A stretch of DNA of 49,068 bases from an uncultured Candidatus Peribacteria bacterium (GTDB taxonomy: Bacteria; Patescibacteriota; Gracilibacteria; BD1-5; UBA2023): NCBI GenBank assembly GCA_964518815.1, contig CAZFLS010000001.1, forward strand, positions 1 through 49,068, read 5' to 3'. A program made the translations under genes and the position numbers. Of this stretch, positions 1 to 49,068 are shown one piece after another. Every line of letters begins with the position of its first letter. Positions within the stretch are counted from its first letter, which is position 1. The notes under the pieces are model-generated. The model had not been told where the DNA came from, did not search any database, and was given only the letters and a program-made list of their open reading frames with translations.

Positions 1-188
1 CTTATAAATGATTTCATATTCTTTATGATTACGATAACGAATGTAATTTTATTACACCTGAATTACATAAAAAAATTAATAATTTTTTAATTAAAAAATT
101 TAACTGAGATGAGAAAGCAAAAGACCTATCAAGAGTTTATAGAACTTTAGGATATATAGATTTTAAGAATAAGAAAGATTTTAAAATA

Positions 189-1562
189 ATGAGTTTTTAT
201 TTTAAAGGCAGATTTGGTTTTGATGATAAAAATAATAAGCTTATTTCAAAAAAAGTAATTACAGAAAAATTTAAACTTAAGTATGAAGAAAGGAATATTA
301 ATGATTTAAAAATCAAATATAATAAATTTCAAGAAAAGCTAGAAAAAGAGAAAATAAGAAAAATGGAATATTATGAGAGGATTAAAATAAATATTAATAA
401 AATAGATCAAATCGATAGTTTAGAATTTATTGATAAATTAAAAAAATATTTTAATAATTCTGTATTGCAAAATAAAGACCCTGCTTATACAAAAGAAAAT
501 ATTACGCTAATAAAAAATAGATTGAAAATTAATTTTCAAGAAAAAAATAAAAATAATAAATTTTATGAAGATGATTGAAAAAATACTACTTCGGGTCTAT
601 TTTTATCTAAATCAGAAGACAATACTGGTTATCAATTAAAAGATTTTTCAAAACATGAAAGAAGTAGAAATTACAATTTTTTAAAAAACTGGGTTTTAAA
701 AGATATAAAAGTATCATGAAAAGAAATGGGAAATATTTTATATTATACAACCTGAATTGCATTAAATGCAAAGAATGAAAAAAATTCACCAATTGATAAA
801 AAAGTATTTTTAGATGCTTTATATTCAAAATTAATTTTGCCCGAAAATAACGATCAAAAAGAAAATGAAAATTGATTATCTATTATTACAAAACTTAACT
901 ATCCAGCCTGATTTTTAAAAATTTTCATTGGATTTATGCATTATATTCACGAAAATATTTCGAGTAATAATTTAAAAGTAAATAATGATTCAAATTGAAT
1001 CGAATATATAATTGAAGTTAATAAACTCTTAAAAAATGTTTTTAATATTTACTCAAAGTCAAGCCTAGAACATAATAAAAAACTGTTTTATAAAATTATT
1101 GAAATAATCTCTAAGGTAAAGATAGAGATAAAACATAAAAACAATTATTCAAAGGAAACAATATTAATTTTTACTAAGCTTGAAAAGGCAAAACAATGAA
1201 GAAATGATATTTTAATAATAAAATGATCAAACAATAATATTAAATTTTCTAATAATTCAGCTTTTTTTAATAAAGAAATACTTACTTTTCAAAAAGGATT
1301 TGCAGATACGAAAATTACAGACTTATTTCTACTAATAAATTGATTACTAAATTCAATCTCTCATGATTTATCGTACTCTTTAGATGTAATATACAAATAT
1401 TTAAATTACAATCATGCAAGCAAATCGGTATTGCAAACATTAAAAAAACATTTAAATAAATGAAAGAAAAAGGCTTTTTTTAAATATTATGAGATTAAAG
1501 ACGGTAAAATTGCATTTTCTAAAAGAGAAAAAAGTATAAGTAATAAGACAAAAAATAAATAA
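189..1562 (+). CDS. hypothetical protein (457 aa with TGA=Gly)
   Basis: ORF-track fragment 189..578 continues in the same frame through multiple in-frame TGA codons to TAA at 1560-1562. Lys/Asn-rich, no motif recognised. Confidence 0.55.
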
Positions 1563-1706
1563 TTTAATTAAAATTTTTACTTATCTAATCCTATTATTAC
1601 TAGATAAAAAATTTAAAGCCAAAAAAAACTTGACTTTCATAACAAAAAGAATAATATAGTTATGAATATATATTCACAATTAATTTTATTTCTTAACAAT
1701 ATTACT

Positions 1707-1964
1707 ATGCCATACTTAGATTGAACAGGTCCGGCTGGGCAAGGTCCTAAGACAGGACGAGGTTTTGGTTCTTGTTCTGGAAACCAGCAAGTAAACACTT
1801 TGGGTTATGGAAGATGAATGGGTATGTGAAGATGAAGATGATTAAGATGTTGTGATGTTGGATTTTGAAATGTTCAAGCATCTTTGGAAGATCAAGAAAA
1901 ATTTTTAGAAGGCAGATTAGATGCTGTTCGTAAACTTAAAAAAGAATCTAACTCCAAAAAATAA
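1707..1964 (+). CDS. DUF5320-family protein
   Basis: MPYLDGTGPAGQGPKTGRGFGSCSG...GYGRGMGMGRGRG matches the MPxxDGTGPxGxGPxTGRGxG signature. Several Gly in the GRG repeats are TGA codons. C-terminal coiled coil. An in-frame ATG at 1662 is an alternative start. Confidence 0.8.
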
Positions 1965-2239
1965 TGGTACGACCTAGATTATGTAGAAGAGTTCTTCTAG
2001 ACCCAAAAGTGACATTTTATAAACCTCAAGGTATCCCGCTTAGTACATTGAAAGTAATAGAACTTTCACATGAAGAGTGGGAAGCTTTGAGGTTAAGACA
2101 TATAGAATGATTAGATCAAATAAAATCTGCCAAAAAGATGAATACTTCTCAAAGTACTATGCAAAGGATTTTAGCTTCTGCTCATAAAAAGCTATGAGAA
2201 GCTATCGTAAAAGGTTTAGCAATTAAAATTATTAAATAA
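1964..2239 (+). CDS. DUF134 (UPF0251) predicted DNA-binding protein
   Basis: MVRPRLCRRVLLDPKVTFYKPQGIP...LSHEEWEALRLRHIEGLDQIKSAKKMNTSQSTMQRIL is the typical DUF134 pattern. The start overlaps the upstream stop (TAATG). Confidence 0.8.
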
Positions 2240-2240
2240 T

Positions 2241-2522
2241 ATGGATAAATCAAAAATAAACTATGTAATTGATACTCTTATGTTTATATTCTTTTTTATT
2301 ACCTCAATTACAGGATTAATTATTTTTTTCTTTTTACCTAGTGGTGTAAGACAAGGAAGATTTCAAGAGTTTATGTGAATTACAAAAGAAGTTTGGAATT
2401 TTATTCATGTTTGGTCATGAATTTTGATAATAATTTTTGTTATATTGCATTTGATTTTGCACTATAATTGGATTATTTGTATGACAAAAAATTTATTTTC
2501 CAAAAAGAATTGTAAAAATTAA
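2241..2522 (+). CDS. DUF4405-like small membrane protein
   Basis: 93 aa with two hydrophobic helices and HVWSGILIIIFVILHLILH. It sits in the usual position next to DUF134/DUF5320 genes. Confidence 0.6.
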
Positions 2523-2548
2523 ATATTTATAATTTATTACCAAAATTT

Positions 2549-3613
2549 ATGAAAAAATTTATTCTTTCAATCATTTTATTGAATACCTTTTTGTTTGTAT
2601 TCTCATTTAATGCATTTGCTCAAAGTGGTGATATGATTTTGTTTTATTGAAATGGATGTCCTCATTGTGCAAAAGTTGAAGATTATATTAAAAGCAATAA
2701 TTTAAATTTAAATATAGAACAAAAGGAAGTTTATCAAAACAAAAATAATGCAAATGAATTTAATAAGATTTGTGATAAGGAAAATATTTCTTTGATGGAC
2801 AGATGAGTACCTTTTTTGTATTCCAAATGACAATGTTTTATCTGAGATAAACAGATTATCTCATATTTAAGCGAATTTAAAGGTAATATTTCCAAAGAAG
2901 AATGAAAAAAAGAAGAGCAAGTAAAAAAAGGTTTTTCTGATTCTTTAACTATACCATTTTTAATTTGAGCCGCTTTGGTAGACGCTATAAATCCATGTGA
3001 ATTTGCTGTATTACTAATATTAATGACTACGATTCTTGCTTCATGAAACAGAAAAAGAGCTTTATTATCAGGATTAGCATATTCTTTATCTATTTTTATT
3101 TCGTATTTTTTAATGGGGCTTGGTATTTATTCTATAATTTTAAGTGTAGAAACTTCCACTATCTTTATTAAAATTATATGATGTATAGCAATTCTTCTTT
3201 GAATTTTTAACCTCAAAGATTATTTTTGGTATGGTAAATTTTTCGTAATGGAAGTTCCTCTTAGTTGGAGACCAAAATTAAAATCACTTGTAAGATCAAT
3301 TACATGACCAATTAGCGCCTTTTTTATATGAATTTTGGTTAGTTTATTTTTGCTACCTTGTACAAGCTGACCTTATATTGTAATCTTAGGTATGCTTTGA
3401 CATAATGAAACTTACTTAAAAGCAGTTTTATTATTACTACTCTATAATGTTATATTTATACTGCCAATGATTGGTATTACAATTTGAACTTATTTTTGAA
3501 TGAATGTAGAAAAGGCAGAAGAAAAAAGAACTAAAAGTTTACAATTACTTCATTTAATTGCTTGAATAATTATGTTGATAATGTGAATTGTATTGGTAAC
3601 AGGAATTTTTTAA
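2549..3613 (+). CDS. thioredoxin-fold domain fused to CcdA/DsbD-type thiol-disulfide transmembrane transporter
   Basis: Signal-like N-terminus, then a GNGCPHC redox motif. This is followed by multiple TM helices carrying DAINPCEF and LLPCTSGPY (DsbD_2/CcdA conserved Cys). Many TGA=Gly codons. Confidence 0.75.
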
Positions 3614-3659
3614 TTATTGTAGTTAAATTATTAAAAAACATCTTAAAAAAAGATTTGTA

Positions 3660-3767
3660 TATATACCCAAGAAAACCCAGTTGTCCGACGCTCGCCAGAG
3701 GCGAACTAGCACCAACAAATGGTTTTGAAAATGAAAAATCGGAAAACCAATTTTGTTTGGGTATATA
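3660..3767. ncRNA. candidate structured RNA of unknown class
   Basis: 11-bp closing helix TATATACCCAA (3660-3670) / TTGGGTATATA (3757-3767). It encloses a locally GC-rich hairpin TCGCC-AGA-GGCGA and a second hairpin CAAATGGTTTT...AAAACCAATTTG. Lies in non-coding DNA and is followed by a terminator-like hairpin. Confidence 0.35.
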
Positions 3768-3772
3768 AACTC

Positions 3773-3800
3773 AAAACAAGCAATCATATCTGCTTGTTTT
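3773..3800. terminator. hairpin terminator (bidirectional geometry)
   Basis: AAAACAAGCA-ATCATATC-TGCTTGTTTT, a 10-bp stem with A/T runs on both sides. Confidence 0.5.
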
Positions 3801-4082
3801 AAAAATATCTTTTACTTGATTTTTTTAGGCAAAAGAGTAGAGCTCATAAGCATTATTTTATATTACAAATTTAATAAACAATCACGAATTGGTTAATAAG
3901 AAATTAAGAAGAACGTAAAATTAAAGTATGTCTATATAATAATTTTTTCATTTTTCTAAATAACTATAAAATAGTAAAGGTTTCTTTGAAAAAAGATCCC
4001 AACCTTTTGTGACGCTTTTTTGGTTTAAAAAAGGTGTAGCTTCCAGGATTTTAATCCTAGGCAGCCATTTTTATTAGTTTTT

Positions 4083-4247
4083 ATGACTAATAGAGAAAAT
4101 AGAGCTTTCAGTAAGAAGGTTCGTAAATCTCAATTCCTTCTTAATGGGGATATATTTCGAGAGGAATATATAAAGTGTTTCTTAGATGTTCTTTTTGAGA
4201 AAAACTTGATTGAGATTAATTCGACTTTCTATACTGATGAGTTCTAG
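4083..4247 (+). CDS. small hypothetical protein (54 aa)
   Basis: ATG..TAG ORF, MTNRENRAFSKKVRKSQFLLNGDIFREEYIKCFLDVLFEKNLIEINSTFYTDEF. It is directly followed by a 10-bp hairpin. Confidence 0.35.
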   Translation: MTNRENRAFSKKVRKSQFLLNGDIFREEYIKCFLDVLFEKNLIEINSTFYTDEF

Positions 4248-4251
4248 TAAA

Positions 4252-4279
4252 AAGAAGAGGCTTTTAATGGCCTCTTCTT
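4252..4279 (+). terminator. hairpin after small ORF
   Basis: AAGAAGAGGC-TTTTAATG-GCCTCTTCTT, perfect 10-bp stem with a weak T tail. Confidence 0.45.
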
Positions 4280-4392
4280 TGAAATTTTAAATAAAAACTT
4301 TCTTTTTAGAAAAAATAAATAAACTTATTGGGTACTTTTGGCATTAATTACTGATAAATCTAGAAAGTATACTATTTATTTAACTATTTTTT

Positions 4393-6096
4393 ATGAAATC
4401 AAATAATACAATTATCAATACTGATAATAGCCAAGTTTATGCTGCTATATATTGTAGAGTAAGTACAGAAGAACAAGCAAACAATAGAATTAGTCTTCAT
4501 GATCAAGAGCAAAGATGTTTAGATAGGGCTAAACAACTTGGATATATTGTTAAACCAAAACATATTTTTCGAGATGAATGAATTAGTGGAACTTCGATCG
4601 ACAAAAGACCAGGTATGATAGAACTTCTTTCATCTATTACATGATCAAAATTTCAGAAATTCAATGATATCAATATTAGTGCGATTATTTCATTGAGTAT
4701 GGATCGTATTTCCCGTAACCATTACGATTATTTATTTTTTAAAAAGCTTTTAGAAAAACATTCGGTAAAATTTATTAGTATTGAACAAGAATACATTGGT
4801 CAAAATCAAGATGATATGGTTGCTGATCTTCTTGAAAATATTATTTCTATTTTTAATGAACTGCTAGTAAAAATTACTGCTAAAAAAACTTCTTTTGCTA
4901 TGGAAAGAAAAGTTTTGGATTGATGGCTTCCTTGACAAGCACCATTTGGCTATATGAATGTAAATATTGGATCAGATGAAAAACCAGAAAGAGTTATACG
5001 TGTTAATGAAGAAGAATCAAAAATAGTCCAAGAAATGTATAATAAATACGCCCAATGAAATTGTTCTTATTCTGATCTTACAAAATATCTCAAACAAAAG
5101 GGTTTTACAAATAAAAATGGGAAGCTTTTCGCCAAAAGTTCAGTAAACAAAATTTTAAATAATATTTTTTATACAGGAAAAATTCTTTTCAAAAATAAAG
5201 TCTATGATTGAAAACATGCGCCTATAATTAGCCAAGAATTGTTTGATAAAGTTTCTCGATTAAGTAAAGAAAGAGATCAAAATTCATTTCATCAGAAGAA
5301 ATATTATCATTATCTTTTAAAGGGTTTAATATATTGCCAAAAAACAGGCAATCCTTACTCTGCTACAAGGACTTTTAAAAAAGCTAAGGATTATACAAAG
5401 GAATATTACTTTCCAATAAAAACAAAGCAACCTGAGTGAAACCTTGATTCAAAAGAATATCAATATCTTATAAAAGGTCAATATATCGAAGTGGAAGTAT
5501 TAGAAAAAATGGTTGAAGAAGAAATAAAAAAAATAAAAATAAATTCAGATTACCTAGACCAACTAACAGAAAAAGCTCGTTCTATGTTTGAGGATCAAAA
5601 TAAGGTGAATCGTCTTGAAGAATCAAATTTAAGAAAACAGATTCGGGATATACAGTTACAAATGGAAAAACTTGAAGAAAAATATATTGAAACTAAAACT
5701 ATTTCCGATGATGTTTATACTAGATTGCATTGAAAATATGAAGATAATAAAAAGAAGCTTGAAACACAGATGAATAATAAGAGAAAAATCATAGAAATTC
5801 AAAAAACTGACTTCGATAAACTTCTTAAAATTATGAAAGATCCATATACTCTTTATAAAAATACAGATACAACAGAAGGAAAAACTAAACTATTAAAACT
5901 TATTTTTGAAAAGATTTTCGTTTACAACAAAAAAATCCAGAAGGTTCAGTACACTAGTAGTATACGTGATCTTCTAGATAATCAAGCGGTTTTGTTTCGC
6001 AAAACATGGCTCCCAATAGTTGAGGAAGTTAGAAATGTTTTTAAAGAGTTAAATTGATTTGTTTACATACCAAATTTAAATCATTCCAATTTTTAA
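4393..6096 (+). CDS. large serine recombinase (integrase), 567 aa
   Basis: YCRVSTEEQ catalytic Ser motif. FRDE-G-ISGTS and GWLPGQAPFGY with Gly as TGA. VYDGKHAPIISQELFDKV recombinase-domain motif and a C-terminal coiled coil. Five ORF-track fragments share one frame, joined by TGA. Confidence 0.9.
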
Positions 6097-6112
6097 TTCA
6101 CCTATGTATTTT

Positions 6113-7108
6113 CTATAATTTAGAAATTTTTTGAAAAATAATCTTATATAAAGATCTAACACAAAATCAAACTTGCTTAATATTGTTTTTAATATTATTT
6201 AAAGACTCAAATTCATTTCTAGTAACAATATAGATACTTTGGGTTTTTATTTTGGATAAATTTGAATACCATTTTTTTACTCTTTTTAGATATTCTTTTG
6301 AATAATAAGGTCTTTCTTCTGGATATAATTTTTCAAGAAGTTTTTGATCTTCAAATATCTCAACTTCATCAACAATTGTAACTTTGTTATTTAAATTATT
6401 AGTTATTATTTTATCACAACCTTCAAAATATTTTGTTTTAATTCAATTATTTTGTAAATAAGAAATAAGAATGTTTTTAACAAACCAGGTTTTTCAAGAA
6501 TCAGTTTTTCATGCTAGTAGAATATTATGACCTTTTAACAAATTTATATAAATTTCATTAGCTAAGATTAATAAATTATAATCATTCTTTAATAAACTAA
6601 ACACTAATTCATTTTTAAATTCTTTATTTCTCAAAATACTTTTTCTTAATAAACCCTCATAAATAAAATTATTATTTTTAATTAATTTTATTGAATCTAT
6701 ATTTTCCTCTTCAATATTTGCATAAATCCTATTAAGTTTTAGATTTTTAAAAGAGTATTTTAAAATTAATTGGATCGCTTCTGTTGCTAATCATTTTTTC
6801 CAATATTCTTCTCATAACCAAAATAACAATCCTGCTTTTTTATTATCTATATCAAAATCTATTAAATCAATTTCTCCTATTATTTTATTAGAATCTTTTA
6901 AAATTATTCAAAAACAAAATTCTTCCTTATTATTAAATTTTTTAATCTTAGATTTAATATATTTTTTAGTCTCATTTAATGATAATCATCATCAGAACCA
7001 ATAATTTATTTTTTTATTTTTAAATAAATTAAAGATGTCTTGAGTATCTTTATCTTTCAACTGTCTTAATATTATTCTATTACTGATTAATTCAATACTT
7101 TTATCCAT
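6113..7108 (-). CDS. GNAT N-acetyltransferase (RimJ/RimL-like) fused to a small P-loop NTPase
   Basis: The N-terminal half resembles GNAT (..IGEIDLIDFD..AGLLFWLGEEYWKKGLATEAIQLIL..RIYANI..N..S). The C-terminal half has Walker A LLAGKTDSGKTW (both Gly are TGA) and Walker B VTIVDEVE. 996 nt in one frame. Confidence 0.65.
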
Positions 7109-7178
7109 AAATAATTAACTTATAATTTAAAGTAGTTAAATATTAATCAAAAATTCTTAAAAAACAAAAAAATAATTA

Positions 7179-7211
7179 AATAGGGCGAGTTATTAATTAA
7201 CCCACCCTATT
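7179..7211 (-). terminator. rho-independent terminator after precursor gene
   Basis: On the minus strand, AATAGGGTGGG..loop..CTCGCCCTATT is followed by a long T-rich tail (TAATTATTTTTTTGTTTTTT). Confidence 0.6.
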
Positions 7212-7259
7212 ATATTTCGTAAATACTGAAAAAATATTCTCGCAGAATTTATAAGTCCG

Positions 7260-7382
7260 CTATTTTCTACAAGAAATATTTCTCAACATTTTACAGTTTG
7301 CACGGCCCTTCGATTGTTTTGACCCGCACGCCTGGATGTTTACACCTTTTGTAACTTTTACTTTTTTGATTTGTTTTTTCAT
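7260..7382 (-). CDS. candidate RiPP precursor peptide, 40 aa, polycationic, three Cys
   Basis: AAGGAG Shine-Dalgarno sits 8 nt upstream of the ATG. Sequence MKKQIKKVKVTKGVNIQACGSKQSKGRANCKMLRNISCRK, stop TAG, terminator downstream. Starts 72 nt after the radical SAM gene stop. Confidence 0.6.
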   Translation of the reverse strand: MKKQIKKVKVTKGVNIQACGSKQSKGRANCKMLRNISCRK

Positions 7383-7454
7383 TTCATTAAACTCCTTTAA
7401 GATTTATTTTTGAACATTTTTACATCACTTTACCTATTTGTTTTTATTATATAA

Positions 7455-8762
7455 CTATTTTTCACCTCCTTTCATAAAAAACTTAGTTACATCACACTTA
7501 TGAGAAGATGGTATTCTATAATCTCCATTCTCTATCAGTGCGACACCTATACAACTATCACAAAAATCTCTTATTTTGCAATTCATGCATTTCGGTATTT
7601 CTGTAATACTAAACTTATTAAGGAATTTGTATTTATTTTTTAGAATCTCATTAAGAGGTAATTTTCTTATATTTCCCATTACTATCCTTAAGTCAAGACA
7701 AGGATATACATTGCCGTCCGAACCTATAGCTATTTGATCTTTACCAGCAAAACAAACAGTTTTGTCGTTTGCACAATTTCTGTATTTTTTTTGTTCAGTA
7801 AAACCATTGATTTTTTTTAAAAATGGTGCAAATTTTTCTTTCAATTCTTTCGCTGATAGTCTTAATTCTATCCCGTATTCTAAGCCCTTTCTGTTTGGAG
7901 TAATGTATGGAGAATAAGAAACATTAACATCCCCAATCTTTTTGATTTTTTCGTGAATTTGTTCAATTTCATCAATATTATGTTTACCAACCATTACAGA
8001 TAGCGATACCGGAATACCGTTATCAATCATTTTTTTTATGGTGTCTGATAATTTACTAAAACTATAGTTTGTAGAGGTAATACCAGAAAACCCATCTTTG
8101 GTTTCATATATTGAAATTTGTAAATCTAAAAGATTTAGGTGTTTAAGTTTTTTGATTATCGTTTCATTGATAATCGTGCCGTTGGTTTTTATTTCCAAAC
8201 AAAAACCCATTTTATTATATGCAGACAATATTTCAAGAGCATCTTTTCTTAAAAATAACTCCCCTCCTGTGAATAAAACAGATACCACTCCCAAATCTTT
8301 TAATTGACGACCCAGATTTATTATAGTGTCTTTATCTAAACCTTTCTCAGTAAAATTATCCAAATAACAAAACTTACATCTTTGATTACAGTTGTTAGTA
8401 AGCTCTATGGATGCGTTAATAATCTGATCGTTTTGAATTGCATACTCGATTAATTTATCAAAAGCATTACCTCTAACGTCTACATTATCTACTTCTTTTT
8501 TATCAGAAGTGCTTTTGGCTTTTGCTTTCTTAGATATAAATGTTGCTACTATTTTTTTAATTTCTCTGTACATCTTTTTTATCTCTTTATGATCTTTTTT
8601 TTCATAGGCATCCAAATATTTCCTTTCAAGCTTGTAGTTTGGATTACTTAAAAAAATTAAAGCAATTTCTGACAATGAACCCTCAATAAAAAGAGAAGAT
8701 AAATCTTTGGTATCAAAAATAAAAACACCGTCATTATATTTTCTTGTAATAAATCTTTTCAT
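7455..8762 (-). CDS. radical SAM / SPASM-domain peptide maturase with N-terminal PqqD-like (RRE-like) region
   Basis: Intact 435-aa ORF even in the standard code. CNQRCKFC (CxxxCxxC) and GGELFL motifs. C-terminal Cys cluster CFAGKD..DGNVYPC..CMNCKIRDFCDSC..HKC is typical of SPASM. Confidence 0.85.
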   Translation of the reverse strand: MKRFITRKYNDGVFIFDTKDLSSLFIEGSLSEIALIFLSNPNYKLERKYLDAYEKKDHKEIKKMYREIKKIVATFISKKAKAKSTSDKKEVDNVDVRGNAFDKLIEYAIQNDQIINASIELTNNCNQRCKFCYLDNFTEKGLDKDTIINLGRQLKDLGVVSVLFTGGELFLRKDALEILSAYNKMGFCLEIKTNGTIINETIIKKLKHLNLLDLQISIYETKDGFSGITSTNYSFSKLSDTIKKMIDNGIPVSLSVMVGKHNIDEIEQIHEKIKKIGDVNVSYSPYITPNRKGLEYGIELRLSAKELKEKFAPFLKKINGFTEQKKYRNCANDKTVCFAGKDQIAIGSDGNVYPCLDLRIVMGNIRKLPLNEILKNKYKFLNKFSITEIPKCMNCKIRDFCDSCIGVALIENGDYRIPSSHKCDVTKFFMKGGEK

Positions 8763-9053
8763 ATTTTGCCCCCAAATTTTTATTTTATTTTATTTTTGTT
8801 TTTAGAAATTATATGTTAATGAGCATTGTTTGACTAATTCATTATTCCTTAATAACCAATAAATTACTGTATATGTACAATAACTAAAATTTAAAAAAGT
8901 CAATACTTATTTACCTATAATTACTGATTTTTGGAGAATGAATTTGATTTCAACGACTTTTATTTTAAAAGAATAAACATTAGAAATAAATGGTTCATAC
9001 CAATCCAGAATTACCAGACTGAATTAAAAAGAGAATATCAAAGGTTAGAACCA

Positions 9054-9088
9054 ATAAAAAAAGGCATCAGTATGCAAAATACTGACAC
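9054..9088 (-). terminator. rho-independent terminator
   Basis: Minus strand reads GGTGTCAGTAT-TTTGC-ATACTGATGCC followed by T7. Lies downstream of the 9191..9745 gene. Confidence 0.65.
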
Positions 9089-9190
9089 CTTTTCTTCTTT
9101 AATTCCATCTTGGCTCCACCTACCGAATATATTGCGAACTAAATATTACTCACAGATTTTGGAATTAGGAAGGTTAAGGTTTGCTATTAG

Positions 9191-9745
9191 TTAGTCATTA
9201 CCAAAATCAATAACCTCATCTTTAGGAAGTCTTTTCATAATACCGTCTGCTAATTCTTGTATTTCATTTGCTTTTGGATGTTTAGTACTTAATTCTCTTA
9301 CTTTTTGTACCATATTATCAGACATATATTCTTTCAATAACTTATAAAATCTTTGTTTTATTTCATTATTTTCAAAAGCGCTATCTAGACTTTTTTCTAA
9401 TATCATCTTTTTTTGTTCCTCATTACAATTTCAAAGTAAGTTAGGATTAACTAAAATAAATATTCTACCTATATATTCTTTTAAAAATTCAAAATCATCA
9501 AATCTAGGATAAAAAGTACTAATATTATTCATATAAAAATTTAAACGATTGAGAAAAGTATCATAAGTAAAATTAATAATTTCTAACTTACTTTCTTCTT
9601 TTTCATCTTTCATTTCTAAAGAAACAAAATTATCTCTATTATTAGTTTCAATTGTTGAAATAAAAAAATTTATATTATTAACAATATCTTTTTCTTGTTC
9701 AACTGATTCTGATATAGAAGTATGATTTGCTTGTGGCTTATCCAT
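9191..9745 (-). CDS. hypothetical protein (184 aa)
   Basis: ORF-track fragments 9431..9745 and 9191..9406 are in one frame, joined through TGA at 9431-9433. Confidence 0.55.
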
Positions 9746-9808
9746 AAAAATTATAGATTATTTAAATAAATTAATCTATTTCTTAACTCTCTATTATTAA
9801 AATTAATC

Positions 9809-10366
9809 CTATGTATCCTTAATACCACTGCTAATTAATAAATCCAAATCTTTTTTAATTTGTTCATCTTCCTTTTCTTTCTGAATTACACTATCTTTTC
9901 TATAATCCATTATTTCTACATAAGTCCGAGAGGCATTAAATAAATATTTTTCTGATAGATTAAGAAACCTTTCTTCTATTTCTTTATTTCATCAAAAAAC
10001 TTCTTTAAGAGGTTTTTTTAAATAAAAGTTTTCAAAAAGTTTAACAATATAATTTTTTACAAATATAAAATCTCAATAATCTTTATACTTATTTTTATCA
10101 ATATCTTCAATAAATTTATCAATTTTTAACATAAACATATCAAAATACCTTTTAATCCATTCTTCTTTCTCTGCTTTTAATTCAGTAATATCGCCTTTTC
10201 ATCTCAAATATCAGGGATAAAAATTCTCGCCTAAATTTTCTAAAATGGTTTTCCTAAAGAAAGTAAAGTCTCTATCTATATCCATATCATATTCTGCCTT
10301 TTCTTCTGTTTCAGCTACTATTTTAGTAGTTTTAGATAGTCAATCATTTATATTATTTACTCACAT
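9809..10366 (-). CDS. hypothetical protein (185 aa)
   Basis: ATG..TAG, 558 nt in frame with several TGA=Gly codons. Lies 12 nt downstream of the preceding gene. Confidence 0.5.
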
Positions 10367-10378
10367 AATTATAAAAGG

Positions 10379-11392
10379 TTAATAAATAGAATTTTTGAAA
10401 TTCTTTAATTCTTCAAGTGTCTTAAAATCTACTCGATTTCAAAAAACTTCTTTGCTTTTTTCACTAAATAAATCCAAAAATCTTTTTGTATTTTTATCTA
10501 TCATGTCAGGTTTAGAATTATTTTTATAATGATATTCTAAATTTTTTTCCATTTTAGCAATAGCATCATTACAGATTTCCCTAAATTTCTTTTTATCAAT
10601 TTTACTAAAAAACTTTTGTTCTATCTCACTTTCAATCTGACGATAAGATAAAACATCCAATTTTTCTACACCTTTTTCTATTGTTTTTACTTCTATTTTA
10701 GTAGGTTTTTCAACTTCCTTAATTATTATTTTTTCTTTTTTAATAGCATCAACTTCATTCTTTAACTTCTCTAATTCATTTGCAAGCTTTGTAGCATTTT
10801 CTCTTTGTTTTTGAGTATTTAAAATTTTATTAGAATCTTTTCTTAAACCATTTATTAAATATTCTAGATTTTTAGTATCAAATGTTTCTTTTAGTTTTGC
10901 TATTAAATTCTCTATAGTTTTAAAAAAATTATCATTTTTAAAAAGCAATTTTATTTTATCGTAATTTTTTTCAAATCTTTCAATTGCCTTAATTAATTTA
11001 ACACTCTTTGTTAAAACAATTCATTCTTGAGTAATTGGCAGAGCTATTAAAGGTATTTCATACCATTCAGGAATTAATAAATCCTTTACAATATTAACCA
11101 ATTCTTGTTTTGCTACTTCATCAGATGATATGTTATTATTAATCTTATTAATTATTTGTTGTTTTTTTGCTTCTAACTGAGCACTTGTCATAAAAAATTC
11201 ATCTTTATTCACAAAACCATTCTGTTTCAAATCTTTTATGTCTTTTATTTGCTCGAAAACTTCATTTAATCAAATAAAGTCTGTTTTAAGTCATATTATT
11301 TTTTGTTTCTTAATACTTTCATCAATAGATATTTTTGGTTTATCTATCTTTTGACTTTTTTCTACAACGTTAAAAGCTAATATTTCAGTCAT
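10379..11392 (-). CDS. hypothetical coiled-coil protein (337 aa)
   Basis: ORF-track fragments 11021..11230 and 10439..10948 share a frame with ATG at 11392 and TAA at 10379-10381. Heptad-like Lys/Glu-rich sequence. Confidence 0.55.
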
Positions 11393-11710
11393 ATATTATT
11401 TGTTTTTATTTTTTTGTAAACAAAAAGTATAATTAATGTTCATATTAGATCATATTTTTTGAATTTAGTCAATTCTTAACTCTATTTCTCTTCTTCTTCA
11501 TCCTTAGCTTTCTTCTAAGAAGTTCTTGAAATATAACAAGAATTATTTCCTATTATTGTATCTCATAAAAATTCTTTTTCAATTTTTTTGTTGGATTAAC
11601 GATTTAAATATATACTATTTAATGGTATCTAAAACTATTATAACTTAATGATTTAGGTATTGCACTTCAAATTACAATTTACGAAAATAATTTATAACTA
11701 AATAATTTAT

Positions 11711-12040
11711 ATGGCAAAAAATAAAAAGATGTTTTTAAAATATTTTAATACAATTATTTATAATAAAATATCTTTAATATATACTTTATTAATGCGTTTA
11801 TTAGAAAATTACTTACTCAATATACCCGTTTTATACTGATTAATCTTAGTTATATTTATTATTGTATTGTTATTTGCATTAGTTTCTTGAATTAAACTGT
11901 TAGTGAAAAATAAAATAAACTTTAATAATTTAAATAAAAAATATTACCTTATTATATTATATTGTTGTTTTTTACTTTTTTTATTATATTTTAGATATGA
12001 TCTTCTAAGATTTATTTTATATTTCTATAACTTCTCTTAA
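11711..12040 (+). CDS. possible small membrane protein (109 aa)
   Basis: ATG..TAA with two in-frame TGA codons and two hydrophobic stretches. Overlaps the 3' end of the convergent nuclease gene by 24 nt. Could be spurious. Confidence 0.25.
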
Positions 12041-12775
12041 GTTCTCAAAATATGCACAATAATCACATTCTTTACTTGAATCTGGTATAATATCACTATT
12101 TAAACATTTATGTAACTCTATAATAGTATTTTCTATCCAATTATCATTTCAAGTATAAGAAATAAGATTAATATCAAATTCTAACCTATAATCAAACGCG
12201 TCTTTGTCTGTATTTCAATTACAATATACAAAATATCCTGTATCTGAAACCTCAAGTCAGTTTTTTCTTAAAAGCCATTGATATATTTCCATTTGTCTCT
12301 TATATCAATCTTGCCAGTCTTGATTTAATTCTGTTATTTCTTCATTCTTTGAAGTGGCTTTATAATCTACTACAATATATTCTCAATTACTACTCTGCCA
12401 TAAGTCATCTATAGCTCAAAATATAAGTAAATTGGTTTTTGAATGTAAATACTGAATTCAAGTAAAATTATGTCTCCATTGTTCTAAAAGTTCGTGAGAT
12501 ACAGGTTTTGCATCAATATTATACTTTTCTATTAGAGGATGTTTTGCTCAATTGTTTCTGTATATATCAAATTCTTTCTTTAAAAGATGATCTACTGCAC
12601 TATTTAAACTAAAAGGAAATCCTGGAGGTCTTCAAATTCAAAGTCTTCTATCTAAATAAAAACATCTTGGACAATCTATAAATAAATCAATTTTAGATCT
12701 ACTTAATTTAAAAGGTTGACTATCTTTTGGGTTGTATATGTTTTTTGTGCGTTTTGGGTTATAATATTCTGACAT
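12017..12775 (-). CDS. PD-(D/E)XK nuclease, Cas4/RecB-like with Cys cluster
   Basis: N-terminal CPRCFY and C-terminal CDYC (four-Cys pattern as in Cas4). AIDDL...VVDYKAT (D..D/ExK) and RQMEIYQWL (QxxxY). Confidence 0.7.
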
Positions 12776-12787
12776 AAGGTTATTGTA

Positions 12788-15397
12788 TTATTTTATAAAT
12801 TTATCTTCAAAAGCTTTTTCAAATTCATTCTCTTTTTTTTCACTATAAAAAGGTAATCAAATAAGCTTATAATTTCAAAAGTTCATTTCTAATATTTTTG
12901 CTTTATCTTCTATTTCAAGTAAAAATTCTTGTTTCCAGCCTTCTATAGAATTTTCAAATCCTAAATTACTATCCTTAAATTGATCTCATTTCGGTTCTAT
13001 AAATATTTGATAAGTAAAAGGTTGTTTTGTAATTTTATCTTGCATAAACAATATAAAATCAGGCTCAAACCTATCTCAATTTATAAATGAATAAATAGCA
13101 ACAGTTCTTTCATTTCGGATTAAATAAATATTAGTATATTTTTTTTCTAATTTTTGTATTATATCTTCAAACATTTTTATAAAACTCTTTTCTTCACTAG
13201 TTCAATTGATTTTTTCAAAAACAAACCATTTTTTATTTACTCAAAATCATTCTACTCATAAATCCACTTTTATAGCTTTTTCAAAAGGATATTTAGAAAT
13301 ATTCTTTGATATAAAAGTTTTTGTTCATTCATACTCAACTTTTTTATCTTTAATTTCAATTTCTAAGATATTTAAAAGAGATGAAACAGCTTTTAACTTA
13401 TTTTCTATTGTTAAATTCTCTAAAACTTCCTTAGAGCTGTAAAAATCTATACTTATATTTCATAGATAATTATCCGATTTAATAAACTCATCAATACTTT
13501 GAAGTTTTCAAAGATAACTTTTAAGGTTGGAAAATTTATAGAAATCATTTCTTTGTATAGCTTTTCTTACAATTCTATTATCAATTTCTTTTATTAAAAT
13601 ACTTTTTGGTTCTTTTTCTATTTTAAAATTATCTTTCTTATCATCAAAAGCTTCTATATCATAGCTCTTTCAAGTAAATAAATCTTTAAATTCATATCTT
13701 TTAGTTTGGAGTCAGATTTTTTCAAAACTATCAATATTTGAATAATCTTTAAATTTTTTCTCATTTGTAAAAATAACTCAATTTTTATAAAATTCACTAT
13801 CTTTAAAGGATCTTTTAAATTCAAAAATAAAATCCTTTTTTTCTTTTTCATCCATAATTCAAATATCTCTTAAAGCCTGTCTTATTTCTGCAATATATAA
13901 ACTATCAAAACTTGTATGATAATAAAAAGTTTCAAGTATTTTTAAATCATCGAGCTTATTATCAAACTTTCTTTTGAATTTATTTTCTCATAAAGTTTTT
14001 TCTGTTACAAAAGGAAAATATCTTGCTCATCTTCATATGAGTTGAGCTTCGCTAATTGTTTGGGGTCAAACTTTGATTTTTCAAGTTTTTTTATCTACTA
14101 CATTACTTCTAGACTCATATAATCTTACAATATCAAAAAGATTTAAAACATCCCATCATTCATTTAGTTTTTGTACAGCAAAAACAGCTCTTATACGATT
14201 GTTTTTATCTTCAAGAGTATTAAGTAGTAATTGATTTTTTCAAGCCTCACTATCATCATTTGCACTTATACAATTTTCATGAACAAAATCATCTTTTAAC
14301 TCATTCACAAGTAAATCAAGACTTATTTTACTTTCTTCAAAAAATTCAAAAGCTTTTAATATAATTTCTGAATTAGTTTTGTTTTTTATATTTAAAATCT
14401 GATCTGGCTTTAATTCTTTTATAAGCTTATCAAAATTTATTAAATTATTTTCACTTTCTGCAACTGTTTTTTGAGCCTTAAATAAAATAACTGGTTTACA
14501 TAATATTTTATTTTTTTCTGCTACTTTTAATCTATATTGACTTAAAACAAGAGCCTGTAATATTCTGTCATTTTGTTCCATATCAGCCTTTAAAATATCT
14601 ACTTCTTTACTATATCAATCAAGTCTAAATTGTTTTAAATCATATCTGTAAATAATTTTATCAAGATATTTTTCGGATATATTTTCATTTCATAAATCTA
14701 TCGTTGCTGTAAATTCCAAAAGCATATTTTCTATATGAGAATTAAGAATTTTCATTATTGTATATTCCCATGAAGTCTTTTCTTCTTGTTCAGTTTTATT
14801 TAAATTTCAATTTTTTGTAAGTGTATTTATATGATGGGCTTCATCTGAAATTATAACTATTTTTTTGTCTTTGAATTCTTCATAAGATACCCTTCATTCT
14901 CATATTACATTCATATCAGTATGAAGTCCGTGAATAGTGGTAAATTTAATATTAATATTATCATCTGTATTACCTGAAAAATTAGAAACTTCTTTTATTT
15001 GTATTTGTTTTCCATCAAACACAATCTTATCATTGAATAAATACTTTGAAGAATTACTATTTAAAAAATTATCTTTCGTTTTTTCTATAATATTTGTCGA
15101 ATTTACAAAAAACAAGAAGTTTCTATATCATTTTTCATATAAGCTCAAAATAAGTCCAGCCATTACATAAGTTTTACCGCTTCAAGTTGCCATGTTATAG
15201 AGCAAATGAATAGGTATTTTCTTGTTTTTATAGCTGTCTATATAATATGAGAATCTAACAAAAGCTTCTTTTTGATACTCTCTCATCTGAAATTTTTCAT
15301 TCAGATTTTTTGTAATATTCAAAGGAATGTTCTTATCGAGAACATCCATTTCGGAAAGGGTATCAAATTTTTGGTAGAGAAATTGTTGTGTCGTCAT
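12788..15397 (-). pseudogene. res: type III restriction enzyme Res subunit (SF2 helicase + PD-ExK endonuclease), reading frame interrupted
   Basis: MAT-G-SGKT Walker A, VIISDEAHH (DEAH), LNEGWDVLNLFDIVRL and QLIGRGARY (motif VI). C-terminal RFEPDFILF..IFIEPKG endonuclease motif. In-frame TAA TAA at 13955-13960. Confidence 0.75.
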
Positions 15398-15430
15398 AGT
15401 TAATTTCTATTTTTTAAAACATAAAATAAA

Positions 15431-15781
15431 TTATTTTTTTCTAGATATTATTTTTTCAATAGTTTTTTCAAAACTATTTTCTCTTTTAATCAAAAAATAC
15501 AATATTAACATAATAATACCAATTATTAAACTAGAAAATAATATTGAAAGATATAAAATTTCATAAATTTTATCCTTAAAATTTGTTCAAGTTAATAATG
15601 TAAGTAAAGCTGTAAAAAAAACTCAAAATAAAAAAATTGATATATCAATTAAAAGTGGAAAATTATTTCTTGGTCAAGCTTTAATAATATCTAATTCTTC
15701 CTCTTGTACTTCATAAAAAGTCAGCTGTCATACTTGATGAACTATTTTTGTTGCTTGATTTTCATTATTTCAATTATTCAT
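15431..15781 (-). CDS. small two-TM membrane protein (116 aa)
   Basis: ATG..TAA, 351 nt. Hydrophobic segments LLIDISIFLFGVFFTALLTLL and ILYLSILFSSLIIGIIMLILYFL. Confidence 0.5.
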
Positions 15782-15791
15782 AATTTTGAAA

Positions 15792-16064
15792 TTAAAGATT
15801 ATCCATAAGCCACTCATTTTTACAAATAACATTTTGCCAAGCAGCAACTCTTCAAGAAAGGATAACAAATATACGATCATTACTATCTATTTTTGTTTGT
15901 AAAGAATTTCTAATATTTTCTGCACTTTGATCTGTCTTAACAGCCCATACTGATTCTAGTATCTTTGCCCAAGTACCATAAGATTTTATTGCCTGATATA
16001 AATCTTCATAATGTCAATAACTTTGATCTTTTCTTAGATCGTAACTTATAATATAAGTGTTCAT
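15792..16064 (-). CDS. small alpha/beta protein with Cas2-like motif pattern (90 aa)
   Basis: MNTYIISYDL..YEDLYQAIKSYGTWAKILESVWAVKT..AENIRNSLQTKIDSNDRIFVIL. The YDL and SVW motifs are spaced as in the Cas2 ferredoxin fold. The fold assignment is inference only. Confidence 0.45.
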
Positions 16065-16087
16065 ATTTTGGTTAGTTAAAAAATAAA

Positions 16088-18010
16088 TTATTTATAAAAC
16101 TCTCCATTAATCTTTTTATCTTCTTTACTTACTCAATTATTTACATCTTCAATCTCGCTATAATTTACATAAAGCATATTCTTATCAAGAAGCTTGAACA
16201 AAAACTTTTTCTGATTTTCTATACTTAATTTTTCAAATTCATCTGTATTTTCATCAATATTTTTAATATTTACTTTGTAATTTATATATCATGTTTTCTT
16301 TATCTCTTCATATATTTTTATTATTTCTTTACTTGTTTTAGCTTCTTGAATTTTATCAATGAAATTTTGATTATTTTTCATAAGTTCCATATAAACAAAA
16401 TCTCATCATCAATTATTTTTAATTACCTGTTGTACTCTAGGAATAGTTACATTTCTAATATAATCCATTTGCTCAATTAATATAAATTGTCTATTTCATC
16501 AATCTTCTTTATTTAATTCCAAAACTGCATGAGCTGTTGTCCCACTACCTCAAAAAAAGTCTAATATTTTTGCTTCCTTATTTTTTGAAACTATTGCATA
16601 TATACAATCATATACATTCCATAAAGATTTTGGGAAACTAAATTTACATCAAGGAACCAAACTTTTTATAAGTTTTGTTCCATATTCATTTGCATCGTAT
16701 TTTTTATCTATCCAAACTGTTTTATATTGTCAAAAATCTTTTCAAATATCAATATCATAAACATCGTTATTAACTTTCACGTGTAATAAATCTTGTACTT
16801 CTTCTATACTTTGACGAGCATATCTCCATTTTCTTTCCACTCATTCCTTATCAATTGGATAAATTTCAACAAAATCTCAATCATGTACATTAACCTGAGG
16901 ATGAGTTCAATCGGAACAAACATTTCAAAATCAGATAACCTGTAAAGTTTTTTTGTCTGCTATAATTGAATAAAAACAATTTTTAGCATCTGTTCTTTTT
17001 GACTCTCAGCCATTATCTCTTAATCATCTATTTTTTATGTCTTCTTCAGCTATTTTTCTATTTAATACTGTTTTTTTATCTTTAGGAATAATAAAAAATG
17101 CAAATTCATGGGTATAAGAAAAGTTTGTACCTTGTACTCATCTTGGATTATGAACTATTGTAATGCAATGACTCTCATATTCTGGGAATATTTCATCAAG
17201 TAATACTCATAAATATACTTGTTCAGCTTTATCAATTGCAACAATCAATACTCATTCTTTTTTAAGTAAATTCTTTGCAATATCTAACCTATTTTTCATA
17301 AAAGTAAGCCAGGAAGAATGTTTAAATCTATTATTATATTCAAAAGTATCTCAATTTCCTCAAGTATTATAAGGGGGGTCAATATAAATAAGGTCTAATT
17401 TTCATGCAAAACTGCTCTTCAAACTATGAAGAGCTAAAAGATTATTTCATTTGATAATAAGATTATCTTTTATAGTTCAATTTTCATCTCTTTTAAATCA
17501 ATCAAGCTTGTGTTCTCAAGTCTTATCTATTCTTTTGAAATTCGTAAAAACCTTTTCATCAAGAAGTCTATCTATATCATCATTTCATAAAATTTCATTA
17601 TAAAAAACTTCATCTCTTTTAACATCTTCTTTATCTTGTCCTCAAGCCAAAATACAGTCTTTATATGGAAAACTTAAAACAACATCATTGTTGTCATTTA
17701 GGAGGTCTCATTTTGAATTTGTGAGTCCGATTTTATTTTTGAAACTTGTATAGCTATCGGGTAAAAATTCTTTATTGTTTATAAACTGAATGAATTTTTT
17801 ACTATCAAAAACTTCAAAATTACTTCAATAATTTAATGATTTAAAAAATGCTTTTTTTGTGTCTTTATTATTAAAAAGTAACCATATAAGATCCCCGTCT
17901 AATTTATCTGCTTCTTCTCTTATTACATTCTTCAATAAATCTCATTCTTGAGATATAAATCTTTTGTCTTGTTTTAATACTTCATATAAAATTTGAAATA
18001 AATTTTTCAT
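16088..18010 (-). CDS. mod: type III R-M Mod subunit, N6-adenine DNA methyltransferase (beta class)
   Basis: DLIYIDPPYNTGGNGDTFEYNNRFKHSSWLTFM (DPPY motif IV) lies upstream of ILDFFGGSGTTAHAV (motif I). 1923 nt in one frame. Confidence 0.85.
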
Positions 18011-18017
18011 ATAAAAA

Positions 18018-18212
18018 GGCAATCAATAAATAAGATTGCCGAGTTTATTTGTGGTTTATTGTAGCAAAAACAAAGCAGGCAGTATATGTGCCAGAGTTTT
18101 TGCTACAAAACCTTTTCCGCATGCATTGAATTGCAGACAGTTGGACTTACCATATACTGCCTGCAGGTTTTTCAATACATACTTAAAAATACGAACTCGG
18201 TTTTGTAGCAAG
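18018..18212. other. GC-rich structured element (RNA leader/ncRNA or DNA cruciform or origin-like site)
   Basis: Perfect complementary pairs: 18060-18071/18096-18107 (12 bp), 18075-18088/18151-18164 (14 bp), 18101-18112/18199-18210 (12 bp), 18039-18045/18194-18200 (7 bp), 18018-18024/18034-18040 (7 bp). Confidence 0.5.
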
Positions 18213-18328
18213 TTCATATTAATAAAAAAAGTATAAAATCCAAATTTTTGTTAATAATTGTTAAGATTTGATTTAAATTAATGAAAAGATATAATTTAAA
18301 AAATTAGAATTAATAATAAATACTTCAA

Positions 18329-19639
18329 ATGCAGAAAATGAAAAAAAATAAAATAGTTTATGAAAATCAAGAATGAATCTTTCTTTTATGGTACTTAATT
18401 GAAGAATCTAAATATAGAAGTCAATATGTATCAATCAAATGAATTAAATTATTTTATGTAAGTTTAGAAAAGTTAGATTTTTCTTGAAAATTAAAAATAA
18501 GAGAATCTATCAATATACTATGAAAATATATGCAGGCTTGATTTATAAACAGTATTTATTTTAAGATATTTAGGCGAGGTGAATTTATATTAAAAAAGGA
18601 TAACAATATTTTAAAAGCAGACCTTTTTATGTTATCATATTACTTAGAAAAAAAATTTAATATAGATGAATTTAAAACTTTAAATGACGATGATAATTGA
18701 ATTTCTGTTGGAATAAATTTGAACAATAATATTATTAAAAAGAAAATCCTATCATATCAAAAATTATGGTTAAACGATGAATTAGTATGATGGAATAAAA
18801 ATATTTTAAAATCTGAAGTACAAATAAAAGAAGTTACAAGTCATTTGTTCTATTTATTAAGAGATTATTCCTCAAAATATTTATTTATTAGTTCGTATAA
18901 AACTTATAATTGAACAAAAATAGATGTTTTACTCGTTCTATTATTTTTAGAAAAAATTTGAGATATAAAATTTATAAAAAGCGAATGTATCCTTAATAAA
19001 TATGATGATATGGAATTTTGATTTAGAATATGTATTAAGGAAAAATTTCTTGAAGATTTCAAGAAAGATAAATTTTGAAAAAGTAATTTTGATTTTGAAT
19101 GTCTTAAAAATTCTACTGAAAAATGAATAAAAAAATCACAAAAAAAATCAATTTGATCTGCTAACGTTAGAAACAAAAATCAAGAAGAATTTCAAGAAGT
19201 TCAGGCTATTTTTGGTAGTTTAGACGATAACAAGAAATCAAATAATATGAATACTTTTAAATACTCAGCAACAGATACTAATTCTAAAACACAAGATACC
19301 ATTCCTTTAAAAATAAATTATATATCAGAAACAAAAGAATTATTTATAAATAATATTAAAATTCCTTTATCAAGACTAGAAACCGAATTTTTTCAAATCT
19401 TATACAAATATAAACCAATTAATGAAGATTTAGATTTCTGAGATATAGCTCAAGAATTAGATATACAATATAATAGATTATCAATTGAAAAACAGAAGAA
19501 AATGAAAAAGAAATATTATAATGCCAATAATAGTCTAAGAAAAAAAATTATATTGCAAACCTGAATAAAAGAAATTTTTATCACCTCCTCTAATCTTATC
19601 AGATTTAACACAAAATATTCCTATAATTTTTCATCTTAA
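18329..19639 (+). CDS. hypothetical protein with C-terminal OmpR/PhoB-like winged-helix segment (436 aa)
   Basis: One frame from ATG at 18329 (a second ATG at 18338) through many TGA codons to TAA at 19637-19639. C-terminal IPLSRLETEFFQILYKYKPINEDLDFGDIAQEL resembles the trans_reg_C pattern. Confidence 0.5.
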
Positions 19640-19671
19640 GATATATCTTAAACCATCTTAGACCAACCTAT

Positions 19672-19708
19672 AAGTAAAGTGCCTGAAACTTTACTTTTTT
19701 TGTTTTTA
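19672..19708 (+). terminator. rho-independent terminator
   Basis: AAGTAAAGT-GCCTGAA-ACTTTACTT followed by TTTTTTGTTTTT. Confidence 0.7.
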
Positions 19709-19885
19709 CTTTCGATGGAAACTAATGTTAATACATCTATAAACATTCAAAAACAACAAGAACTTTTAAACTTGGTATGATTTTTTGAGTTGCTTATAGA
19801 AATCGATAGAAGTAAAAAAAAGATAAATGATGAATTTTAATAAAGAACAAACTTGTTCAAATTTTATTTCTTAATTTTTATTCTT

Positions 19886-20431
19886 ATGATAGACACAGTT
19901 TTAATCACATTACCTATACATAGGATTCGAATAAGGAATCCTGAATATTTTGAGCCAAATGCAAAATGACTTTGGGAAGCTCCTTTTATACCATTTTCAA
20001 ATCATATTGCAAAATGTGTTCAAAATCCCACTAAAGAAGATTTAAGAATGAAGATATATAAACCGAGGCTTACTTTTATAAAGTCTGTAAATAACGGTAA
20101 TATGAATATTAATCTTAGAATTGAGTTGTCTCTTCCGAAGCTTCTTTTTTGAAATAATTTTGATGAACTTAAAGATGATGATTTTTCTAAAATTCTTGGT
20201 AAACTGAAAAACAAGCTTGAAAATATGGGAATTATAACGGAAGAAAAATATATTGCCGAAGGACAAGTTTCAACAATTCATTACTCAAAAAATATTGTAT
20301 TTACTGATTTTACAAGCGTTTCAAGTATTATAAATACGGTATCAAAAATAAATGCTTCAAAAATTTTTGATTTAGGACAAACTGATTATTCTAATTGATG
20401 AGAATTACATCTAATGAATATGACAAAATAA
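19886..20431 (+). pseudogene. truncated phage/plasmid replication-initiator-like gene (CRI/gene II-like N-terminus)
   Basis: MIDTVLITLP... and SLPKLLFGNNFDEL resemble, from memory, the N-terminal region of Phage_CRI-type Rep proteins. The ORF ends after 181 codons, where it runs out of frame into the recombinase remnant. Confidence 0.3.
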
Positions 20432-20736
20432 TAAAAGAATTAAAAAGAAAAGAACAAGATATTTTACAACGATTAATGGATCATTCTAAAGCAGATGAAC
20501 AATTTTTAATAACAAGTTCTTATATATTGGAACTAGCAAATCGTGCTTATGAACTATTTGAAAGTTCGCAAGCTGAGCAAAAACGAAGATTACTAAATTT
20601 TGTATTTGCGAACTTTTCTGCACAAGGCAGTAAACTACAATACAAAATAAAAGAGCCGTTCAACGAACTGCTCTTTGCTTCAAAATCTTCAAATTGGCTC
20701 CCGCAGCTGGATTCGAACCAGCGACCAAATGGTTAA
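20395..20736 (+). pseudogene. C-terminal remnant (about 100 aa) of a large serine recombinase, reading into tRNA-Asn
   Basis: ITSNEYDKIIKELKRKEQ..LLNFVFANFS..SNWLP aligns by eye with the last 100 aa of the intact recombinase (..LLKLIFEKIF..RKTWLP). The final codons LPQLDSNQRPNG are the antisense of the tRNA gene. Confidence 0.7.
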
Positions 20737-20769
20737 CAGCCACCTACTCTACCGCTGAGCTATGCGGGA
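20695..20769 (-). tRNA. tRNA-Asn (anticodon GTT), CCA encoded
   Basis: TCCCGCA-TA-GCTC-AGCGGTA-GAGT-A-GGTGG-CTGTTAA-CCATT-TGGTC-GCTGG-TTCGAAT-CCAGC-TGCGGGA-G-CCA. 7-bp acceptor stem, TTCGAAT T-loop, 75 nt. Confidence 0.9.
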
Positions 20770-20787
20770 ATATAAAAAAGCCTGTGT

Positions 20788-20815
20788 ATATTATAAAAAA
20801 AATTATTGAAGTCAA
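20788..20815 (-). promoter_or_regulatory. sigma70-like promoter for tRNA-Asn
   Basis: Minus strand TTGACT (20815-20810), 16-nt spacer, TAATAT (20793-20788). Lies about 19 nt upstream of the mature tRNA 5' end. Confidence 0.4.
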
Positions 20816-20957
20816 AACTTTTTTAACTCTTTTTTATTATATATTTTTTAATAAAATTAAATTCGAACTTTTACAAACAAAACGATACTGCTAATCTATA
20901 TATTTTATTTTTCTTTTATTTAAAACTTATATCCAAATTATTATTTATAATATGAAA

Positions 20958-21317
20958 TTAAAAACATTGCATTAAAATCTCTTCCCTAATAACATCTTTT
21001 AAATCTATAATTGATTTATTTATATTTATATATTTAATATCATCTGGATTTGCTGTATCAAATTTTTCTTTAAATTCTCTTTCGATTTTTTCAATTTTAA
21101 TTTTTTTCTTATTTCATTCATACTCAACTTCTGTTTCAATTATATCAAAAATTACCATAATTCCATCATCAAGATTTACTAATTTTAATTTAAGATAAAG
21201 AGGACTTTTAAATATTAAATCTTCGTAAAATCAATCATATACTTCCCCATTAAACTCTAATTCTTGACTATCTCAAGGATAACTATTAAGTAAATTTCAA
21301 ACTGGTATTTCAAACAT
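20958..21317 (-). CDS. DUF177/YceD-like protein (weak call, 119 aa)
   Basis: Acidic protein ending ..NKSIIDLKDVIREEILMQCF, similar to the DUF177 C-terminal pattern (iDl..vreeillalP). Lacks the Cys motif of longer YceD proteins. Confidence 0.35.
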
Positions 21318-21527
21318 AAATAAAAATTAATATAAATTATAAAATAACTTAAAAATAGTATAACTTTTTTAAAAATAAAATCAAAATTATAAAAACATTT
21401 GGAATAATTTTAAATTAAATATACTTTTATTAAATAAAAATTTTTAATTTAATAAAAACTAACTGTTAACTTGTATCTTGTTACTTTTATACTAAAAACG
21501 CTTAATAATTTCTAATATATAAATTAT

Positions 21528-21568
21528 TAATTAGAAATTTTTACTTTTTACTTTTAAATTTTGACTTT
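21528..21568. repeat. left copy of an imperfect inverted repeat flanking the 21660..22841 gene
   Basis: TAATTAGAAATTTTTACTTTTTACTTTTAAATTTTGACTTT. The reverse complement of 22853-22894 reads TAATTAGAAATTTTTTACTTTTAACTTTTGACCTTTGACTTT. Confidence 0.45.
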
Positions 21569-21659
21569 ACCTTGTACTAGATAACTTAATGACTGGATGA
21601 CTTTGTACTAACGTATAACTAACTTATAACCTTTGACTTTTTATTTTTAACTTAACTTT

Positions 21660-22841
21660 ATGTTTTGTTTTATTCTTTGAAGACATTATCTACTTTCTTT
21701 AGCTGAAATATATAATATTTTTCCCAAATCAAAATTTATTGAAGTAACTAAATCTTTTTGTATTGTTAGCAATATTTTAAGAGAAGAGATTATTATCAAT
21801 TATCCGAAAATTTGATGAACAATAAAAATAATTGAAATATTAAATTCATCAAAAAATATAAAAGATTTTATGGATTTGACAAAAAATTATTTAGAAAATA
21901 TTGATAAAAATAAAGGTAAAATTAATTTTGCTATTGCTAGCTATTGAAAAAATATAGACAATTTTAAAACTTGATACCAGATAAAAAAATCTATAAAAAA
22001 TTTTTCTTTAAGATTGGTAAATAACTCAAAATTAAATATAAATAGTGCTACTTACAAAAAAGAAAAATTAGAGAAATTTGAAACTGAACTAAATTACATT
22101 GAAAATTGAGAAAAAATATATTTTTGAAAAACTGTTGTTTTTCAAGATGTAGACAAATATAGAGAAAGAGATATTAAAAAATTTAGAGATATGGAAGTTT
22201 GAATGATACCACCAAAATTAGCTCAAATAATGATAAATATTTCAGAAGCAAAATTTTGAATTTATGATCCTTTCGTATGACTTGGTACTATACCAATAGA
22301 AGCTATAAATTCATGATACAAAAATATTTTTTGAAGTGATATTTCTACTGAATTAACATTAAAAACAAAGAAAAATTTAAGAAGTTTTTTTGATAAAAAA
22401 ATTGATAATTTAAATACTTTAATTTTTCAAATGGATGCTTGTAATATAGATTCAAAGCTTCCAAAAGATGCTTATGATCAAATATTAAAATCAAGTATTG
22501 TTACAGAATGATTACTTTGAGAAGTAATGACAAAATGAAATATAACAATTGAAAAAATAGAAAAACAAAGGTATATATTAAAAAATCTATATGAAAAATT
22601 TTTTACATGATTAAAAAAAATTTGATTCAAATGAAATATTGTAATTTCTTTTCCTTTCTGGGATTTAAATTGAAAATATTTATATTTAAAGGAAATTTAT
22701 GAAATATTCAGAATTTTGGAAATTAAAATCCAAAAACTTCTTCCAGATTGAATTGAATTTAAAGAAACAAAAGAATGAAGTTTACTTTATAAAAGAGATG
22801 ATCAACAAGTGTGAAGAGAAATTTTTAAATTAAAATTTTAG
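21660..22841 (+). CDS. SAM-dependent RNA (guanine-N2)-methyltransferase-like protein (UPF0020/Trm11-type)
   Basis: GMIPPKLAQIMINISEAKFGIYDPFVGLGTIPIEAI..SDIS (DPFxGxGT SAM motif). 1182 nt in one frame with many TGA=Gly codons. Confidence 0.6.
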
Positions 22842-22852
22842 GATATTATATA

Positions 22853-22894
22853 AAAGTCAAAGGTCAAAAGTTAAAAGTAAAAAATTTCTAATTA
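22853..22894. repeat. right copy of the imperfect inverted repeat
   Basis: AAAGTCAAAGGTCAAAAGTTAAAAGTAAAAAATTTCTAATTA, inverted relative to 21528-21568. Confidence 0.45.
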
Positions 22895-23153
22895 CTAAAA
22901 ACAAGGAACTAAAACAATATTATTTATTGATTTTCTGAAGAAAATGGGGGTTTGGGGGTGAAATACTGTTTGAGCGATGATAAATAAAATTGAAGCAGAT
23001 GAAATATTGAAGTAGCGAGTTTATTTCACCATCAAAACTTTTGTTACTTTTAGTTATAAAAGTAAAATAAAATAAACTATATTAAATACCGAATTTTCAT
23101 TTTTAATAAGCTAAAAAGCAAACATTTTTATTTCGCTAAAACAAAAAGGACTT

Positions 23154-23711
23154 TTATTTATTGATATCTAAATCTTTTTTATAACATTTATATATAAAAG
23201 CTGGCGGAAAATTTATCGGTTCAAAAAATAATTCATGATTTCAAAATACTCACTTTACATCACTTAGATTCGACAAAAAGTATTGAAATTGAAGATATAT
23301 TCAATCTTTTTTAAGAACTTTGTATGATGCATTTAAAACTTTTAAACAAAATGTTTTTCCTAAACTACCAAATGGAAGTCAAGAAACAATGGCATCTACT
23401 TCCCCGTCTTTCATATAAGAATTTATATTTTCTGCTCAACCATGAATAATTTTAAGTCTTGGATCTTCAATTTTTTGTAATTCTTTTATAAATTCATCAT
23501 TAACTTCAAATATAGTTATTTTAGATTTTTTACTAGCTCTGGAAAGAATACTTTTTGTAAAATGTCATAATCATGGTCAATATTCTACGATATTAAGATC
23601 TTCTGAAAAATCAACATGTTTCAACATTGAGTTTATAAGTTTTGCAGAACTAGAAAAAAGACTTCAAGTTTTTTTTGTGTCTTTTATATAAGCTTTTATA
23701 AATCTTTTCAT
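23154..23711 (-). CDS. class I SAM-dependent methyltransferase
   Basis: VEYGPGLGHFT (motif I, Gly as TGA) and ..AIVSGLPFGSL. 185 aa. Confidence 0.55.
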
Positions 23712-23820
23712 ATAAATAAATTAATAGTTATAAAATTTTTAATTTTAAAAAAAGGAGTTTTATTGTCATTTCAAGTATTCCAATAATAAAGCAAAATAAC
23801 AACCATTTCAATTTTTGTTT

Positions 23821-24927
23821 TTATTCAAACATTTTTTCAAAAATACTCTTATTAATATTAATTCCTTTTTCTTCTGCAATCTTTTGATATAATTCTTTTT
23901 CTTTTTTTGAAATACGAGTTGGAGTTTTTAAAATAAGTTTTAAAAATAAATCTCATTTATAATCTGTATTTACATTTTTCACTCAATCTCATTTAAATTT
24001 CAAAATTTCTCAATATTGCGTACCAGGTTTTATTTCAACAATTCTATCTCATAAAACAGGTATTTTGATTTTCTTTTTTGTTCATAAAATTGCTTCTACT
24101 GGTTCTATATCAAAAGAATAATGTAAATCATCTCAATCTCTTTTTAATCATTCTAAATCAGAAGGAACTTTAAATACAATATACAAATCACCGGACTTAC
24201 CTTTTATCGATTCATTTCATTCTCATTTTAATTTAAGTGTCATTCCATCATCTACTCAAGCTGGAATTTCTACTTCTTTTTCTATTTTTTCATTAATTCT
24301 TTTTTCTCAGAAACAAGCACTACATTTTTGTTCTATTATAACTCATTCTCAATCACAAGCAGAACAATACTCTGTCTTTTCTACTACTCAAAAAAATGAT
24401 TGTACTCTTTTTTTTATATGTCCAGAACCATGACAAGTTGTACAAGTTTTCATTCAAGTTCATGGTTTATTTCAGGCTCATCAACATGTTTTACATACAA
24501 TTTTTCTTTCAAATTTAATAGTTTTTTTAATACCAAAAATTGCATCAGCAAAATTTAAATTTATTCTAAATTCCAAATTTTCTCAAGATTCATTTTTTCT
24601 CCTTTTTCAAGAGCCATATTCCGATCATCAAAAAAATGTTTCAAAAATTTCTGACAAATCAAAATCCATATTAAAACCCTGGTTGAATCCTTGATTAAAA
24701 CCTCACATTCAATCCATTGAACCATATCTATCATAATGAGCTCTTTTTTGACTATCAGATAAAATAGAATATGCTTCATTTACCTTTTTAAAATCTGCTT
24801 CTTTACTTTTATCTCAGCCATGTCTGTCTGGATGATGTTCCATAGCTTTTGCTCTATATGCTCTTTTTATTTCATCAGAAGTTGCATTTTTTGATATTCA
24901 CAATATGTCGTAATAATTTTCTGGCAT
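23821..24927 (-). CDS. dnaJ: molecular chaperone DnaJ
   Basis: J domain [35 protein letters not shown], a G/F region and four CxxCxGxG zinc-finger repeats ([32 protein letters not shown]). About 28 Gly are encoded by TGA. Confidence 0.92.
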
Positions 24928-25065
24928 GATATTTAAAAAAAATTAAAGTGTCTACATTTTATAAAAAAAATAGAAAAAAGCAATTAAATTAGGATCCTTT
25001 TTTTCTGTCTCACATATCAATTCAGAATTTGTTGCTTAATTAATTATTTTTTAGATATCAAAGAC

Positions 25066-25953
25066 TTAAATACTAGAAATAAAATTAAAGCAATATTTTT
25101 GGAGATTTGTAAGCAAAAACTTTTTATTATTATTTGATAATGTCCATCAATACTTAATCATGCAAGGTCAATCAAAATCATTAATTTTTAAATAACCTTT
25201 TTTAGCAAGACTATTTTTGATATACTCATCTATAAATTTTTTATCAATTTTCTTAACTAAATTAATTATTTTTTTATTAATTGAAAGATATATATAATCT
25301 TCAAAATCTCAAAATATTGTATCCATTCTATTATATGCCATTTTCTTGTATCTCAATATGTAGAAAATAAAATCATCAAACAAGTCTGATAATAAATTAA
25401 TAATAAATAAATTTTCTATAGAATGATCAAATATATATGCAAATTCAATATCATTTTTAATATTAATTTCAAAAAATTTCTTTATGTTAAATTTGTCTAC
25501 GTTTAACATTTTATCCGAATATATAGTATCTTCTTCTAGAATAATAATATTATTTTTCTTGTAATATTTGCCATGATAATTTTCAAGAGTTTCGTAATCA
25601 AGTTTTAACGTTTTATTGTAATTAAATGATTTTGAGTATAGCTTTTTTCAGATTTTATCAATTAAATCCAAATTAAAATCATATTCTTTCAATTCTTTTT
25701 TAATAACTTTATACTCATACTTAATCACCTCTTTTTTTACAGGAGTACAAATTTTATCTATGAAATAGTTTAGATTTTCTTTACTTATTTTATCAAATAC
25801 AAAATAAGTATAGTATGTGGATGTCCCTATTACATTATTTCAAAACACAAAAAAAGCTCTCTCATTTTCTGCATATCATGCACAATGTTCTGTTAAATGA
25901 GCATAAAATTGTGAATTATTTTGAATAGGAGTATATAAATATATATGGTGCAT
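25066..25953 (-). CDS. hypothetical protein with HxxEH (M16 peptidase-like) motif
   Basis: N-terminal FYAHLTEHCAGY resembles the inverted zinc motif HxxEH of M16 peptidases. The rest is unassignable. 295 aa. Confidence 0.35.
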
Positions 25954-25980
25954 GTAATTTATTTTTTAAAAGCAAATTAA

Positions 25981-26001
25981 GAAAGCCCTTGCAGGGCTTT
26001 C
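25981..26001 (-). terminator. hairpin terminator after the small basic protein gene
   Basis: GAAAGCCCT-TGC-AGGGCTTTC, perfect 9-bp GC-containing stem, 25 nt after the stop codon. Confidence 0.6.
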
Positions 26002-26025
26002 ATTTTTGAAAAGAATTAGAAAAAA

Positions 26026-26139
26026 TTATTTATTACCACCTCTTCCTTGTCCTTTCCCGCCACCTTTTTGAGTCTTTCTGGTATGCGTACCACTTTTTTG
26101 TTTTTGTTTACTTTGTCTAAGACTTTTGTGTTTTGCCAT
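26026..26139 (-). CDS. 37-aa Lys/Gly-rich basic protein
   Basis: AAAGGAGG Shine-Dalgarno upstream of the ATG. Sequence MAKHKSLRQSKQKQKSGTHTRKTQKGGGKGQGRGGNK, stop TAA, terminator downstream. All 8 Gly codons are GGN. Confidence 0.55.
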   Translation of the reverse strand: MAKHKSLRQSKQKQKSGTHTRKTQKGGGKGQGRGGNK

Positions 26140-26300
26140 TTGCAAATCCTCCTTTATGATTTAATTTATGTGGCATTTTAATTATATTAAAGTTATAATA
26201 AAATCAAATTTTTTTAAAATCTAAAAATATGATAGAAAAAAATTATTTTTTTATTTTTAACTTATAATTATAATAAACTTAATTTAATTTTAAAAACTTT

Positions 26301-27017
26301 ATGAATTTTATAGATTATCATAAAAAATTTAAACAAATTCTCAATATTAAAGAAAACCCAAATAAATATGAATTAGAGCTTTTTAAAAAAACTCAGAAAT
26401 ATGTTAGATTTATCTCATATATTCCTGGTTTAAAATTAGTATGAATTTGTAATAGTCTTTCAATGTATGCAACGAAAGAAAAATGATCTGATATTGATTT
26501 ATTTATTATTACAGAAAAAAATAAACTTTGGTTTGTAAGAATTTTTGCCACTTTTATTTTTCAAATTTTATGAGTTCGTCGCTATGGAAATAAAATAAAA
26601 GAAAGACTTTGTTTGTCATTTTTTATTACAGAAAATGCAATGGATTTTTCAAAAATAGCAATAGAAAATGATATTTATTTATTTTATTGGATTTATTATC
26701 TCAAACCAATTTTAAATAAAGATAATACTTACGAGCTTTTTATAAAAGCTAATAAATCAATGTGAATTGATTATAGTTCTTTGCACGAAGATAATTTGAA
26801 ATATATAAAAATACAAAAATGTGGAAATATAGAAAAAATTTTTTCACCTATTTTAGACTTATTTAATAACATTTTTAAGCGGATATTTCTAGCTAGAACC
26901 TTAAACAAAAAGAAGAATTTATCTAATTCTTCTGGAATTATAATTTCTGATGATATGTTGAAGTTTCATGATAATGATAAAAGAAAGGAAATTAGAGAGA
27001 AAATTTATAATTTATAA
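26301..27017 (+). CDS. nucleotidyltransferase-fold protein (hypothetical)
   Basis: GICNSLSMYATKEKGSDIDLFIIT resembles the GS..D.D NTase motif. ATG at 26301 is in frame with ORF-track fragment 26781..27017. Confidence 0.45.
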
Positions 27018-27166
27018 TAAAATTTTAAATATTTTAATACTAATTTTCTTTTCATTTTTTTTCAGAATAATTTTCTGGTAATTTTAAAAATTGGGATGAT
27101 GCAATTCTAAATTTTTCCAAAGTTTTTGTAGTTATAGCATTAATTCAATAATCTCAATCATCAGGG

Positions 27167-28093
27167 CTAATGTATAGGGATTCTGATATATTTTCTTTTT
27201 CATGTCATAGTCACCCCTGTTTCTGGATTTGATTTTTTTTCATCATAATTAGTAGAATTATTAATAAGTAAAATTTCATTGATTTTTTCTTTGAAACCTT
27301 TTGTAACTTCTTCTTTTGTCTTACAATTAAAAAAATTTCAGTAAGATAATCTATTATAATCACTCAAAACTTTCAAATAACAATCATAGGCTTTAATTTC
27401 TTTTTTTCAAGAAATTATTTCTTTCATATATTCATTAACCACAAGAAAAATAAGATTTGGCTCTGGAATAAGTACAATTCTAGGAAATTTTAATTCATAT
27501 GGATTTTTTAATCATAAAAAATCAGAAAAATCTTTACAACAAGTTTTATGTTTTGATCAATATTTTTTATCTAAAGTTTCTTCATTTTCTGCTGTAGAAA
27601 AGTCTATTGCTATGTATTGTTTATTTTGTTCAGTTTTATCTAAACACATAACATAATCTGCTCATGAATTTACATTGTCATGATAACTTGTGTCAAATAT
27701 ATGACAATTCTTAAATTCATTTAATGAACTAAAATAAGCACGTAACAATTCTCATACCACAATTTCTATAATCTGATTAAATAGAGCATTTACAGTATTA
27801 ATTTCATTAAAATATCAACTTAAATTTTCTTGTGATTTATAATTTTTTTCTTTGTTATTTTTATGATCTAAATAGAATTGTTTGATTCTTTCGGCTTTTA
27901 ATTTTTCACTATTATTTTTATTAATACGATCCAGAAATTCCTTTCTTCATGCAATAGAGTTAACCCAAAAAGTAATTTCAGTGTTTGGAATAATTTTTTC
28001 TGGAACTTTATCTATAAGATTTGCACTATCAAAAGGATTAAATTTATAAGAGTCTTTATCTGATCATAAATGTCAGATTTCTTGATTATGCAT
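27167..28093 (-). CDS. hypothetical protein (308 aa), immediately downstream of the toxin-like gene
   Basis: ATG at 28093 to TAG at 27167-27169, 927 nt in frame. No TM segments or motifs recognised. Confidence 0.45.
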
Positions 28094-28124
28094 ATTTGTT
28101 TTTGTTTTAAATATTATAATTAAA

Positions 28125-31058
28125 CTATTTTTTTAAAGCTAATTCAATATTTTCCTTAGCTTTTGAAGCAATGTTTGTAGCTTCTTTTTTATATTCTGGT
28201 GTTAATAAATCTTGTGTTACTTGATAAGTTGCAATTCATAATGATGAAAAAGTTAAGACTTTTCCTGCTCCTGAACCAATCTTTGCTGCAGTAAGTATTT
28301 TTTCTCACTTAGCACTTTGTCCTAATATAAATAATCCTTCTTTTATTTTTCATAACATTGTTCAATCTTTAGCTATATCAGCTACTTTAGTTGCGGTTTT
28401 TGTTCATTTAATTGAGTTCATTCAAACTCTTGCCCATTGAGATTGTCATAAGGTTACTAGTGATGCTGCATCAGCTAATGTACCAACTACTCAAAATCAA
28501 AACCTAATTCACCTGTCTACTCGTTTTAAATTTCTTCAAGCTAAATCTTGACCTGTAAATGCAGCTTTAAAATCAAGAATTTCACTTGTAATAGGTAATA
28601 ATCAAAATCAAAGCTCAGCGGCATCGTGTTTAAAATTATCTGTTCACCATGATTGTGCAACTGTATATGCTCAAAATCATAAAAATCCTACTTTTAGTCA
28701 AAGTTTACTTGTAGAATAAACTTTTCAAGCTACTGGAACTTTAGATAATCAAGTATCAATAATAACTCAAAGATGACTTAAATTACCAAATATTGCCTGT
28801 GACAACTTGTATCTAGTAGTATTGTCAAAAGAATGTTTATTATATAAACTTTCAATATTTTTTAAATGTGATTCTACTTTTAAAGCTTGTCCTTGGTTTT
28901 TTTTCAAAATTTCTTCATCAATAATTTTCATATCATTCAATGCATTATTTCTTATTATTCATTCTGCTGAATAATCGTTTTTTACAAAAACACCTTTAAT
29001 AGAATCAATAAATCATTCTTTTCCGTTTTTTCTAGCCTTTCTTATTTCTCTTTCTGCATTTTCTGCAATAATCCTTTTATCTCTCGTAAGCTTTTCAACA
29101 AGCTTATTATATGATTCAGCTTCAGTTCTTAATTTTTCTGTAACTCAGTTTAATTCTGCAATTTGTTTAGGGTTTTTAATTACTTCATTAAAATTAGTTC
29201 TATTAGTAACACTTTCTAAAACTTTCGGATTTTCTGTCATAAATTTGTTAAATAATTTGTCTCTTAAGACAGATTCTTTTGATGATAATTCCGTTTTTGA
29301 AATAAGAGCTTCAAGTTGAGTATATTCTTTTATAAGATCTTTATTTTTACCTATTCATAATCATTCTCTTTCTATTCATTCTATTCTCTGTCTTACTGAC
29401 CAACTAGTAAAATGTTTTCATATTTCAAATCTTTTGCCTTTTATCCAATAAAACAATATAGGTGCATCAAGACTCCAATGTAAGGAACCATCTGGTTTTG
29501 TTTCTTTATCCTTTCATCATTCTGTAGTCGCAACTGCTGCTCAAGTAGCCACTGCTCATACTTCTACTCAAGATGTTTCTTTTTTTCAATCTCAAGATTT
29601 TTCAACTTTTCAGTTATTAATTAATGTTCATGTAGAATCTGGAATAATTTTAATCAAAACATCTTCTACTAGTTCATCTCTTCAAAATTTCATTCATTTA
29701 GTTTTTTCTGCTAAATACTCTTTTACTGCTTTCTCATGTTCTTTTTTTACTGGATCTTCTTTTTCAATTCCAATTTTTTCCTTTACATAGCCCTTAAAAG
29801 AATCCCATACTCATCAAATACTAAAAGATGTATTTATATATTCATTTGCTTTACATTGAGAAATTGTTTTTATTAATGCAGGATCAATTTCTTTAGTTAA
29901 TCATTTGCTTTTCTGAATTTCAGCTCAAACTTGTTTTGTATATTCATCAGTTAATTTTGAAGTTTTCATTGAATCAACTCAAAAAATTAATACTTTTATT
30001 GCATCCCATATTTGAAATTTAGCAAATAATTCAAGTGCTTTTGTTAACCTGTTTTCATCAATATTAATATTTAAAGTATCTTTAAAAAATGTCTTTACTC
30101 ATTCAGATTCAAGAGCTTTTCAAAGTCAAAATATTCACAAAACTCATCCTAAAATCCATTTCCAAGCCGATCAGCCTGGTATTTTATCAAATATTTTTGA
30201 TAAAAATCATTCCTCCTTTTTTTCTGATCATTTTGAGTTATCTTCTCACCCAAAAATTCATGAAAATATTTTATATAACCCATAAGCTCAAAGTACGGCT
30301 CATCATACAGCTAAATAAGGATGTTCTTCTGCAAATTTCATTATTGGATTTTTATCAGAAATTTCTGAAGATTTTCATTCTTTTATTTTTTCTTTTATTT
30401 CTTGAATACTAGGAACGCTTTTTTTCGCACTTGATACAACATTATTTAATTTTTCATTTAAATAAATATAAATTGGTTTATCTTTATGATTACAAATTTC
30501 TTTCAATTTTTGTAGAACAATCTTATCTGTTTTATTTAAATTAAGTGTTGAAGAATTTATATTAGACAATTCCTCAAGATTTGTTATTTTTTTTCAGTTT
30601 ACAAGCGCATTATTGATTATTGCAAAAAGAGAAAATTTAAAAAGATTAAAGGCTTTTTTTTGACTTTCTATAGATTCTGTTGGTTTTATACTTAATATCT
30701 CTTTAATTTGTCACAAATGCTCCATATCTGCTATTTCTTTAGAACTTTTTTCAGAATCTAAGCCCTCTTTTAATTGATCTCTTTTTAATTTTGCTGTTGA
30801 TTTTGTTGAAGCTTTTACAGCTTCTTTAGTAATATTTAATTTTTCTTTAATTTTTTCCTTTATTTGTCTCTCAATTTCTTGAGTTTCAATTCAAGATTCA
30901 ATAAATTTTTTCAAATTATCTAATTCTTCTATGGTAAACTCTATTGTTTGTTTAATTTCAGGAATAGACAAAGTTCCGGAAAATCAGATCTTTTCCTTTA
31001 GTTCTTCAAGTGAAGATATTTTTATTTTTTCTAATCAATTTTTATTTTCTGATACCAT
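28125..31058 (-). CDS. 977-aa membrane-associated protein with pre-toxin-TG-like motif and Gly-zipper C-terminus
   Basis: 2934 nt in frame. Helical N-terminus and several hydrophobic Gly-rich segments. LLPITSEILDFKAAFTGQDLAGRNLKRVDRG (about 28505-28602) fits the PT-TG pattern P..TG.D..G..L...R. The C-terminus has AAKIGSGAGKVLTFSSLGIATY. Confidence 0.5.
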
Positions 31059-31088
31059 AAATTTCTTTATAATTTAATAAGTTTATTA

Positions 31089-31769
31089 TTATTGTGTAGT
31101 AGTCCATGACCTTATTCTTTCTAATTTTCTTACAAGTCATAATTTTTCTGCTACATCTGTGGTAACATCTCTATCAATAAATAATGTCTTTGCTCATTTT
31201 GATCAATGTAATTCTAGACCTTGAAAATTACTGGTTAAATCAGCTCACTGTAAGACTTCAATATATCAATCATTATCTTTTGCTTTTATTAATGCATGTG
31301 CTACTGCTAACTTACTTCATTTATTATTTTTATCTATTCTAAGAAAGTGTTTTTTTCAAGAAATATTTACAAGATAAAAATCAAACTCTTTATTATAGGC
31401 CAAAAATCTTTCTGGTATGATATTTCTAATTTCAGACTCTGTAATAGTAAAATCCATAAATCAAGTACGACCTGTTACTCCAATTTCTTTTGCGTTTTGT
31501 TTAGCAAAATATTTAGAATCAAGTTCTTTAAATCTCTTAATAATATCTCCAAAATCTTTAATTAATTTTTCTCTTTTTTTATAATCATCTCAATCAAGTG
31601 GTGCTTCTTGCCAAACTATTAACTTGCTTCTTAAAGATTCTAATTTAGTTTTTATTGTGTTATATAATCTCTCATACTCAAGATATGACATATTAGTTTT
31701 ATCTAAAGTTTTTATATTTGAAGCTAGATTTTTTGATTCTTGAGTATATTCATTAAAAAATTTATCCAT
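31089..31769 (-). CDS. hypothetical helical protein (226 aa)
   Basis: ATG at 31769 to TAA at 31089-31091, 681 nt in frame. Confidence 0.45.
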
Positions 31770-31789
31770 GTAATGCTTTTGATTAAAAA

Positions 31790-31942
31790 TTAAATTTTAT
31801 TTTTTATTCATTTTTTTAATTGTTTTCTTGTTACTTGAGAAGAAAATTTGGTCATATTTTTCTCAAAATTCTTACAAATCTCTTGAAAATCCAAAAGTGC
31901 TTTACAATTATCTTCTATTTCTTCATTATAAGTTTTTGTCAT
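31790..31942 (-). CDS. small helical protein (50 aa)
   Basis: MTKTYNEEIEDNCKALLDFQEICKNFEKNMTKFSSQVTRKQLKKGIKNKI. Same frame as ORF-track 31808..32005, read through its TGA. Confidence 0.35.
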
Positions 31943-31955
31943 AAAATAAATTAAA

Positions 31956-33689
31956 TTAAATTGTAGGTATTGGCGTATTAGACTTTTTTCCAGAAAATTT
32001 TTCATTATCCAATTCTTGATCTACTTCTCATTCCATACTAGAGCTAGTTTTTTCATCAGATTCTTTTGAATAAACAATATTAATTACATCTTTTACTCTT
32101 TTATCCTTAGTTTGTTCTTTGAATTTTTCTTTTGAACCAAATTTTTCAACTCATTTTTTATATAAATCTTCCATATATTTTTTAAATTCTTTTTGTTCAT
32201 TTTTATCTTTTATACCAAAATCAGCAGCACTTTTTCAAGAAATATTTAATACTCAAATAGAATATATATTATCAAAATCATTTTCAATTAAATCATTACC
32301 TAAATATTTATAAGAATTATATACATGCCACTCTGTAAGTTTTTTCTGTCATTCTTCTGTCAAATAATCCCATGATTTTCATACTTTACTTTTTGCCCAA
32401 TTAAAAGCTTCTTCTAATTTTTGTCATGTAGTATCAATTCCTTTTCATACAGTTCATCATTCTATTGATTTTGCTAGTTTTTCTACCAATCAAATACTAT
32501 CTAACACTCAATATGACCCCACAACTGCTAAAATAGTCGCAAATGTCTTTGATCCTCAGTCAAATGGTTTTCAAAAAATCCACCAAACTCAAAGTACTAA
32601 AAGAGACAAAACACAAGCTGGACTCATTTTACCACTCATTTTTCATATAAAATCTAAAGGGTCTCTAACTACATCTGCTAAAGATTGTTTTGTAAGTAAA
32701 TCTTCTGGAATTTTTTCTCAAGTTGCCTTCTCTACATGTTGACCAAGACTTTTTGGGTCTTTTTGTGCATTATCTCTTGCTGATACTCATTCATCTTGAT
32801 GTTTAGCTAAAGAATTTTTATCGTTTATATAAGCTATTAAAAATGTTTTTTCTGTTTCTTTAAGATTAGAATTAAGAATTGATTCTATAATTTTTGGTTT
32901 ATCTTTTTCTTCTATAATATCTGGAAAGATTATTTTTTTCTTTTCTTCTTGTCATATAAAATTTTTATTATGATCATTTACTATTTTTTTAGCTAATTCA
33001 TCAATATTTTTTTCTTTGCCATTCACATCATACATAAAAGAATTTACAACTGTAAGATTATCAAATTCCTCTTTTGTAATATTTTCTTTTATTATTTTAT
33101 TATATTTTTCATTTATTTCTCATCATTTTTGATTTACTACGCTAAGTCAATCTTTTTGGCTCAAAATACATAAATTATTAGAGTAAATAAATTGACTCAT
33201 TATAAAATTTAACATTAAATTTCTAGACGCTTTATCTTTAATTTCATTATTTTTTAGTAATTCAAAAGCTTTTTGTAATCATTTTTCATTTTTTTCTTTT
33301 ATTGAATTAATTTGATTTTTTAAATTTCCTAATTCATCTCAAGTATTTGTTTTTATTTCTTCTTTTTTTATTTTGAATTGTTCAATAAATTTTTGTACAA
33401 TTTCCTTGTCTTTTTCTTCTGATTTTTCTGTAGTCAAACTCTCTTTAAGATTTATAATATCTTTTTTTGAACACTCTATAGTTTGTTTCCAGTCTATTTT
33501 GATTTTATCAATATCTTCATCTTTCATTCATACCTCTTGTAATTTTTGTTTTAACACATCAAAAGTACTAATTTTAAATTTTTCATTAGTATCTTCAGAT
33601 ACTGAAGGATTTTTCTTGTCTAATTGAGCAGCTTCTTTTCAAGTATTTTGTGATCCTTCATTAGTAGGATTTTTAGCTTTATCTACCAT
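31956..33689 (-). CDS. 577-aa membrane protein, hypothetical
   Basis: 1734 nt in frame, including ORF-track fragment 33339..33527. Coiled-coil N-terminal half, hydrophobic segments PACVLSLLVLGVWWIFG and FATILAVVGSYGVL. Confidence 0.5.
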
Positions 33690-33851
33690 GCTTTTATATT
33701 AAAATATAAATTTACTTACTTCTTAATTTTAACATAAAATAAAATAAAGTGCAAATTTTGGAACTCTATTTTTTTGATAAAATATAGACAAATTAGAAAA
33801 TTTATGTTTGATAAAAAAATTTTACTCACATAGGGTATTGGTTCCCGAAAT

Positions 33852-33888
33852 AAAAAAAACAGAAGGTGTTACACTTTCTGTTTTTTTT
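33852..33888. terminator. bidirectional rho-independent terminator
   Basis: A8-CAGAAGGTG-TTA-CACTTTCTG-T8. Confidence 0.7.
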
Positions 33889-33900
33889 GGAAGAGAAATT

Positions 33901-34605
33901 TTAGTAAAAATATAACCTTTCGGAATCACCTTTTTTAAAAATAATAAACTTTTTTCATTGTTTCATTAATTTAATTATTGTTTTGTAATGCTTTATTAAT
34001 TCTTTTGTTATATTAATTTTTTCTCATATTGAAGGTTCTACTACAAATACATCTCAAAACTCAATATCACTTAATTTATTTGAATGATGATTAACTATAC
34101 AAGTTTCATCTGTAAAAAAATTATAAGTTACACCTGATTTAGTAAAACTTGCTTTTTGTCTTTGTCATTCAGGATACGCCTTTATATCAAAAACAATATT
34201 TTTACTTTCTTCTAAAAAATTTGTACGTAAACTTGCAAATTTTTTTGTAAGTTTTTCTAATTTAGACTCATTTGACTCAATAGATTTTCTAGATTTAGTA
34301 GATTTATTATTTACTCAAATTTTTAAAGTATTTAAAATTTTTGTATTAGTTTTTTTCTTTACTTTAGCAATTTTACTACCAGAATTAATATCCTCAAAAG
34401 TAGAAATTATACCATTTTTTTCTTGAAACATTTTAGTTAATTGTTCCTTTCAATATTCAATTAATTTTTCATCACCACTTGTAAGATATGTAATAGCTAA
34501 ATCTAATTCGTTTTTTAATTCTCAATTTTCTCTTGCTGCCTCTACATCAGTTAATTTACCTTCTTGTGCTTCTTCTTCTATAAATCTATGTTTATTTGTA
34601 TTCAT
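33901..34605 (-). CDS. hypothetical protein (234 aa)
   Basis: ATG at 34605 to TAA at 33901-33903, 705 nt in frame. Confidence 0.45.
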
Positions 34606-34701
34606 AATAATAAAATTAAATTAATAAAATATATTGAATCCTGATTATAATAAAATTTAACTTAAAATAAAATTTAATATCAGCTCTAGAAGATTAATAA
34701 A

Positions 34702-35271
34702 TTATGATATATTTGCTCGTGAACCATCTGGATTAAATAATAAAAAGTTTTGACAATCATATTTAGATAAATTTGCTCATGAAAAAATTACTTTATCATT
34801 TTCTATTTCCATTTTTTTATCAAACTCACATGGTTGTAATATTGGTGTACCTCAACTTGTTTTACTTTGTATAAAATGAACTGTAAATGTATTTGTGGCG
34901 GTATTTATTTCTTTTATTTTAATTAATAAATGATTTCATGTGCTATTTGTTCATAAAACTAAAGTAGATCAAGTATTTATACGACCATTAATTTTTGTTT
35001 TTAGATCTGAAGATATAGGGGTCCATAAAGAAGCATATGTCAATAATCTTCCATTTAAATTAGTTAGCTCGCTTTGAATTTGATTATTTACTACAGTTTC
35101 AAAAGCTGTTTTAAAAGCTGCTGCATTCGTAAATTTTCAAATAGATCTTATTCTTCTTATTAATTCTTTATGTACAGCGTCTTTATCTCTTAATCAATTA
35201 TAATCTGTAAGATTTAATCATAAAGTTGCTGCTTGATCAATAATTACTTGTCATATAGTTGAGTCGTCTGC
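34702..35271 (-). CDS. 189-codon open frame with no ATG start, continuing the upstream gene after an in-frame TAA
   Basis: ADDSTIGQVIIDQAATLGLNLTDYNGLRDKDAVHKEL... is open to TAA at 34702-34704, in the same frame as 35272..37509. Checked codon by codon over 35161-35400. Confidence 0.45.
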
Positions 35272-37509
35272 TTAATCAATTGCTTGCAAAGCTTCCGTTA
35301 ATCTTTGATTATTATCATCAACAGTAGTATTTTGATTTGAAGTTGCACTATTTTCAGTTGGTGGAGTTTGATTTCGATATTCTATCTTTTTTCAATATAA
35401 ATCAGGAGTTCAATCATAAATATTATCAACTCTTCAATCTTCATCAAATAAATATATGCTATGAGATCTTGGATCAATTACTTTTCATAAATCAGCCACT
35501 TTCATCCATCTTTTTAATTTCTCCTCATTTCAAGCTGATCTATAAAATTGACATAAAAATTCTCTTTTTTGAGCTGTATTAAGCATATTATAATTAAAAT
35601 TTCCCAACCAAGATGTTCATCTTCAAGCTAAAGATAAAACTCAATCAAGAGCATAAGTAGCGCCTTCAAACATATGATTTATTTCATTAGCTTTTGCTGT
35701 TTTTCTTATAAAATTGATACATGAATCATATCATTTATTTACTACTCCTTCCGTTTTCTCTATTAAAGAATGTGTTCCTGTAGCTCATTTTTCAAGTAAT
35801 TTAGTAAAAGGATATAATACTCATGATATTTTTGCTAATCTAATAAAATTTTTCTTAAAAAATCATCATTCAGCTTTTTTTTCAATAAATTTATTAAATG
35901 CTGATGTTGGTGTAGAAATAATTTTTGATGTTATTTTTCAGGTTCAAGCAATACCTTTTAAAGCTAATTTTATTCATTCTTCTGATAATCTTAATATAGT
36001 GTTTACTGTCGGCATTAAATTTGTTTTAATAATTTCTCTATATTGTTCTGTTCTTCAAATTATTTTTGTAATTTCTTGTAAACCTGTTTCATTTTGTTCA
36101 AAAGGATTTCTATCATTATAAAACATTTCATTTATTGTCCAGTTTTGATTTAATAATAAATCTCTTACTCTATCAAGTTCTCATCTTCAAAAATTCCAAT
36201 CTCTATGTCATTGTAAATTATTATATCTTCTTCTCAAAATTCAGCTTAAGGCATCTCTCATTTGATTTGTTTGTGCTGGAGTGTGATATCATGTAATAGT
36301 ATCTACTGCATTTCTAACTCATTGACGTATAAATCAAACGGAATTTCTATCTAAATAAAATAAAGACTGAAATTTTTCAAAATAACTATCAAGTAATCTA
36401 TTATGAGAATCATCTTCTCATTGTCAACTTAATTCTATTACTCTCTGTCTTGCTATTCATCTCCATTTGTTTACATCTTGATCAAAAAGTTTTTCTCTAT
36501 GTCAAAATGTATCAACTTTACTTTTATTAAATCTTAATCTTGCTTCTTTTAATATTTCTCAAGAAAAATGAGTCAAAAAAAGTTTATCAAATTCCGCTTT
36601 TGATAGCCTATTTTGTCTTAATTCTTCTGCACTAACAGGAAAATCGTTTAATCTCTTTTCTAAATAGTTTTGTTCATTTTTATTATATTTGTTTCAGTTC
36701 TCAATTTGATCTTTATTTCAATCTGTATCAAAAAAATTATTTATAATTTCACCAGATTCTTTTTTTACTATATCTTGGATTTTTTTCATTTGAGTTGGAG
36801 AAAGTACTGAATCTGTATATCAATGACTTGCAACTTCATGTACTTGATTTAAAGCAATCATTAAGTTCTTATAATTTTTATCAAGATTCTCCAATGGTTT
36901 TATATTTTCTAAAAGTTTTTTATAATCATCTTTTATTATTTCTGATACATCTACTCATCTTTTTTGAAGTATAGCTATTACTTCTTTTACTTTCATAATT
37001 GATTGAGCATCTGTTTCTTCATGAAAATCAAGATTATCTGCTAAATCTTCTAAGTGATTTTCTGTGCAAAAATTTCTTATTTTATTAACTATTTTTCCAA
37101 GTTTGTTTAAATCATCCGGGTTTAATCTACATTCAAATCTATTTAAAGCTGCATGTCTAATAATATAGCTTTCAGAAAAATCCGAAGATTTTAATAATTT
37201 TGTTTCTATGTCTTCAACAAGTTCGTTAGTTCTTTGTAAAATTAGACCTCTAGGGCTTAAATCATTTGTTGTAAGCGATATAATATAGTTTATTTTATCT
37301 TTAAGAGATTTACGTTTTTTCAATTCTGCTATTCTAGTCTGATTTCATCTACACTCTTCTTCTAATAAATTATTAACAAGACCTCTCATTCTAATACTTC
37401 AATCTCATCATTCAAGAAGTGATATTAATCTATCAGATCAATCAGATATAGCTGAATTATTAGTAGAAAGCGCATTTTGAGCTGTTATTTCAGGGATATT
37501 TAATGTCAT
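35272..37509 (-). CDS. 745-aa hypothetical protein
   Basis: ATG at 37509 is in frame with ORF-track 36955..37323. Ends ..NQTPPTENSATSNQNTTVDDNNQRLTEALQAID then TAA at 35272-35274. Confidence 0.5.
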
Positions 37510-37670
37510 AATTTCTAAAATTAATTTATATATTACAACCTAATCTTACCATATTTTTAATTTAAACGCAAATTTTGAAGGCTCTTTTTTTATATATATT
37601 AATTTAGATTTAATCTATATTTTATGCCGAAATTTAATTACTTTATTTTTGATTTTAAACTAAATGTTTC

Positions 37671-37700
37671 AAAAAAAGACACAAAATTGTGTCTTTTTTA
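37671..37700. terminator. bidirectional hairpin terminator
   Basis: A7-GACAC-AAAATT-GTGTC-T6, downstream of the toxin gene on the minus strand. Confidence 0.6.
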
Positions 37701-37716
37701 TACCAAATTTCTACAA

Positions 37717-37973
37717 TTATTTATAAATATCGTGATCTCAAATGTTTATAAATAAAACATCGTTACTTTCAGATAATTCAAACATAATTCTGTAATTATA
37801 ATCAATAGAAAACGACCAATATTTATTCAATTTTCAGCTTAATTTATGTGTTCTTAATTTTGGATCAAAAAGATTTTTTCTAAATAGTTTTTCTTTTCCT
37901 ACAGCCAATAATTGAATAATTATTGGTAATCTTTGAAAAGACTTTTCAAATTTAGATGTATAAAATATATTCA
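37717..37973 (-). pseudogene. RelE/ParE-family toxin gene with a frameshift
   Basis: The ATG frame gives MNIFYTSKFEKSFQRLP and then stops at TAG after 24 codons. The rest, IIQLLAVGKEKLFRKNLFDPKLRTHKLSGKLNKYWSFSIDYNYRIMFELSESNDVLFINIGDHDIYK, is in another frame. Total length 257 nt (3n+2). Confidence 0.65.
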
Positions 37974-38140
37974 TTTTATCAAATAAGACTTTTTAAAGAT
38001 TTTAACTTTTTTAATTTTCAAGATTTTTTTTCTTTTTCTGCAATACTTATAGCATCATAAGTATCTAAAATTTCTTTATAGTATTTTAAAGTATCTAGAA
38101 TAGAATTATATTCTTTTTTATCTAAAGTAACTGTTGCCAT
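37880..38140 (-). CDS. putative antitoxin (56 aa to the TGA, 86 aa if TGA is read as Gly)
   Basis: MATVTLDKKEYNSILDTLKYYKEILDTYDAISIGRKRKK.. lies upstream of and overlaps the toxin ATG in an ATGA arrangement (TGA at 37970-37972). The next TAA/TAG in frame is TAG at 37880-37882. Confidence 0.45.
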
Positions 38141-38231
38141 ATAAATACATTAATAATAATTAAATCATATTTATTATATCCATTTCATTTTGAAATCAAA
38201 ATTTATCTAATCCCCCTCCTACTTTCGGCTC

Positions 38232-38251
38232 CCTCCCCTAATTAGGGGAGG
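38232..38251. repeat. perfect 20-nt GC-rich palindrome
   Basis: CCTCCCCTAATTAGGGGAGG, flanked by CCTCC (38215-38219) and GGAGG (38264-38268). Confidence 0.6.
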
Positions 38252-38321
38252 TAGTCAAAGACCGGAGGAATTACTTATTTCCTTAATTCTCAATTCTTAG
38301 TTCTTAGTTCTCATTTCTTCT

Positions 38322-38783
38322 CTAAAATGGAACTTCTTCTAAATCTCATTTTTTCTTCTTTTTCTTAGTTTCTACTACAACTTCTTCATCTAATTCTTCC
38401 TCTTCTTCTTTACTATCTTCAATAACTGTTTCAATAATTTTAGCTTGTTTTTGTTGTGGTAAACCAAGCATTATTAAGCCTTCTCCTATTATTTCTGTCT
38501 TATATTTCTTTACTCAGGTTTTATCTTCCCAATGACTAGTTTGTAATCTTCAATCAATATAGATCTTATTTCACTTTTTTAAATATTGTCATATAACTTC
38601 GGCAAGTTTTCACCAAAAAACAATATTATGAAATTCTATCTGTTCTTTTTTTCAAGAATTGTCTTTCCAAACTCTATTTGTAGCGAGTCCAAAACGAGCA
38701 ACAAATTTTCAAGATGAAGTTTGAGTAACTTCTGGATCAGCCGTAATATTTCCAATAAGATGGACTTTATTTAAAGAAATCAT
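38322..38783 (-). CDS. ssb: single-stranded DNA-binding protein
   Basis: MISLNKVHLIGNITADPEV..FGLATNRVWKD..IEFHNIVFWGKLAEV..KGNKIYIDGRLQTSHWEDK (OB fold), acidic tail ending DLEEVPF. 462 nt. Confidence 0.9.
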
Positions 38784-38990
38784 AAATATAAAAATTAGAA
38801 AATAAATTTGCCAAAATGTAGTAATTTTATTTGATAAAGCTTTTTATTTTAAAAACAAAAAAATTACCGCTAGCACGAAAATAATAATTATTTGATAAAG
38901 AAAAAAACTGAAAAAAATAGGAAAAAGGTATTGGTGAATTTAATTATCTTATATAGTAGCCAAAAATAAAGATGCCAATGATATTAAACA

Positions 38991-39025
38991 AATAATAAAA
39001 ACCTCTCCTAATTTTTAGGAGAGGT
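38991..39025 (-). terminator. rho-independent terminator
   Basis: ACCTCTCCT-AATTTTT-AGGAGAGGT. On the minus strand it is followed by TTTTATTATTTG. Confidence 0.65.
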
Positions 39026-39043
39026 TAATTAAAACTGTAGAGA

Positions 39044-42000
39044 TTATTTAAAATCAGATTTATAATCTATATCAACTTTTGCATCGGGAGCATTAAATTT
39101 TTTTGGACTTTTATGATAATCTAACTGAGCTTTTTGAAAGTCATTTATCTTTTGTATAATTTCTTCTTTTTTTGGTATGTCGTTAAAAGTATATTTCTCA
39201 TCACTAAACACTCAGGTTCAATTAAATTCTAAAACATATTTGCCGTCTTTTTTATATAATTCAATACCACTATTATAAGTATTATTTTTTACTCCCCCTT
39301 GTCAATCCGGTGAAGAATAATTTAAACTCCATTTAGCCACTTCTACCTTTTTTCAATTTTCAAGACTCTTCTCTAATTTTGTTTTGAATTCTGCTGCTTC
39401 CTTTTCTGCTGGTGTTGGTCCTTTTGGTTCTTCTGCTACTGGCACTTCTGGTTTTTTTACTGGTGGTTCCTCTGGTTTTTTCTCAGTTATACCTAAATAC
39501 TTTTTAGCATTTGTATCAATTTTTGCTGCCATAGCAACAAAATTTCAACCTTCTATTTCTGCAAATTTAACATTATTTACCACTTTATATTTTCAAGTAA
39601 GATTAACTTTTTCACCTTTATTTAATTGCGGTCAAACTATTTCTCATTTTGCATTTCTTACATTCAAGTTATTAACAAGAACTTCTGCTTCACCTTTTGG
39701 TCAGTCTTCTTTTAATTCAACTTTACTAAAATCGTGCTCTTTATTGCTAGGTTTTTCTTTGCCTGTAATAGATCGTTTTTTCTTATCTGTACCCGGTTCT
39801 GGTTTTGGTATTACTGGTGGAACTTGAGGAGTTTCCTGAACAATACCATTTCTCAATCTTGTTGAATCTACAGGGAATGTATTATCTAAAGTATCTCTTG
39901 CAAGTAAGACTCAAGCTCAACCTACTCAATAAGCAATGTAAGGCAAAATACTTCGTCATCTTCTTAATGATGGAATTGGTTCTGGGCTTGGAGTTGGATT
40001 TTGATCTCTCCATTTTTGATCTGTAATTAGATATGTTTCTGGATTTGGAGTTGATTCTGAGTTTCTCACTACTCTATTATTAATTTTTTCATTTTGTGCT
40101 CTTCTATTTCTTTGTTTTTCTCAAATTCTTTCTAATGCTTCAATTTCTTTCTGAATTTTTTGTGTTGCTTGTAAATCTCTTATTCAATCAACAATATCAT
40201 CTGCTCTTCTTTCATATACTAGATCTCTTCATTCTGATATATTTTGTATTGTATCTGGATTTTTATTATTAATAAAATCCTGTTCATTAATTAGTTTACT
40301 CTTTTCCAAAGGTCGTCAATTAGCATCAACTTTTTGAATATATATTCTTCATGACACATCACTTTTCATTATATCATAATGCGTTTGTCAATCAGGAGTA
40401 TATTTTATTACTACATCTTCGGGAATTTCATTAAAAACAGTTTTTATATCTTGAGTTAATATTTTACCATCTTTTCAACGTACAGAATTAATAAAACCTT
40501 GTTTTTCTACAGGATAATAAATAGATCTATCAAAAATAACTTCTTTTACATTACCGTAATGTTTGGTACCAATATAAATCTCTGGTTCAATTATTTCACT
40601 ACTATTAGGCTTTTTAATTTCGAGAATTTGATTATAAAAAACTGTGTCAGTGTTTTTATTATTCTGAAATTCTTCTACTTTAAATTTACCAGATTCTTTT
40701 GTAATTAATAAATAATTTCAGCCAACAGTTTTAGTTCCTAATAAAGCAGTTTCACCTTCCATAAGATTATTTAGTTTTAAATTAATTTCGGTTAGAGCTG
40801 CTTCAATATTTTGAGTACCTTCAAGATTAATTTTTTCTGATATTTTAGTTCATCTTGATTCTCAAACTATTCAATTCTCCATTAATATTCTCATTTCTTT
40901 ATAATCAAATTTTTTTCTTAAAATACTAACCTTTTTGGTAATTTCTTTTTGGTTATAGTTATAAACTCATTTTCCTTCTCAAATTTTGTGTGCTTCTAAA
41001 ATTGCCTGTTTTTGTTCTTCTGACAATGTTTTTCATAATAATTCTTCTGCTTTACTTAATCTTGATTCATCAGTTAATCGAGCATTTTTTTCAACTTCAG
41101 CAGGTTTTATTCCAGATCTCTTATATGCTTTTTGTACATTTAAATCATATTGTATCTTTTGTAATTTTAATTGTTCTTTTCAAATTTTTTCTACTTGTTT
41201 TTCTACTTTTTTCTGTCTTCTAGTTTCAAGTACACTTTGTGATTTATCTTTTAATTTTCCTAATCAGTTTTTAATTTTATCTGTAATTTGAAATTTAAAC
41301 TTACTGTCAGTTCTCGTAGTTACTTCTCATATTCAAGCATTTTCATTTACTTCAACTTTTAAATCACCTGATTTTAATATACTAAATCAACCAGCAAATT
41401 TTTCTAAAGCTGGTGAAGCAAAATGTAATCATCATCACATAATAGCCATAAGCGCTAATTCTTGTCATATTTCAGTTATTTCTTTCTCATTAAAAGCATT
41501 TAAATCTCAAGGTAACATAAAGTTAATTCCTGTATAAAGCGCTGGTCAAGTTAATCATTGTTTAATTAATCAATCTACAGCTTTTCTTTGAATTAATTTT
41601 TCTCAAGTTTCAGGAAATATTTTATATACTCTATTAACTAATTTTTCTGCAGCTCAAAAGGATCCAAACATTATTGAATTCGTAATAACTTCTTTTCACC
41701 AATCTGGAGAATTCATAAACCATTCTTGATTCCTAATCCATTTATGTACGGCTGTAAAAGTAAGTCACTCAGTTCATGCTTTTACTACAAATCGGCCAGC
41801 CTGAATTAATTTTCATCTTCTAGTTGTAGACTCTATTGTCCTTACAGTATCTATAATCTGTTTGCCTCTAATACTTTTTCTAGTAATCTCTTCTGTTTTA
41901 ATTGTAATTCAAGCAATCCTTTGAAGTTTTGAAGATGCAGCAAATCATCTTAATAATAATCCTCCTCATAATCTAGCTACTCATCAAGCTATTCATCATG

Positions 42001-43081
42001 AAATTAGCATTGCAGGAACATCATAAACCATAAATCAAATGGCTTGTTGTTGTCATTTTAAAGATAATGTAGTCCATTCATCTTTAATATCTGTAGAATT
42101 TTTAAATGTTTCCCATATTTCTTTTTGACTATCTGGCACTGAAATTCAACCATTTTCTCAAATTACATATTTACCAACATACTTTATTGTTAATTGATCT
42201 TTTATAAATTTTTTATGTAACTCATTATACAAAGTCACTAATTGTTCTTCACTTGTTATATTTGGATTAGTTTTAATAATTTTATCTTTATTTTTATTCC
42301 ATTCATTAATTGCCATTTTTCTAATTTCTCAAGCTGTTTTTTGCATTTGTTTTTCTATGTTTTTATTAATTTCCTGTACATGAGTATCACTTAATTTATT
42401 TTTTCAAGCCAAAAAAGTATCTGCCATTTCTTCAATAAAAGTATCCGTAATTTGAACTTCTCAAACATTTTCTTTTATTACTTTTAGTCAAGCAGCTTTT
42501 ATATTATTTGACCAAGAAGCGTTTTTATTAAAAAATGAGTAGAATTTAGAAAGAATATCTTTATCTGAAATATTATTTTTAAGAATATTCCAAGCTTCAG
42601 GTCATGAAATGTTTTTATTTTTTAATTTATTTATACATATATCAAGTTCTATAATAGCTAATTTTTTAGATTCTTTATTGTACCATTTTATAGAGCTCCA
42701 TTTTGAAGAATCTCTAATTTCATCTCTAACTGCCTCTATTGACCTTACTAAATATCTTACTCACTCATTTCAATTATTTTGAACTTCTCTTTTAAGAATA
42801 GTTGTATCTTTTTTTGCTTCTTCAATAGTTATTTGTTTTAATGACTCAAATTTTTCATCAATTTTTTCTAAACTTATATCTATATTACTTAAAAAATATA
42901 TTATTTTTTGCACTAAAATATTAAATTGTTCTGGAGGAAGAGTCTTATTACTATCTAAATATTTTTCCGCTTTTTCCTTATATGACTTCGCTAAAGTTCA
43001 TCATACTTCCATTCAATTTCTTTCAGTTTTGGCATTTCTTATTTCATTAAACCAATTTTTGTTATGCAATTCTGTACCCAT
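39044..43081 (-). CDS. 1345-aa membrane protein with SH3b-like segment, hypothetical
   Basis: 4038 nt in frame. Central Gly-rich hydrophobic segments (AMLISGGIAGGVARLGGGLLL, LALMAIMGGGLHF), Pro-rich linkers, and EVLVNNLNVRNAKGEIVGPQLNKGEKVNLTGKY..FAEIEGGNFVAMAAKI (SH3b-like, about 39515-39715). Confidence 0.5.
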
Positions 43082-43214
43082 ACTTTTTAAATTAAAAAAT
43101 AATTTGTTATATACCTTTTAACTTTATCATAAATCGTTTTTTCTGTCAAAAATCTGAGGCTCTTTTGACTCTATAGTTAATGATAACATATATTTTAAGC
43201 TAATTTTAAGTTCT

Positions 43215-45350
43215 TTATCTAATTTCTCAAATTAGCTCTCATTTTTCATTTTTTATATTAGCTATTCAATCTTTTAATAATAAGATAATCATTTCAGACA
43301 TTTTTTCCTTTGAGATAGATTCAGTTTTAGATAAAAATCATTTTTTTCACTTTAATTCAAAATTTTCACCATTTACTCAAATTGATTCTATATAACTTCA
43401 AGCTGGATTAGAAATTTTAACAATATAATTATTGCTTCAAATAGTTAATTTTCATTCTAAATCAGTTTGATTAGAAATATAATTTATCTTTTTTCAATTT
43501 TCTAAGGCTATGGGAAATGTTGTTGCTTTTTCTATTGCTGTTTTTACTTTATCAAAATTTAATACTTCAGGATGGTTTTGTAAATCAGTTTTTGGTTGAT
43601 TAGTAGTCTTTTGTTCTTGTTCAAATTGTTGTTTTTCGGATTTTAAAGTATCAATATTAATTCCCGCTTTTTGTAATAAATTTTTTCTTTGATAGGAAAT
43701 AGTCTCAAATGTAACTGGATGAGTTAATGTATTAAGATAATCCCGAACTTTTTTTACACTAAATAGTTCAACATATGTTTGTAATATTCATAATATTTCA
43801 GATTGTTTAGATTCTTCTTTAATAGAATTTTTAACTTTTAAAATATATTGTCAGTTATCAAAATCAGTCAAAGTAATATTTTTTAATTTTCAAATAACAG
43901 GATTTATAACAAAACTAGAGTTTAGATCTATATACTTTTGATTACCTTTTACTCTATTCGCAAATTCTAATTTTTGTTGTTCTATTTTTGCTTGTTCTGT
44001 TTTCTGTGATTCTTCTTTGTTTTTTTTATCTACATCTGCTTGCTTCTGTTTTTCTAAATTTTCAATATTATTTAAGTCATTAAAAAAATTATCATTTGGT
44101 TTTTTATTAGAAAAATCAAAATGAATATCTTTTATTTCTGGAATTTGTATTTCTTTTACTACTTCAATTTCTTTTGCATCATCTTTTGGATCTTTTTCTT
44201 TAATTTTAAAGCTGGTTTTTTTATTTTCAAAAACATTTTTCCAAAAATTCTCATCATTTATATCGGCTCATTTGTCATTACAATACTTAAAAAATGGTTT
44301 TAGTTTTTCAGTATCAATTCAAGATAAATCTTTATCTTTTAAAATATCAATTTTTGAAGTACTATTTGGAATTAATGTTCAATTTTCTGAAATTTTAGCT
44401 CAAAAAGATTTTAGATTTTTTATAGATTTTCTTATATTAGCCTCAAAATTAATTCAAGTTATCATTTCATTTCAGGTTTTGTAGCCAAATATTTTTGCAA
44501 TAAAATCTCAAATAGGAGATCATAAAATCCAATCAAAAATTCCCTTTGCGAGTGGAAAAGTAAAAACAATATCTAAAATTTTTTCTTTAATTTCTCATCA
44601 AGCAGAAATTAAAGCAATTTTTTCATTTAAATTAGTAATATCTCATTTTAATCATTCTAAATATTTTGTTAATTCTTCTTGACTTAATGTTTGTATTTTT
44701 GAAATATCAATACCTTCTTTATATTCTGCTATGGCTTTTGGATTAGATAGAAATTTATCTAATCAAACAGGTTTTGGATTTTTATTTACCAAATCTATAA
44801 TTAATTTTAAATTATCATCAATTATACTATTAAGTATAGTATCACCTACTTCTCTTTTAAAATCTTCTCATTTTAAATTTAACATTTTTATTAATCAGCT
44901 TTCTTTATTTTTATCTTCTTCTGATCTTTTTTCCTCATCTCAAATTCATAAAAAAGATGTTATTTTACTAGTAATATCAATTTTATCTGAAAATCACGCA
45001 AATACTTTTTTCATATCTGGATTGTTAATAATCTTATCGACCGCAGCAACTTTGATATTGTTTTTTTGATCGGGAGTAACAGAAACATTTTTTAGTTTTT
45101 CATCTATATAACTATCTATATATTTTCTTACTTCTTGCAAAAATGGTATTTTTTCTCATTCAAAAATTGTATCCAGATTTGATTTTCAAGAATTTTTTTC
45201 TACTTCAGTTTTTAACTCTGCTGTCTGTTCTTGAGTTCAGTTTAAAACAGATCGTTTCTCTTCTACAGGCAAATTTGATTTTGGTTGTTCCACTGGTTTT
45301 GATTGTTCTGCTAATTTTGATCATGGATTAGCCGCTAATTTATCAGCCAT
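43215..45350 (-). CDS. 711-aa hypothetical protein
   Basis: ATG at 45350 to TAA at 43215-43217, 2136 nt in frame. Lys/Glu-rich, no motif recognised. Confidence 0.45.
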
Positions 45351-45424
45351 AAAATAAAACATTAAAAAAATATTATCAAAAATAAGATAACATATAATGC
45401 ATAAAAATGCAAAAAATGAGAACA

Positions 45425-45454
45425 AAAAGTAACAAGTTGCAACTTGTTACTTTT
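45425..45454 (-). terminator. perfect 14-bp hairpin terminator
   Basis: AAAAGTAACAAGTT-GC-AACTTGTTACTTTT. Overlaps the rlmD-like stop codon and has a T-rich tail on the minus strand. Confidence 0.6.
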
Positions 45455-46859
45455 AACTTACTACTTGTAACTTAACTATTGTCTCAATATGATGTGTATG
45501 TGGAAACATATCTACAGGAATAATATCTATAATTTTATAGTTTGAATTTTTTACAATAAAATCTAGGTCTCTTACTAGTGTTGCAGGATTACAGCTAACA
45601 TAAATTATAATTTTCGCTTGAAATTCTAAAATGTCTGGTAAGGATTTTTGATTAATTCAATCTCTTGGGGGATCAATAATTAAGACATCTGCTTGTTTTA
45701 TTTTTTTTATATAATCTTTCAAAAAATCTTCGGCACTTGTATTTATAAATTCAACATTTTTTACTCAATTTAAAATTGCATTTTTCTTACCATCTTCACT
45801 TGCTTCTTTTACAATTTCTACACTATATACTTTATCAAATCTGCTTGCAAGTAATATTCATATTGTTCCTGTTCAAGCATAAATATCCAATAAAACTCAG
45901 GTATTTTTTCAAACTAAATCCAAAACTTTTTTATATAATATTTCCGCTCAAAAGGAATTTGTCTGAAAAAAACTTTTTGGTCAAATTTCAAAATTATAAT
46001 TCAAAAGTTTTTCTGTAATTATTGGTTTTCAAAAAATTAAATTATAATCTCATTGTACAATATCTGCTTTTCACGGATTAAAAAGCAAATAAATTGATTT
46101 TATATTTTCATACTTTTTTTCTAATTCATTTATAAAATCTAGTATTTCTTTTTTAGCTTTTGGAGTAAATCAAGAATCAAGATTATTTACACTAAAAATA
46201 AGCATTATTTCCTGAGTATAAAATCATTTTCTTACAACTAAATGCCTCCAAAATCAAATTTGCGTTTTTTGATCATATGTAGACAAACCGGATTGCCTAG
46301 AAAATTTATCTACATCTTTAAATATGTCATTTATTTCATCTGAAGCAAGTACACAATAAGTACAATTTATTATTCTATCAAATTCTGCCTGTTTATGAAA
46401 TCAAAAACGAAAATTATCTCTTATATTTTCCTTATCTGAAATGTATTTTCACCAAGAAAATTCTACTTTATTTCTATATCAATAAATATTTTGTGAAGAA
46501 ATTATATTATGAAATTTTGTATTTATTACATAATCTTTAATGCTATTGAAAGATTCTATTATTTGTTTTTCTTTTATTTCAAGCTGTTTTTCATACAAAA
46601 TTGGTAACCATTTACATCATCCATAAACTTGAAAATGAGAAGGTAAGTTTTCTTCAAATGGAGATTTTTTAACTGTATCTAAAAGTTGTGTTTCAATATA
46701 ATTTGATTTTATTTTTATAACTCTCAAATTAACTATGCTTTCTGGAATTACTCATCAAGTAACAATAATAGTTTTGCCTGAATAACTTCTTGCAAGACCT
46801 TTTCATCAAAAAATTAATTTTTCAATAAAAATATTTTCTAATATATCTCATTTTTTCAT
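45453..46859 (-). CDS. 23S rRNA (uracil-C5)-methyltransferase RlmD/RumA family
   Basis: TRAM-like N-terminus. CKWLPILYEKQLEIK, GFHKQAEFDRIINCTYC, FFQTNS, LLDIYAGTGTIGILLA (motif I), LIIDPPRDG, IIYVSCNPATLVRD and PVDMFPHTHHIE. Confidence 0.85.
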
Positions 46860-47184
46860 ATGTAAAATTAATTAATTTTTAAATCCTATTTACTAAATCT
46901 TTTTTATATATAATTTTTATAGTTTAATTTTAATCAATAATCTTTTTATCATACAGATAGTAATATTATTTCTTCTTTTTCTTCGGTAAATCAATAAATA
47001 ATAGTTAGACTTAAAATTCTCACAATATATTTACCATAATTACTAATTTTTAATTTATAATTACTAATAAAATTTCAAATGTTTTAATGTCAAATTGGTT
47101 ATAGTAAAACAATACCTAGATATTGAATCATTAATTATTTCATTAGAAATTAGTAATTAGATATTAGAAATTTTACTTGTATTC

Positions 47185-47592
47185 TTAATCTCTAACATCA
47201 ACACCAAATACATAATATATCCATTTCTGCCAATTCGTCATACCAAATGTTTCTAATTCTTCTTTGTATGCGTCAAATTTTTGTACAGTATCTTCAAGTT
47301 TGCTATAAACATCAATTTCATCTTTAGAAACCAAAAATATTACTTCTTCTTCTGGATTTTTTTTATTTTGTGATAATTTTGCTATTTTATCTTTATAGGC
47401 AGCAGTATTTATGTATGCAAAATAATCTTTTTTTTCTTGTATATCTTTTTTACTTTTAGCTATCTCTAACTGATAATTAGTAATAATATAATCTTTTTCT
47501 ATATCCACATATTTAAAAGAAAAAATAAGATATAGTTCGTAAATAGCTACTAAAATTAAAATAAAAATTATGTATTGATAATGTTTTTTCAT
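47185..47592 (-). CDS. FtsB/DivIC-like membrane-anchored coiled-coil protein
   Basis: Intact ORF in the track. N-terminal TM helix IIFILILVAIYELYLIF, then a coiled coil, and ..YINTAAYKDKIAKLSQNKKNPEEEVIFLV, similar to the septum-formation-initiator C-terminal pattern. Confidence 0.4.
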   Translation of the reverse strand: MKKHYQYIIFILILVAIYELYLIFSFKYVDIEKDYIITNYQLEIAKSKKDIQEKKDYFAYINTAAYKDKIAKLSQNKKNPEEEVIFLVSKDEIDVYSKLEDTVQKFDAYKEELETFGMTNWQKWIYYVFGVDVRD

Positions 47593-47723
47593 AGAAATTT
47601 TAGAAAATTAATAAAACTATTTATTTTTATTAATTTTTAGTTAAAATAAGCATACTTTCATTTATGCTCAAATAGAATAATCAAAAAATCAAAAAATTCT
47701 AATCTTTTTATTTTTTTATAATT

Positions 47724-49068
47724 ATGTCAAAATTTTTTTTATTGATTTTTAATAATATTAAAAAATACAAGATAGTATATTTTATGTCATTATTAATATT
47801 TTTAATTATTTTTATAATTTTATTTGATATATCATGATGAAAAGGTTTTAATAATTTAATATTAGAAAATAAAACCATAGATCCTTATATTTTTGTTATA
47901 AAATGAAATGCTATAATAAAAAGGGATAAAATAATTAAACTTAAAATTAATGATAAATCAGATATTAAAACTTGAGATAGAATTAGAACTTTTTCTGGTT
48001 CTTATGCTACTATTTTTTGGCCAGATGAAAGTATTACTCGTTTATGAGAAAAAACTTCTATAACAATAAACAAATTAAGTGCAAAATCTGATTTATCTGC
48101 AACAAAAATTATATTCGATATAGAATGATGAAAAACGTGGTCTAATGTCATAAGATATTTAAATGAACAAGATTCATATTTTATTGAAACATATAAAAAC
48201 AAAAATATTGCAGCAACTGTAAGATGAACTGTATTTGAATTTAATGTCGATAAAAACTATATAAATGCTTTGGACCATACAGTTCAAATAGAAGATCAAT
48301 CTAATAAAAAAACATATAATATTTCATGATGAAAAGCTGTTTTAATATCCGATTTATCAAAATTAATTCAACAGCAATTATATGATAATGTTTGGATTAA
48401 TTTGAATAAAAATGAGGATATTGTATATATTTCTAAACTCATTGATAATTATAAAAAACAACTTAATTTTATACAAAAAAATGAAAACAAATTTCAAAAT
48501 GTAATAAAGATTATTCAAACTAAAATATGACTAAAGCCTAAAGAAAATATAAATGATTTATTGAAAGATATAATAGTAAACGGAAAAATTGAAAAAATTG
48601 GTAAGGTAGAAGAAGTTATTAAAAAAACTTATCCAGAAGATTCTATTAAATTAAATAAACTTTTACTTAATTTATACCAGAAAGTCAATTATTTTCCAAA
48701 TACTGAAAATAATATTATATTAAAAACTAAACTTAGAGATTCTATAATCAAAACAGCTCCTGAAAGTAAAAAAAATGCATATATTAAGGATTTTATAAAA
48801 ATAAATTTATTCGATTACTTAGAAGCTACAAATAACTGATTAACTGTAGGTAAACAGGAATTAAAAAATTATATTAATGATTATATTAAAATTATATGAG
48901 ATAAAAATATGATAAATGATATTTTACAAAATTTTAACACAACAGATTTATGACAAATTAAAGAAGATTTTTATGATTTAAGACAAAAAATAAATATTTT
49001 ATTAGAAAATCTGAAAGAAAATGATTATACAAAATGATTACAAGATCAAATAATAAACAATGTAAATA
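47724..49068 (+). CDS. FecR-domain membrane protein (3' end outside window)
   Basis: N-terminal TM helix, then TGDRIRTFSGSYATIFWPDESITRLGEKTSITI..IFDIEGGKTWSNV..IAATVRGTVFEFNV (FecR pattern). In frame with ORF-track 48561..48839 and still open at the window end. Confidence 0.6.

What the first reader, a model, noticed from the sequence alone, without database searches (positions are those of the whole stretch)
7179..8762. Minimal radical SAM/SPASM maturase plus a 40-aa polycationic tri-Cys peptide
A 435-aa radical SAM enzyme carries CxxxCxxC, a C-terminal SPASM Cys cluster and an N-terminal PqqD-like segment. 72 nt after its stop comes a strongly Shine-Dalgarno-preceded 40-codon ORF with its own terminator: MKKQIKKVKVTKGVNIQACGSKQSKGRANCKMLRNISCRK. 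The peptide has 13 Lys/Arg, no acidic and no aromatic residues, and three Cys (positions 19, 30, 38). That fits thioether (sacti/ranthipeptide-type) chemistry. The very basic, leader-poor sequence and the absence of any transporter, protease or immunity gene are unlike the RiPP classes I know. A RiPP locus in a reduced CPR genome is itself unusual.
Basis: partly seen in the sequence, partly recalled or inferred. Interest (0 to 1): 0.75.

Follow-up and report, generated by a model that had tools for sequence, protein, structure and literature searches.

The report
Conserved radical-SAM peptide cassette in tiny bacteria

Summary
The 435-aa radical SAM/SPASM gene is at 7455-8762(-) and the 40-aa ORF at 7260-7382(-), with the stated spacing, Shine-Dalgarno site, terminator and composition.

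Evidence that this is a real system:
- About 45 full-length homologues of the enzyme (34-49% identity) exist, nearly all from Patescibacteria/CPR.
- Every locus with enough flanking DNA has a homologous small ORF beside the enzyme (36 distinct sequences).
- Each ORF has a 17-21-residue basic leader and an invariant core, C-x-x-K-[HQK]-S-K…C. Synonymous codon variation at the invariant residues shows it is protein-coding.
- The third Cys is dispensable (28 of 36).

- A third conserved gene, a ~150-aa AAA+-like P-loop ATPase. Here it is fused to a RimJ/RimL-type GNAT (6113-7108(-)) and is hidden under the standard code because the genome reads TGA as Gly.
- ABC exporters that directly follow the peptide in Peregrinibacteria.

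The enzyme most resembles RiPP maturases (SkfB, StsB, SuiB, CteB) but reaches no curated family cut-off. The peptide and the ATPase match no known family.

The enzyme has 26 Gly codons, none of them TGA, against 69% TGA genome-wide, and the most atypical codon usage in the window. This points to recent horizontal acquisition.

The chemistry (probably Cys thioether crosslinks) and the biological role are inferred, not shown.

The parts
8808..8836 (-). Promoter-like site (TAGTCA-17-TATAAT) upstream of the rSAM gene
   Evidence: This is a consensus match only: promoter-like sites are not enriched in this AT-rich region (15 found against 23.7 expected).
7455..8762 (-). Radical SAM/SPASM enzyme, 435 aa. 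N-terminal three-strand/three-helix (RRE-like) domain at about aa 1-80. rSAM core at aa 119-272 with C125/C129/C132. SPASM region at aa 337-423 with 7 conserved Cys. No TGA codon; stop is TAG.
7392..7397 (-). Shine-Dalgarno AAGGAG, 9 nt upstream of the peptide ATG
   Evidence: The equivalent GGAGG is present before the peptide ORF in nearly all of the 35 homologous peptide sequences tabulated.
7260..7382 (-). Precursor-type peptide, 40 aa. Leader aa 1-18 (MKKQIKKVKVTKGVNIQA). Core C19-G-S-K-Q-S-K-G-R-A-N-C30-K…C38-R-K.
7179..7211 (-). Intrinsic-terminator-like hairpin plus T-run after the peptide gene
6113..7108 (-). 331-aa ORF under code 25. An N-terminal RimJ/RimL-type GNAT (Acetyltransf_3, aa 11-148) is fused in frame to the cassette's conserved ~150-aa P-loop (AAA+-like) ATPase (aa ~178-331). 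Walker A is AgKTDSgKT, with both glycines encoded by TGA. Walker B is IVDEVE.

Best explanation
This is a mobile cassette for a ribosomal peptide modified by a radical SAM enzyme. It belongs to a previously undescribed family that is essentially restricted to Patescibacteria/CPR.

Proposed mechanism:
- The 40-aa product is a precursor. Its basic N-terminal 17-21 residues (motif [KR]-x-[KR]-[VI]-x-[VI]) are bound, probably as a beta-strand, by the enzyme's N-terminal RRE-like domain.
- The rSAM/SPASM enzyme has one SAM cluster and two auxiliary clusters. It abstracts a hydrogen in the invariant C-x-x-K-[HQK]-S-K…C core.
- It most likely installs one or more intramolecular Cys thioether crosslinks (sacti- or ranthi-type), for example from Cys19 and/or Cys30 to a residue of the K-Q-S-K segment.
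- The conserved small AAA+-like ATPase that follows is a third component of unknown role (handling, presentation or release of the peptide, or regulation).
- In this genome the ATPase is fused to a RimJ/RimL-type N-acetyltransferase, which could acetylate an amine of the Lys-rich peptide as tailoring or self-protection.
- The product is probably released or exported in at least some lineages (ABC exporter linkage). It would act as a polycationic effector or signal.

What is shown: the gene triad, its conservation and co-occurrence, the domain content and cluster ligands, coding selection on the peptide, and the foreign codon signature.

What is inferred: enzyme-peptide binding, the type of crosslink, the roles of the ATPase and GNAT, export, and biological activity.

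The confidence of 0.7 refers to the core claim that the peptide is the substrate of the adjacent rSAM/SPASM enzyme in a RiPP-type cassette. The thioether sub-claim alone I put at about 0.45.
For: Co-occurrence and coding status:
- About 45 full-length enzyme homologues exist. A total of 15 + 44 related loci were fetched.
- A homologous small ORF with a strong SD lies next to the enzyme in every locus that has flanking sequence. There are 36 distinct peptides.
- Cys1, K+3 and S+5 are invariant. K+6 is present in 35 of 36. Cys2 lies at +9 to +11.
- Both codons are used for the invariant Cys and Lys, and four codons for the invariant Ser. The ORF is therefore under protein-level selection.

Enzyme type:
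- Radical_SAM plus SPASM by Pfam.
- C125/C129/C132 plus 7 conserved SPASM Cys, including C337-x12-G350-x4-C355 and C392-x2-C395-x5-C401-x2-C404…C423.
- Best NCBIfam hit is the sactipeptide maturase StsB. AlbA, SkfB, PapB, WgkB and PqqE appear lower in the list.
- Best PDB profile hit is the sactisynthase SkfB at 6.5e-26, against PqqE at 2e-13.
- The AF2 model has pLDDT 90. Its top Foldseek hits are full-length RiPP maturases with N-terminal RREs: SuiB, SkfB and CteB.

Third gene:
- The P-loop ATPase lies directly after the peptide in 38 loci.
- It is a 65-member family of stand-alone ~150-aa proteins, all annotated as hypothetical.
- It is AAA+-like.

Export link:
- An ABC_membrane+ABC_tran exporter follows the peptide on the same strand in all Peregrinibacteria loci.
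- L004 has HK-ABC-rSAM-peptide-ATPase in one line.
- L016 has OEP/ACR_tran genes downstream.

Mobility:
- Wider neighbourhoods differ in every lineage.
- In the window the enzyme has 0 TGA among 26 Gly codons, against 69% TGA in the other genes (P about 6e-14).
- It also has the highest GC3 and the worst codon-usage fit of 25 genes.
Against: - No experiment shows any modification.
- The N-terminal domain matches no PqqD/RRE HMM.
- The enzyme reaches no curated family cut-off (best 98.7 bits against 625), so the chemistry cannot be transferred with confidence.
- There is no protease anywhere in the cassette, so leader removal and a 'mature product' are unproven.
- There is no transporter in this 49-kb window.
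- The ATPase has no precedent that I know of in rSAM RiPP pathways, and its fold matches are weak (E >= 2e-3).
- The ATPase/GNAT gene uses TGA=Gly normally (10 TGA) while the enzyme does not, so the triad here does not have a single simple history.
- The acceptor residue is unknown. His at +4 is replaceable by Gln or Lys, and the third Cys is absent in 8 of 36 peptides.
Confidence: 0.7

Rival explanations
1. The architecture is the same but the chemistry differs. The enzyme does not make thioethers. Instead it epimerises residues (as YydG/EpeE does), makes a C-C or ether crosslink involving Lys or Ser, or oxidises Cys/Ser to formylglycine (as anSME does) within the K-x-S-K core.
For: EpeE/YydG, anSME and PqqE are all significant structural and sequence neighbours. 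K+3, S+5 and K+6 are as conserved as the two Cys. No curated family cut-off is reached.
Against: The nearest relatives by sequence are sactisynthases (SkfB 6.5e-26; StsB is the top NCBIfam hit). The two invariant Cys fit thioether donors. There is no Trp and usually at most 2 aromatic residues, so Lys-Trp-type cyclophanes are excluded. The sulfatase motif C/S-x-P/A-x-R is absent.
Confidence: 0.25
2. The product is not an exported natural product. The modified peptide is an intracellular small protein, for example a nucleic-acid- or ribosome-binding polycation or a peptide-derived cofactor. The AAA+-like ATPase is its partner or loader.
For: There is no protease in any locus, and no transporter in most loci or in this window. 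The peptide is ribosomal-protein-like in charge (net +6 to +13). The ATPase's weak fold matches are to the DNA-binding initiator/loader AAA+ clade (Orc1/Cdc6, DnaC, IstB). The fused GNAT is of the RimJ/RimL ribosomal-protein acetyltransferase type.
Against: An ABC exporter immediately follows the peptide in Peregrinibacteria and lies in line with the cassette in L004. The patchy, mobile distribution argues against a core cellular role. The cofactor pathways known to me (PQQ, mycofactocin) need extra enzymes that are absent here. The peptide matches no ribosomal-protein family.
Confidence: 0.17
3. The enzyme is a non-peptide (cofactor/anSME/haem-type) rSAM, and the small ORF is a chance ORF or a non-coding element such as a terminator or leader RNA.
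For: NirJ2, AhbD and MoaA models score only slightly below StsB. Short ORFs are common in AT-rich DNA.
Against: The small ORF is conserved at the amino-acid level with synonymous codon changes in 33 distinct nucleotide versions. It keeps an SD and ATG in all lineages from GC 24% to 63%. It travels with the enzyme even when gene order changes (peptide-ATPase-rSAM in L019/20/23).
Confidence: 0.02

Closest known systems
Sactipeptide systems (SkfB/SkfA, StsB=GggB/streptosactin, AlbA/subtilosin)
   Same: An rSAM enzyme with an N-terminal peptide-binding-type domain and C-terminal auxiliary clusters, next to a short Cys-containing precursor. These are the best sequence matches (SkfB 6.5e-26; StsB top NCBIfam hit, AlbA 7.6e-17). 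Streptosactin also uses short-range Cys-to-Ser/Gly bridges (PMC8172795).
   Different: Scores are far below the family cut-offs (98.7 against 625; 65.8 against 300; 60.9 against 850). The core motif C-x-x-K-[HQK]-S-K…C is unrelated, and the peptide is polycationic. The cassette has no protease. Its conserved partner is a small AAA+-like ATPase. It occurs in CPR bacteria, not Firmicutes.
Ranthipeptide/SCIFF pairs (CteB/CteA, PapB/PapA)
   Same: A SPASM maturase with an RRE beside a short Cys-rich precursor of about 45 aa (SCIFF was defined as such a peptide-enzyme association; PMC8172795). That these often lack a dedicated protease or transporter is from my own knowledge. CteB is a top structural match.
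   Different: The PapB model scores 68.7 against a cut-off of 340. There is no Cys-x3-Asp or SCIFF motif. The window peptide has no acidic residue and only 2-3 Cys. The ATPase partner is absent from SCIFF pairs as far as I know.
Streptide-type rSAM RiPPs (SuiB/SuiA)
   Same: SuiB is the best overall structural match, with a full-length alignment that includes the N-terminal domain.
   Different: SuiB makes a Lys-Trp C-C crosslink. None of the 36 peptides contains Trp. Sequence similarity is weak (2.1e-8).
Peptide-derived cofactor maturases (PqqE, MftC) and anSME
   Same: They share the SPASM architecture with two auxiliary clusters and give significant hits.
   Different: All scores are below the cut-offs. 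The PqqA (E-x3-Y), MftA (C-terminal V-Y) and sulfatase (C/S-x-P-x-R) motifs are absent. No accessory pathway genes are present.

Membership tests
Radical SAM superfamily | CxxxCxxC motif binding the SAM-cleaving [4Fe-4S] cluster within a partial TIM-barrel core | tested here: met
   C125-x3-C129-x2-C132 is invariant in 41 sequences. PF04055 scores 81 bits against a cut-off of 29.5. The AF2 model has an alternating beta/alpha core.
SPASM subfamily | C-terminal 7-Cys motif (CX9-15GX4C … CX2CX5CX3C … C) for two auxiliary clusters | tested here: met
   PF13186 scores 43.3 bits against a cut-off of 21.5. Conserved residues are C337-x12-G350-x4-C355, C392-x2-C395-x5-C401-x2-C404 and C423. One spacing differs from the textbook motif (x2 instead of x3).
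RRE/PqqD-like leader-binding domain | N-terminal winged-helix domain of three beta-strands plus three helices, detectable by PqqD/RRE HMMs | tested here: inconclusive
   There is no PF05402 hit, and no PDB or Pfam hit for the isolated N-terminal profile. The AF2 model has strands at 4-9, 12-17 and 22-27 followed by helices at 33-39, 47-50 and 55-77. Full-length Foldseek alignments to the RRE-bearing SuiB, CteB and SkfB cover it.
Sactipeptide maturases (StsB NF045574, SkfB TIGR04403, AlbA NF012164) | Score at or above the curated model cut-off, and a cognate precursor family | tested here: not met
   98.7 against 625, 65.8 against 300 and 60.9 against 850 bits. The peptide matches no NCBIfam or Pfam model.
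Ranthipeptide/SCIFF (PapB NF047865; SCIFF precursor) | Maturase model cut-off, and a precursor with about 6 Cys and Cys-x3-Asp/Thr type motifs | tested here: not met
   68.7 against 340 bits. The peptides have 2-3 Cys and 0-2 acidic residues.
Streptide/KxxxW-type cyclophane RiPPs | Lys-Trp (or other aromatic) crosslink motif in the precursor | tested here: not met
   No Trp in any of the 36 peptides. The window peptide has no aromatic residue.
anSME / PqqE / MftC | Curated model cut-off and the cognate substrate motif or pathway genes | tested here: not met
   PqqE scores 70.1 against 381 and MftC 54.3 against 265. No anSME model is among the best 25 NCBIfam hits. There is no sulfatase or pqq/mft gene among the genes flanking the cassette that were scanned.
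RiPP (general definition) | A ribosomal precursor peptide is post-translationally modified by the co-encoded enzyme | not testable with these tools
   Only co-occurrence and coding selection are shown. Modification needs mass spectrometry.
AAA+ / ASCE P-loop ATPases (third gene) | Walker A GxxxxGK[ST], Walker B hhhhDE, and an ASCE strand order with a sensor/Arg after beta4 | tested here: inconclusive
   G..DSGKT, [IV][IV]DE[VA]E and an invariant R in 'TRN' are present. There is a profile hit to a midasin AAA module at 2.9e-9. Foldseek gives only weak matches to Orc1/Cdc6, DnaC and IstB (E >= 2e-3). No Pfam or NCBIfam model reaches its cut-off.

The most novel reading that the evidence does not exclude
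The triad is a new kind of mobile three-component system. An rSAM enzyme installs a crosslink type not yet described (for example Cys to Lys/Ser within C-x-x-K-x-S-K) on a polycationic peptide. A dedicated minimal AAA+ ATPase then loads the product onto a nucleic-acid, ribosomal or host-cell target. This would give episymbiotic CPR bacteria an effector against their hosts, competitors or phages, rather than a classical secreted bacteriocin. The TGA-free coding of the enzyme and peptide in a TGA=Gly genome would then reflect a module that moves between lineages with different genetic codes.
Probability: 0.12. Interest if true: 0.85.

Novelty: new variant of a known kind. Interest (0 to 1): 0.58.

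Why it matters
CPR/Patescibacteria are usually reported to have little or no specialised peptide biosynthesis. One survey I opened states its Patescibacteria MAGs contained no BGCs (PMC11613949). This work defines a family-level cassette that is largely confined to them. It has a sharply conserved new precursor motif, an enzyme outside all curated maturase families, and an ATPase partner with no annotated relatives.

It is directly testable. The enzyme and peptide genes contain no TGA, so they can be expressed in E. coli as they are.

If the chemistry or target is new, it would add a RiPP class and give a handle on how ultra-small episymbionts interact with hosts or competitors.

The codon signature also gives a clean example of gene flow into a code-25 genome.

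Tried and rejected
- PqqD/RRE by HMM: no hit for the whole protein or for an N-terminal profile.
- Peptide against Pfam and NCBIfam (six sequences) and PADLOC (the window peptide): nothing.
- phmmer of the 40-aa peptide against 1.84 billion representative proteins: it found only itself. This is uninformative at that length.
- Full-text search for the core motif strings and for CPR/Gracilibacteria rSAM peptides: nothing relevant.
- Anti-phage defence role:
  - PADLOC gives only generic viperin-type rSAM-core hits.
  - Defence genes lie nearby in 3 contexts: Type III R-M in the window, CBASS in L017/18, and an Eco57I-helicase in L016.
  - Other contexts are Fe-S/PFOR genes, the rpsL-tuf ribosomal operon, and a toxin-antitoxin pair with a histidine kinase.
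  - The association was therefore rejected as not systematic.
- Phage origin: no relative found in IMG/VR contigs.
- Element boundaries: no convincing direct or inverted repeats around 3.5-12 kb, only AT-rich chance matches.
- ABC exporter or histidine-kinase homologues in the window: none.
- First homology search with the window ATPase alone gave only 2 hits because of the word index. A profile search was needed.
Full report
**1. What is in the sequence**

The minus strand carries a 435-aa ORF at 7455-8762 and, 72 nt after its TAG stop, a 40-aa ORF at 7260-7382. The peptide is MKKQIKKVKVTKGVNIQACGSKQSKGRANCKMLRNISCRK. AAGGAG lies 9 nt upstream of its ATG. A 14-pair hairpin with a T-run follows at 7211-7179. 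The stated composition is correct: 13 K/R, no acidic or aromatic residue, Cys at 19, 30 and 38.

Pfam finds Radical_SAM at residues 119-272 (1.4e-22) and SPASM at 337-396 (4.6e-11). It finds no PqqD domain.

**2. Genetic code**

- Under table 11 the 49-kb window has only 21 ORFs of 80 aa or more.
- Reading TGA as sense gives dense long ORFs in which TGA makes up 3-7% of codons.
- TGA encodes the two glycines of a Walker A motif, AgKTDSgKT, which aligns to G..DSGKT in homologues.
- The genome therefore uses code 25 (TGA=Gly). This fits the NCBI name of the identical partial protein, 'Candidatus Gracilibacteria bacterium'.

**3. The pair is conserved**

The enzyme has about 45 full-length homologues of 420-440 aa at 34-49% identity. 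Nearly all named ones are Patescibacteria: Zambryski-, Parcu-, Gracilibacteria and others. I fetched 15 genome loci and 44 metagenome loci.

Every locus that extends beyond the enzyme gene holds a homologous small ORF with a GGAGG-type SD next to it. There are 36 distinct peptides of 29-44 aa. Their anatomy is:
- A basic leader of 17-21 residues, with a [KR]-x-[KR]-[VI]-x-[VI]-like stretch.
- Then C-x-[STG]-K-[HQK]-S-K-x(2-4)-C.
- Cys1, K+3 and S+5 are invariant. K+6 is present in 35 of 36. Cys2 lies at +9 to +11.
- 28 of 36 continue with …[PS]-C-R-x-x, which gives the third Cys.
- Net charge is +6 to +13, and there is no Trp.

Invariant residues are encoded by alternative synonymous codons: TGC/TGT, AAG/AAA and TCC/TCA/TCG/TCT. 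The conservation is therefore at the protein level. Neither Pfam nor NCBIfam has a model for the peptide. In the databases it appears only as unnamed entries or as 'hypothetical protein'. Full-text searches for the motif found nothing.

**4.

All-against-all clustering of the flanking ORFs showed a ~150-aa protein directly after the peptide in 38 loci. In L019/20/23 the order is peptide-ATPase-enzyme. The protein has Walker A G..DSGKT[WY]F and Walker B [IV][IV]DE[VA]E. It also has conserved E-K-P-Y-Y-S..Y and I-[FY]-[IV]-[IL]-T-R-N motifs.

A profile search found 65 stand-alone relatives of 99-208 aa (most 140-165 aa); the few that carry a name are called 'hypothetical protein'. No Pfam or NCBIfam model reaches its cut-off. 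A PDB profile search hits a midasin AAA module at 2.9e-9. The AF2 model has pLDDT 94 but gives only weak Foldseek matches to initiator/loader AAA+ proteins such as Orc1/Cdc6, DnaC and IstB.

In the window this protein is the C-terminal half of the 331-aa ORF 6113-7108(-). It is fused in frame to an Acetyltransf_3 (RimJ/RimL-type) GNAT domain at 6.1e-28. None of the 65 relatives is long enough to carry this fusion.

**5. Transport**

The window has no ABC exporter or histidine-kinase homologue. No Pfam-recognisable protease or transporter appears among the genes flanking the cassette that were scanned.

The short-peptide Peregrinibacteria loci lack the ATPase. Instead they have an ABC_membrane+ABC_tran exporter immediately downstream on the same strand. 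L004 has histidine kinase-ABC-enzyme-peptide-ATPase in one line. L016 is followed by OEP/ACR_tran efflux genes. Export is therefore plausible in some lineages but is not universal.

**6. Enzyme relationships**

Invariant residues include C125/C129/C132 and a full SPASM set: C337-x12-G350-x4-C355, C392-x2-C395-x5-C401-x2-C404 and C423.

- The best NCBIfam hit is the sactipeptide maturase StsB at 98.7 bits against a cut-off of 625. NirJ2, AhbD, ScmE, WgkB, PqqE, PapB, SkfB and AlbA follow, all far below their cut-offs.
- The best solved structure by profile is the sactisynthase SkfB at 6.5e-26. PqqE is next at 2.3e-13.
- The AF2 model has pLDDT 90. It shows an N-terminal three-strand/three-helix domain, a disordered linker at 80-97, the rSAM core and the SPASM region.
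- Foldseek ranks the RRE-bearing RiPP maturases first: SuiB at 3e-16, SkfB and CteB. anSME, EpeE and PqqE come next.
- The N-terminal domain alone matches no PqqD/RRE model.

The protein works like an RRE-SPASM peptide maturase. It is not a member of any curated family.

**7. Mechanism proposed**

The leader binds to the N-terminal domain. Hydrogen abstraction occurs in the invariant core. One or more Cys-derived thioether crosslinks form. This sub-claim is favoured by the SkfB/StsB proximity and the two invariant Cys, and streptosactin also has short-range Cys-to-Ser/Gly bridges (PMC8172795).

The conserved ATPase is an accessory factor of unknown role. The fused GNAT could acetylate Lys or N-terminal amines for tailoring or self-protection. 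All of these steps are inference.

Rival chemistries are epimerisation, another type of crosslink, or formylglycine formation. A rival biology is an intracellular polycationic factor. These remain open.

**8. Mobility and origin**

The neighbourhood outside the triad differs in every lineage:
- Type III R-M, a PD-(D/E)XK nuclease and a large serine recombinase in the window.
- CBASS in L017/18.
- An Eco57I-helicase giant protein in L016.
- NifS/NifU/PFOR genes in L065.
- The rpsL-tuf operon in L066.
- HepT/MNT and a histidine kinase in L067.

There is no systematic defence-island link. No viral relative was found.

In the window, 69% of Gly codons in 32 genes are TGA. The enzyme has 26 Gly codons and no TGA (P about 6e-14). 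The peptide has 3 Gly codons and no TGA. The enzyme also has the highest GC3 (0.22 against 0.08-0.18) and the poorest fit to the window's codon usage, even when Gly is ignored. The adjacent GNAT-ATPase gene uses TGA normally (10 of 15 Gly codons).

The simplest reading is recent horizontal acquisition, or replacement, of the enzyme-peptide segment from a standard-code donor. A functional reason for avoiding TGA cannot be excluded.

**9. Verdict**

It is a new, CPR-centred variant of the rSAM-RiPP theme with an unexplained ATPase partner. New rSAM-peptide pairs are found often by genome mining, which tempers the score. The taxonomic setting, the sharply defined new motif, the third component and the code-related signature raise it.

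Noticed in passing
window, whole; e.g. 6494-6496 and 6509-6511 (-): The genome uses code 25 (TGA=Gly). TGA accounts for 69% of Gly codons in 32 genes. It encodes both Walker A glycines of the ATPase domain, which is direct evidence for Gly rather than Trp.
   Followed up: yes
window 7260-8762 (-): The rSAM gene (26 Gly codons) and the peptide gene (3 Gly codons) contain no TGA at all, and both stop with TAG. The rSAM has the highest GC3 and the most atypical codon usage of 25 genes in the window. The neighbouring cassette gene 6113-7108 uses TGA normally, so the triad has a mixed history here.
   Followed up: partly
window 4393-6096 (+): A large serine recombinase (Resolvase + Recombinase + Zn_ribbon_recom) lies 17 nt from the end of the GNAT-ATPase gene. 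Its codon usage is the second most atypical in the window. No flanking repeats or att-like sites were found.
   Followed up: partly
window 12017-18010 (-): A PD-(D/E)XK/Cas4-like nuclease lies at 12017-12775. It is followed by what look, by eye, like a Type III restriction helicase (12788-15397) and a DNA methyltransferase (16088-18010). Only the nuclease was checked with Pfam.
   Followed up: partly
window 9191-11392 (-): Three consecutive genes upstream of the rSAM (184, 185 and 337 aa, acidic or coiled-coil-like) have no significant Pfam match. None was found beside the cassette in other loci. One of them, 9191-9745, has only 1 TGA among 4 Gly codons.
   Followed up: partly
L001 6287-6413 (same contig as L022 and L065): The peptide gene is split by a 1-nt insertion after the codon of K+3 (…CSSK|HSKAGAGCKMAQLVPCRKN). 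This could be an assembly error, a pseudogene or a frameshift. It was not resolved.
   Followed up: no
L032 717-2144; L068 4850-6094: A second, different rSAM/SPASM gene lies 1-2 kb upstream of the cassette in two lineages. Whether it acts on the same peptide is unknown.
   Followed up: no
L015 (Rhodospirillales bin, GC 63%) and L008 (Bacteroidota bin): L015, from a non-CPR bin, carries the enzyme-peptide pair. There the peptide is followed by what looks, by eye, like a large STAND-like NTPase/TPR protein instead of the small ATPase. L008, also from a non-CPR bin, carries only the enzyme gene because the contig ends just after it. These are either transfer out of CPR or binning errors.
   Followed up: no
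L003, L004, L005, L009, L044-47, L067: A membrane histidine kinase (HisKA/HATPase_c; HisKA_7TM in L067) recurs within a few kb of the cassette in several lineages. This hints at regulated or signal-linked expression. It could also be generic similarity among kinases.
   Followed up: partly
window 28125-31058, 35272-37509, 39044-43081, 43215-45362 (-): A run of very large Gly-rich (TGA-rich) proteins of 715-1345 aa. I translated them but did not search them.
   Followed up: no

What the first reader, a model, noticed from the sequence alone, without database searches (positions are those of the whole stretch)
7260..8762. The rSAM-peptide module contains no TGA codon in a genome that writes most Gly as TGA
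By hand count the rSAM gene has about 27 Gly codons and the peptide has 3, and all are GGN. dnaJ in the same window encodes roughly two thirds of its Gly as TGA (about 28 TGA). The neighbouring GNAT-ATPase, recombinase, mod, res and ssb all use TGA freely. Both module genes also end in TAG, and the module looks slightly less AT-rich. It would therefore translate correctly under both code 11 and code 25. That points to recent acquisition from a standard-code donor, or to selection for expression in a standard-code cell (a host bacterium or a shared mobile element).
Basis: seen in the sequence. Interest (0 to 1): 0.7.

Follow-up and report, generated by a model that had tools for sequence, protein, structure and literature searches.

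The report
TGA-free peptide-maturase operon, TGA=glycine genome
In a bacterium that reads the stop codon TGA as glycine, a two-gene operon for making a modified peptide contains no TGA at all, and the same holds in a second, long-diverged set of such genomes while a gene that travels with it uses TGA freely, so the avoidance looks maintained rather than a leftover of recent arrival.

Summary
The window uses code 25: 524 TGA against 235 GGN in 33 other genes (0.69). The radical SAM/SPASM gene (7455-8762, minus strand) has 0 TGA in 26 Gly codons (P=6e-14), and the 40-aa precursor (7260-7382) has 0 of 3. Both end in TAG. No other gene over 150 aa lacks TGA.

The pair is a separate operon. It belongs to an uncatalogued RiPP-type cassette (RRE-rSAM-SPASM maturase, Cys/Lys-rich precursor, often a small P-loop ATPase). 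About 30 standard-code loci carry it, mostly Patescibacteria, one Bacteroidota-like. A standard-code origin is therefore well supported.

"Recent arrival" does not explain everything. The window's ATPase is as divergent from relatives as its rSAM but has 4 TGA in 6 Gly codons. Three further code-25 contigs (L023, L033, L034) carry the cassette with no internal TGA in the rSAM or peptide. Their ATPase-rSAM-peptide block co-diverged to dS of about 1, and Gly third positions are randomised. Pooled: 0/84 against 15/21 in the ATPases (P=1e-13). Depletion is in-frame only.

Best reading (confidence 0.5): a standard-code origin, with selection keeping these two genes readable under both codes. Why such selection would act is unknown.

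The parts
7455..8762 (-). Radical SAM/SPASM peptide maturase, 435 aa. N-terminal RRE-like domain (about residues 1-78), a low-confidence linker (80-97), radical SAM core with C125-x3-C129-x2-C132, and a 7-Cys SPASM domain (C337, C355, C392, C395, C401, C404, C423). It has 0 in-frame TGA and 26 GGN, and ends in TAG.
   Evidence: ORF and counts. Pfam Radical_SAM 119-272 and SPASM 337-396. NCBIfam best hit StsB sactipeptide maturase, 98.7 bits against a cutoff of 625. Invariant Cys columns. AF2 model pLDDT 90. Foldseek top matches SuiB, SkfB, CteB. PDB profile hit SkfB, E=6.5e-26.
7260..7382 (-). Precursor peptide, 40 aa: MKKQIKKVKVTKGVNIQACGSKQSKGRANCKMLRNISCRK. pI 10.9, 3 Cys, 13 K+R, no acidic residues. 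It has 0 TGA and 3 GGN, and ends in TAG. The family has a conserved leader K-x-[FY]-x-K-T-[KR]-[IV] and a core C-x2-K-x-S-K...C(K...CR).
   Evidence: ORF. Homologous small ORFs directly after the rSAM in relatives. Alignment A2 with invariant C19, K22, S24 and near-invariant K25. No Pfam or NCBIfam family. Peptide properties.
7392..7398 (-). Shine-Dalgarno-like AAAGGAG, 9 nt upstream of the peptide's ATG.
   Evidence: Read directly from the sequence.
8808..8836 (-). Promoter-like site (TAGTCA-17-TATAAT) upstream of the rSAM start codon.
   Evidence: This is a consensus match only; there were fewer such sites than in shuffled sequence.
7179..7211 (-). Intrinsic-terminator-like hairpin (14-pair stem, T-rich tail) about 50 nt after the peptide's stop. 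It closes the two-gene operon and separates it from the GNAT-ATPase gene.
   Evidence: (2 terminator-like sites found against 0.5 expected in shuffles), and the sequence.
9056..9096 (-). Terminator-like hairpin ending the upstream gene (9191-9745). It marks the upstream limit of the operon's own regulatory region.
6113..6583 (-). P-loop ATPase domain (residues 176-331 of the 331-aa fusion protein). It is the conserved third gene of the cassette in many relatives. It has 4 TGA and 2 GGN, and both Walker-A glycines (AgKTDSgKT) are TGA.
   Evidence: tblastn hits of 36-50% identity directly after the peptide gene in standard-code loci (L001-L007, L014, L020, L024, L025, L028-L030) and upstream of the rSAM in L023, L033, L034. 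Codon marking. Codon table at conserved Gly columns. No curated family.
6584..7108 (-). GNAT (Acetyltransf_3, RimJ/RimL-like) domain fused to the N-terminus of the ATPase. The fusion is seen only in this window. The whole fusion gene has 10 TGA and 5 GGN, and native-like GC3 (0.12).
   Evidence: Pfam. NCBIfam weak hits only. No GNAT hit in any other locus. Codon statistics.

Best explanation
What it is: window 7260-8762 is a self-contained operon, with its own promoter-like site and terminator. It encodes an RRE-radical SAM-SPASM enzyme and its 40-aa, Cys- and Lys-rich substrate peptide. It is the core of a previously uncatalogued RiPP-type cassette. The likely chemistry, inferred only from the closest enzymes, is that the enzyme binds the peptide's basic leader through its RRE and uses a 5'-deoxyadenosyl radical to cross-link or modify the C-x2-K-x-S-K...C core, most plausibly forming Cys-derived thioether bridges as in sactipeptides and ranthipeptides.

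Where it came from: the cassette is native to standard-code Patescibacteria and entered the TGA=Gly lineage by horizontal transfer. This is shown at the level of family distribution.

Why it has no TGA: the TGA-free state is the ancestral standard-code state. [quoted passage not shown] Simple recency does not account for it. This is inferred from two facts. A second code-25 lineage keeps the same state across saturating synonymous divergence. The ATPase gene that travels with the pair accumulates TGA, even at its Walker-A glycines.

Why selection would act: unknown. The most economical idea is that the rSAM-precursor pair is the minimal functional unit, and that it, or the mobile DNA carrying it, is periodically expressed in or transferred to standard-code cells. 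This would parallel the code-11-compatible phages reported for Gracilibacteria.
For: 1. TGA exclusion in the window is extreme: 0/29 against 524/759 (P=6e-15). It is in-frame only.
2. Family distribution: about 30 loci in standard-code genomes, often with TGA as the rSAM's stop codon. The precursor sits directly downstream in nearly all of them.
3. The ATPase is a conserved cassette gene, and the rSAM and ATPase trees show the same groupings.
4. In the window the ATPase domain is 42-50% identical to standard-code copies, much like the rSAM at 44-49%. Yet it has 4 TGA in 6 Gly codons (P=3e-4 against the rSAM plus peptide) and native GC3.
5. L023, L033 and L034 use code 25: their ATPase Walker-A glycines are TGA. 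Their rSAM plus peptide have 0/19, 0/19 and 0/17 internal TGA.
6. In that trio, ATPase-rSAM-peptide is one continuous homologous block with no break at the junction. rSAM dS is 0.90-1.15 with dN/dS about 0.2; ATPase dS is 0.78-0.85.
7. Gly codons at 13 conserved positions in the trio are randomised among GGN: 5-6 of 13 identical against 4.9 expected by chance. 19 of 39 are GGA, one step from TGA, and none is TGA. At the three conserved Gly columns of the ATPase, 10 of 11 code-25 codons are TGA, and every Gly codon in the code-11 sequences compared is GGN.
8. Pooled contrast: 0/84 against 15/21 (P=1e-13).
9. The only TGAs in these genes sit where a stop would be harmless under code 11. L023 ends ...TGA-TAA. 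L033 has TGA at the ancestral stop position, giving a 17-aa read-through under code 25.
10. The trio's rSAMs are not compositionally foreign (non-Gly GC3 0.12-0.16, at or below their neighbours) and show no excess of C-ending codons. That argues against both incomplete amelioration and translational selection there.
11. rSAM plus peptide occur without the ATPase in L031, L036 and the Peribacteria loci, so the pair can be the minimal unit.
12. Precedent: TGA-free, dual-code phages linked to Gracilibacteria (PMC10746230).
Against: - Only four code-25 contigs are known, representing two lineages. Three of them are related, and two (L023, L034) sit in DNA that is TGA-poor overall (22-23%), so their individual tests are weak (P=0.025).
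- In the window itself the module also has raised GC3 and atypical codon usage, while the ATPase does not. That is what a later replacement of only the rSAM plus peptide would produce.
- The trio's flanks are demonstrably mosaic, so decoupled gene histories are possible in principle.
- With three taxa, topological congruence has a one-in-three chance of arising by luck.
- No member of the family was found on viral contigs, phage records or plasmids. No near-identical copy is shared between a code-11 and a code-25 genome, so movement across the code boundary on recent timescales is not shown.
- No mechanism is known by which a chromosomal gene of a code-25 cell would be selected for code-11 readability.
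- Ascertainment: code-25 copies containing TGA could be fragmented by gene callers and missed. One fragment I checked (L041) was a frameshift in a code-11-like contig, not a TGA split. The code-agnostic DNA scan covered one motif in one collection.
Confidence: 0.5

Rival explanations
1. Neutral recency: the rSAM plus peptide were imported from an AT-rich standard-code Patescibacterium too recently to have gained TGA. They would have replaced only that part of an older resident cassette. The copies in the other code-25 contigs would be separate recent imports. No selection is involved.
For: - The family is overwhelmingly standard-code.
- The window's module is the codon-usage outlier of the window even without Gly (z=-3.1; GC3 z=+3.4), while the adjacent ATPase is native-like.
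- AT-rich standard-code carriers with similar gene composition exist: L019 (GC 0.29, GC3 0.17), L004 (0.30, 0.18), and L036 (contig GC 0.29).
- TGA stop relics in L023 and L033 point to a standard-code ancestor.
- HGT into code-25 lineages is documented, with 126 genes inferred in Vampirococcus (PMC8080830).
- A serine recombinase lies 1.4 kb away, and the left flank has an intermediate TGA share (0.51 against 0.72, P=1.5e-4).
- The trio's flanks are mosaic.
Against: - The nearest relative is only 54% identical, so no donor is in hand.
- It needs a recombination breakpoint between the peptide and the ATPase in the window. It also needs three further independent replacements in the trio, each mirroring the ATPase's phylogeny and divergence, although the block is continuous with no identity break.
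- All three sampled members of the trio's sub-clade are in code-25 contigs, and none is in the far better sampled standard-code CPR.
- Gly third positions in the trio are saturated and half of them are GGA, yet none became TGA.
- No insertion scars or flanking repeats surround the module.
Confidence: 0.3
2. Translation-level avoidance inside the code-25 cell: UGA is decoded more slowly or less accurately by tRNA-Gly(UCA). It is therefore selected against in genes that need high or precise expression, such as a RiPP precursor and its maturase. Standard-code cells would play no part.
For: - Depletion is strictly in-frame.
- In the window the GC3 excess is strongest for C-ending NNY codons (0.25 against 0.10, P=7e-6), the pattern expected from translational selection in AT-rich genomes.
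- The peptide has a strong SD sequence.
- Low-level mistranslation of UGA was seen by proteomics (PMC4032931).
Against: - The trio's rSAMs show no NNC enrichment (0.10-0.125) and no GC3 excess, yet are equally TGA-free.
- Proteomics found 97 UGA-Gly-specific peptides, so proteins abundant enough to detect do use TGA.
- SSB (8/13) and DnaJ (28/42) in the window use TGA normally.
- The Walker-A glycines of the cassette's own ATPase are TGA.
- TGA is tolerated at the rSAM's C-terminal end in L023 and L033. That fits 'harmless if read as stop' better than 'slow codon'.
Confidence: 0.1
3. Artefact: the module comes from a standard-code organism and was joined to Gracilibacteria DNA by mis-assembly or binning.
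For: In three other assemblies the contigs end near or inside the rSAM's 5' part, at window positions 8518 or 8976.
Against: - Those assemblies (one Logan, two NCBI) carry rSAM, peptide, GNAT-ATPase and recombinase contiguously at 99.99-100% identity. The module is therefore physically linked to genes with 10 and 9 in-frame TGAs.
- The break at 8518 lies inside the gene, not at its edge.
- The same arrangement next to TGA-using ATPases recurs in three unrelated samples.
Confidence: 0.02

Closest known systems
Sactipeptide and ranthipeptide radical SAM/SPASM maturases with an RRE (SkfB, CteB, AlbA, StsB, PapB), and the structurally similar SuiB (streptide)
   Same: Three-domain layout: N-terminal RRE-like beta3-alpha3 domain, radical SAM core with CX3CX2C, and a 7-Cys SPASM domain. 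A short Cys-containing precursor gene sits adjacent. Best sequence match in the PDB is SkfB (E=6.5e-26). Best fold matches are SuiB, SkfB and CteB. Best NCBIfam model is StsB.
   Different: Far below every curated family cutoff (98.7 bits against 625 for StsB). The precursor is unrelated to known classes: very basic, with a C-x2-K-x-S-K core and 2-3 Cys. The family is essentially confined to Patescibacteria and is often paired with a 145-aa P-loop ATPase. No transporter or protease gene was annotated beside the window's copy. The chemistry is unknown.
Code-11-compatible (TGA-free) phages predicted to infect Gracilibacteria and Absconditabacteria (Liu et al. 2023, mBio, PMC10746230)
   Same: DNA associated with code-25 hosts that lacks in-frame TGA. 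It ends genes in TAA or TAG, or in TGA followed closely by a backup stop (L023: TGA-TAA), so it is readable under both codes. The authors likewise argue for retention by advantage rather than recency.
   Different: Here it is a two-gene operon embedded among TGA-using genes of a cellular contig, not a whole phage genome. The paper found prophages in these hosts to be TGA-rich. No phage genes are adjacent, and viral scans were negative.
Stop-codon recoding used as an expression gate in phages (Borges et al., bioRxiv 10.1101/2021.08.26.457843, seen; summarised in PMC10746230)
   Same: The presence or absence of a reassigned codon differs between gene sets on one element. This could determine in which translational context each set is expressed.
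   Different: In those phages, recoded stops mark late genes in a standard-code host. Here the contrast is between a TGA-free core (rSAM, peptide) and a TGA-containing accessory (ATPase) in a code-25 host. No code-switch machinery (suppressor tRNA, release factor) is present in the window; its only tRNA is tRNA-Asn.
Ordinary amelioration of horizontally acquired genes
   Same: In the window the module has foreign-like GC3 and codon usage. Its left flank shows a graded TGA share.
   Different: The co-transferred ATPase is fully ameliorated. The second code-25 lineage shows complete compositional amelioration without any TGA gain.

Membership tests
Radical SAM/SPASM RiPP maturases (sactipeptide/ranthipeptide type) | CX3CX2C motif binding the radical SAM [4Fe-4S] cluster | tested here: met
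   C125, C129 and C132 are invariant in 41 family members. Pfam Radical_SAM E=1.4e-22.
Radical SAM/SPASM RiPP maturases (sactipeptide/ranthipeptide type) | C-terminal SPASM domain with about 7 Cys for two auxiliary Fe-S clusters | tested here: met
   Pfam SPASM E=4.6e-11. C337, C392, C395, C401, C404 and C423 are invariant; C355 is present in at least 90%.
Radical SAM/SPASM RiPP maturases (sactipeptide/ranthipeptide type) | N-terminal RiPP recognition element (winged-helix-like beta3-alpha3) | tested here: met
   The AF2 model (pLDDT 90) has strands 4-9, 12-17 and 22-27, then helices 33-39, 47-50 and 55-77. Full-length fold matches are the RRE-containing SuiB, SkfB and CteB. This is a prediction, not a binding assay.
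Radical SAM/SPASM RiPP maturases (sactipeptide/ranthipeptide type) | Adjacent short precursor gene with conserved Cys, co-conserved with the enzyme | tested here: met
   A homologous 28-44 aa ORF lies directly downstream in nearly all loci. Alignment A2.
Radical SAM/SPASM RiPP maturases (sactipeptide/ranthipeptide type) | Thioether (S to C-alpha, or S to C-beta/gamma) cross-links in the product | not testable with these tools
   Needs mass spectrometry or NMR of the modified peptide.
Any curated NCBIfam maturase family (StsB, SkfB, AlbA, PapB, PqqE, and others) | Score at or above the family's curated cutoff | tested here: not met
   The best hit is StsB at 98.7 bits against a cutoff of 625. 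All 64 hits are far below their cutoffs.
Dual-code (11/25-compatible) DNA associated with code-25 hosts (Liu et al. 2023) | No in-frame TGA in a host that uses TGA for Gly | tested here: met
   0/29 in the window, and 0/55 internal in L023, L033 and L034.
Dual-code (11/25-compatible) DNA associated with code-25 hosts (Liu et al. 2023) | Genes end in TAA or TAG, or in TGA backed by a nearby stop | tested here: met
   Window: TAG for both genes. L034: TAA. L023: TGA-TAA. L033: TGA, then TAA 18 codons later.
Dual-code (11/25-compatible) DNA associated with code-25 hosts (Liu et al. 2023) | The element is a phage or other mobile element | tested here: inconclusive
   No family member on IMG/VR contigs, phage records or plasmids. 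There are mobility genes nearby: a serine recombinase in the window, an IS3 fragment and an HTH regulator gene in L023, and conjugative-transposon genes in L031.
Dual-code (11/25-compatible) DNA associated with code-25 hosts (Liu et al. 2023) | The same element is present in both standard-code and code-25 hosts | tested here: not met
   The family spans both codes, but the closest cross-code pairs are at most about 54% identical. No shared element was found.
Recently acquired (xenologous) gene | Atypical composition relative to the host genome | tested here: inconclusive
   Met in the window (GC3 z=+3.4, codon likelihood z=-3.1). Not met in L023, L033 or L034.
Recently acquired (xenologous) gene | Genes transferred together show the same degree of amelioration | tested here: not met
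   The cassette ATPase has 4/6 TGA in the window and 15/21 pooled, with native GC3. The rSAM plus peptide have 0/84.
Recently acquired (xenologous) gene | A closely related donor sequence exists | tested here: not met
   The best non-self hit in 5.8 billion proteins is 54% identical.

The most novel reading that the evidence does not exclude
The genetic code acts as an expression gate within one cassette. The rSAM and precursor are held TGA-free, so they are translated correctly in any cell, whether standard-code or code-25. The accessory genes (the P-loop ATPase, here fused to a RimL/MccE-like GNAT that could confer self-protection) carry TGA at essential glycines, so they work only in code-25 cells.

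This would mean one of two things. The cassette's core may regularly function in standard-code cells, for example bacterial hosts or neighbours of the epibiont, which implies ongoing two-way gene traffic across the code boundary. Or the cassette may be harmful to standard-code cells that take it up, because they would make the modified peptide without the accessory function.
Probability: 0.12. Interest if true: 0.9.

Novelty: new variant of a known kind. Interest (0 to 1): 0.66.

Why it matters
**The code as a barrier.** Reassignment of TGA to glycine is usually discussed as a barrier that isolates Gracilibacteria and Absconditabacteria genetically. A gene pair that stays free of the reassigned codon over saturating divergence, next to a partner gene that does not, would show that selection can act on individual cellular genes to keep them readable across the code boundary. 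So far this has only been proposed for whole phages. The per-gene TGA share would then be informative in two ways. It would serve as a clock for how long imported genes have resided in the genome. Genes where that clock fails would flag dual-code constraint.

**A tractable RiPP system.** The cassette is an undescribed RiPP-type system that is widespread in Patescibacteria, organisms with almost no known secondary metabolism. Because the two core genes contain no TGA, they can be expressed unchanged in E. coli to find out what the product is.

Tried and rejected
- **Chance.** Rejected: P=6e-14.
- **DNA-motif avoidance of TGA.** Rejected: frames 2 and 3 are at background levels.
- **Assembly chimera.** Rejected, on three independent identical assemblies.
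- **Insertion scars or repeats around the module.** Only AT-rich chance matches.
- **Island bounded by tRNA-Asn.** No duplicated tRNA fragment. The ORFs at 19853-20736 are not significantly similar to the intact serine recombinase, so my initial guess of a recombinase remnant is dropped.
- **Carriage on phage, plasmid or viral contigs.** Only distant radical SAM superfamily hits below 30% identity, and no motif match.
- **Defence-system membership.** PADLOC gives only generic radical SAM core similarity to pVip and a weak mad8 hit for the ATPase.
- **Translational selection as a general explanation.** Not supported in the trio.
- **Vertical inheritance from the common ancestor with Peregrinibacteria.** The Peribacteria copies form a separate clade at about 37% identity with a short two-Cys precursor.
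- **More code-25 carriers.** L037 is AT-rich with a TGA-free rSAM, but the contig is too short to call the code. L038 is code 11. L041, a fragment-length hit that might have been split by TGA, is a frameshifted copy in a code-11-like contig.
- **Literature on TGA use against expression level.** Campbell et al. 2013 is not held. The 2024 metaproteogenomics paper says nothing on this.
- **Tree support.** Bootstrap values from my NJ trees did not print, so only groupings, not supports, are used.
Full report
**1. The observation**

The window is 23.7% GC and uses TGA as a sense codon. Reading TGA as Gly gives long ORFs with recognisable domains, such as DnaJ, SSB and type III restriction-modification mod and res genes. 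In 33 ORFs outside the finding there are 524 in-frame TGA and 235 GGN, a TGA share of 0.69.

- The ORF at 7455-8762 (minus strand, 435 aa) has 0 TGA and 26 GGN (binomial P=5.8e-14).
- The 40-aa ORF at 7260-7382 has 0 TGA and 3 GGN.
- Both end in TAG.
- Both ORFs are the same under code 11.
- The only other TGA-free ORFs have 2 Gly codons each.
- The module is also the codon-usage outlier of the window with glycine left out: non-Gly GC3 is 0.218 against 0.127 (z=+3.4), and synonymous-choice likelihood is z=-3.1.
- TGA is missing only in frame. The other two frames carry TGA at background density.
- One Logan and two NCBI assemblies are 99.99-100% identical to window 589-8976. They contain rSAM, peptide, GNAT-ATPase and recombinase on one contig.

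**2. What the two genes are**

The enzyme has a Radical_SAM domain (residues 119-272, C125-x3-C129-x2-C132) and a SPASM domain (337-396) with seven conserved cysteines. Its best NCBIfam model is the StsB sactipeptide maturase, but at 98.7 bits against a cutoff of 625. It belongs to no curated family.

A profile of the family hits SkfB best among solved structures (E=6.5e-26). An AlphaFold model (pLDDT 90) shows an N-terminal three-strand, three-helix domain typical of RiPP recognition elements. It matches SuiB, SkfB and CteB over its full length.

The 40-aa product, MKKQIKKVKVTKGVNIQACGSKQSKGRANCKMLRNISCRK, has pI 10.9 and three Cys. Homologous small ORFs follow the rSAM gene directly in nearly every relative. 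They share a leader K-x-[FY]-x-K-T-[KR]-[IV] and an invariant C-x2-K-x-S-K core. Peribacteria carry a shorter two-Cys form. The peptide matches no Pfam or NCBIfam model. I found no paper in the held library that mentions sactipeptides or ranthipeptides in CPR bacteria.

In the window the pair has its own signals:
- a promoter-like site at 8836-8808;
- a Shine-Dalgarno-like sequence before the peptide;
- a strong terminator-like hairpin at 7211-7179;
- another terminator-like hairpin upstream at 9096-9056.

Thioether-type cross-linking of the Cys-containing core is an inference from the closest enzymes. It has not been demonstrated.

**3. A third cassette gene**

A P-loop ATPase of about 145 aa lies directly after the peptide gene in many standard-code loci (L001-L007, L014, L020, L024, L025, L028-L030). 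In the window it is the C-terminal half of the gene at 6113-7108, fused to a GNAT domain seen nowhere else. It has no curated family. NJ trees of the rSAM and the ATPase show the same groupings. Some carriers lack the ATPase (L031, L036, the Peribacteria loci), so rSAM plus peptide can stand alone.

**4. Where the family lives**

The best non-self hit among 5.8 billion proteins is 54% identical. Named relatives are Patescibacteria group, Paceibacterota/Parcubacteria, Zambryskibacteria, Saccharibacteria and Peregrinibacteria/Peribacteria. There is also a 368-kb Bacteroidota-like contig in which the pair sits beside conjugative-transposon genes.

All of these use the standard code, and about half use TGA as the rSAM's stop codon. 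The literature places Peregrinibacteria in a clade with Gracilibacteria. Yet the window's copy does not group with the Peribacteria clade (37% identity); it lies among the Parcubacteria- and Saccharibacteria-type sequences. A standard-code origin by horizontal transfer is therefore well supported.

**5. Why "recent arrival" is not enough**

*First argument: the window's own ATPase.* The ATPase domain is as divergent from standard-code copies (42-50%) as the rSAM is (44-49%). Yet it has 4 TGA among 6 Gly codons, including both Walker-A glycines, and native GC3. The contrast with the rSAM plus peptide gives P=3e-4, or 1.2e-6 using the whole fusion gene. A cassette that arrived recently as a unit should be uniformly TGA-free.

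*Second argument: a second code-25 lineage.* A metagenome scan with a glycine-free, code-agnostic motif, together with the protein searches, uncovered three more code-25 carriers. These are L023 (GC 0.276), L033 (0.253) and L034 (0.26), from different samples. They clearly use code 25, because their ATPase Walker-A glycines are TGA, at the same positions as in the window.

- Their rSAM plus peptide have 0/19, 0/19 and 0/17 internal TGA.
- Other genes on those contigs have TGA shares of 8/36, 9/16 and 11/48 (Fisher P=0.025, 1.6e-4 and 0.025).
- The stretch from the ATPase through the rSAM to the peptide is one continuous homologous block, 60-95% nucleotide identity, with no break at the ATPase/rSAM junction. 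The flanks are mosaic.
- rSAM dS is 0.90-1.15 (dN/dS about 0.2). ATPase dS is 0.78-0.85.
- At 13 conserved Gly positions of the rSAM, codons are randomised among GGA, GGT, GGC and GGG. Between 5 and 6 of 13 are identical between pairs, against 4.9 expected by chance. 19 of 39 are GGA, one transversion from TGA, yet none is TGA.
- At the three conserved Gly columns of the ATPase, 10 of 11 code-25 codons are TGA, and every Gly codon in the code-11 sequences compared is GGN.
- Pooled over the four code-25 contigs: 0/84 for the rSAM plus peptide, against 15/21 for the ATPase (P=1e-13).
- The trio's rSAMs show neither raised GC3 nor an excess of C-ending codons. They are compositionally native but still TGA-free.
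- All three sampled members of that sub-clade are in code-25 contigs.

*Third argument: where TGA is tolerated.* The only TGAs in these genes lie where a stop would be harmless under the standard code. L023 ends ...TGA-TAA. L033 keeps TGA at the ancestral stop position, which under code 25 adds 17 residues.

**6. Interpretation**

The most coherent reading is a standard-code origin followed by sustained purifying selection against in-frame TGA in the rSAM and precursor genes. This keeps the pair readable under both codes. It parallels the TGA-free phages linked to Gracilibacteria, for which Liu et al. also argued retention by advantage.

The selective agent is not identified. Three points bear on this:
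- No copy sits on a viral contig, phage or plasmid.
- No element is shared across the code boundary.
- The ATPase's TGAs mean that the full three-gene cassette is not dual-code.

The main rival is neutral recency with replacement of only the rSAM plus peptide. It is favoured by the window's raised GC3 and by the mosaic flanks. But it needs four parallel replacements and unsampled donors.

Translational selection is weakened by several facts:
- the trio's codon usage is ordinary;
- proteomics shows TGA in detectable proteins;
- SSB, DnaJ and the ATPase's Walker-A motif all use TGA normally.

My confidences are 0.5 (selection), 0.3 (neutral recency), 0.1 (translational selection) and 0.02 (artefact).

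**7. Limits**

- There are only four code-25 contigs, in two lineages.
- Two of the trio's contigs are TGA-poor overall.
- The trees are NJ, and their bootstrap supports did not print.
- Deep branches are unresolved, so I cannot say whether the window and the trio reflect one acquisition or two. Their precursors share CGSKQSK, which hints at relatedness.
- Ascertainment bias against TGA-containing copies cannot be excluded. However, the one fragment-length hit I could check was a frameshift, not a TGA split. Gene calls on L033 did read through TGA.

**8. Novelty and value**

TGA-free DNA in code-25 hosts has been described for phages. A chromosomal operon that stays TGA-free beside a TGA-using partner gene, in replicate lineages, is a new variant of that phenomenon. 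The RiPP-type cassette itself appears undescribed. Because the two core genes need no recoding, their product can be determined directly in E. coli.

Noticed in passing
window 1662-6096: The genes left of the module have an intermediate TGA share and raised GC3 (z about +1.8 to +2.1). They are DUF5320 (6 TGA/12 GGN), DUF134 at 1964-2239 (2 TGA/3 GGN), a thioredoxin-like/CcdA-like membrane protein at 2549-3613 (17/11), and a large serine recombinase at 4393-6096 (9/13). Pooled over 1-7108 the share is 0.51, against 0.72 in the core (P=1.5e-4). This looks like an older, partly recoded acquired region, so the per-gene TGA share might serve as a residence-time clock.
   Followed up: partly
window 12017-18022: A type III restriction-modification system: mod at 16088-18022 and res at 12788-15397, with an adjacent PD-(D/E)XK/Cas4-like nuclease at 12017-12775. 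All have normal, high TGA use (0.77-0.83).
   Followed up: partly
window 20395-20769: The only tRNA in the window (tRNA-Asn, 20695-20769, minus strand) is overlapped on the opposite strand by a 113-aa ORF whose C-terminus is just the tRNA read in reverse. I first took the ORFs at 19853-20736 for a decayed recombinase, but they show no significant similarity to the intact one. No tRNA fragment is duplicated elsewhere in the window.
   Followed up: yes
L033:2321-2402: The rSAM gene of this code-25 contig keeps TGA at the ancestral stop position. Under code 25 this reads through for 17 more residues and overlaps the start of the precursor gene. It is a visible relic of a standard-code stop codon. 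In L023 the same position is TGA-TAA, and in L034 it is TTA-TAA.
   Followed up: yes
L031:1-12500 (ENA ERZ22146367, 368-kb contig): A family member with its precursor (MKKNEKKFIKTKIFTGTSVTKCTSKHSASGVNCKMAKNITCRF) lies in a Bacteroidota-like standard-code genome. It sits beside genes matching DUF4099, Toprim_Crpt, DUF3945 and DUF1896 (which I recognise as typical of Bacteroidota conjugative transposons), an IS3-type transposase and an Eco57I-like helicase-methylase, followed by an RND efflux operon. The cassette core evidently crosses phylum boundaries on mobile DNA.
   Followed up: partly
L023:230-619 and L034:2759-3289: A gene with a conserved C-terminal module (...GFKWASKKKMWYYGEMKGRNPKQKSMD.IKAKYG...), which carries a faint DnaJ match in L034, is about 88-90% identical in DNA between the two contigs. 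The neighbouring cassette genes are only 60-80% identical. The surrounding DNA is therefore mosaic. Several genes there are TGA-poor (pentapeptide-repeat protein 0/9, HTH regulator 0/9).
   Followed up: partly
window 8518 and 8976: Two NCBI assemblies break at 8518, inside the rSAM gene, and a Logan assembly breaks at 8976, in the upstream spacer. All also break at 589-854. The cause was not determined; it could be coverage, strain variation or repeats.
   Followed up: no
window 28125-45425: A run of very large, Gly-rich ORFs (977, 226, 577, 234, 745, 1345 and 736 aa) that I did not scan against domain libraries. By eye some have hydrophobic, Gly-rich stretches. They use TGA for 65-83% of Gly, apart from the 234-aa ORF at 0.54. 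They are probably the large cell-surface proteins often reported in CPR genomes.
   Followed up: no
window 6584-7108: The GNAT domain fused to the cassette ATPase is of the RimJ/RimL type (Acetyltransf_3). From general knowledge, this is the same type as the self-immunity acetyltransferase domain of MccE in microcin C producers. Whether it acts on the modified peptide is unknown. The fusion was not seen in any other locus.
   Followed up: partly

What the first reader, a model, noticed from the sequence alone, without database searches (positions are those of the whole stretch)
12017..18010. Type III R-M operon with Cas2-like, membrane and Cas4-like passenger genes
mod (16088-18010) and res (12788-15397) are normally adjacent. 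Here two small genes sit between them: a 90-aa protein whose YIISYDL...ESVWAV...DRIFVIL pattern mimics the Cas2 ferredoxin fold, and a two-TM 116-aa protein. A four-Cys PD-(D/E)XK Cas4/RecB-like nuclease follows res after 12 nt. All five genes are co-directional with gaps of about 10-25 nt, which suggests one operon. No CRISPR array or other cas genes are in the window. This could be an undescribed composite defence module in which the R-M core is coupled to accessory effector or sensor genes.
Basis: partly seen in the sequence, partly recalled or inferred. Interest (0 to 1): 0.65.

Follow-up and report, generated by a model that had tools for sequence, protein, structure and literature searches.

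The report
Restriction operon split by toxin-antitoxin-like pair
A restriction-modification operon in a bacterium that reads TGA as glycine has a small mobile two-gene pair (a Cas2-shaped protein plus a membrane protein, resembling a toxin-antitoxin pair) inserted between its two genes, and it sits next to a highly conserved nuclease that often neighbours defence genes; the five genes are a mosaic, not one new defence machine.

Summary
Under code 25 (TGA=Gly), five co-directional minus-strand genes lie 10-33 nt apart: mod, a 90-aa Cas2-fold protein, a 116-aa two-TM protein, res, and a 252-aa PD-(D/E)XK nuclease. The window has no CRISPR array.

The interpretation as one composite module is only partly supported. 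The five-gene order was found only in the same strain.

The two small genes are an autonomous cassette. Of 22 assessable loci from many phyla, 12 have the same TM partner directly downstream, with no mod/res nearby. All four TM-side look-ups have the Cas2-like gene immediately upstream. The Cas2-like gene also occurs alone in phages (phrog_1090) and on small plasmids. In the window a 14-nt direct repeat, present only twice in 49 kb, brackets the pair.

The fold is Cas2-like, and the top structural hit is GhoS. The architecture mirrors the type V GhoS/GhoT toxin-antitoxin pair, but family membership is not shown.

The nuclease is a very conserved CPR solo-Cas4-like gene. Its 5' side carries varied defence systems (R-M-like hits upstream in 10/39 loci, downstream in 0/37). 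Published work on solo-Cas4 partly anticipates this.

Verdict: a mosaic defence locus. The widespread, uncharacterised Cas2-fold/2-TM pair is the most interesting part.

The parts
16088..18010 (-). Type III R-M methyltransferase (mod), 640 aa, intact
   Evidence: PADLOC MTase_III 1e-129 over residues 131-639. Pfam N6_N4_Mtase 4e-23 and TypeIII_RM_meth 3e-17. The DPPY motif (IYIDPPYNTG) comes before FxGxG (FFGGSGTT), read directly from the translation.
16080..16093 (.). Left copy of the 14-nt direct repeat AAAATAAATTATTT; overlaps the mod stop codon
   Evidence: The 14-mer occurs only twice in the 49-kb window. Expected 0.22 copies; 2 of 100 shuffles reach two copies. Together with the copy at 15423-15436 it brackets the two-gene pair; the spacing is 657 nt.
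15792..16064 (-). 90-aa stand-alone Cas2-fold protein (phrog_1090 family); proposed antidote or controller of the membrane protein
   Evidence: AF2 pLDDT 90.1, with a b-a-b-b-a-b fold plus a C-terminal helix. Foldseek finds GhoS, many Cas2 structures, BPSL1038 and VapD. phrog_1090 1.7e-23. The family has 2251 clusters at E<=1e-10. Invariant residues include I6, S7, Y8, D9, L10, S38 and W40.
15431..15781 (-). 116-aa protein with a conserved soluble N-terminus (SL..YE....EL.....G), two TM helices and a basic C-terminal tail; proposed membrane toxin or effector
   Evidence: Collinear with 12 partner proteins from other phyla (alignment A9). tblastn to L007 gives 1.3e-5 and to L019 3.7e-5. The family has 548 proteins at E<=1e-3. 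No Pfam, NCBIfam or PHROG family matches.
15423..15436 (.). Right copy of the 14-nt direct repeat; overlaps the stop codon of the TM gene
   Evidence: DNA homology with the L001 cassette ends right after this stop codon.
12788..15397 (-). Type III R-M restriction subunit (res), 869 aa, intact
   Evidence: PADLOC REase_III 5e-135 over residues 20-866. Pfam ResIII 1.6e-29. Walker A (MATGSGKT), DEAH (SDEAHH) and a C-terminal PD...(D/E)XK motif (EPDFILF...IFIEPKG) were read from the translation.
12017..12775 (-). 252-aa PD-(D/E)XK nuclease of the RecB/Cas4 superfamily (solo-Cas4-like, pfam12705), highly conserved in CPR bacteria
   Evidence: PDDEXK_1 2.5e-14 and Cas_Cas4 2.8e-5. More than 8000 homologs, with the top 120 at 70-78% identity. 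Invariant GAIDD..VDYK..Q.E.YQWL plus six invariant Cys. The AF2 model matches AdnA/AddB nuclease domains, Cas4, Exo5 and ACE1.

Best explanation
The locus is a mosaic of three units that are co-oriented and probably co-transcribed. It is not one dedicated five-gene machine.

(1) An intact Type III restriction-modification system, Mod plus Res.

(2) A self-contained cassette of about 657 bp inserted precisely into the short mod-res spacer. It encodes a stand-alone Cas2-fold protein followed by a small two-TM membrane protein. The pair is a widespread mobile module whose layout mirrors the type V toxin-antitoxin pair GhoS/GhoT. Most likely the membrane protein is the harmful effector, damaging or depolarising the membrane, and the Cas2-fold protein keeps it in check. 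By analogy with GhoS, it could do so by cleaving the effector's mRNA; alternatively it could bind the effector. The module would then act as an addiction or abortive-infection element. It happens to sit inside, and so be expressed with, the R-M operon.

(3) A resident, highly conserved CPR nuclease of the RecB/Cas4 superfamily. In many genomes its 5' side carries variable defence cargo, and the Type III system here is one such cargo.

Shown: gene identities, folds, the autonomy and distribution of the pair, the border repeat, and the upstream/downstream asymmetry around the nuclease. Inferred: toxicity of the TM protein, the antidote role and RNase activity of the Cas2-fold protein, co-transcription, and any functional cooperation between the nuclease and the R-M system.
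For: The pair is autonomous.
- Of 25 loci found from the Cas2-like side, 12 have the homologous TM partner directly downstream (from a 41-nt overlap to a 4-nt gap), 10 are solo and 3 are cut by contig ends.
- None of the 12 has a mod, res or Cas4-like homolog within the up to 10 kb held on each side. Their neighbours are mostly unrelated metabolic genes.
- Four look-ups from the TM side (6 contigs) all show a Cas2-like gene immediately upstream, overlapping by one base.
- In the closest relative, L001 (also code 25; 72% and 66% aa identity), the pair lies among dapA/dapB/asd/lysC genes beside a Y1-transposase-like gene. DNA homology to the window starts about 25 nt before the Cas2-like ATG and ends at the TM stop codon.

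Insertion. The 14-mer AAAATAAATTATTT occurs only twice in the window, at 15423-15436 and 16080-16093. The copies bracket the pair, and each overlaps a stop codon. mod and res are adjacent in three other Type III-like operons.

Fold and analogy.
- The AF2 model has pLDDT 90. The Foldseek top hit is GhoS (2llz, E 6.7e-4), followed by many Cas2 structures with TM-scores of 0.54-0.67.
- The family profile against E. coli GhoS gives hhalign E 2e-4, aligning beta-1 and the YG..E..T..A..I segment.
- E. coli has the same gene order: ghoS, 27 nt, ghoT.
- GhoT is a 57-aa two-TM membrane toxin, and GhoS cleaves its mRNA (PMC4344625, PMC4010927).

Mobility. The family is phrog_1090. It occurs in 50 phage records and 92 plasmids, including plasmids of 3-6 kb. 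On the 4150-bp plasmid pHNLW22-3 the Cas2-like gene follows an RHH-like gene and a different protein with two hydrophobic segments.

Which partner is toxic. The Cas2-like gene is often solo, while the TM partner was never seen without it.

Nuclease.
- 80% mean column identity across CPR classes.
- R-M-like seed hits upstream in 10/39 loci against 0/37 downstream (Fisher p = 0.001), and 10 of 11 hits are on the same strand.
- Upstream Pfam families include ResIII, N6_Mtase/Eco57I/MmeI, Methylase_S, GmrSD, SduA_C, RVT_1 and AAA_21. Downstream genes are housekeeping.
- Solo-Cas4 in CPR has been described as vertically inherited (PMC5704561).
Against: - No experiment supports toxicity or antidote activity.
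- The TM partner has no detectable similarity to GhoT (hhalign probability 0.4%). It is twice as long and has a conserved soluble N-terminal segment.
- The GhoS similarity is weak: hhalign probability 47%, Foldseek TM-score 0.48. By HMMER the family is nearer to Cas2 (7mi4_E, E 0.0077) than to GhoS, which was not found at E<=10.
- Cas2/VapD relatives are usually the toxic partner, so the roles could be reversed.
- Sitting inside an operon, with tight spacing, is also what a functionally recruited accessory would look like.
- L027 shows a solo Cas2-like gene beside Shedu and a Type III-like R-M, so some link to defence islands exists.
- Diverse defence genes end only 1-12 nt before the nuclease gene. 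That is tighter than a passive neighbour would suggest and fits real cooperation.
- The TM-side sample is small: four look-ups.
Confidence: 0.6

Rival explanations
1. One reading: all five genes form one integrated composite defence system, in which the Cas2-like, membrane and Cas4-like proteins act as sensors or effectors coupled to the Type III R-M core.
For: The five genes are co-directional with gaps of 10-33 nt, and no terminator-like site lies between them. The nuclease family recurs directly downstream of R-M genes elsewhere. In L027 a solo Cas2-like gene lies next to Shedu and a Type III-like mod-res. The coupling of immunity and suicide modules has been proposed in general terms (PMC3632139).
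Against: The five-gene order was found only in contigs of the same strain. None of the 12 pair-bearing loci has mod, res or the nuclease within the up to 10 kb held on each side. In other Type III-like operons mod and res are adjacent. The pair is bracketed by an insertion-type direct repeat. The nuclease is found next to many unrelated defence types and also next to housekeeping genes.
Confidence: 0.1
2. The Cas2-fold/2-TM pair is mainly a phage-defence (abortive infection) system. Infection would inactivate or titrate the Cas2-fold protein, and the membrane protein would then collapse the membrane potential. This does not exclude toxin-antitoxin behaviour.
For: The family is common in prophages, in moron-like positions with its own promoter near the CI repressor, and on plasmids. 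It is sometimes found in defence islands (L027) or beside AbiEii-like ATPases, KAP NTPase and GmrSD. Small membrane effectors are a common abortive-infection theme (own knowledge). Toxin-antitoxin systems are argued to inhibit phage (PMC7438911).
Against: Most neighbours of the pair are ordinary metabolic genes. PADLOC has no dedicated model; only weak Cas2 hits were found. The prophage copies inspected are solo and lack the TM partner. No phenotype data exist.
Confidence: 0.25
3. Roles reversed: the Cas2-fold protein is a VapD-like nuclease toxin, and the membrane protein is its antitoxin or immunity factor.
For: VapD and other Cas2 relatives are nuclease toxins (PMC11980593, PMC10491678). 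The family keeps the beta-1 Asp (invariant D9) and other invariant polar residues.
Against: The Cas2-like gene is frequently solo: 10 of 22 assessable loci, plus phages and plasmids. That is hard to reconcile with an unguarded toxin. The TM partner was never seen without it. Known VapD antitoxins are soluble SH3-fold proteins or inactivated VapD proteins (PMC11980593). VapD is only a low-ranked structural match (rank 34).
Confidence: 0.1
4. The PD-(D/E)XK nuclease is a true functional partner of the upstream defence systems. It would act as a general end-processing or degrading helper, in a role like that of RecBCD/AddAB, and defence operons would recruit it by inserting in front of it. It would not be merely a conserved neighbour of an insertion hotspot.
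For: The defence genes are on the same strand, with gaps of 1-12 nt in many loci. The upstream/downstream asymmetry is strong (10/39 against 0/37, p = 0.001). The fold matches AdnAB/AddAB nuclease domains and Cas4. The Cas4-family ACE1 enhances pAgo immunity (PMC12094033). Solo-Cas4 next to R-M genes in DPANN has been read as a defence role, and pfam12705 UvrD fusions neighbour Type III Mod/Res (PMC5704561).
Against: Well over half of the loci have no recognisable defence gene upstream; GyrB, cyclophilin, Hsp70 and MurJ also occur there. The 80% column identity across classes and the reported vertical inheritance look like a housekeeping repair gene (PMC5704561). The upstream cargo types are too varied for a specific protein-protein partnership.
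Confidence: 0.3

Closest known systems
GhoS/GhoT type V toxin-antitoxin system of E. coli
   Same: The gene order and architecture match: a stand-alone Cas2-fold protein of about 90-100 aa, followed within about 10-30 nt by a small two-TM membrane protein. GhoS is the top Foldseek hit. There is weak profile similarity in beta-1 and the following strands (hhalign E 2e-4).
   Different: There is no similarity between the TM partner and GhoT. The partner is 116-150 aa, with a conserved soluble N-terminus, against 57 aa for GhoT. No Pfam hit to a GhoS family appeared at E<=1, where the best hit was CRISPR_Cas2. The pair occurs across many bacterial phyla, whereas no GhoST relatives outside enterobacteria are known to me (own knowledge). 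mRNA cleavage is untested.
CRISPR-associated Cas2
   Same: The ferredoxin-type b-a-b-b-a-b fold, with TM-scores of 0.54-0.67 to many Cas2 structures. A beta-1 motif ending in Asp. Weak matches to several Cas2 profiles. Some members are named Cas2 in databases.
   Different: Scores are below the Pfam and TIGRFAM cut-offs. No cas1, cas genes or CRISPR array lies nearby. The family has its own strongly conserved motifs (YIISYDL, ESVW, AAW..(I)C..EWL). The partner is a membrane protein, not Cas1.
VapD-family type II toxin-antitoxin systems (VapXD, VapYD, VapWD) and the BPSL1038 Cas2/VapD nuclease subfamily
   Same: These are stand-alone Cas2-superfamily proteins encoded in two-gene modules on mobile elements. 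BPSL1038 (7vxr) is among the best structural matches (TM-score 0.67), and VapD (6zi1) also matches.
   Different: The known partners are soluble (SH3-fold VapX/VapY, or inactivated VapD = VapW), and VapD is the toxin (PMC11980593). Here the partner is a two-TM protein, and the distribution suggests the Cas2-fold protein is not the toxic partner.
Solo-Cas4 / pfam12705 Cas4-like nucleases of CPR and DPANN (Hudaiberdiev et al. 2017, PMC5704561)
   Same: A RecB-type PD-(D/E)XK core with conserved cysteines, encoded outside CRISPR loci, over-represented in small-genome CPR bacteria and strongly conserved. Adjacency to R-M genes was noted there for DPANN, and for UvrD-Cas4 fusions with Type III Mod/Res.
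   Different: The cysteine pattern is N-terminal CxxC plus C-terminal CxxC, with two further invariant Cys, rather than the 1+3 pattern. The protein scores below the TIGR00372 cas4 cut-off. The variety of defence cargo on its 5' side in CPR genomes, and the upstream-only asymmetry, are shown here and not in that paper's passages that I read.
EcoP15I-type Type III restriction-modification systems
   Same: Mod (beta-class N6-adenine methyltransferase domain plus the TypeIII_RM_meth domain) lies upstream of Res (SF2 helicase plus a C-terminal PD-(D/E)XK). Both match the PADLOC Type III models over their full length.
   Different: mod and res are separated by two unrelated genes (657 nt), instead of being adjacent or overlapping.
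ACE1, the Argonaute-associated Cas4-family nuclease (PMC12094033)
   Same: A stand-alone Cas4-family nuclease co-encoded with an innate immune nuclease. It is a structural match at E of about 7e-4.
   Different: The structural similarity is low (TM-score 0.31). ACE1 forms a specific heterodimer with its pAgo, whereas the window's nuclease sits next to many different systems and also next to none.

Membership tests
Type III restriction-modification system | Mod subunit with an N6/N4 methyltransferase domain and the Type III Mod N-terminal domain | tested here: met
   Pfam N6_N4_Mtase 4.4e-23 and TypeIII_RM_meth 3.1e-17; PADLOC MTase_III 1e-129. The DPPY and FxGxG motifs were read from the translation.
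Type III restriction-modification system | Res subunit with an SF2 helicase/ATPase domain and a C-terminal PD-(D/E)XK endonuclease motif | tested here: met
   Pfam ResIII 1.6e-29; PADLOC REase_III 5e-135 covering residues 20-866. GSGKT, DEAH and EPD...EPK motifs were read from the translation.
Type III restriction-modification system | mod immediately upstream of res in one operon | tested here: not met
   The order is kept, but two unrelated genes lie between them. In L031, L086 and L027 the gap is 1-10 nt.
Type III restriction-modification system | ATP-dependent cleavage that requires two inversely oriented unmethylated sites, with hemimethylation by Mod | not testable with these tools
   Biochemical property.
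CRISPR-associated Cas2 | Ferredoxin-like b-a-b-b-a-b fold with a conserved Asp at the end of beta-1 | tested here: met
   AF2 pLDDT 90.1 with elements E2-9, H20-27, E31-36, E39-44, H48-56, E64-69. Many Cas2 structures match at TM-scores of 0.54-0.67. D9 is invariant.
CRISPR-associated Cas2 | Score above the curated family thresholds (Pfam PF09827, TIGR01573) | tested here: not met
   PF09827: 18.4 bits against a cut-off of 23.8. TIGR01573: 14.5 against 24.5.
CRISPR-associated Cas2 | Encoded next to cas1 and a CRISPR array | tested here: not met
   No CRISPR-type repeat array in the window. No cas hits among the five genes or the 9 flanking proteins, apart from the weak Cas2/Cas4 profile hits. 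The contexts of relatives show no cas1.
GhoS/GhoT type V toxin-antitoxin | Antitoxin with a Cas2-like fold, related to GhoS | tested here: inconclusive
   GhoS (2llz) is the top Foldseek hit, but with a TM-score of 0.48. hhalign of the family against GhoS gives E 2e-4 and probability 47%. GhoS was not found by HMMER at E<=10.
GhoS/GhoT type V toxin-antitoxin | Small two-TM membrane toxin related to GhoT, encoded directly downstream | tested here: not met
   The position and the two TM helices match, but there is no sequence similarity to GhoT (hhalign probability 0.4%). The protein is also twice as long and has an extra conserved N-terminal segment.
GhoS/GhoT type V toxin-antitoxin | The antitoxin neutralises the toxin by cleaving its mRNA | not testable with these tools
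   Needs RNA cleavage and toxicity assays.
VapD-type type II toxin-antitoxin | VapD-like toxin paired with a VapX/VapY (SH3-fold) or VapW (inactive VapD) antitoxin | tested here: not met
   The partner is a two-TM protein with no Pfam or NCBIfam family. VapD is only a low-ranked structural match (rank 34, E 0.021).
Cas4 (CRISPR-associated) / solo-Cas4 | RecB-type PD-(D/E)XK catalytic core (D...D/ExK, QxxxY) | tested here: met
   Invariant GAIDD, VDYK and Q.E.YQWL. PDDEXK_1 at 54.3 bits and Cas_Cas4 at 24.7 bits, against a cut-off of 22.7. Foldseek hits Cas4 (7mi4_A, 4r5q) and the AdnA/AddB nuclease domains.
Cas4 (CRISPR-associated) / solo-Cas4 | Four Cys in the 1 N-terminal + 3 C-terminal pattern that holds the Fe-S 'iron staple' | tested here: inconclusive
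   Six invariant Cys, arranged as C35-x2-C38 ... C185 ... C224 ... C237-x2-C240. This differs from the 1+3 pattern described in PMC12094033. The spatial clustering of the cysteines was not examined.
Cas4 (CRISPR-associated) / solo-Cas4 | Equivalog-level match to cas4 (TIGR00372), or adjacency to cas1/cas2 | tested here: not met
   TIGR00372: 37.5 bits against a cut-off of 65. No cas1 nearby. The family profile finds no solved structure by sequence at E<=0.01.

The most novel reading that the evidence does not exclude
The Cas2-fold/2-TM pair would be a large, overlooked family of GhoST-like (type V-like) toxin-antitoxin or abortive-infection modules. It is found paired across many bacterial phyla, and the Cas2-fold protein alone is found in archaeal MAGs, phages and plasmids. 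A stand-alone Cas2 relative would control a membrane-damaging partner. This would supply the missing wider family for the single known type V system, and a living example of the Cas2-as-toxin-antitoxin-component ancestry proposed for CRISPR adaptation modules. Nested inside an R-M operon, it could also tie membrane suicide to expression of the restriction system. A second novel reading is that the CPR solo-Cas4-like nuclease is a shared helper into which diverse innate defence systems plug.
Probability: 0.3. Interest if true: 0.75.

Novelty: new variant of a known kind. Interest (0 to 1): 0.5.

Why it matters
1. As far as I know, type V toxin-antitoxin systems rest on a single example, GhoS/GhoT. 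A family with thousands of Cas2-fold members, hundreds of them paired with a conserved two-TM partner, would show whether that architecture is general. It would also give testable material on what stand-alone Cas2-fold proteins do outside CRISPR.

2. The locus shows how defence loci are built in CPR bacteria, which rarely carry CRISPR-Cas (PMC6509639). A mobile cassette is nested inside an R-M operon, and the operon itself occupies a variable slot in front of a conserved Cas4-like nuclease. If that nuclease cooperates with the systems placed in front of it, it would be a shared defence helper in organisms that probably lack RecBCD/AddAB. That last point is my assumption and was not checked here.

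3. Practically, many database entries call this family 'Cas2' or 'SinR'. That is misleading for CRISPR surveys of phages and plasmids.

Tried and rejected
- Table 11 ORF calling fragments every gene, so it was replaced by code 25.
- The promoter and terminator scans were at chance level in this 24% GC sequence and say nothing about operon structure.
- An empirical comparison of gene 3' ends first made the border repeat look weak, because an unrelated gene end gave an equally long but different match. The exact 14-mer count in the whole window is the better test.
- The 'phage holin' label on one TM-partner homolog (P0225) is not backed by any NCBIfam or PHROG holin model, so it was rejected.
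- The weak CARF_TM (PADLOC, 0.018) and TIR_2 (Pfam, 0.083) hits on the small proteins were treated as noise.
- The second contigs carrying P0001 (L029, L030) turned out to be the same strain, so they give no independent support for the gene order.
- The original GhoST paper (PMC3514572) is not held, so secondary sources were used.
- The nuclease family profile finds no solved structure by sequence, so a fold comparison was needed.
- Rfam has no match for the structured region upstream of mod.
- The VapD-type toxin-antitoxin model was considered and rejected for the reasons given under rival explanations.
- pVip (viperin) PADLOC hits on the radical-SAM/SPASM protein at 7455-8762 were judged to be generic radical-SAM similarity and not followed up.

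Full report
**Observation**

The window is 24% GC and cannot be read with the standard code. It has 13 ORFs of at least 100 aa under table 11 and 54 when only TAA and TAG are stops.

TGA encodes glycine (code 25). Both TGA codons of the 90-aa gene align with Gly in homologs; the database copy, translated under code 4, has Trp there. All 10 TGA codons of the nuclease gene fall on invariant or near-invariant Gly columns. TGA at codon 36 of the TM gene falls on the invariant Gly of its family.

Under code 25 the minus strand carries five genes:
- mod, 16088-18010
- a 90-aa gene, 15792-16064
- a 116-aa gene, 15431-15781
- res, 12788-15397
- a 252-aa gene, 12017-12775

The gaps between them are 23, 10, 33 and 12 nt.

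Mod and Res match the PADLOC Type III models over their full length (1e-129 and 5e-135) and carry the expected motifs. The 90-aa protein hits several Cas2 profiles weakly. The 252-aa protein hits PDDEXK_1 and Cas4 profiles. There is no CRISPR array.

**The 90-aa protein**

It belongs to a large, well-conserved family of stand-alone proteins of about 88 aa. The family has 2251 clusters (at 50% identity) at E<=1e-10 and 5644 at E<=1e-3. Invariant residues include I6, S7, Y8, D9, L10, S38 and W40.

An AlphaFold model built with 36 sequences is confident (pLDDT 90.1). It has a b-a-b-b-a-b fold plus a C-terminal helix. Foldseek returns GhoS as the top hit, followed by a long list of Cas2 structures (TM-scores 0.54-0.67), BPSL1038 and VapD.

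By sequence the family profile touches Cas2 only marginally (7mi4_E, E 0.0077). It aligns to E. coli GhoS with hhalign E 2e-4 and probability 47%.

The family is phrog_1090, of unknown function. It occurs in 50 phage records and 92 plasmids, where it is often labelled Cas2 or SinR. The protein is a member of the Cas2 superfamily but not a CRISPR Cas2. It scores below the curated cut-offs and has no cas1 or array next to it.

**The pair is an autonomous cassette**

I examined 25 loci found from the Cas2-like side. They include Calditrichota, Gemmatimonadota, Binatia, Saccharibacteria and Pirellulaceae, plus a code-25 relative. Twelve of them have a homolog of the window's TM protein directly downstream (from a 41-nt overlap to a 4-nt gap). 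Ten are solo, and three are cut by contig ends.

The partners share a conserved N-terminal segment (SL..YE....EL.....G), two TM helices and a basic tail with I..R. The family has 548 proteins and belongs to no curated family.

None of the 12 pair-bearing loci has a mod, res or Cas4-like homolog within the up to 10 kb held on each side. Their neighbours are mostly unrelated metabolic genes, with scattered mobile-element and defence genes.

Four look-ups that started from the TM side all found a Cas2-like gene immediately upstream, overlapping by one base. One of these contigs (L118) has an Mrr/ResIII-type gene 2.9 kb away, but the pair is not nested in it.

On a 4150-bp ColE1-type plasmid the Cas2-like gene ends a three-gene operon: an RHH-like protein, a different protein with two hydrophobic segments, then the Cas2-like protein.

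**Insertion into the mod-res spacer**

In the closest relative (L001) the pair lies among lysine-biosynthesis genes. DNA homology to the window begins about 25 nt before the Cas2-like start codon and ends at the TM stop codon.

In the window the 14-mer AAAATAAATTATTT occurs exactly twice in 49 kb, at 15423-15436 and 16080-16093. The copies bracket the pair, and each overlaps a stop codon. The expected count is 0.22, and 2 of 100 shuffles reach two copies.

In three other Type III-like operons seen here, mod and res are 1-10 nt apart. The five-gene order was found only in two short contigs that are 99.9-100% identical to the window, which means the same strain. I conclude that a cassette of about 657 bp was inserted into the mod-res spacer without damaging either gene.

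**How the pair probably works**

The layout copies E. coli ghoS-ghoT: a 98-aa Cas2-fold antitoxin, 27 nt, then a 57-aa two-TM toxin. GhoS neutralises GhoT by cleaving its mRNA (PMC4344625, PMC4010927).

The distribution fits the same polarity. The Cas2-fold gene is often solo, while the TM gene was never found without it. That is the pattern expected if the TM protein is harmful and the Cas2-fold protein is its antidote.

This is inference. The TM partner is unrelated in sequence to GhoT, it is longer, and no activity has been tested. The module may act as an addiction element, an abortive-infection element, or both. The reverse polarity, with a VapD-like toxin, is less likely because of the solo copies.

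**The nuclease**

The 252-aa protein has more than 8000 homologs. The best 120 are 70-78% identical and come from many CPR classes. Mean column identity is 75-80%, with an invariant RecB-type core and six invariant cysteines. Its model (pLDDT 79.9) matches the nuclease domains of AdnAB and AddAB, Cas4, Exo5, MGME1, ACE1 and lambda exonuclease, with TM-scores of 0.31-0.50. No solved structure is found by sequence.

I examined 83 loci. In 33 of them the gene immediately upstream on the same strand lies within 60 nt, often within 1-8 nt. The upstream proteins include ResIII (11), N6_Mtase/Eco57I/MmeI (6), Methylase_S, GmrSD, Shedu SduA_C, reverse transcriptases, AbiEii-like ATPases and MazF. GyrB, cyclophilin, Hsp70 and MurJ also occur there. 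The downstream proteins are housekeeping genes with no recurring defence family.

R-M-like BLAST seeds hit upstream in 10 of 39 loci and downstream in 0 of 37 (Fisher p = 0.001). Excluding the two seed loci gives 8 of 37 against 0 of 35 (p = 0.005).

Hudaiberdiev et al. (PMC5704561) already reported several related points:
- solo-Cas4 is over-represented in CPR and DPANN genomes;
- it evolves mainly vertically;
- it lies next to R-M genes in several DPANN genomes;
- pfam12705 Cas4-like domains, as UvrD fusions, most often neighbour Type III Mod/Res.

So the nuclease is a resident, conserved gene with a variable defence slot on its 5' side, and the window's Type III system is one occupant of that slot. 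Whether the nuclease actually helps the upstream systems, as ACE1 helps pAgo (PMC12094033), remains open.

**Verdict**

The locus is a mosaic of three parts: a Type III R-M system, a nested GhoST-like Cas2-fold/2-TM cassette, and a resident solo-Cas4-like nuclease. The most interesting element is the widespread, uncharacterised Cas2-fold/2-TM pair. I found no description of it in the literature I could search.

Noticed in passing
window 18030-18235 (minus strand, directly upstream of the mod start at 18010): This stretch is GC-richer than its surroundings and folds into three long hairpins. The MFE is -67 kcal/mol, against -37 +/- 4 for shuffles (z = -7.2). It has no Rfam family (best E 0.4), is single-copy in the window and is absent from all fetched loci. 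It could be a structured leader, a small RNA, or the end of a mobile element.
   Followed up: partly
window 4393-6096 (+), 7455-8762 (-), 20695-20769 (-): A large serine recombinase (Resolvase + Recombinase domains), a radical-SAM/SPASM protein (weak pVip-model hits that are probably generic) and a tRNA-Asn flank the region. A serine recombinase also lies near the nuclease gene in L032. The R-M block may belong to a larger integrated island. No att repeats were searched for.
   Followed up: no
L027 9101-16657 (Candidatus Colwellbacteria MAG, JAQTUL010000010.1): A compact defence island: a LexA-like repressor, a solo Cas2-like gene, Shedu (SduA_C), then a Type III-like mod and res 1 nt apart. 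It is the only other case where this Cas2-like family sits near a Type III-like system.
   Followed up: partly
L115 13-810 (Klebsiella quasipneumoniae plasmid pHNLW22-3, 4150 bp): A three-gene operon on a tiny ColE1-type plasmid: a 72-aa RHH-like protein, a 100-aa protein with two hydrophobic segments (unrelated to the window's TM partner), and a Cas2-like protein 57% identical to P0006. This hints that the Cas2-like family pairs with more than one kind of small membrane protein.
   Followed up: partly
L031 1-6756 and L048 2504-8741: Between the Type III-like Res and the conserved nuclease lies a 938-aa SMC_N/AAA-like protein, which recurs in L048 and L053 (27-36% identical over the aligned parts). 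This may be a distinct three- or four-gene R-M-like system ending at the nuclease.
   Followed up: no
proteins P0347 (184 aa) and P0391 (1507 aa): These are rare fused forms of the Cas2-like domain: a tandem duplication in a 184-aa protein, and two copies embedded in a 1507-aa protein. They could indicate what the domain binds or acts on.
   Followed up: no
window 28125-45425 (minus strand): A run of very large, Gly-rich (TGA-rich, up to 6% of codons), coiled-coil and TM-containing proteins of 577-1345 aa. I did not run any family search on them. They may be cell-surface or secretion-related proteins of this code-25 organism.
   Followed up: no
phage records (e.g. NC_055019.1, NC_028821.1, MK416011.1): Members of the phrog_1090 family in Staphylococcus, Enterococcus and Klebsiella phages are annotated variously as 'CRISPR-associated endonuclease Cas2', 'CRISPR associated protein' or 'SinR'. 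No CRISPR context was seen in the contexts I inspected (L006, L116; the others were not opened), so these names are probably misleading.
   Followed up: no

What the first reader, a model, noticed from the sequence alone, without database searches (positions are those of the whole stretch)
18018..18212. GC-rich spacer with three mutually overlapping perfect 12-14 bp helices (switch-like)
This element lies between the divergent mod and wHTH genes and is the most GC-rich non-coding stretch in the window. TGTAGCAAAAAC (18060-71) pairs perfectly with GTTTTTGCTACA (18096-107). GCAGGCAGTATATG (18075-88) pairs perfectly with CATATACTGCCTGC (18151-64). TGCTACAAAACC (18101-12) pairs perfectly with GGTTTTGTAGCA (18199-210). 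The first and third helices compete for the same TGCTACA segment, and the second threads through the loop of the first (pseudoknot or alternative folds). CCGAGTT/AACTCGG (18039-45/18194-200) can close the whole unit. This could be a regulatory leader or riboswitch-like RNA, a 6S-like ncRNA, or a DNA cruciform such as a rolling-circle origin or recombination site left by the Rep-carrying element nearby.
Basis: seen in the sequence. Interest (0 to 1): 0.65.

Follow-up and report, generated by a model that had tools for sequence, protein, structure and literature searches.

The report
Bistable leader RNA before restriction-modification operon
The GC-rich spacer most likely encodes a roughly 200-base RNA leader with two competing, conserved folds and a terminator right before a restriction-modification operon, which points to an RNA switch doing a job that small regulator proteins do in related systems.

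Summary
I read them as parts of one RNA encoded on the minus strand, the strand of the type III mod gene.

The layout is:
- a promoter-like site at 18243-18216;
- a predicted start at G18209;
- about 200 nt of structure;
- a terminator-like hairpin at 18040-18018, followed by a U-tract;
- the mod AUG at 18010.

Rfam has no match. Two homologues were found in other contigs from UGA-recoded bacteria, where TGA is read as a sense codon. One lies before another mod-res operon (L045). The other lies before a signal-peptide gene next to a restriction-modification (R-M) system (L044).

All three keep two mutually exclusive sets of helices, each backed by many compensatory changes:
- **Fold 1:** the 5' end pairs with segment B (A:B), X pairs with X', and the terminator is intact.
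- **Fold 2:** hairpins HP2 and HP3 plus a closing helix, P1, that takes the terminator's basal G residues.

The nested alternatives lie within 0.6-5.3 kcal/mol of each other.

In three related loci an HTH (helix-turn-helix) controller-type gene sits directly upstream of mod, where the window and L045 have the RNA.

Best reading: a terminator-based RNA switch on the R-M operon. The effector is unknown and expression is untested. I rate it a new variant of a known kind.

The parts
18238..18243 (-). -35-like hexamer TTGGAT of the leader promoter
   Evidence: Read from the sequence. L045 has TTGCCA-N16-TATAGT in the same register, scored 10/12 by the scan. L044 has TTGATT-N16-TAATAT in the same register. 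In the window the site matches only 7 of 12 consensus positions and the scan did not call it.
18216..18221 (-). -10-like hexamer TAATAT. The predicted transcription start is G18209, 7 nt downstream.
   Evidence: In all three loci segment A begins with GC exactly 7 nt after the -10 hexamer. The start site is inferred, not measured.
18199..18209 (-). Segment A (GCUACAAAACC), the predicted 5' end of the RNA. It pairs with the 5' part of B in fold 1.
   Evidence: 11 bp in the window and in L045, and 14-17 bp in L044. The helix always starts at nt 1 of the predicted RNA. 5 of 11 pairs show compensatory changes across the three sequences.
18194..18200 (-). P1 5' strand (CCGAGUU)
   Evidence: Pairs with 18039-18045. 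5 of 7 pairs are changed on both sides in L045 (CCCGAAC/GUUCGGG). It forms in the minimum-energy fold of the nascent RNA just before the terminator's 3' arm is made.
18119..18182 (-). Hairpin HP2. Outer stem 18182-18171 / 18130-18119. Inner stem X (18165-18156) with X'' (18141-18132).
   Evidence: Outer stem: 7 of 15 aligned pairs have compensatory change. Inner stem: 6 of 10. Two G-U pairs in the outer stem exist only on the minus strand.
18151..18164 (-). Segment X (GCAGGCAGUAUAUG). It pairs either with X'' (inside HP2) or with X'.
   Evidence: X:X' is 14 bp perfect in the window, 13 bp in L045 (extending to 16 with wobble pairs) and 13 bp perfect in L044, where the sequence is unrelated. 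10 of 14 pairs covary.
18096..18112 (-). Segment B (GGUUUUGUAGCAAAAAC), the shared strand. Its 5' part pairs with A and all of it pairs with C.
   Evidence: The two B positions that differ between the window and L045 covary with both A and C.
18075..18088 (-). Segment X' (CAUAUACUGCCUGC), in the apical loop of HP3 and complementary to X
18053..18071 (-). Segment C (GUUUUUGCUACAAUAAACC), the 3' strand of hairpin HP3 (B:C)
   Evidence: The main 12-pair stem of HP3 has 5 pairs with compensatory change.
18039..18045 (-). P1 3' strand (AACUCGG). Its last two G residues are also the first two bases of the terminator stem.
18018..18040 (-). Terminator-like hairpin GGCAAUC-(9 nt)-GAUUGCC
   Evidence: The equivalent hairpins are called as terminators by the scan in L045 and L044. 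3 of 7 pairs covary in L044.
18011..18017 (-). U-tract UUUUUAU between the terminator stem and the start codon
   Evidence: The distance from the stem to the AUG is 7, 7 and 9 nt in the three loci.
16088..18010 (-). Type III mod gene (UGA read as Gly), first gene of the downstream operon. The order is mod, Cas2-like, TM protein, res, Cas4-like.
   Evidence: Pfam N6_N4_Mtase and TypeIII_RM_meth. Homologues align from residue 1.

Best explanation
The spacer encodes a structured 5' leader RNA of about 200 nt on the minus strand. Transcription is predicted to start at G18209, from a promoter-like site at 18243-18216. The leader ends in an intrinsic-terminator-like hairpin (18040-18018) plus a U-tract, 7 nt before the AUG of the type III mod gene. 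Any transcript of the mod-res operon therefore has to read through that terminator.

The leader can adopt two mutually exclusive folds.
- **Fold 1:** the 5' end (A) pairs with B, and X can pair with X'. The terminator is free to form, so this is proposed to be the 'off' state.
- **Fold 2:** B pairs with C (hairpin HP3) and X pairs with X'' (hairpin HP2). The released 5' region pairs with the segment just upstream of the terminator (helix P1). P1 closes a three-way junction and takes the two or three G residues at the base of the terminator stem. This is proposed to weaken termination, the 'on' state.

I propose that the balance between the folds sets how much transcription enters the restriction-modification operon. 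That balance could be set by folding kinetics during transcription or by an unknown protein, RNA or small-molecule effector. In sister systems a small HTH controller-type gene sits directly upstream of mod and may do the same job.

**Shown:** the helices, their conservation and covariation, their mutual exclusivity, the near-equal energies, and the positions of the promoter-like and terminator-like sites.
**Inferred:** transcription, the start site, termination, the regulatory outcome and the effector.
For: **1. Real and non-random.**

**2. Strand.**
- The minus strand folds 20 kcal/mol better than the plus strand.
- For the trimmed RNAs, sense beats antisense in 2 of 3 loci.
- G-U pairs, the U-tract and the promoter fit the mod strand only.

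**3. Homologues.**
- nhmmer, window element against L045: E = 6.9e-7.
- The covariance model R1, built from the window and L045, finds a third copy in L044 at 34.4 bits, E about 2e-5. That copy folds with z = -9.6.

**4. Covariation, three sequences.**
- Fold 2 hairpins and terminator: 96% of cells paired; 22 of 49 pairs changed on both sides.
- Fold 1 (A:B, X:X') and terminator: 98% paired; 18 of 32 pairs changed on both sides.
- 0 of 500 shuffles reach either value. Controls with the 3' partner slid by 1-3 columns give at most 3 such pairs.
- P1 has 5 of 7 compensatory pairs between the window and L045.

**5. Alignment-free check.** In each RNA the longest stems are A:B, X:X', B:C and usually HP2. 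A:B always starts at nt 1.

**6. Order of folding of the nascent RNA, the same in all three.**
- A:B closes first.
- HP3 replaces it by the time the terminator loop has been made, already at the end of C in the window and L045.
- P1 forms before the terminator's 3' arm exists.

**7. Near-equal energies, kcal/mol.**

| Locus | A:B + terminator | Full P1 + HP3 | Minimum |
|---|---|---|---|
| Window | -63.8 | -67.4 | -69.1 |
| L045 | -68.0 | -71.3 | -71.7 |
| L044 | -72.4 | -73.2 | -73.8 |

**8. Cis context.**
- In all three loci the terminator's U-tract is 7-9 nt from the AUG of a same-strand gene. This leaves no room for a separate promoter.
- Promoter-like hexamers lie in identical register upstream.

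**9. Same place as controller genes.**
- The loci of the related alt-code mods P0002, P0003 and P0043 carry an HTH gene directly upstream of mod.
- In the P0002 and P0003 loci this comes with a palindromic operator-like box.
- The genes on the other side of the leader are unrelated: an ORFan, a UG19 reverse transcriptase and an HTH gene.

**10. No conserved ORF in the RNA**.
Against: - There are only three members. Both structural alignments were made by hand to fit the helices, which inflates the paired fraction, and the shuffle controls ignore relatedness.
- There are no expression data. The promoter, start site and termination are all inferred. The window's promoter hexamers are weak (7 of 12) and the scan did not call them.
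- P1 overlaps the terminator by only 2-3 nt. In the full-length minimum-energy folds of the window and L045, a shortened P1 and a complete or nearly complete terminator stem coexist. Thermodynamics alone therefore does not predict strong antitermination.
- In L044, P1 uses segment A itself rather than the following bases, so P1 is not in the same register in all members.
- X:X' is a pseudoknot in either fold. Its energy could not be computed together with the rest, so its assignment to fold 1 is a guess.
- In L044 the leader precedes a signal-peptide protein gene, not mod. The element is therefore not specific to restriction-modification genes.
- About 35 other mod loci with intact N-termini have no such leader.
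- No effector is identified.
Confidence: 0.55

Rival explanations
1. It is a stand-alone small RNA gene with its own promoter and terminator. The mature RNA would be a three-way junction (P1, HP2, HP3) with a free 5' tail (A) and an exposed loop (X'). It would act in trans or bind a protein, and the downstream genes would be expressed by leaky read-through.
For: - Promoter-like and terminator-like sites bracket the unit in all three loci.
- In the full-length minimum-energy fold the terminator is complete, or one pair short in L045, and segment A is single-stranded, as in many sRNAs.
- The downstream genes differ: mod twice, a secreted protein once.
Against: - The AUG of the next gene follows the U-tract by 7-9 nt in all three loci with no intervening promoter, so the RNA is unavoidably that gene's 5' leader.
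- Conserved complementarity of A to B and of X' to X is not explained by a single static fold.
- No complementary target for A or X' was found elsewhere in the window beyond chance.
Confidence: 0.2
2. It is an RNA that modifies RNA polymerase for processive antitermination, in the manner of phage HK022 put or the Bacillus EAR element. Once folded, it would carry transcription through its own terminator and through the long downstream operon.
For: - It sits immediately after a promoter-like site and immediately before a terminator, at the head of an operon of about 6 kb on a mobile island.
- The folded core is conserved.
Against: - No Rfam match of any kind, and Rfam includes EAR.
- There is no resemblance to the two-hairpin put architecture; this comparison rests on my own knowledge.
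- It does not explain why two exclusive folds are conserved.
- In L044 the downstream unit is a single gene of about 1 kb.
Confidence: 0.07
3. It is a DNA-level element. The repeats would be operator sites for a regulator, inverted repeats for site-specific inversion or recombination, or a cruciform or single-strand origin of the mobile element.
For: - Perfect inverted repeats of 13-14 bp lie in a divergent promoter region.
- A large serine recombinase is encoded 12 kb away in the window and next to the element in L044.
- Sister loci have a palindromic operator-like box that shares the heptamer TTTGTAG.
Against: - A and C share only the core with each other. Each extends its complementarity to a different flank of B, as expected for alternative RNA helices and not for repeated protein sites.
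- Several helices contain G-U pairs that become A-C mismatches on the other strand.
- The promoter, U-tract and downstream gene orientation are all strand-specific.
- The partners of X are not symmetrically placed.
- No Rep gene or invertase is adjacent in the window.
Confidence: 0.05
4. It is a small protein-coding gene: the 53-aa ORF at 18056-18217 on the minus strand.
For: An ATG-initiated ORF without stops spans the element.
Against: - Its ATG lies inside the -10-like hexamer region, upstream of the predicted start.
- No corresponding ORF exists in L045 or L044.
- The exact product is not on record anywhere.
- Substitutions between the loci preserve base pairs, not codons.
Confidence: 0.01

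Closest known systems
Terminator/antiterminator leaders: riboswitch expression platforms such as the pbuE adenine 'on' switch, T-box leaders, and protein-dependent attenuators such as trp/TRAP, pyrR and the ribosomal-protein leaders
   Same: - A 5' leader of about 200 nt between the promoter and the first gene, ending in a hairpin plus U-tract.
- Mutually exclusive helices, one of which shares bases with the terminator stem.
- A three-way junction closed by a P1-type helix.
- Helices kept by covariation.
   Different: - No match to any Rfam family and no identified ligand or binding protein.
- The overlap with the terminator is only 2-3 nt.
- Two separate three-partner exchanges (A/C competing for B; X''/X' competing for X) are conserved.
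- The regulated genes are a type III restriction-modification operon and a mobile-element gene, in UGA-recoded bacteria.
Controller (C) protein circuits of restriction-modification systems (for example C.PvuII, C.AhdI, C.Esp1396I)
   Same: - The position matches: immediately upstream of, and co-oriented with, the first R-M gene.
- The nearest mod relatives (73% identity) have an HTH gene there, with a palindromic box next to it; the P0043 locus has an HTH gene in the same place.
- The presumed job is to limit or time R-M expression.
   Different: - It is RNA, not protein. No HTH gene is in the window's operon.
- The proposed mechanism is termination, not promoter activation or repression.
- A 2013 review of R-M regulation never uses the word riboswitch and does not describe an attenuating leader (PMC3874152). 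From my own knowledge, the modes it covers are C proteins, methyltransferase autoregulation and antisense RNAs.
Sequential refolding of hok mRNA in the hok/sok system of plasmid R1 (from my own knowledge)
   Same: - An RNA on a mobile element in which temporary helices formed early in transcription are later replaced.
- The 5' end finally pairs with a 3' segment.
- It controls a potentially lethal module.
   Different: - hok is controlled at translation and by 3' processing plus an antisense RNA.
- Here no antisense partner is seen, and the output structure is a terminator.
6S RNA and other housekeeping small RNAs
   Same: Similar size (about 200 nt), and a GC-rich island in an AT-rich genome.
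   Different: - No Rfam hit.
- The architecture is multi-hairpin and bistable, not a long hairpin with a central bubble.
- It is linked to mobile defence genes and absent from most relatives.

Membership tests
Any curated RNA family (Rfam 15) | Score at or above the family's gathering threshold | tested here: not met
   The only hit at gathering thresholds in the whole window is the tRNA. A permissive scan of 17900-18400 gives two chance-level hits, at 19.9 and 18.7 bits against thresholds of 139 and 216.
Transcription-attenuation leader / riboswitch-type switch (mechanistic class) | Lies between a promoter and the regulated gene, on the same strand | tested here: met
   Promoter-like hexamers lie in the same register in three loci, and a same-strand AUG follows the U-tract by 7-9 nt. 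The evidence is sequence only.
Transcription-attenuation leader / riboswitch-type switch (mechanistic class) | Intrinsic terminator (GC-containing hairpin plus U-tract) at the 3' end of the leader | tested here: met
   The window has a 7-bp stem, a 9-nt loop and UUUUUAU. The scan calls the equivalents in L045 and L044. Function is untested.
Transcription-attenuation leader / riboswitch-type switch (mechanistic class) | [quoted passage not shown] | tested here: inconclusive
   P1 shares 2-3 G residues with the terminator stem and forms first in nascent-chain folds. In full-length folds, a shortened P1 and the terminator coexist.
Transcription-attenuation leader / riboswitch-type switch (mechanistic class) | Alternative structures conserved with covariation across homologues | tested here: met
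   There are three sequences and the alignment was fitted by hand.
Transcription-attenuation leader / riboswitch-type switch (mechanistic class) | A defined effector (metabolite, tRNA, protein, ribosome) that shifts the equilibrium | not testable with these tools
   There is no conserved leader peptide, no T-box or known aptamer match, and no shared neighbouring protein.
C-protein-controlled R-M system | A small HTH controller gene with a palindromic C-box upstream of the R-M genes | tested here: not met
   There is no HTH domain in any gene of the window's operon or in the divergent neighbour. An HTH gene is present in L042 and L129. L043 and L044 carry the palindromic box and an uncalled reading frame for the same gene.
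6S RNA | Long irregular hairpin with a large central bubble; match to RF00013 | tested here: not met
   There is no Rfam match. The folds are multi-branched.
Retron msr-msd RNA or a DRT-associated ncRNA | A co-oriented reverse transcriptase gene next to the RNA | tested here: not met
   There is no reverse transcriptase next to the element in the window or in L044. In L045 a UG19-type RT is present, but it is divergent and separated by about 300 nt.
Rolling-circle origin, cruciform or recombination site | Symmetric DNA repeats next to a Rep or recombinase gene, with no strand bias | tested here: not met
   Strand-specific G-U pairs, the U-tract and the promoter all point to one strand. No Rep was found, and the serine recombinase is 12 kb away. 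Recombination itself could not be tested.

The most novel reading that the evidence does not exclude
This would be the first RNA 'controller' of a restriction-modification system. It would be a new class of riboswitch or protein-responsive RNA switch, carried as a portable promoter-leader cassette on mobile islands of UGA-recoded candidate-phyla bacteria. It would sense a cellular cue, or simply time its own co-transcriptional refolding, to delay or cap expression of the restriction-modification operon after horizontal transfer, replacing the HTH C-protein circuit used by sister systems.
Probability: 0.3. Interest if true: 0.8.

Novelty: new variant of a known kind. Interest (0 to 1): 0.66.

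Why it matters
Restriction-modification systems must keep restriction low until the new host's DNA is methylated. From my own knowledge, the known solutions are C proteins, methyltransferase autoregulation and antisense RNAs. A 2013 review of R-M regulation never uses the word riboswitch and does not describe an attenuating leader.

A conserved bistable leader with a terminator, found where sister systems have an HTH controller-type gene directly upstream of mod, would add an RNA-only solution. It would also be a structured regulatory RNA with no Rfam match in Gracilibacteria/Absconditabacteria-type bacteria.

The two three-partner strand exchanges (A or C for B; X'' or X' for X) also make it a compact natural model for co-transcriptional strand displacement.

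It is directly testable with in vitro transcription and compensatory mutants.

Tried and rejected
**Searches for the element itself**
- **Rfam:** gathering thresholds on the whole window, and a permissive scan of the locus. Nothing.
- **Other copies in the window:** none beyond chance.
- **BLAST of the three elements against phage and plasmid collections:** no match.
- **Exact-pattern scans of viral contigs, five patterns:** only chance hits or none.
- **The single JGI metagenome scan:** the pattern GGCAGTATAN{8,16}TTTGCTACAAAA gave 10 chance hits and no homologue. In hindsight a pattern built on the terminator and promoter would have been no better, because the helices covary.

**Searches through the mod gene**
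- **Relatives in GTDB genomes (21 loci) and in viral contigs (80 loci):** no leader by nhmmer, by z-score of upstream folds or by covariance model.
- **Exact-protein look-ups:** The window's own database entries P0001 and P0006, and the 53-aa ORF, are not on record.
- **Other fetched mod loci** (P0005, P0012, P0043, P0122): no leader.

**Readings considered and dropped**
- A CRISPR repeat or tracrRNA (GTTTT...AAAC-like ends): there is no array and no cas9.
- An invertible promoter and a MITE (miniature inverted-repeat transposable element): single copy, strand-specific features.
- A leader peptide: the ORF is not conserved.
- The hairpin 'HP1' seen in the first fold: its 5' arm lies in the -10 region, upstream of the predicted start, so it was dropped as an RNA feature.

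**A technical point**
- MAFFT's automatic alignment of the window and L045 (A1) misaligned the helices. It was replaced by hand alignments with gaps written as N (A3, A4).
Full report
**1. Context**

The window is 24% GC and reads UGA as a sense codon. Summed open reading frames rise from 3,533 to 19,390 residues when UGA is read through. Conserved motifs come out right only with UGA = Gly: MATGSGKT in res and FGGSGTT in mod. At the 33 in-frame TGA codons of mod, four standard-code homologues have G in 76 of 132 cells and never W. This is genetic code 25, which from established knowledge is used by Gracilibacteria and Absconditabacteria.

With that code, the finding lies between two genes.
- To the left is a type III mod gene, 16088-18010 on the minus strand (Pfam N6_N4_Mtase and TypeIII_RM_meth). 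It heads an operon in the order mod, Cas2-like, TM protein, res, Cas4-like.
- To the right is a divergent 433-aa ORF starting at 18338. It has no Pfam domain and no homologue among 5.8 billion proteins.

**2. The observation**

All four helices are exact at the stated coordinates.

The region is strongly structured. The minus strand folds at -78.5 kcal/mol (z = -9.4). The plus strand folds at -58.4 (z = -4.3). The predicted RNA has five stems of at least 10 bp, against 0.65 expected from shuffles.

It contains the most GC-rich non-protein-coding 150-nt stretch in the window after the tRNA-Asn gene. Rfam has nothing.

**3. Anatomy on the minus strand**

Coordinates were verified.

| Part | Sequence | Window coordinates |
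|---|---|---|
| -35-like hexamer | TTGGAT | 18243-18238 |
| -10-like hexamer (16-nt spacer) | TAATAT | 18221-18216 |
| Predicted start | G | 18209 |
| A | GCUACAAAACC | 18209-18199 |
| P1 5' strand | CCGAGUU | 18200-18194 |
| HP2 (contains X and X'') | | 18182-18119 |
| X | GCAGGCAGUAUAUG | 18164-18151 |
| X'' | ACUGUCUGCA | 18141-18132 |
| B | GGUUUUGUAGCAAAAAC | 18112-18096 |
| X' | CAUAUACUGCCUGC | 18088-18075 |
| C | GUUUUUGCUACAAUAAACC | 18071-18053 |
| P1 3' strand | AACUCGG | 18045-18039 |
| Terminator-like hairpin | GGCAAUC-9-GAUUGCC | 18040-18018 |
| U-tract | UUUUUAU | 18017-18011 |
| mod AUG | AUG | 18010-18008 |

- helix 1 is B:C;
- helix 2 is X:X';
- helix 3 is A:B;
- the 'closing' helix is P1.

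A promoter-like site for the divergent ORF lies at 18268-18295 on the plus strand. The whole spacer is therefore accounted for.

**4. Homologues**

Sequence and pattern searches for the element failed in the phage, plasmid, viral-contig and JGI collections. Mod relatives in GTDB genomes and in viral contigs lack it.

Fetching contigs that encode the closest mod proteins gave the breakthrough.

*L045* (NCBI GCA_020049755.1; its mod is 67% identical to the window's) has the same unit directly upstream of its mod-res operon.
- nhmmer gives E = 6.9e-7.
- The promoter TTGCCA-N16-TATAGT scores 10/12 and the terminator is called by the scan.
- It folds with z = -7.2.

*L044* (Logan SRR8351382) holds a third, more diverged copy.
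- A covariance model built from the first two (R1) found it at 1725-1931, with 34.4 bits and E about 2e-5.
- It folds with z = -9.6.
- It has TTGATT-N16-TAATAT in the same register and a called terminator.
- It sits directly before a 331-aa signal-peptide protein gene. That gene precedes the palindromic box, the controller-type reading frame and mod of that locus.

A three-sequence model (R2) finds no further member in 1.2 Mb of held loci.

**5. Two conserved, mutually exclusive folds**

I made hand alignments with gaps written as N (A3 and A4) and counted pairs on them.

| Structure counted | Sequences | Cells paired | Pairs changed on both sides | Shuffles reaching this | Slid controls |
|---|---|---|---|---|---|
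| Fold 2: P1 + HP2 + HP3 | 2 | 100% | 13 of 46 | 0/500 | at most 1 |
| Fold 1: A:B + X:X' + terminator | 2 | 100% | 5 of 32 | 10/500 | at most 1 |
| Fold 2: HP2 + HP3 + terminator | 3 | 96% | 22 of 49 | 0/500 | at most 3 |
| Fold 1: A:B + X:X' + terminator | 3 | 98% | 18 of 32 | 0/500 | at most 2 |

- P1 has 5 of 7 pairs compensated between the window and L045.
- The same two positions of B covary with both A and C. X covaries with both X'' and X'.
- A and C share only a core. Each extends its complementarity to a different flank of B. This is what alternative RNA helices look like, not what repeated protein-binding sites look like.
- An alignment-free list of stems gives the same picture. In all three RNAs, A:B starts at nt 1 of the predicted transcript.

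Caveats: there are three sequences, the alignment was fitted to the structure, and the shuffle control ignores relatedness.

**6. Folding order and energies**

Minimum-energy folds of growing transcripts behave alike in all three.
- When B has been made, A:B closes a domain around HP2.
- By the time the terminator loop has been made, HP3 (B:C) has replaced A:B. In the window and L045 this has already happened at the end of C.
- Just before the terminator's 3' arm is made, the freed 5' region pairs with the segment that overlaps the terminator's basal GG (P1). This closes a three-way junction.

At full length the forced alternatives are close in energy (kcal/mol).

| Locus | A:B + terminator | Full P1 + HP3 | Minimum |
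|---|---|---|---|
| Window | -63.8 | -67.4 | -69.1 |
| L045 | -68.0 | -71.3 | -71.7 |
| L044 | -72.4 | -73.2 | -73.8 |

There is a weakness. In the full-length minimum-energy folds of the window and L045, a shortened P1 coexists with a complete or nearly complete terminator stem. The antiterminator role of P1 is therefore plausible on kinetic grounds only.

X:X' is a pseudoknot in either fold, and its duplex energy is -17 to -23.5 kcal/mol. It could not be evaluated jointly with the rest. It may be a loop-loop contact of the three-way junction rather than part of the 'off' fold.

**7. Function**

- The U-tract is 7-9 nt from the start codon of a same-strand gene in all three loci. That gene has to be transcribed through the element.
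- The genes on the other side are unrelated: an ORFan, a UG19-type defence reverse transcriptase, and an HTH gene.
- In L045, mod is followed directly by res, which is 63% identical to the window's res. The common partner in two of the three loci is therefore the mod-res operon.
- I examined six distinct alt-code mod relatives, counting the window.
  - Two have this RNA directly upstream of mod: the window and L045.
  - Three have an HTH controller-type gene directly upstream of mod: P0002, P0003 and P0043. A palindrome (TTTGTAGAGTATACTCTACAAA, and a close variant in L044) sits beside it in the P0002 and P0003 loci.
  - One, L130, has neither.
- A review of R-M regulation never uses the word riboswitch and does not describe an attenuating leader (PMC3874152).

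I therefore read the element as a terminator-based RNA switch that caps or times transcription into the R-M operon, and in L044 into another mobile-element gene. The effector is unknown.

The alternatives are a stand-alone sRNA, a processive antitermination RNA, a DNA-level element and a small ORF. They are weighed in the rival explanations above.

**8. Novelty**

The general kind, a leader with alternative helices and a terminator, is well known. Three things appear new: the fold (no Rfam family), the double three-partner exchange, and the association with type III restriction-modification in code-25 bacteria.

Confidence is about 0.9 that this is a conserved structured RNA on the mod strand. 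It is about 0.55 that it acts as a cis attenuator.

Noticed in passing
whole window; mod gene 16088-18010 (-): The organism reads UGA as glycine (code 25). At the 33 in-frame TGA codons of mod, four standard-code homologues have Gly in 76 of 132 cells and never Trp. Gene calls with table 11 are meaningless in this window.
   Followed up: yes
12017-16064 (-): The type III operon carries extra genes. Between mod and res lie a Cas2-like 91-aa protein (15792-16064; PADLOC Cas2b, 4e-6) and a 117-aa membrane protein (15431-15781). After res lies a Cas4-like PD-(D/E)XK nuclease (12017-12775; PADLOC Cas4, 8e-11). No CRISPR array or cas1 was detected in the window. In L045, mod is followed directly by res.
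   Followed up: partly
7260-8762 (-): A radical SAM/SPASM gene (7455-8762) has no TGA codon in 435 codons, whereas mod has 33 in 640. It is followed by a 40-aa Cys-containing ORF (MKKQIKKVKVTKGVNIQACGSKQSKGRANCKMLRNISCRK) and an acetyltransferase. This looks like a small RiPP-type (ribosomally made, post-translationally modified peptide) cluster, possibly recently acquired from a standard-code donor.
   Followed up: partly
4384-6096 (+) and 20695-20769 (-): A large serine recombinase and a tRNA-Asn gene bracket the region that holds the R-M operon. They may be the borders of an integrated island. No direct repeats were sought.
   Followed up: no
18268-18295 (+): A good promoter-like site (TTGATT-16-TATAAT, 10/12) for the divergent 433-aa ORFan lies back to back with the leader's promoter-like site.
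   Followed up: partly
L045 1132-3336 (-): The divergent neighbour of the leader in L045 is a 734-aa defence-type reverse transcriptase (PADLOC RT_UG19, 2.8e-45). Upstream of it is a primase-like gene. That R-M system therefore also lies in a defence or mobile island.
   Followed up: partly
L042 5644-5671; L044 2967-2990: The sister R-M loci have a perfect palindrome (TTTGTAGAGTATACTCTACAAA, and a close variant in L044) in front of a small HTH reading frame upstream of mod, like a C-box with a controller protein. The palindrome shares the heptamer TTTGTAG with segment B of the window's RNA, which may be coincidence.
   Followed up: partly
L007 about 3990-4030: The mod homologue in a Burkholderiales MAG begins with a CAACA pentanucleotide repeat tract. 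This is the classic phase-variable (phasevarion) arrangement, a different way of switching type III mod genes.
   Followed up: no

Follow-up and report, generated by a model that had tools for sequence, protein, structure and literature searches.

A PT-TG protein with a conserved C-terminus in a Candidatus Peribacteria genome, most likely part of a membrane-embedded coiled-coil complex in a non-toxin setting

The DNA analysed here (a stretch of 49,068 nucleotides from an uncultured Candidatus Peribacteria bacterium, hereafter 'the window') encodes a 977-residue helical protein, g977, that is most likely a 'PT-TG singleton' in a non-toxin setting, acting as part of a membrane-embedded coiled-coil complex. 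PT-TG itself is a widespread pre-toxin domain whose structure and function are not known (PMC13483458). A sequence-only reading of the locus had proposed a polymorphic-toxin cassette, with g977 as the toxin, two small upstream genes as its partners and a downstream gene as its immunity factor. That proposal did not survive comparison with homologs: no trafficking domain accompanies PT-TG, the C-terminal tail is conserved, and relatives are found as stand-alone genes in housekeeping synteny.

Genetic code and gene layout

The ORFs of the locus are open only under genetic code 25, in which UGA specifies glycine. With translation table 11 the longest ORF in the region does not exceed 107 residues, and reading UGA as a sense codon raises the coding coverage approximately five-fold. 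The comparisons argue for glycine, and not tryptophan, as the encoded residue, because UGA codons fall at invariant glycines of DnaJ, because a near-identical copy at NCBI is translated with glycine at UGA, and because the UGA positions of g977, when aligned with 15 standard-code homologs, correspond to glycine in 30% of cases and to tryptophan in 1% (against backgrounds of 8.8% and 1.1%, respectively). The public protein entry for the window's own g977 carries tryptophan at all 62 of these positions, and the exhaustive homolog search was run with protein P0002 as the query in place of the code-25 translation. Families of this kind are hidden or distorted when public protein sets apply code 4 or 11 to code-25 genomes.

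All of the genes of the locus (encoding 308, 977, 226 and 50 or 71 residues; Table 1) lie on the minus strand, with a tight spacing of 13 to 31 nucleotides between genes, and the two small ORFs ahead of g977 sit in different frames. The smallest can alternatively be started at an ATG at position 32005, which yields the 71-residue product and an overlap with g577. The helical 977-residue protein, the small upstream ORFs and the peptides quoted in support of the toxin proposal (approximately residues 820-859 and 924-945) are all present, and a 308-residue gene does follow g977 directly, at a distance of 31 nucleotides and not the 32 first given; the two genes are probably co-transcribed. In DNA this AT-rich, scans for promoters and terminators yielded nothing informative. 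Elsewhere in the window are found a serine recombinase, a restriction-modification (R-M) system, a toxin-antitoxin pair and an SSB.

Table 1. Features of the g977 locus, with positions counted from the first nucleotide of the window
Feature	Position	Strand	Evidence
g308, lineage-specific ORFan	27167..28093	-	31 nt downstream of g977; self-hit only, slot comparison
g977, 977-aa PT-TG protein, 62 UGA=Gly codons	28125..31058	-	code-25 translation, homolog family
g977 C-terminal tail (aa 860-977)	28128..28481	-	end-to-end alignment, 19 full-length homologs and 6 orthologs
g977 PT-TG domain (aa 813-859)	28482..28622	-	Pfam, homolog matches, ortholog identity, AF2
g977 Gly-rich hydrophobic helix pair (aa 247-271, 296-318), putative membrane hairpin	30105..30320	-	hydropathy scans
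g977 N-terminal ~110-aa helical domain (aa 2-111), common to g577 family	30726..31055	-	blastp, hhalign
g226, upstream partner	31089..31769	-	phmmer and alignment to L003, L002 homologs
g50, small ORF, 50 aa	31790..31942	-	same-position 44-aa ORF in L003; no family matches
g577, upstream partner family	31956..33689	-	homologs in other loci, hydropathy, hhalign
g745, member of conserved Gracilibacteria gene string, further upstream	35272..37509	-	blastp E 1.7e-37

The g977 family, its PT-TG domain and its C-terminal tail

Relatives of g977 are proteins of approximately 1,000 to 1,400 residues from Gracilibacteria, Peregrinibacteria and other Patescibacteria, one of which (MEK7528864.1) is already called a 'pre-toxin TG domain-containing protein' by NCBI. 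A word-seeded search matched only g977 itself and the near-identical NCBI fragment, and a metagenome scan returned no loci with a single family protein and two with the aligned version. A profile search of contigs with a narrow family alignment, which samples breadth and copy number poorly, recovered one Peregrinibacteria locus.

The architecture of the family is conserved. A helical N-terminal region is followed by a Gly-rich hydrophobic helix pair, a conserved helical domain and a long coiled coil. Next come a weakly hydrophobic segment and PT-TG; a hydrophobic helix in which an Asp is conserved then leads into a basic amphipathic stretch, and weak hydrophobicity returns in the final segment. 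The paired helices are separated by a charged loop of 24 residues and contain a family-invariant glycine (Gly313 of g977, equivalent to G110 of P0002), while two of the five hydrophobic segments, termed H3 and H5, with two to three lysines each, are marginal as transmembrane helices by hydropathy. PT-TG was the sole match of g977 in Pfam and NCBIfam (E<=1 or 0.1), with no LXG, WXG, RHS, PAAR, FHA or other trafficking domain, and no trafficking or secretion domain was found in any of 48 family proteins. AF2 modelled the full-length protein poorly (pLDDT 53), three Foldseek searches gave generic helical matches only (E>0.5) and no structural analogue, and searches of PDB sequences returned nothing or coiled-coil noise.

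The recognition of a PT-TG pattern near the C-terminus proved to be right at the level of the family, although g977 itself falls short of the Pfam threshold (15.3 bits against PF14449, E=0.02, for a gathering score of 23.5 bits); the companion suggestion of LXG similarity found no profile match. The membership of g977 would thus rest on transitive homology through its homologs, 24 of 48 of which match PF14449 at the aligned site (E<=0.01; best E 2.1e-9). When eight homologs were re-scanned individually, five (group B) exceeded the cut-off at 28-38 bits (P0007, 37.7; P0026, 36.4; P0016, 32.8; P0008, 29.3; P0014, 28.1). PT-TG is also the best-conserved segment of the protein, at 66-77% identity among six Gracilibacteria orthologs against 30-40% overall, and contains an invariant Pro together with near-invariant Asp, Arg, Arg and Gly. 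In g977 it reads LP..SE.LDFKAAFTGQDLAGRNLKRVDRGIR, and the loop pattern conserved in the family is P...D...TG...GR.L...DR; the core of Gly, Asp and Arg and the short loop with its TG motif, by which the domain has been described (PMC13483458), are thereby both present. With a family-specific alignment, AF2 predicts the module to be a helix-loop-helix with TG...GR in the loop, at a pLDDT of 80-94 (compared with values below 70 in PMC13483458).

The last 130 or so residues of g977 had been viewed as a 'Gly-zipper' and likened to the tip of a membrane-depolarising toxin. Alignment indicates instead that the C-terminal 120 or so residues are a conserved part of the family and not a distinct toxin tip: residues 860-977 align from end to end at 33-42% identity in six orthologs, without a domain swap, and do so likewise in 19 full-length homologs. 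Within the tail, a hydrophobic helix that contains a near-invariant Asp precedes a basic amphipathic stretch, and a weakly hydrophobic segment comes last. GxxxG motifs occur 10 times in g977 against 7.2 +/- 2.4 in shuffled sequences (p=0.17), which leaves the zipper without statistical support, and small-xxx-small runs are few (at residues 250, 797 and 924). The C-terminus of g977 is conserved and not polymorphic, with no variable toxin domain; conserved C-termini among homologs had been named with the sequence-only reading as part of what would count against it.

Neighbouring genes and inheritance

In all Gracilibacteria loci seen, a gene of the g577 family (L002_578, L004_896, L011_735 or L012_520 outside the window) precedes the g977-type gene, with a g226-like module that is either separate or fused. 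The g577 protein combines a coiled-coil N-terminus, which includes a domain of approximately 100 residues shared with g977, and a hydrophobic hairpin at residues 355-402. The shared domain is 36% identical between g977 and g577 by blastp (E 7e-4) and was recovered by profile-profile comparison with hhalign (probability 94.8%, E 5e-8); it is convincing for g577 and L002_578 only, and not for more divergent relatives of g577. Its presence in other large proteins of the window (g1345, g715 and g745) was considered and rejected on comparison.

Members of the g226 family lie directly upstream of the large gene in loci L003 (291 residues) and L002 (347 residues; phmmer E 1.4e-24 and 9e-9, respectively), and both of those homologs contain a hydrophobic insert, rich in Gly and Ala, that is absent from g226. 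The ORF of L003 at the position of g50 resembles it faintly, and neither g50 nor g226 matches any family in Pfam or NCBIfam. The suggestion that the two small proteins correspond to LXG-type partners holds insofar as the 226-residue protein is a conserved partner, and fails insofar as no relation to LXG partner families was found. Further upstream, the ortholog of g745 in L004/L005 has 972 residues. The frame of g745 stays open for another 189 codons beyond the gene, an extension that may reflect read-through, an error or a pseudogene.

On the other side of g977, the product of g308 had been put forward as a candidate immunity protein. It is an ORFan that matched nothing but itself among 5.8 billion proteins and had no match in Pfam, NCBIfam, PHROG, PADLOC or PDB; it looks soluble and matches no immunity family. 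In orthologous loci the slot after the g977-type gene is occupied by unrelated genes (292 residues in L011; 117/127 residues in L004/L012) while the tails remain conserved, to the extent that the tail of L011 is 42% identical to that of the window. These comparisons speak against the immunity assignment, and no cognate, co-varying immunity gene is apparent at the locus. Variation in the downstream slot might also be expected if an immunity-type gene occupied it. A motif of approximately 33 residues is common to g308 and the core of the g226 family (pairwise E 4e-5); full paralogy was rejected, since only this motif is shared.

In two Peregrinibacteria the relative is a single gene whose housekeeping neighbourhood is conserved: it includes a convergent gene for an ELP3-like radical SAM protein, WecG and, in L010, also TyrRS and RecG, and there is no same-strand downstream gene; in L008, too, the relative stands alone, with a convergent neighbour. 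Proposed likenesses between neighbours of the standard-code relatives and genes of the window were rejected on comparison. Within CPR lineages the family is passed on vertically and keeps its synteny. Absconditabacteria, Gracilibacteria and Peregrinibacteria form one clade, and relatives of this clade live as epibiotic predators whose membrane proteomes contain many large proteins (PMC8080830).

Interpretation and comparison with known systems

On balance, the evidence leans towards g977 being a vertically inherited, alpha-helical, membrane-associated coiled-coil protein of approximately 1,000 residues that acts in a complex with its upstream paralog, in a role other than that of a toxin. Because it has no signal peptide, and because simple hydropathy suggests that its first two hydrophobic helices form a hairpin, most of the protein is probably cytoplasmic. 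The PT-TG helix-loop-helix would then be flanked by hydrophobic helices and sit within the membrane or at its surface, and g977 and its paralog would assemble into a hetero-oligomeric membrane complex. This complex may serve as an envelope or host-interface scaffold, unlike a toxin that is secreted and varies from strain to strain; g308, specific to its lineage, would either have an accessory part or be unrelated. Some toxin-like activity of the conserved tail is nonetheless possible, because PT-TG is, to our knowledge, otherwise known almost only from toxins.

The same parts could be arranged differently, as a conserved, non-polymorphic, contact-dependent effector in which the hairpin is an anchor, the coiled coil a stalk, and PT-TG and the C-terminal helices a pore or conduit in the membrane of a host or prey. 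Polymorphism and a conserved immunity gene would be needless for such an effector, because its target belongs to a different phylum and is not kin. The association of PT-TG with delivered toxins and its proposed interaction with the target envelope (PMC13483458), the Gly-rich hydrophobic helices with conserved Asp and Arg that flank it, the variable downstream slot, and the epibiotic predation and large membrane proteins of clade relatives (PMC8080830) are all compatible with this arrangement. We nevertheless regard it as unlikely, given that the hydrophobic helices, even in number and preceded by a long N-terminus without a signal, would place the coiled coil in the cytoplasm, that neither secretion machinery nor a secretion signal was seen among the window proteins scanned, that GxxxG is not significantly enriched, that the Peregrinibacteria gene sits in housekeeping synteny, and that no likeness to any pore-forming toxin was detected in sequence or fold. 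More speculative still is the idea that the Absconditabacteria-Gracilibacteria-Peregrinibacteria clade has in this family an ancestral device for membrane insertion, one that is not polymorphic. The hairpin would anchor it in the epibiont, and PT-TG and the C-terminal helices would enter the membrane of the host to form a tether, a pore or a conduit for feeding. Were this idea true, PT-TG would have begun as a module for membrane translocation and been co-opted by polymorphic toxins later, and the CPR proteins would provide the first tractable toxin-free context for its function.

The presence of PT-TG, the small upstream genes and the tightly spaced downstream gene that differs between lineages are what a classical toxin-immunity cassette would display, with an LXG-like g977 ending in a Gly-zipper tip, Lap-like g50 and g226, g308 as immunity protein and an unrecognised export route. 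Such a cassette now seems highly improbable, however: the conservation of the C-terminus in orthologs and full-length homologs alike largely refutes it, and it is further opposed by the missing LXG or other trafficking domain, the similar tails of the window and L011 ahead of unrelated genes, the soluble-looking g308 without an immunity family, the relatives without a same-strand downstream gene, and the lack of orphan toxin or immunity modules. The remark that no secretion ATPase is encoded nearby was borne out for the window proteins scanned (all but a few small ORFs), FtsK/SpoIIIE-type ATPases included. A structural protein of a mobile element or prophage (for example, a tape-measure-like protein with chaperone genes upstream) might be suspected from the length and helicity of g977, its Gly-rich hydrophobic segments, the two small ORFs in different frames ahead of it, and the recombinase, R-M, toxin-antitoxin and SSB genes elsewhere. 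This explanation is effectively refuted: none of six proteins matched PHROG, tblastn against 50,697 phage records found no match, genes for capsid, terminase or portal proteins were not seen, the orthologs occupy conserved chromosomal synteny, and the locus itself gave no phage or defence signal.

Among known systems, the LXG/T7SSb toxins of Bacillota (TelA-C, EsaD, TspA and TelE types) resemble g977 in having PT-TG, a helical N-terminal region, small upstream genes and a gene directly downstream. They differ in that the g977 locus has neither LXG (PF04740) nor WXG100/Lap-type partners nor, among the window proteins scanned, an EssC-type ATPase, that the C-terminus of g977 is conserved and lacks a cognate conserved immunity gene, and that its internal hydrophobic helices point to a resident membrane protein. 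Glycine-zipper membrane-depolarising effectors (TelE, TspA and Tse4/Ssp6 types) share with g977 the presence, towards the C-terminus, of short hydrophobic helices rich in Gly, but no similarity to them was detected in sequence or fold, GxxxG in g977 does not significantly exceed the shuffled expectation, and it has no membrane-protein immunity partner.

The closest counterparts are the 'PT-TG singletons' (Becerra Soto et al., mSystems 2026, PMC13483458), a large class, already described, of possibly non-antagonistic function, which are likewise large proteins with PF14449 as the sole recognisable domain and without trafficking or toxin domains. Unlike the singletons as described, g977 carries PT-TG near the C-terminus of a coiled-coil protein of approximately 1,000 residues, with hydrophobic helices on both sides. 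The survey that defined them probably missed the CPR family, because it used only genomes with a CheckM completeness >95% (PMC13483458). In this family the element under the tightest constraint is PT-TG, and the protein that carries it behaves unlike a toxin (given its conserved C-terminus, vertical synteny and want of an immunity partner); a PT-TG match alone should therefore not be annotated as a 'polymorphic toxin'. Its invariable position between hydrophobic helices, combined with a confident model, suggests that PT-TG has a role related to the membrane and makes the family a clean system in which to test it.

Genetic code and the gene string around g977

Translation of the region with table 11 yields no ORF longer than 107 aa. 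Once UGA is read as sense, long-ORF coverage of the window rises about five-fold, and a minus-strand string of genes (named by protein length) is exposed around g977, the 977-aa protein under study. By alignment, UGA in the window is Gly and not Trp: UGA codons occupy invariant glycines of DnaJ, and the UGA positions of g977 correspond to Gly in 30% and Trp in 1% of comparisons with 15 standard-code homologs, the same pattern as its GGN codons. An NCBI partial copy of g977 (99.9% identical, from a Candidatus Gracilibacteria MAG) is also translated with Gly at UGA. Because of this translation and the supporting homolog and DnaJ alignments, the ORFs and peptides quoted in the sequence-only reading can be accepted as real under code 25, as can the close gap between g977 and g308, although its length is 31 nt and not 32. 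The tight spacing (g577-13-g50-20-g226-30-g977-31-g308, in nt) indicates that g577 to g308 form a putative single operon.

The public protein collection stores window proteins as code-4 translations, so that each of the 62 UGA codons of g977 (entry P0001) reads Trp; the g308 entry is affected likewise, and metagenome-derived orthologs are stored in the same way. This practice depresses apparent identity and impedes word-seeded homology searches.

Features of the window, with positions in nt
Feature	Position	Strand	Remark
Large serine recombinase	4393-6096		
GNAT acetyltransferase	within 4393-18010		
Radical-SAM/SPASM protein	7455-8762		
PD-(D/E)XK/Cas4-like nuclease	12017-12775		
Type III R-M res	12788-15397		
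Type III R-M mod	16088-18010		
tRNA-Asn	20695-20769	minus	near recombinase-to-mod block
g308	27167-28093	minus	code-25 ORF
g977	28125-31058	minus	code-25 ORF, 62 UGA codons
g226	31089-31769	minus	code-25 ORF
g50/g71	31790-31942 or 31790-32005	minus	code-25 ORF, two candidate extents
g577	31956-33689	minus	upstream of g50/g71
g234 and g745		minus	upstream of g50/g71, same string as g577
Open frame	34702-35271	minus	189 codons (code 25), in frame with g745, right after its TAA stop
54-aa and 85-aa ORFs	37717-38140	minus	1-nt gap
SSB	38322-38783		adjoins the 54-aa/85-aa pair
g1345 and g715	39044-45362	minus	large orphans

Elsewhere in the window, the open frame following g745 is much too long for chance openness at 24% GC, has its first ATG only near its end, and does not match the C-terminus of a 972-aa g745 ortholog; possible explanations are read-through, a pseudogene, a sequencing error and a non-canonical start. 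The recombinase-to-mod block near tRNA-Asn is possibly an island that has integrated, or a defence block. The 85-aa ORF is YafQ/RelE/ParE-like (24 bits, sub-threshold) and, with the 54-aa ORF preceding it, resembles a toxin-antitoxin pair of type II. Both g1345 and g715 contain an internal Gly-rich hydrophobic segment; g1345 approaches the threshold for an SlpA surface-layer domain (22.4 bits versus 23), and g715 has one segment in common with a 388-aa protein of the Gracilibacteria locus L004.

The PT-TG domain and its family

The g977 sequence itself scores below the cut-off for Pfam PT-TG (15.3 bits versus 23.5; E 0.02; aa 813-859). With the NCBI copy as query, exhaustive HMMER searching recovered 48 relatives; scanned singly, 24 matched PT-TG (best E 2.1e-9), and P0007, P0026, P0016, P0008 and P0014 reached 28-38 bits at the site aligned to the g977 motif, so the earlier PT-TG assignment is correct by transitive homology. 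Pfam and other family scans gave no match to LXG, nor to any further domain. In the family consensus, LP..GT.SDFYSA.TG.E..TGRKLD..DR..R..FGVVG...D, the Pro is invariant, and one Asp, two Arg and one Gly are nearly so.

The whole architecture is common to about 25 proteins, 1,000-1,400 aa in length. It opens with an N-terminal helical region, followed by two hydrophobic helices that are rich in Gly and include a family-invariant one. A conserved helical domain then leads through a variable linker into a long coiled coil. Next come a weakly hydrophobic segment and PT-TG itself; beyond PT-TG are a hydrophobic helix in which an Asp is conserved, a stretch that is basic and amphipathic and, finally, another weakly hydrophobic segment. 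In a third group of relatives only the PT-TG module is present, mid-protein. Named members come from MAGs of Candidatus Peregrinibacteria and 'Patescibacteria group', one already annotated 'pre-toxin TG domain-containing protein'; Gracilibacteria, Absconditabacteria and Peregrinibacteria constitute one clade (PMC8080830). In two standard-code relatives, one of architecture group B and the other of group C, a nucleoside-diphosphate kinase (NDK) gene adjoins the PT-TG gene (L008 549-1025; L009 8243-8722), which hints that the two architectures share an orthologous chromosomal position.

For the full-length protein, AF2 gave a poor, all alpha-helical model (pLDDT 53). Modelled from a 29-sequence alignment, the C-terminal module reaches pLDDT 80-94 across aa ~807-866 of g977, with a predicted shape of a helix, a short helix, a tight loop with TG...GR...DR and a long helix. 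Foldseek found no structural analogue (best E 0.5-0.9). As to the tail described as Gly-zipper-like, GxxxG motifs show no significant enrichment in g977.

Variable downstream and constant upstream genes

Six Gracilibacteria orthologs, correctly translated with code 25 and 30-46% identical overall, were compared with g977. PT-TG is the best-conserved segment (66-77% identity), and the tail (aa 860-977) aligns end to end at 33-42%, at or above whole-protein values, with no domain swap. Conserved C-termini of this kind are what the sequence-only reading itself named as refuting polymorphism.

The immunity role proposed for g308 fares no better: among 5.8 billion proteins it has no homolog but itself, and family, defence and PDB searches gave no match. 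In L011, the slot bounded by a homolog of window g238 contains a 292-aa gene unrelated to g308, despite a tail 42% identical to that of g977; in L004 and L012 it is occupied by mutually related 117/127-aa genes. In two Peregrinibacteria genomes a convergent ELP3-like radical-SAM gene and WecG lie downstream of the PT-TG gene, and one of the two also has TyrRS and RecG on the upstream side; another relative has NDK upstream and a convergent gene downstream. Such conserved housekeeping neighbours and convergent downstream genes are, from gene order, the behaviour of a core gene.

The constant features of the locus, as judged by comparing loci, are on its upstream side. Wherever the upstream side of a Gracilibacteria locus is visible, the big gene is preceded by a member of the g577 family, and the g226-like module is either its own gene or fused to the g577-family gene. 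The g977 and g577 families have in common an N-terminal domain of ~100 aa (blastp E 7e-4; hhalign probability 94.8%, E 5e-8); the resemblance is convincing in g577 and a 578-aa protein of L002 alone. The g226-like module is apparently fused onto the C-terminus of the g577-like gene in L004 and L011; in L012 the g577-like gene is split (520 + 293 aa). Homologs of g226 in L002 (1767-2810) and L003 (281-1156) possess a hydrophobic, Gly/Ala-rich insert of ~60 aa (such as GLTGAAYGAVSGAATGGATGGLLAS...), lost from window g226.

Interpretation and comparison with known systems

The best-supported reading is that g977 is a resident, membrane-embedded coiled-coil protein working with its upstream paralog. 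PT-TG would be a membrane-proximal helix-loop-helix within it, and the two proteins would act together as a complex, most likely as a scaffold of the envelope or of the host interface. Chief among the rival readings is that of a conserved membrane effector directed at the host. Both a polymorphic toxin cassette of the classical type and a phage origin are very unlikely; searches of PHROGs and of phage records gave no matches.

On the earlier statement that no known secretion gene is present, the scanned window proteins (among them a serine recombinase, a GNAT acetyltransferase, a radical-SAM/SPASM protein, a PD-(D/E)XK nuclease, a type III R-M pair, DnaJ, SSB, a RelE-like toxin and methyltransferases) yielded no secretion ATPase. 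Among known systems, g977 is placed in the 'PT-TG singleton' class (PMC13483458), and is such a singleton in a CPR context that is new and clearly non-polymorphic.

Follow-up and report, generated by a model that had tools for sequence, protein, structure and literature searches.

A patchily distributed gene module of Gracilibacteria with a possible role in envelope or cell contact

An 18-kb block of co-directional genes

On the minus strand of the window, by which we mean the whole stretch of 49,068 nucleotides, positions 27167-45425 are occupied by co-directional open reading frames when the sequence is read with genetic code 25, in which TGA specifies glycine. A preliminary description of this DNA had proposed an eleven-gene, co-directional block of 18 kb, and this layout holds. 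Code 25 supports both the reality of the genes and their proposed sizes, as the frames are open under table 25 and no frame exceeds 147 aa under table 11. The features of the block, in the direction of transcription, are as follows.

45425..45454, minus strand: hairpin and T-run of the rumA terminator, the upstream border of the block
43215..45425, minus strand: P0013, family A, longest frame 736 aa with a TTG start
39044..43081, minus strand: P0012, family B, a mosaic protein of 1345 aa (table 25 ORF)
39000..39026, minus strand: intrinsic terminator 3' of P0012, a 12-bp stem and then a T-run
38322..38783, minus strand: P0011, accessory ssb, 153 aa (PF00436, E 2e-36)
37976..38140, minus strand: P0010, putative antitoxin, 54 aa, one base 5' of the toxin ATG
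37717..37974, minus strand: P0009, RelE-like toxin, 85 aa (phrog_1213, E 2e-6)
35272..37509, minus strand: P0008, family C, 745 aa, stopping at an in-frame TAA
34702..35271, minus strand: 189-codon open continuation of the P0008 frame past the TAA, containing a 113-aa TTG ORF (P0007)
33901..34605, minus strand: P0006, 234 aa, with a strong terminator 3' at ~33852-33888
31956..33689, minus strand: P0005, family D, 577 aa, with a Gly-rich transmembrane (TM) hairpin at residues 358-402
31790..32005, minus strand: P0004, small helical ORF, 71 aa (50 aa from ATG 31942)
31089..31769, minus strand: P0003, family x, 226 aa, a helical N-terminus and a small beta domain
28125..31058, minus strand: P0002, family E, 977 aa (table 25 ORF)
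27167..28093, minus strand: P0001, 308 aa, which closes the block

The rumA terminator overlaps the TTG codon of P0013, and thus the likelier start of this gene is ATG 45362 (715 aa) or ATG 45350 (711 aa). Hairpins followed by T-runs also lie 3' of P0012, relE (~37672-37700) and P0006. The earlier claim that strong terminators partition the block is therefore borne out at these sites, but not by a consensus scan of the whole, in which three terminators were found versus 2.8 expected from shuffled sequence, a total not above expectation.

As had been proposed, no enzymatic or ATPase motif is recognisable. Searches of Pfam, NCBIfam and PHROGs matched none of the large proteins significantly and turned up no trafficking, toxin, adhesin or enzymatic domain of a known kind in the module proteins, and a motif scan revealed no credible Walker A motif in any block protein. 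The only recognisable genes within the block are those for the SSB protein and the RelE-like toxin. AF2 models were only moderately confident (pLDDT 65 and 57), and a Foldseek search of these models against PDB and BFVD returned zero fold matches.

An accessory ssb gene and a toxin-antitoxin pair

As first described, the block is interrupted by ssb and a RelE-type pair, which lie between P0012 and P0008; the matches listed above identify the SSB protein and the RelE-like toxin. The genome carries three ssb genes, P0011 among them, and the housekeeping copy resides in an rpsF-ssb-rpsR arrangement on contig C30. The frame of P0010 ends in TGA(Gly) TAA, and its product has no family match, NCBIfam included. 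Because this ssb is an extra paralogue, it and the toxin-antitoxin pair are best regarded as mobile-type additions. Both are absent from the module of a same-genus relative and neither was seen in the relatives' loci compared, and therefore they do not mark the whole block as mobile DNA. In this genome they would instead have entered later, between B and C, and would lie outside the module proper. Plasmids, phages and genomic islands carry comparable accessory ssb genes and RelE/ParE pairs: P0011 is a full SSB beyond the rpsF-ssb-rpsR copy, and P0009 is RelE-like with a small upstream partner. In contrast to those elements, the genes here stand alone between two module genes, each with its own terminator, and other mobile-element genes are absent.

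It is highly improbable, in our view, that an integrated mobile element, such as an ICE or a prophage remnant, brought in the entire 18 kb as its cargo. The block lacks integrase, relaxase, ATPase, capsid and tail genes, there are no phage genes and no PHROG matches for the large proteins, and flanking direct repeats (att) were not found around the block. A serine recombinase, a recombinase remnant and a tRNA-Asn elsewhere in the window would fit such an origin, but the nearest recombinase is 21 kb away, past dnaJ. The extra ssb paralogue and the RelE-type pair, together with a patchy and taxonomically incongruent distribution (see below), likewise favor mobility. However, the flanks, rumA on one side and the 26301 gene linked to dnaJ on the other, frame a chromosomal slot that is conserved in four other genera (G012, G013, G017 and G018), where it holds other giant proteins. 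Moreover, the module is found in different chromosomal contexts with no shared mobility genes.

Five protein families of patchy distribution

The large proteins had been called orphans, a term that no longer applies. They belong to five families, A (P0013), B (P0012), C (P0008), D (P0005) and E (P0002), which recur in other Gracilibacteria, together with the small helical family x (P0003), in the same order and at 22-54% identity. The order A-B-C-D-x-E is echoed by B-C-D-x-x-E in G120, C-D-E in G116 and G087, C-D-x in G067, D-x-E in G001, A-?-C on metagenome contig L057 and, by hhalign with probabilities of 81-97%, A-C-D-E in G007.

The proposal that these proteins are lineage-specific is upheld. 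Family C has 61 representatives among 1.84 billion proteins, and families C and E were found in the class Gracilibacteria only. Within the class the module is patchy and not a universal core, with C present in 7 of 401 genomes and E in 39 of 401, and a search of one same-genus genome (G002) for B, C and E gave zero matches. Divergence is pronounced even where the module is shared: between this genome and its same-genus relative G001, RumA is 66% identical, versus 47% for D, 44% for C, 26% for x and ~27% for E, the last in its N-terminal part only. Protein similarity also conflicts with taxonomy: the C proteins of G003 and G116, although G116 belongs to another taxonomic family, are 54% identical, versus 25% between C of G003 and C of this genome. 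The label "island" is thus apt in that the block is accessory, patchy and at odds with taxonomy in its similarities, but not in that it has no integrase, att site or transfer gene and occupies a conserved chromosomal slot.

Membrane hairpins and mosaic architecture

The module proteins are mostly helical, and the Gly-rich TM segments and Pro-rich linkers noted at the outset could be located. Gly-rich hydrophobic hairpins lie in P0002 (251-316), P0005 (see above), P0012 (347-377 and 1043-1061) and P0013 (262-300, a single weak hairpin), and K/E-rich, coiled-coil-like regions are found as well. No N-terminal hydrophobic signal-like segment was seen in any block protein, and Sec-type signal peptides are lacking.

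P0013 has homologues of 577 aa in G116 and 582 aa on L057 (30-31% identity), and hhalign adds proteins of 673 aa in G007 and 740 aa in G067. P0012 is a mosaic: a helical N-terminal part, a Gly-rich hydrophobic cluster (347-560), an 80-aa helical "AILEAHxxG" domain (657-742) and a beta-rich region (750-1000) precede the TM helix (1043-1061). Past this helix lie Pro-rich linkers, and the C-terminal domain, which is conserved, spans ~1220-1345. A weak SlpA/SH3b-like segment at residues 1131-1185 (within ~1122-1189) had been proposed to bind the cell wall. This assignment is not confirmed as it stood, its support being sub-threshold: the SlpA match scores 22.4 bits versus a 23-bit cut-off, an SH3_3 match (E 0.0015) occurs in a homologous module of G036, and the AF2 model of the segment is of low confidence and gave no Foldseek match.

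P0008 is all-alpha, with long helices in its AF2 model and no strong TM segment, and its family combines a conserved body of ~700 aa with C-termini that cannot be aligned. The 189 codons past its TAA (35272-35274) had been counted as a possible part of the gene. They are open, look coding and include a small beta motif resembling residues 764-816 of P0012, but no C-terminus in the P0008 family proved homologous to them. No homologue of P0006 was found, Pfam and NCBIfam included. In P0005 the N-terminal half is helical, and its N-terminal stretch is similar to that of P0002. Homologues of P0003 sit between D and E in G120, G067 and G001, and residues 112-151 of P0003 are similar to residues 24-63 of P0001. 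In none of the relatives does a P0001 homologue follow E.

A pre-toxin domain and an exchangeable tail in family E

P0002 begins with a conserved 80-aa domain, which other large proteins also carry at their very N-terminus. Beyond its hairpin and helical middle lies a PT-TG (pre-toxin) domain at residues 813-859, with the motif LPITSEILDFKAAFTGQDLAG, directly followed by a 118-aa Gly-rich hydrophobic tail that we call type I. PT-TG matches three of five E-family members, and in class relatives the scores exceed the curated cut-off (46.7, 28.7 and 23.6 bits). These matches indicate that family E is the carrier of a true PT-TG domain, a building block that has been described from antagonistic or contact systems (PMC13483458).

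The ~120-aa tail is exchanged as a module between lineages, with tail types that cut across taxonomy. If the locus were a strict polymorphic-toxin cassette, E would be a secreted PT-TG toxin whose tail damages membranes, its export would be aided by P0003 and P0004 as helical, Lap-like partners, and P0001 would confer immunity; C may act as another toxin, one whose variable tip is the 189-codon piece. We find this explanation rather doubtful. It accommodates the PT-TG domain itself, the swapping and the Gly-rich, hydrophobic character of the tail, the variable C-termini of family C, and the small helical proteins encoded directly upstream of E, an arrangement known from LXG/PT-TG loci (PMC13483458). 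However, profile searches recovered neither a known toxin domain nor a trafficking domain of the LXG, WXG, PAAR, Rhs, TPS or signal-peptide kind, and T7SS parts were not seen in the block. Furthermore, the gene that follows E shows no co-variation with the type of tail: one type is common to G000 and G116, and G001 and G003 likewise have a type in common, yet the downstream genes are unrelated. The type I tail is fairly conserved between distant genomes (45-51%), which is not the behavior expected of a freely polymorphic toxin tip.

Compared with characterized PT-TG singletons and polymorphic toxin loci (PF14449; LXG/WXG T7SSb substrates, T6SS, CDI; PMC13483458), the present locus is similarly hypervariable and patchy, and its PT-TG domain also lies near the C-terminus, ahead of a short exchangeable tail. 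It differs in that no trafficking or toxin domain is recognisable in E, no downstream immunity gene co-varies with the tail, E is ~1000 aa long with an internal Gly-rich TM hairpin, the domain is embedded in a five-family module of conserved gene order, and the organism is a code-25 Patescibacterium. Distant standard-code relatives of E are solitary genes adjoining housekeeping genes, and for this reason E alone might be an ordinary envelope protein.

Secretion machinery and attachment structures

Gracilibacteria are reported to lack VirB6 homologues, "suggesting extreme sequence divergence", and to have dispersed type IV secretion (T4SS) genes (PMC12102498). The block might hold the missing, highly diverged membrane parts of the Patescibacteria T4SS, such as VirB6-like or VirB8-like channel components or components that span the wall, or its substrates, such as effectors delivered to a host. 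One VirB4-like ATPase is encoded in this genome, on contig C131. A cluster of G226 that contains the C family lies ~11 kb from genes for a VirB4-like ATPase and a T4SS pilin protein and also includes an NlpC/P60 hydrolase and a weak PF07996 match, and in G222 an SLT transglycosylase adjoins an E-like gene. Nonetheless, we judge this possibility unlikely. The ATPase is present once per genome in all 13 of 13 genomes checked, and a core machine part should track it, whereas the families are confined to 2-10% of class genomes and show no linkage to it: in G000, G116, G087, G003 and G120 the genes lie on different contigs. For this reason the suggestion of an unrecognised secretion or transfer apparatus is disfavored. 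The block also has no ATPase, coupling protein or relaxase, and its hydrophobic segments are weak hairpins rather than a polytopic VirB6-type core, although the proteins could conceivably be T4SS substrates. The same features separate it from the accessory proteins of monoderm conjugative T4SSs (VirB6-like PrgH/TcpH/ConG and PrgK/CwlT-type hydrolases; PMC12102498), which it resembles in having large membrane proteins in a row, wall-hydrolase genes in some relatives' clusters and a VirB4-like ATPase in the genome.

Some block features recall instead an attachment structure. The mycoplasma terminal-organelle proteins HMW1-3, P65 and P200 are large, signal-less, coiled-coil and Pro-rich. By analogy, the block could encode a cytoplasmic or membrane scaffold of a polar attachment structure that delivers nothing to the host, an idea that we regard as decidedly unlikely. 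One would expect an attached lineage to share a structural organelle throughout, not in just 2-10% of genomes, and the PT-TG domain and tail swapping suggest conflict rather than architecture. The absence of signal peptides, the long helices modeled for P0008, the Pro-rich linkers and K/E-rich regions, and a hairpin topology that leaves both ends cytoplasmic would all suit a scaffold, and epibiotic relatives do attach by a defined contact zone (PMC8080830). HMW1-3 and P65 likewise come from operons in a bacterium that lives attached and is tiny or wall-reduced, but there is no sequence relation to mycoplasma proteins, and the module described here is accessory, not core, and carries PT-TG.

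A candidate envelope or cell-contact module

The explanation to which we tentatively give most weight is that the block is one accessory, rapidly diversifying Gracilibacteria module for envelope or cell contact, possibly in conflict. We infer a cell-surface or host-interaction role, as the preliminary description did, from the membrane hairpins, the weak wall-binding domain, PT-TG and the hypervariability of the locus. In this picture the module proteins would come together at the epibiont's cytoplasmic membrane and envelope, where B (P0012) would tether the assembly to the wall and C, D and x would support it as helical scaffold proteins or in a chaperone-like way. E would contribute the end that acts on membranes, made up of its PT-TG region and tail; on contact this end would reach the envelope of a partner or host cell, and the outcome could be adhesion, insertion or damage. 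Arms-race pressure would explain the extreme divergence, module swapping and patchy presence.

Several observations weigh against this explanation: the lack of recognisable trafficking, toxin, adhesin and enzymatic domains, the moderate AF2 models with zero Foldseek matches, the fairly conserved type I tail, the downstream gene that does not follow the tail type, and the solitary standard-code relatives of E. In addition, a two-helix hairpin without a signal peptide would keep most of each protein in the producer's cytoplasm, barring an unknown export route. Chlamydia Inc proteins and other membrane effectors translocated by T3SS or T4SS have a bilobed hydrophobic hairpin. No injectisome is known in Gracilibacteria, and the module has no sequence relation to those effectors. 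Like them, its proteins are signal-less, with one two-helix hairpin flanked by large hydrophilic helical domains, and are fast-evolving and lineage-restricted.

Coding Capacity and Layout of the Block

The source genome (G000) comprises 1.33 Mb in 235 contigs, and the window is the entire contig C1. With table 11, the longest open frame between 25 and 49 kb spans 147 amino acids. With table 25, in which TGA specifies glycine, co-directional ORFs of 308, 977, 226, 71/50, 577, 234, 745, 85, 54, 153, 1345 and 736 aa fill the minus strand throughout 27167-45425. The ORFs are designated P0001 (the last gene) to P0013 (the first), and the 736-aa frame of P0013 shortens to 715 or 711 aa if ATG starts are used. 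Most of the larger products were assigned to families called A (P0013), B (P0012), C (P0008), D (P0005), x (P0003, small and helical) and E (P0002). The borders of the block are as follows.

45453-46859, RumA-type methyltransferase gene (rumA), upstream border
27167-45425, minus strand, the block
26301-27017, conserved gene for a 238-aa protein, downstream border
23821-24927, dnaJ, beyond the 238-aa gene on the downstream side

Hairpins followed by a T-run lie after rumA, P0012, relE and P0006, and these positions suggest that the block is organized as about five transcription units. A generic terminator scan of the block did not rise above the shuffled expectation.

Pfam, PHROGs and NCBIfam recognize only the SSB protein and the RelE-like toxin in the block, and we found no credible Walker A motif among its proteins. 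These results uphold the preliminary description insofar as it saw no recognizable enzymatic or ATPase motif in the large proteins. Hydropathy analysis reveals two-helix Gly-rich hairpins in P0002, P0005, P0012 and P0013, as well as a late TM helix in P0012, and identifies no hydrophobic N-terminus among the block proteins.

The P0008 gene ends at an in-frame TAA (35272-35274), after which the same frame stays open for 189 further, coding-like codons (34702-35274). This continuation includes a beta motif resembling residues 764-816 of P0012 (iE 0.007-0.014). The possibility that it represents a missing C-terminus of family C was rejected because no homology was found. Genome searches also located in-frame TAA codons inside the family C homologue of G067 (two) and the family E homologue of G087 (one), G-numbers here denoting the genomes of relatives. 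Such codons could result from decay, assembly error or something else.

The Block Proteins Recur in Other Gracilibacteria

The large proteins were originally regarded as orphans, a label that must be withdrawn because they recur in other Gracilibacteria, even though the source genome carries no paralogues of block proteins elsewhere except for ssb. G116 and G087, two genomes from another family, encode full-length homologues of P0002 (30-32% identity), next to genes homologous to P0005 and P0008 that keep the order of the block. A profile search yielded further full-length relatives of P0002 in G120 and G003. Gene order is B-C-D-x-x-E in G120 and C-D-x in G067, and in the same-genus genome G001 one contig carries D-x-E and a second has C at its edge. 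For G007, an A-C-D-E arrangement is recovered by hhalign with probabilities of 81-97%, and a metagenome contig carries A, an unassigned gene and C, flanked by grpE and femAB. We consider it solidly established that the block represents a multi-family, class-restricted module with a kept gene order. The first 80 residues of E form an unclassified domain with which other large proteins from other genera also begin.

Across 1.84 billion proteins, an exhaustive HMMER search with P0008 turned up just 61 representatives. When P0012, P0002 or alignment A1 served as the query, word-indexed searches retrieved the query's own records only, where K/E-rich words likely saturate the candidate list, and PDB sequence and profile searches with alignments A1, A2 and A3 gave coiled-coil noise alone (E >= 0.05). 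A scan of genome contigs for related loci likewise yielded neither a conserved stretch for A1 nor a confirmed match for P0002. An AF2 model of P0008 built from a 20-sequence alignment is predicted to be all-alpha (pLDDT 65, pTM 0.64). Foldseek searches with AF2 models produced nothing at E < 0.04, whether P0008 was compared with PDB and BFVD or the P0012 C-terminus with PDB.

The family C profile detects members in 7 of 401 genomes of the class (7 of 230 genera, three families), and the family E profile in 39 of these genomes (34 genera). Identity between the source and same-genus G001 is 44% for C, 47% for D, 26% for x and about 27% for E (N-terminal part only), while RumA is 66% identical between the two. 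No match for B, C or E, the three families searched, was found in another genome of the same genus, G002. Moreover, the C protein of G003, which belongs to the same family as the source, is 54% identical to that of G116 from another family and 25% identical to that of the source.

A Chromosomal Hot Spot with a Small Insertion

The slot that extends from rumA to the homologue of the gene at 26301 and dnaJ is conserved in four other genera (G012, G013, G017 and G018; loci L024, L025, L031 and L035), where it contains 6-12 kb of different large co-directional proteins (e.g. 1326, 1206 and 943 aa in G013). Only B-like pieces are common to these giants and the block, and neither hmmsearch nor hhalign supported them as diverged members of families C, D or E. 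Because a conserved slot is occupied by other giant proteins, we view this position as a hot spot of large genes of envelope type. The A-E module occupies the slot as an accessory element and is found at other positions too. Its location in a conserved chromosomal hot spot, together with the presence of an unrelated ssb-TA insertion, is firmly supported.

The SSB protein (P0011) matches PF00436 with an E value of 2.2e-36. There are three ssb genes in the source genome, located on contigs C28 (8187-8663) and C30 (1002-1427) and in the window (38322-38783). The housekeeping gene is the C30 copy, which is the sole one in an rpsF-ssb-rpsR context, and the window and C28 copies, which are 58% identical to each other, are extra paralogues. 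The RelE-like toxin (P0009) matches phrog_1213 over its full length (E 2.3e-6). The 54-aa ORF upstream, encoding the putative antitoxin P0010, for which there is no family match, ends one base before the toxin ATG. An earlier proposal that the antitoxin frame runs on into the toxin gene proved incorrect, as the frame reads ...TTG ATT TGA TAA (37970-37978), and the TAA right after the TGA-Gly codon means that it does not continue.

Both ssb and relE have their own terminator-like hairpin, and neither gene was observed next to C in G001, of the same genus, or at the loci of the other relatives compared. The notion that ssb and the TA pair are typical of mobile DNA holds to the extent that the ssb gene is an extra paralogue, but these genes do not mark the whole block as mobile. 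The most plausible reading is that ssb and the TA genes entered between B and C as a small mobile insertion. Downstream of ssb (38232-38251) is a perfect GC-rich palindrome of 20 nt, CCTCCCCTAATTAGGGGAGG, which has no T-run and belongs to a larger fold (-39.6 kcal/mol) of the 181-nt spacer that separates ssb from the antitoxin gene.

It is very unlikely that the entire 18-kb block is the cargo of a mobile element. Pfam and PHROGs identified no integrase, relaxase or phage genes in the block, where PHROGs gave RelE-like matches only, and a search for flanking att or direct repeats gave nothing beyond AT-rich noise. The nearest recombinase gene is at 4393-6096, and the sole tRNA of the window is at 20695-20769.

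Family E Proteins Carry a Pre-Toxin Domain and Exchangeable Tails

Residues 813-859 of P0002 match the pre-toxin domain PT-TG (PF14449) with a score of 15.3 bits (E 0.02), which is below the curated cut-off of 23.5 bits. The domain is, however, matched in three of five E-family members (best E 1.6e-5), and PF14449 scores of 46.7, 28.7 and 23.6 bits, all above that cut-off, were obtained for relatives in the class picked up by the E profile. A motif, LP...D...G.DLAG, is kept among E-family members. On the basis of these sequence matches, we assign the C-terminal region of E as a PT-TG domain.

The tails after this domain, compared over the last 150 residues of E, fall into at least three mutually unrelated types.

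Tail types of the family E C-terminus and the genomes that carry them
Type I: G000 (source), G116, G087
Type II: G001, G003, G007
Type III: G120

The tail type follows neither taxonomy nor similarity in the N-terminal part. The E proteins of G000 and G116, for instance, share 31% identity N-terminally and 51% in the tail, and the tails of G000 and same-genus G001 are not alignable. Judged from such alignments, the E tails are swapped as modules, and this swapping joins extreme divergence and a patchy, incongruent distribution as well-substantiated characteristics of the module.

Genes downstream of E are unrelated even when the tail type is the same, as seen for G000 with G116 and G087, and for G001 with G003. 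This lack of co-variation between tail and downstream gene speaks against a toxin-immunity pair of the classical kind. In addition, Pfam, NCBIfam and hydropathy analysis revealed no LXG, WXG, PAAR/Rhs, TPS or signal-peptide trafficking domain in E, and the scan of 15 E-family members detected no known toxin domain. [quoted passage not shown] Rather, E proteins resemble the group called PT-TG singletons (PMC13483458) in that none has a known toxin or trafficking domain. These proteins extend the occurrence of PT-TG to a code-25 CPR lineage.

Possible Functions of the Module

A VirB4-like ATPase is encoded once in each of the 13 genomes checked, including that of the source, whose sole AAA_10-like gene is on contig C131 and not in the block. 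In G226 (loci L069 and L074, the latter G226:C1:175001-195000), genes for a VirB4-like ATPase (P-loop_TraG/AAA_10), a 330-aa protein and a T4SS_pilin protein occur together. Approximately 11 kb from this group is a row encoding proteins of 1533, 1124, 350 (NlpC/P60), 1002 (weak PF07996) and 1228 aa (family C), of which the 1002-aa protein has a weak VirB5/TrbJ-like match. This proximity is consistent with the block proteins being T4SS parts or substrates, and VirB6 is reported to be undetectable in Gracilibacteria (PMC12102498). However, C and E occur in 2-10% of class genomes whereas the ATPase is universal, and linkage to the VirB4-like ATPase is absent outside G226, both of which argue against core T4SS parts. 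Pfam, NCBIfam and PHROG searches with the block proteins returned no coupling protein or relaxase, and P0012, which has several weak Gly-rich hydrophobic segments at residues 347-560 by hydropathy, has no VirB6, TrbL or PrgH match in Pfam. We judge a role of the block proteins in a T4SS to be improbable, though they may act as its substrates.

Family B is a mosaic protein. Residues 657-742 of P0012 (window 41056-41113 region) correspond to a helical domain of 80 aa (motif L..eQ..AIleAH.iG...Y....l.kK..iL...G.s..E.R.LmE.G.cG), which has no Pfam family and turns up, in other Gracilibacteria genomes, in proteins that are otherwise unrelated (L005, L007, L008 and L010). The C-terminal module of B is found again in G036, in G003 and, immediately downstream of rumA, in G018. 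The SH3b-like wall-binding segment that was previously noted in this protein persists as a sub-threshold candidate, with SlpA at 22.4 bits against a 23-bit cut-off, and the G036 homologue of the module matches SH3_3 at E 0.0015. AF2 predicts strands for this segment with a pLDDT of about 50-60, and Foldseek gave no match. That the block serves as an attachment scaffold appears still less probable than its participation in a T4SS.

We tentatively infer that the block is an accessory envelope or cell-contact (conflict) module in which the PT-TG protein would be the membrane-acting end. A more specific and rather doubtful proposal is that the block constitutes a self-contained, previously undescribed contact-dependent system of Gracilibacteria. 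In this scheme, the signal-less, hairpin-membrane proteins A-E would build a wall-tethered assembly and, on contact, E, the PT-TG protein, would be inserted together with its exchangeable tail into the membrane of a host or rival cell. If true, the system would represent a new means of delivery between cells, or of breaching membranes in predation, with no known secretion ATPase in cis.

For host recognition, attachment and exploitation by Gracilibacteria and Absconditabacteria, published genome papers mention only pili and unnamed 'giant membrane proteins' (PMC8080830). Our findings resolve one anonymous block of giant proteins into defined families whose gene order is kept, located at a chromosomal hot spot and including a PT-TG protein whose tails can be swapped, and the A-E families are concrete candidates for determinants of host range or antagonism.

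The genomes detected by the E profile include standard-code lineages with 42-55% GC, in which E-like genes are solitary and adjoin housekeeping genes. In five standard-code genomes of another family, f31 (G249, G290, G418, G410 and G445; loci L084-L088), we also observed a conserved trio of genes adjoining ndk, none of whose products carries a Pfam annotation. The trio encodes two proteins of ~590-800 aa (one in G290, at a contig end) and a third of ~1130-1290 aa with a PT-TG-like region.
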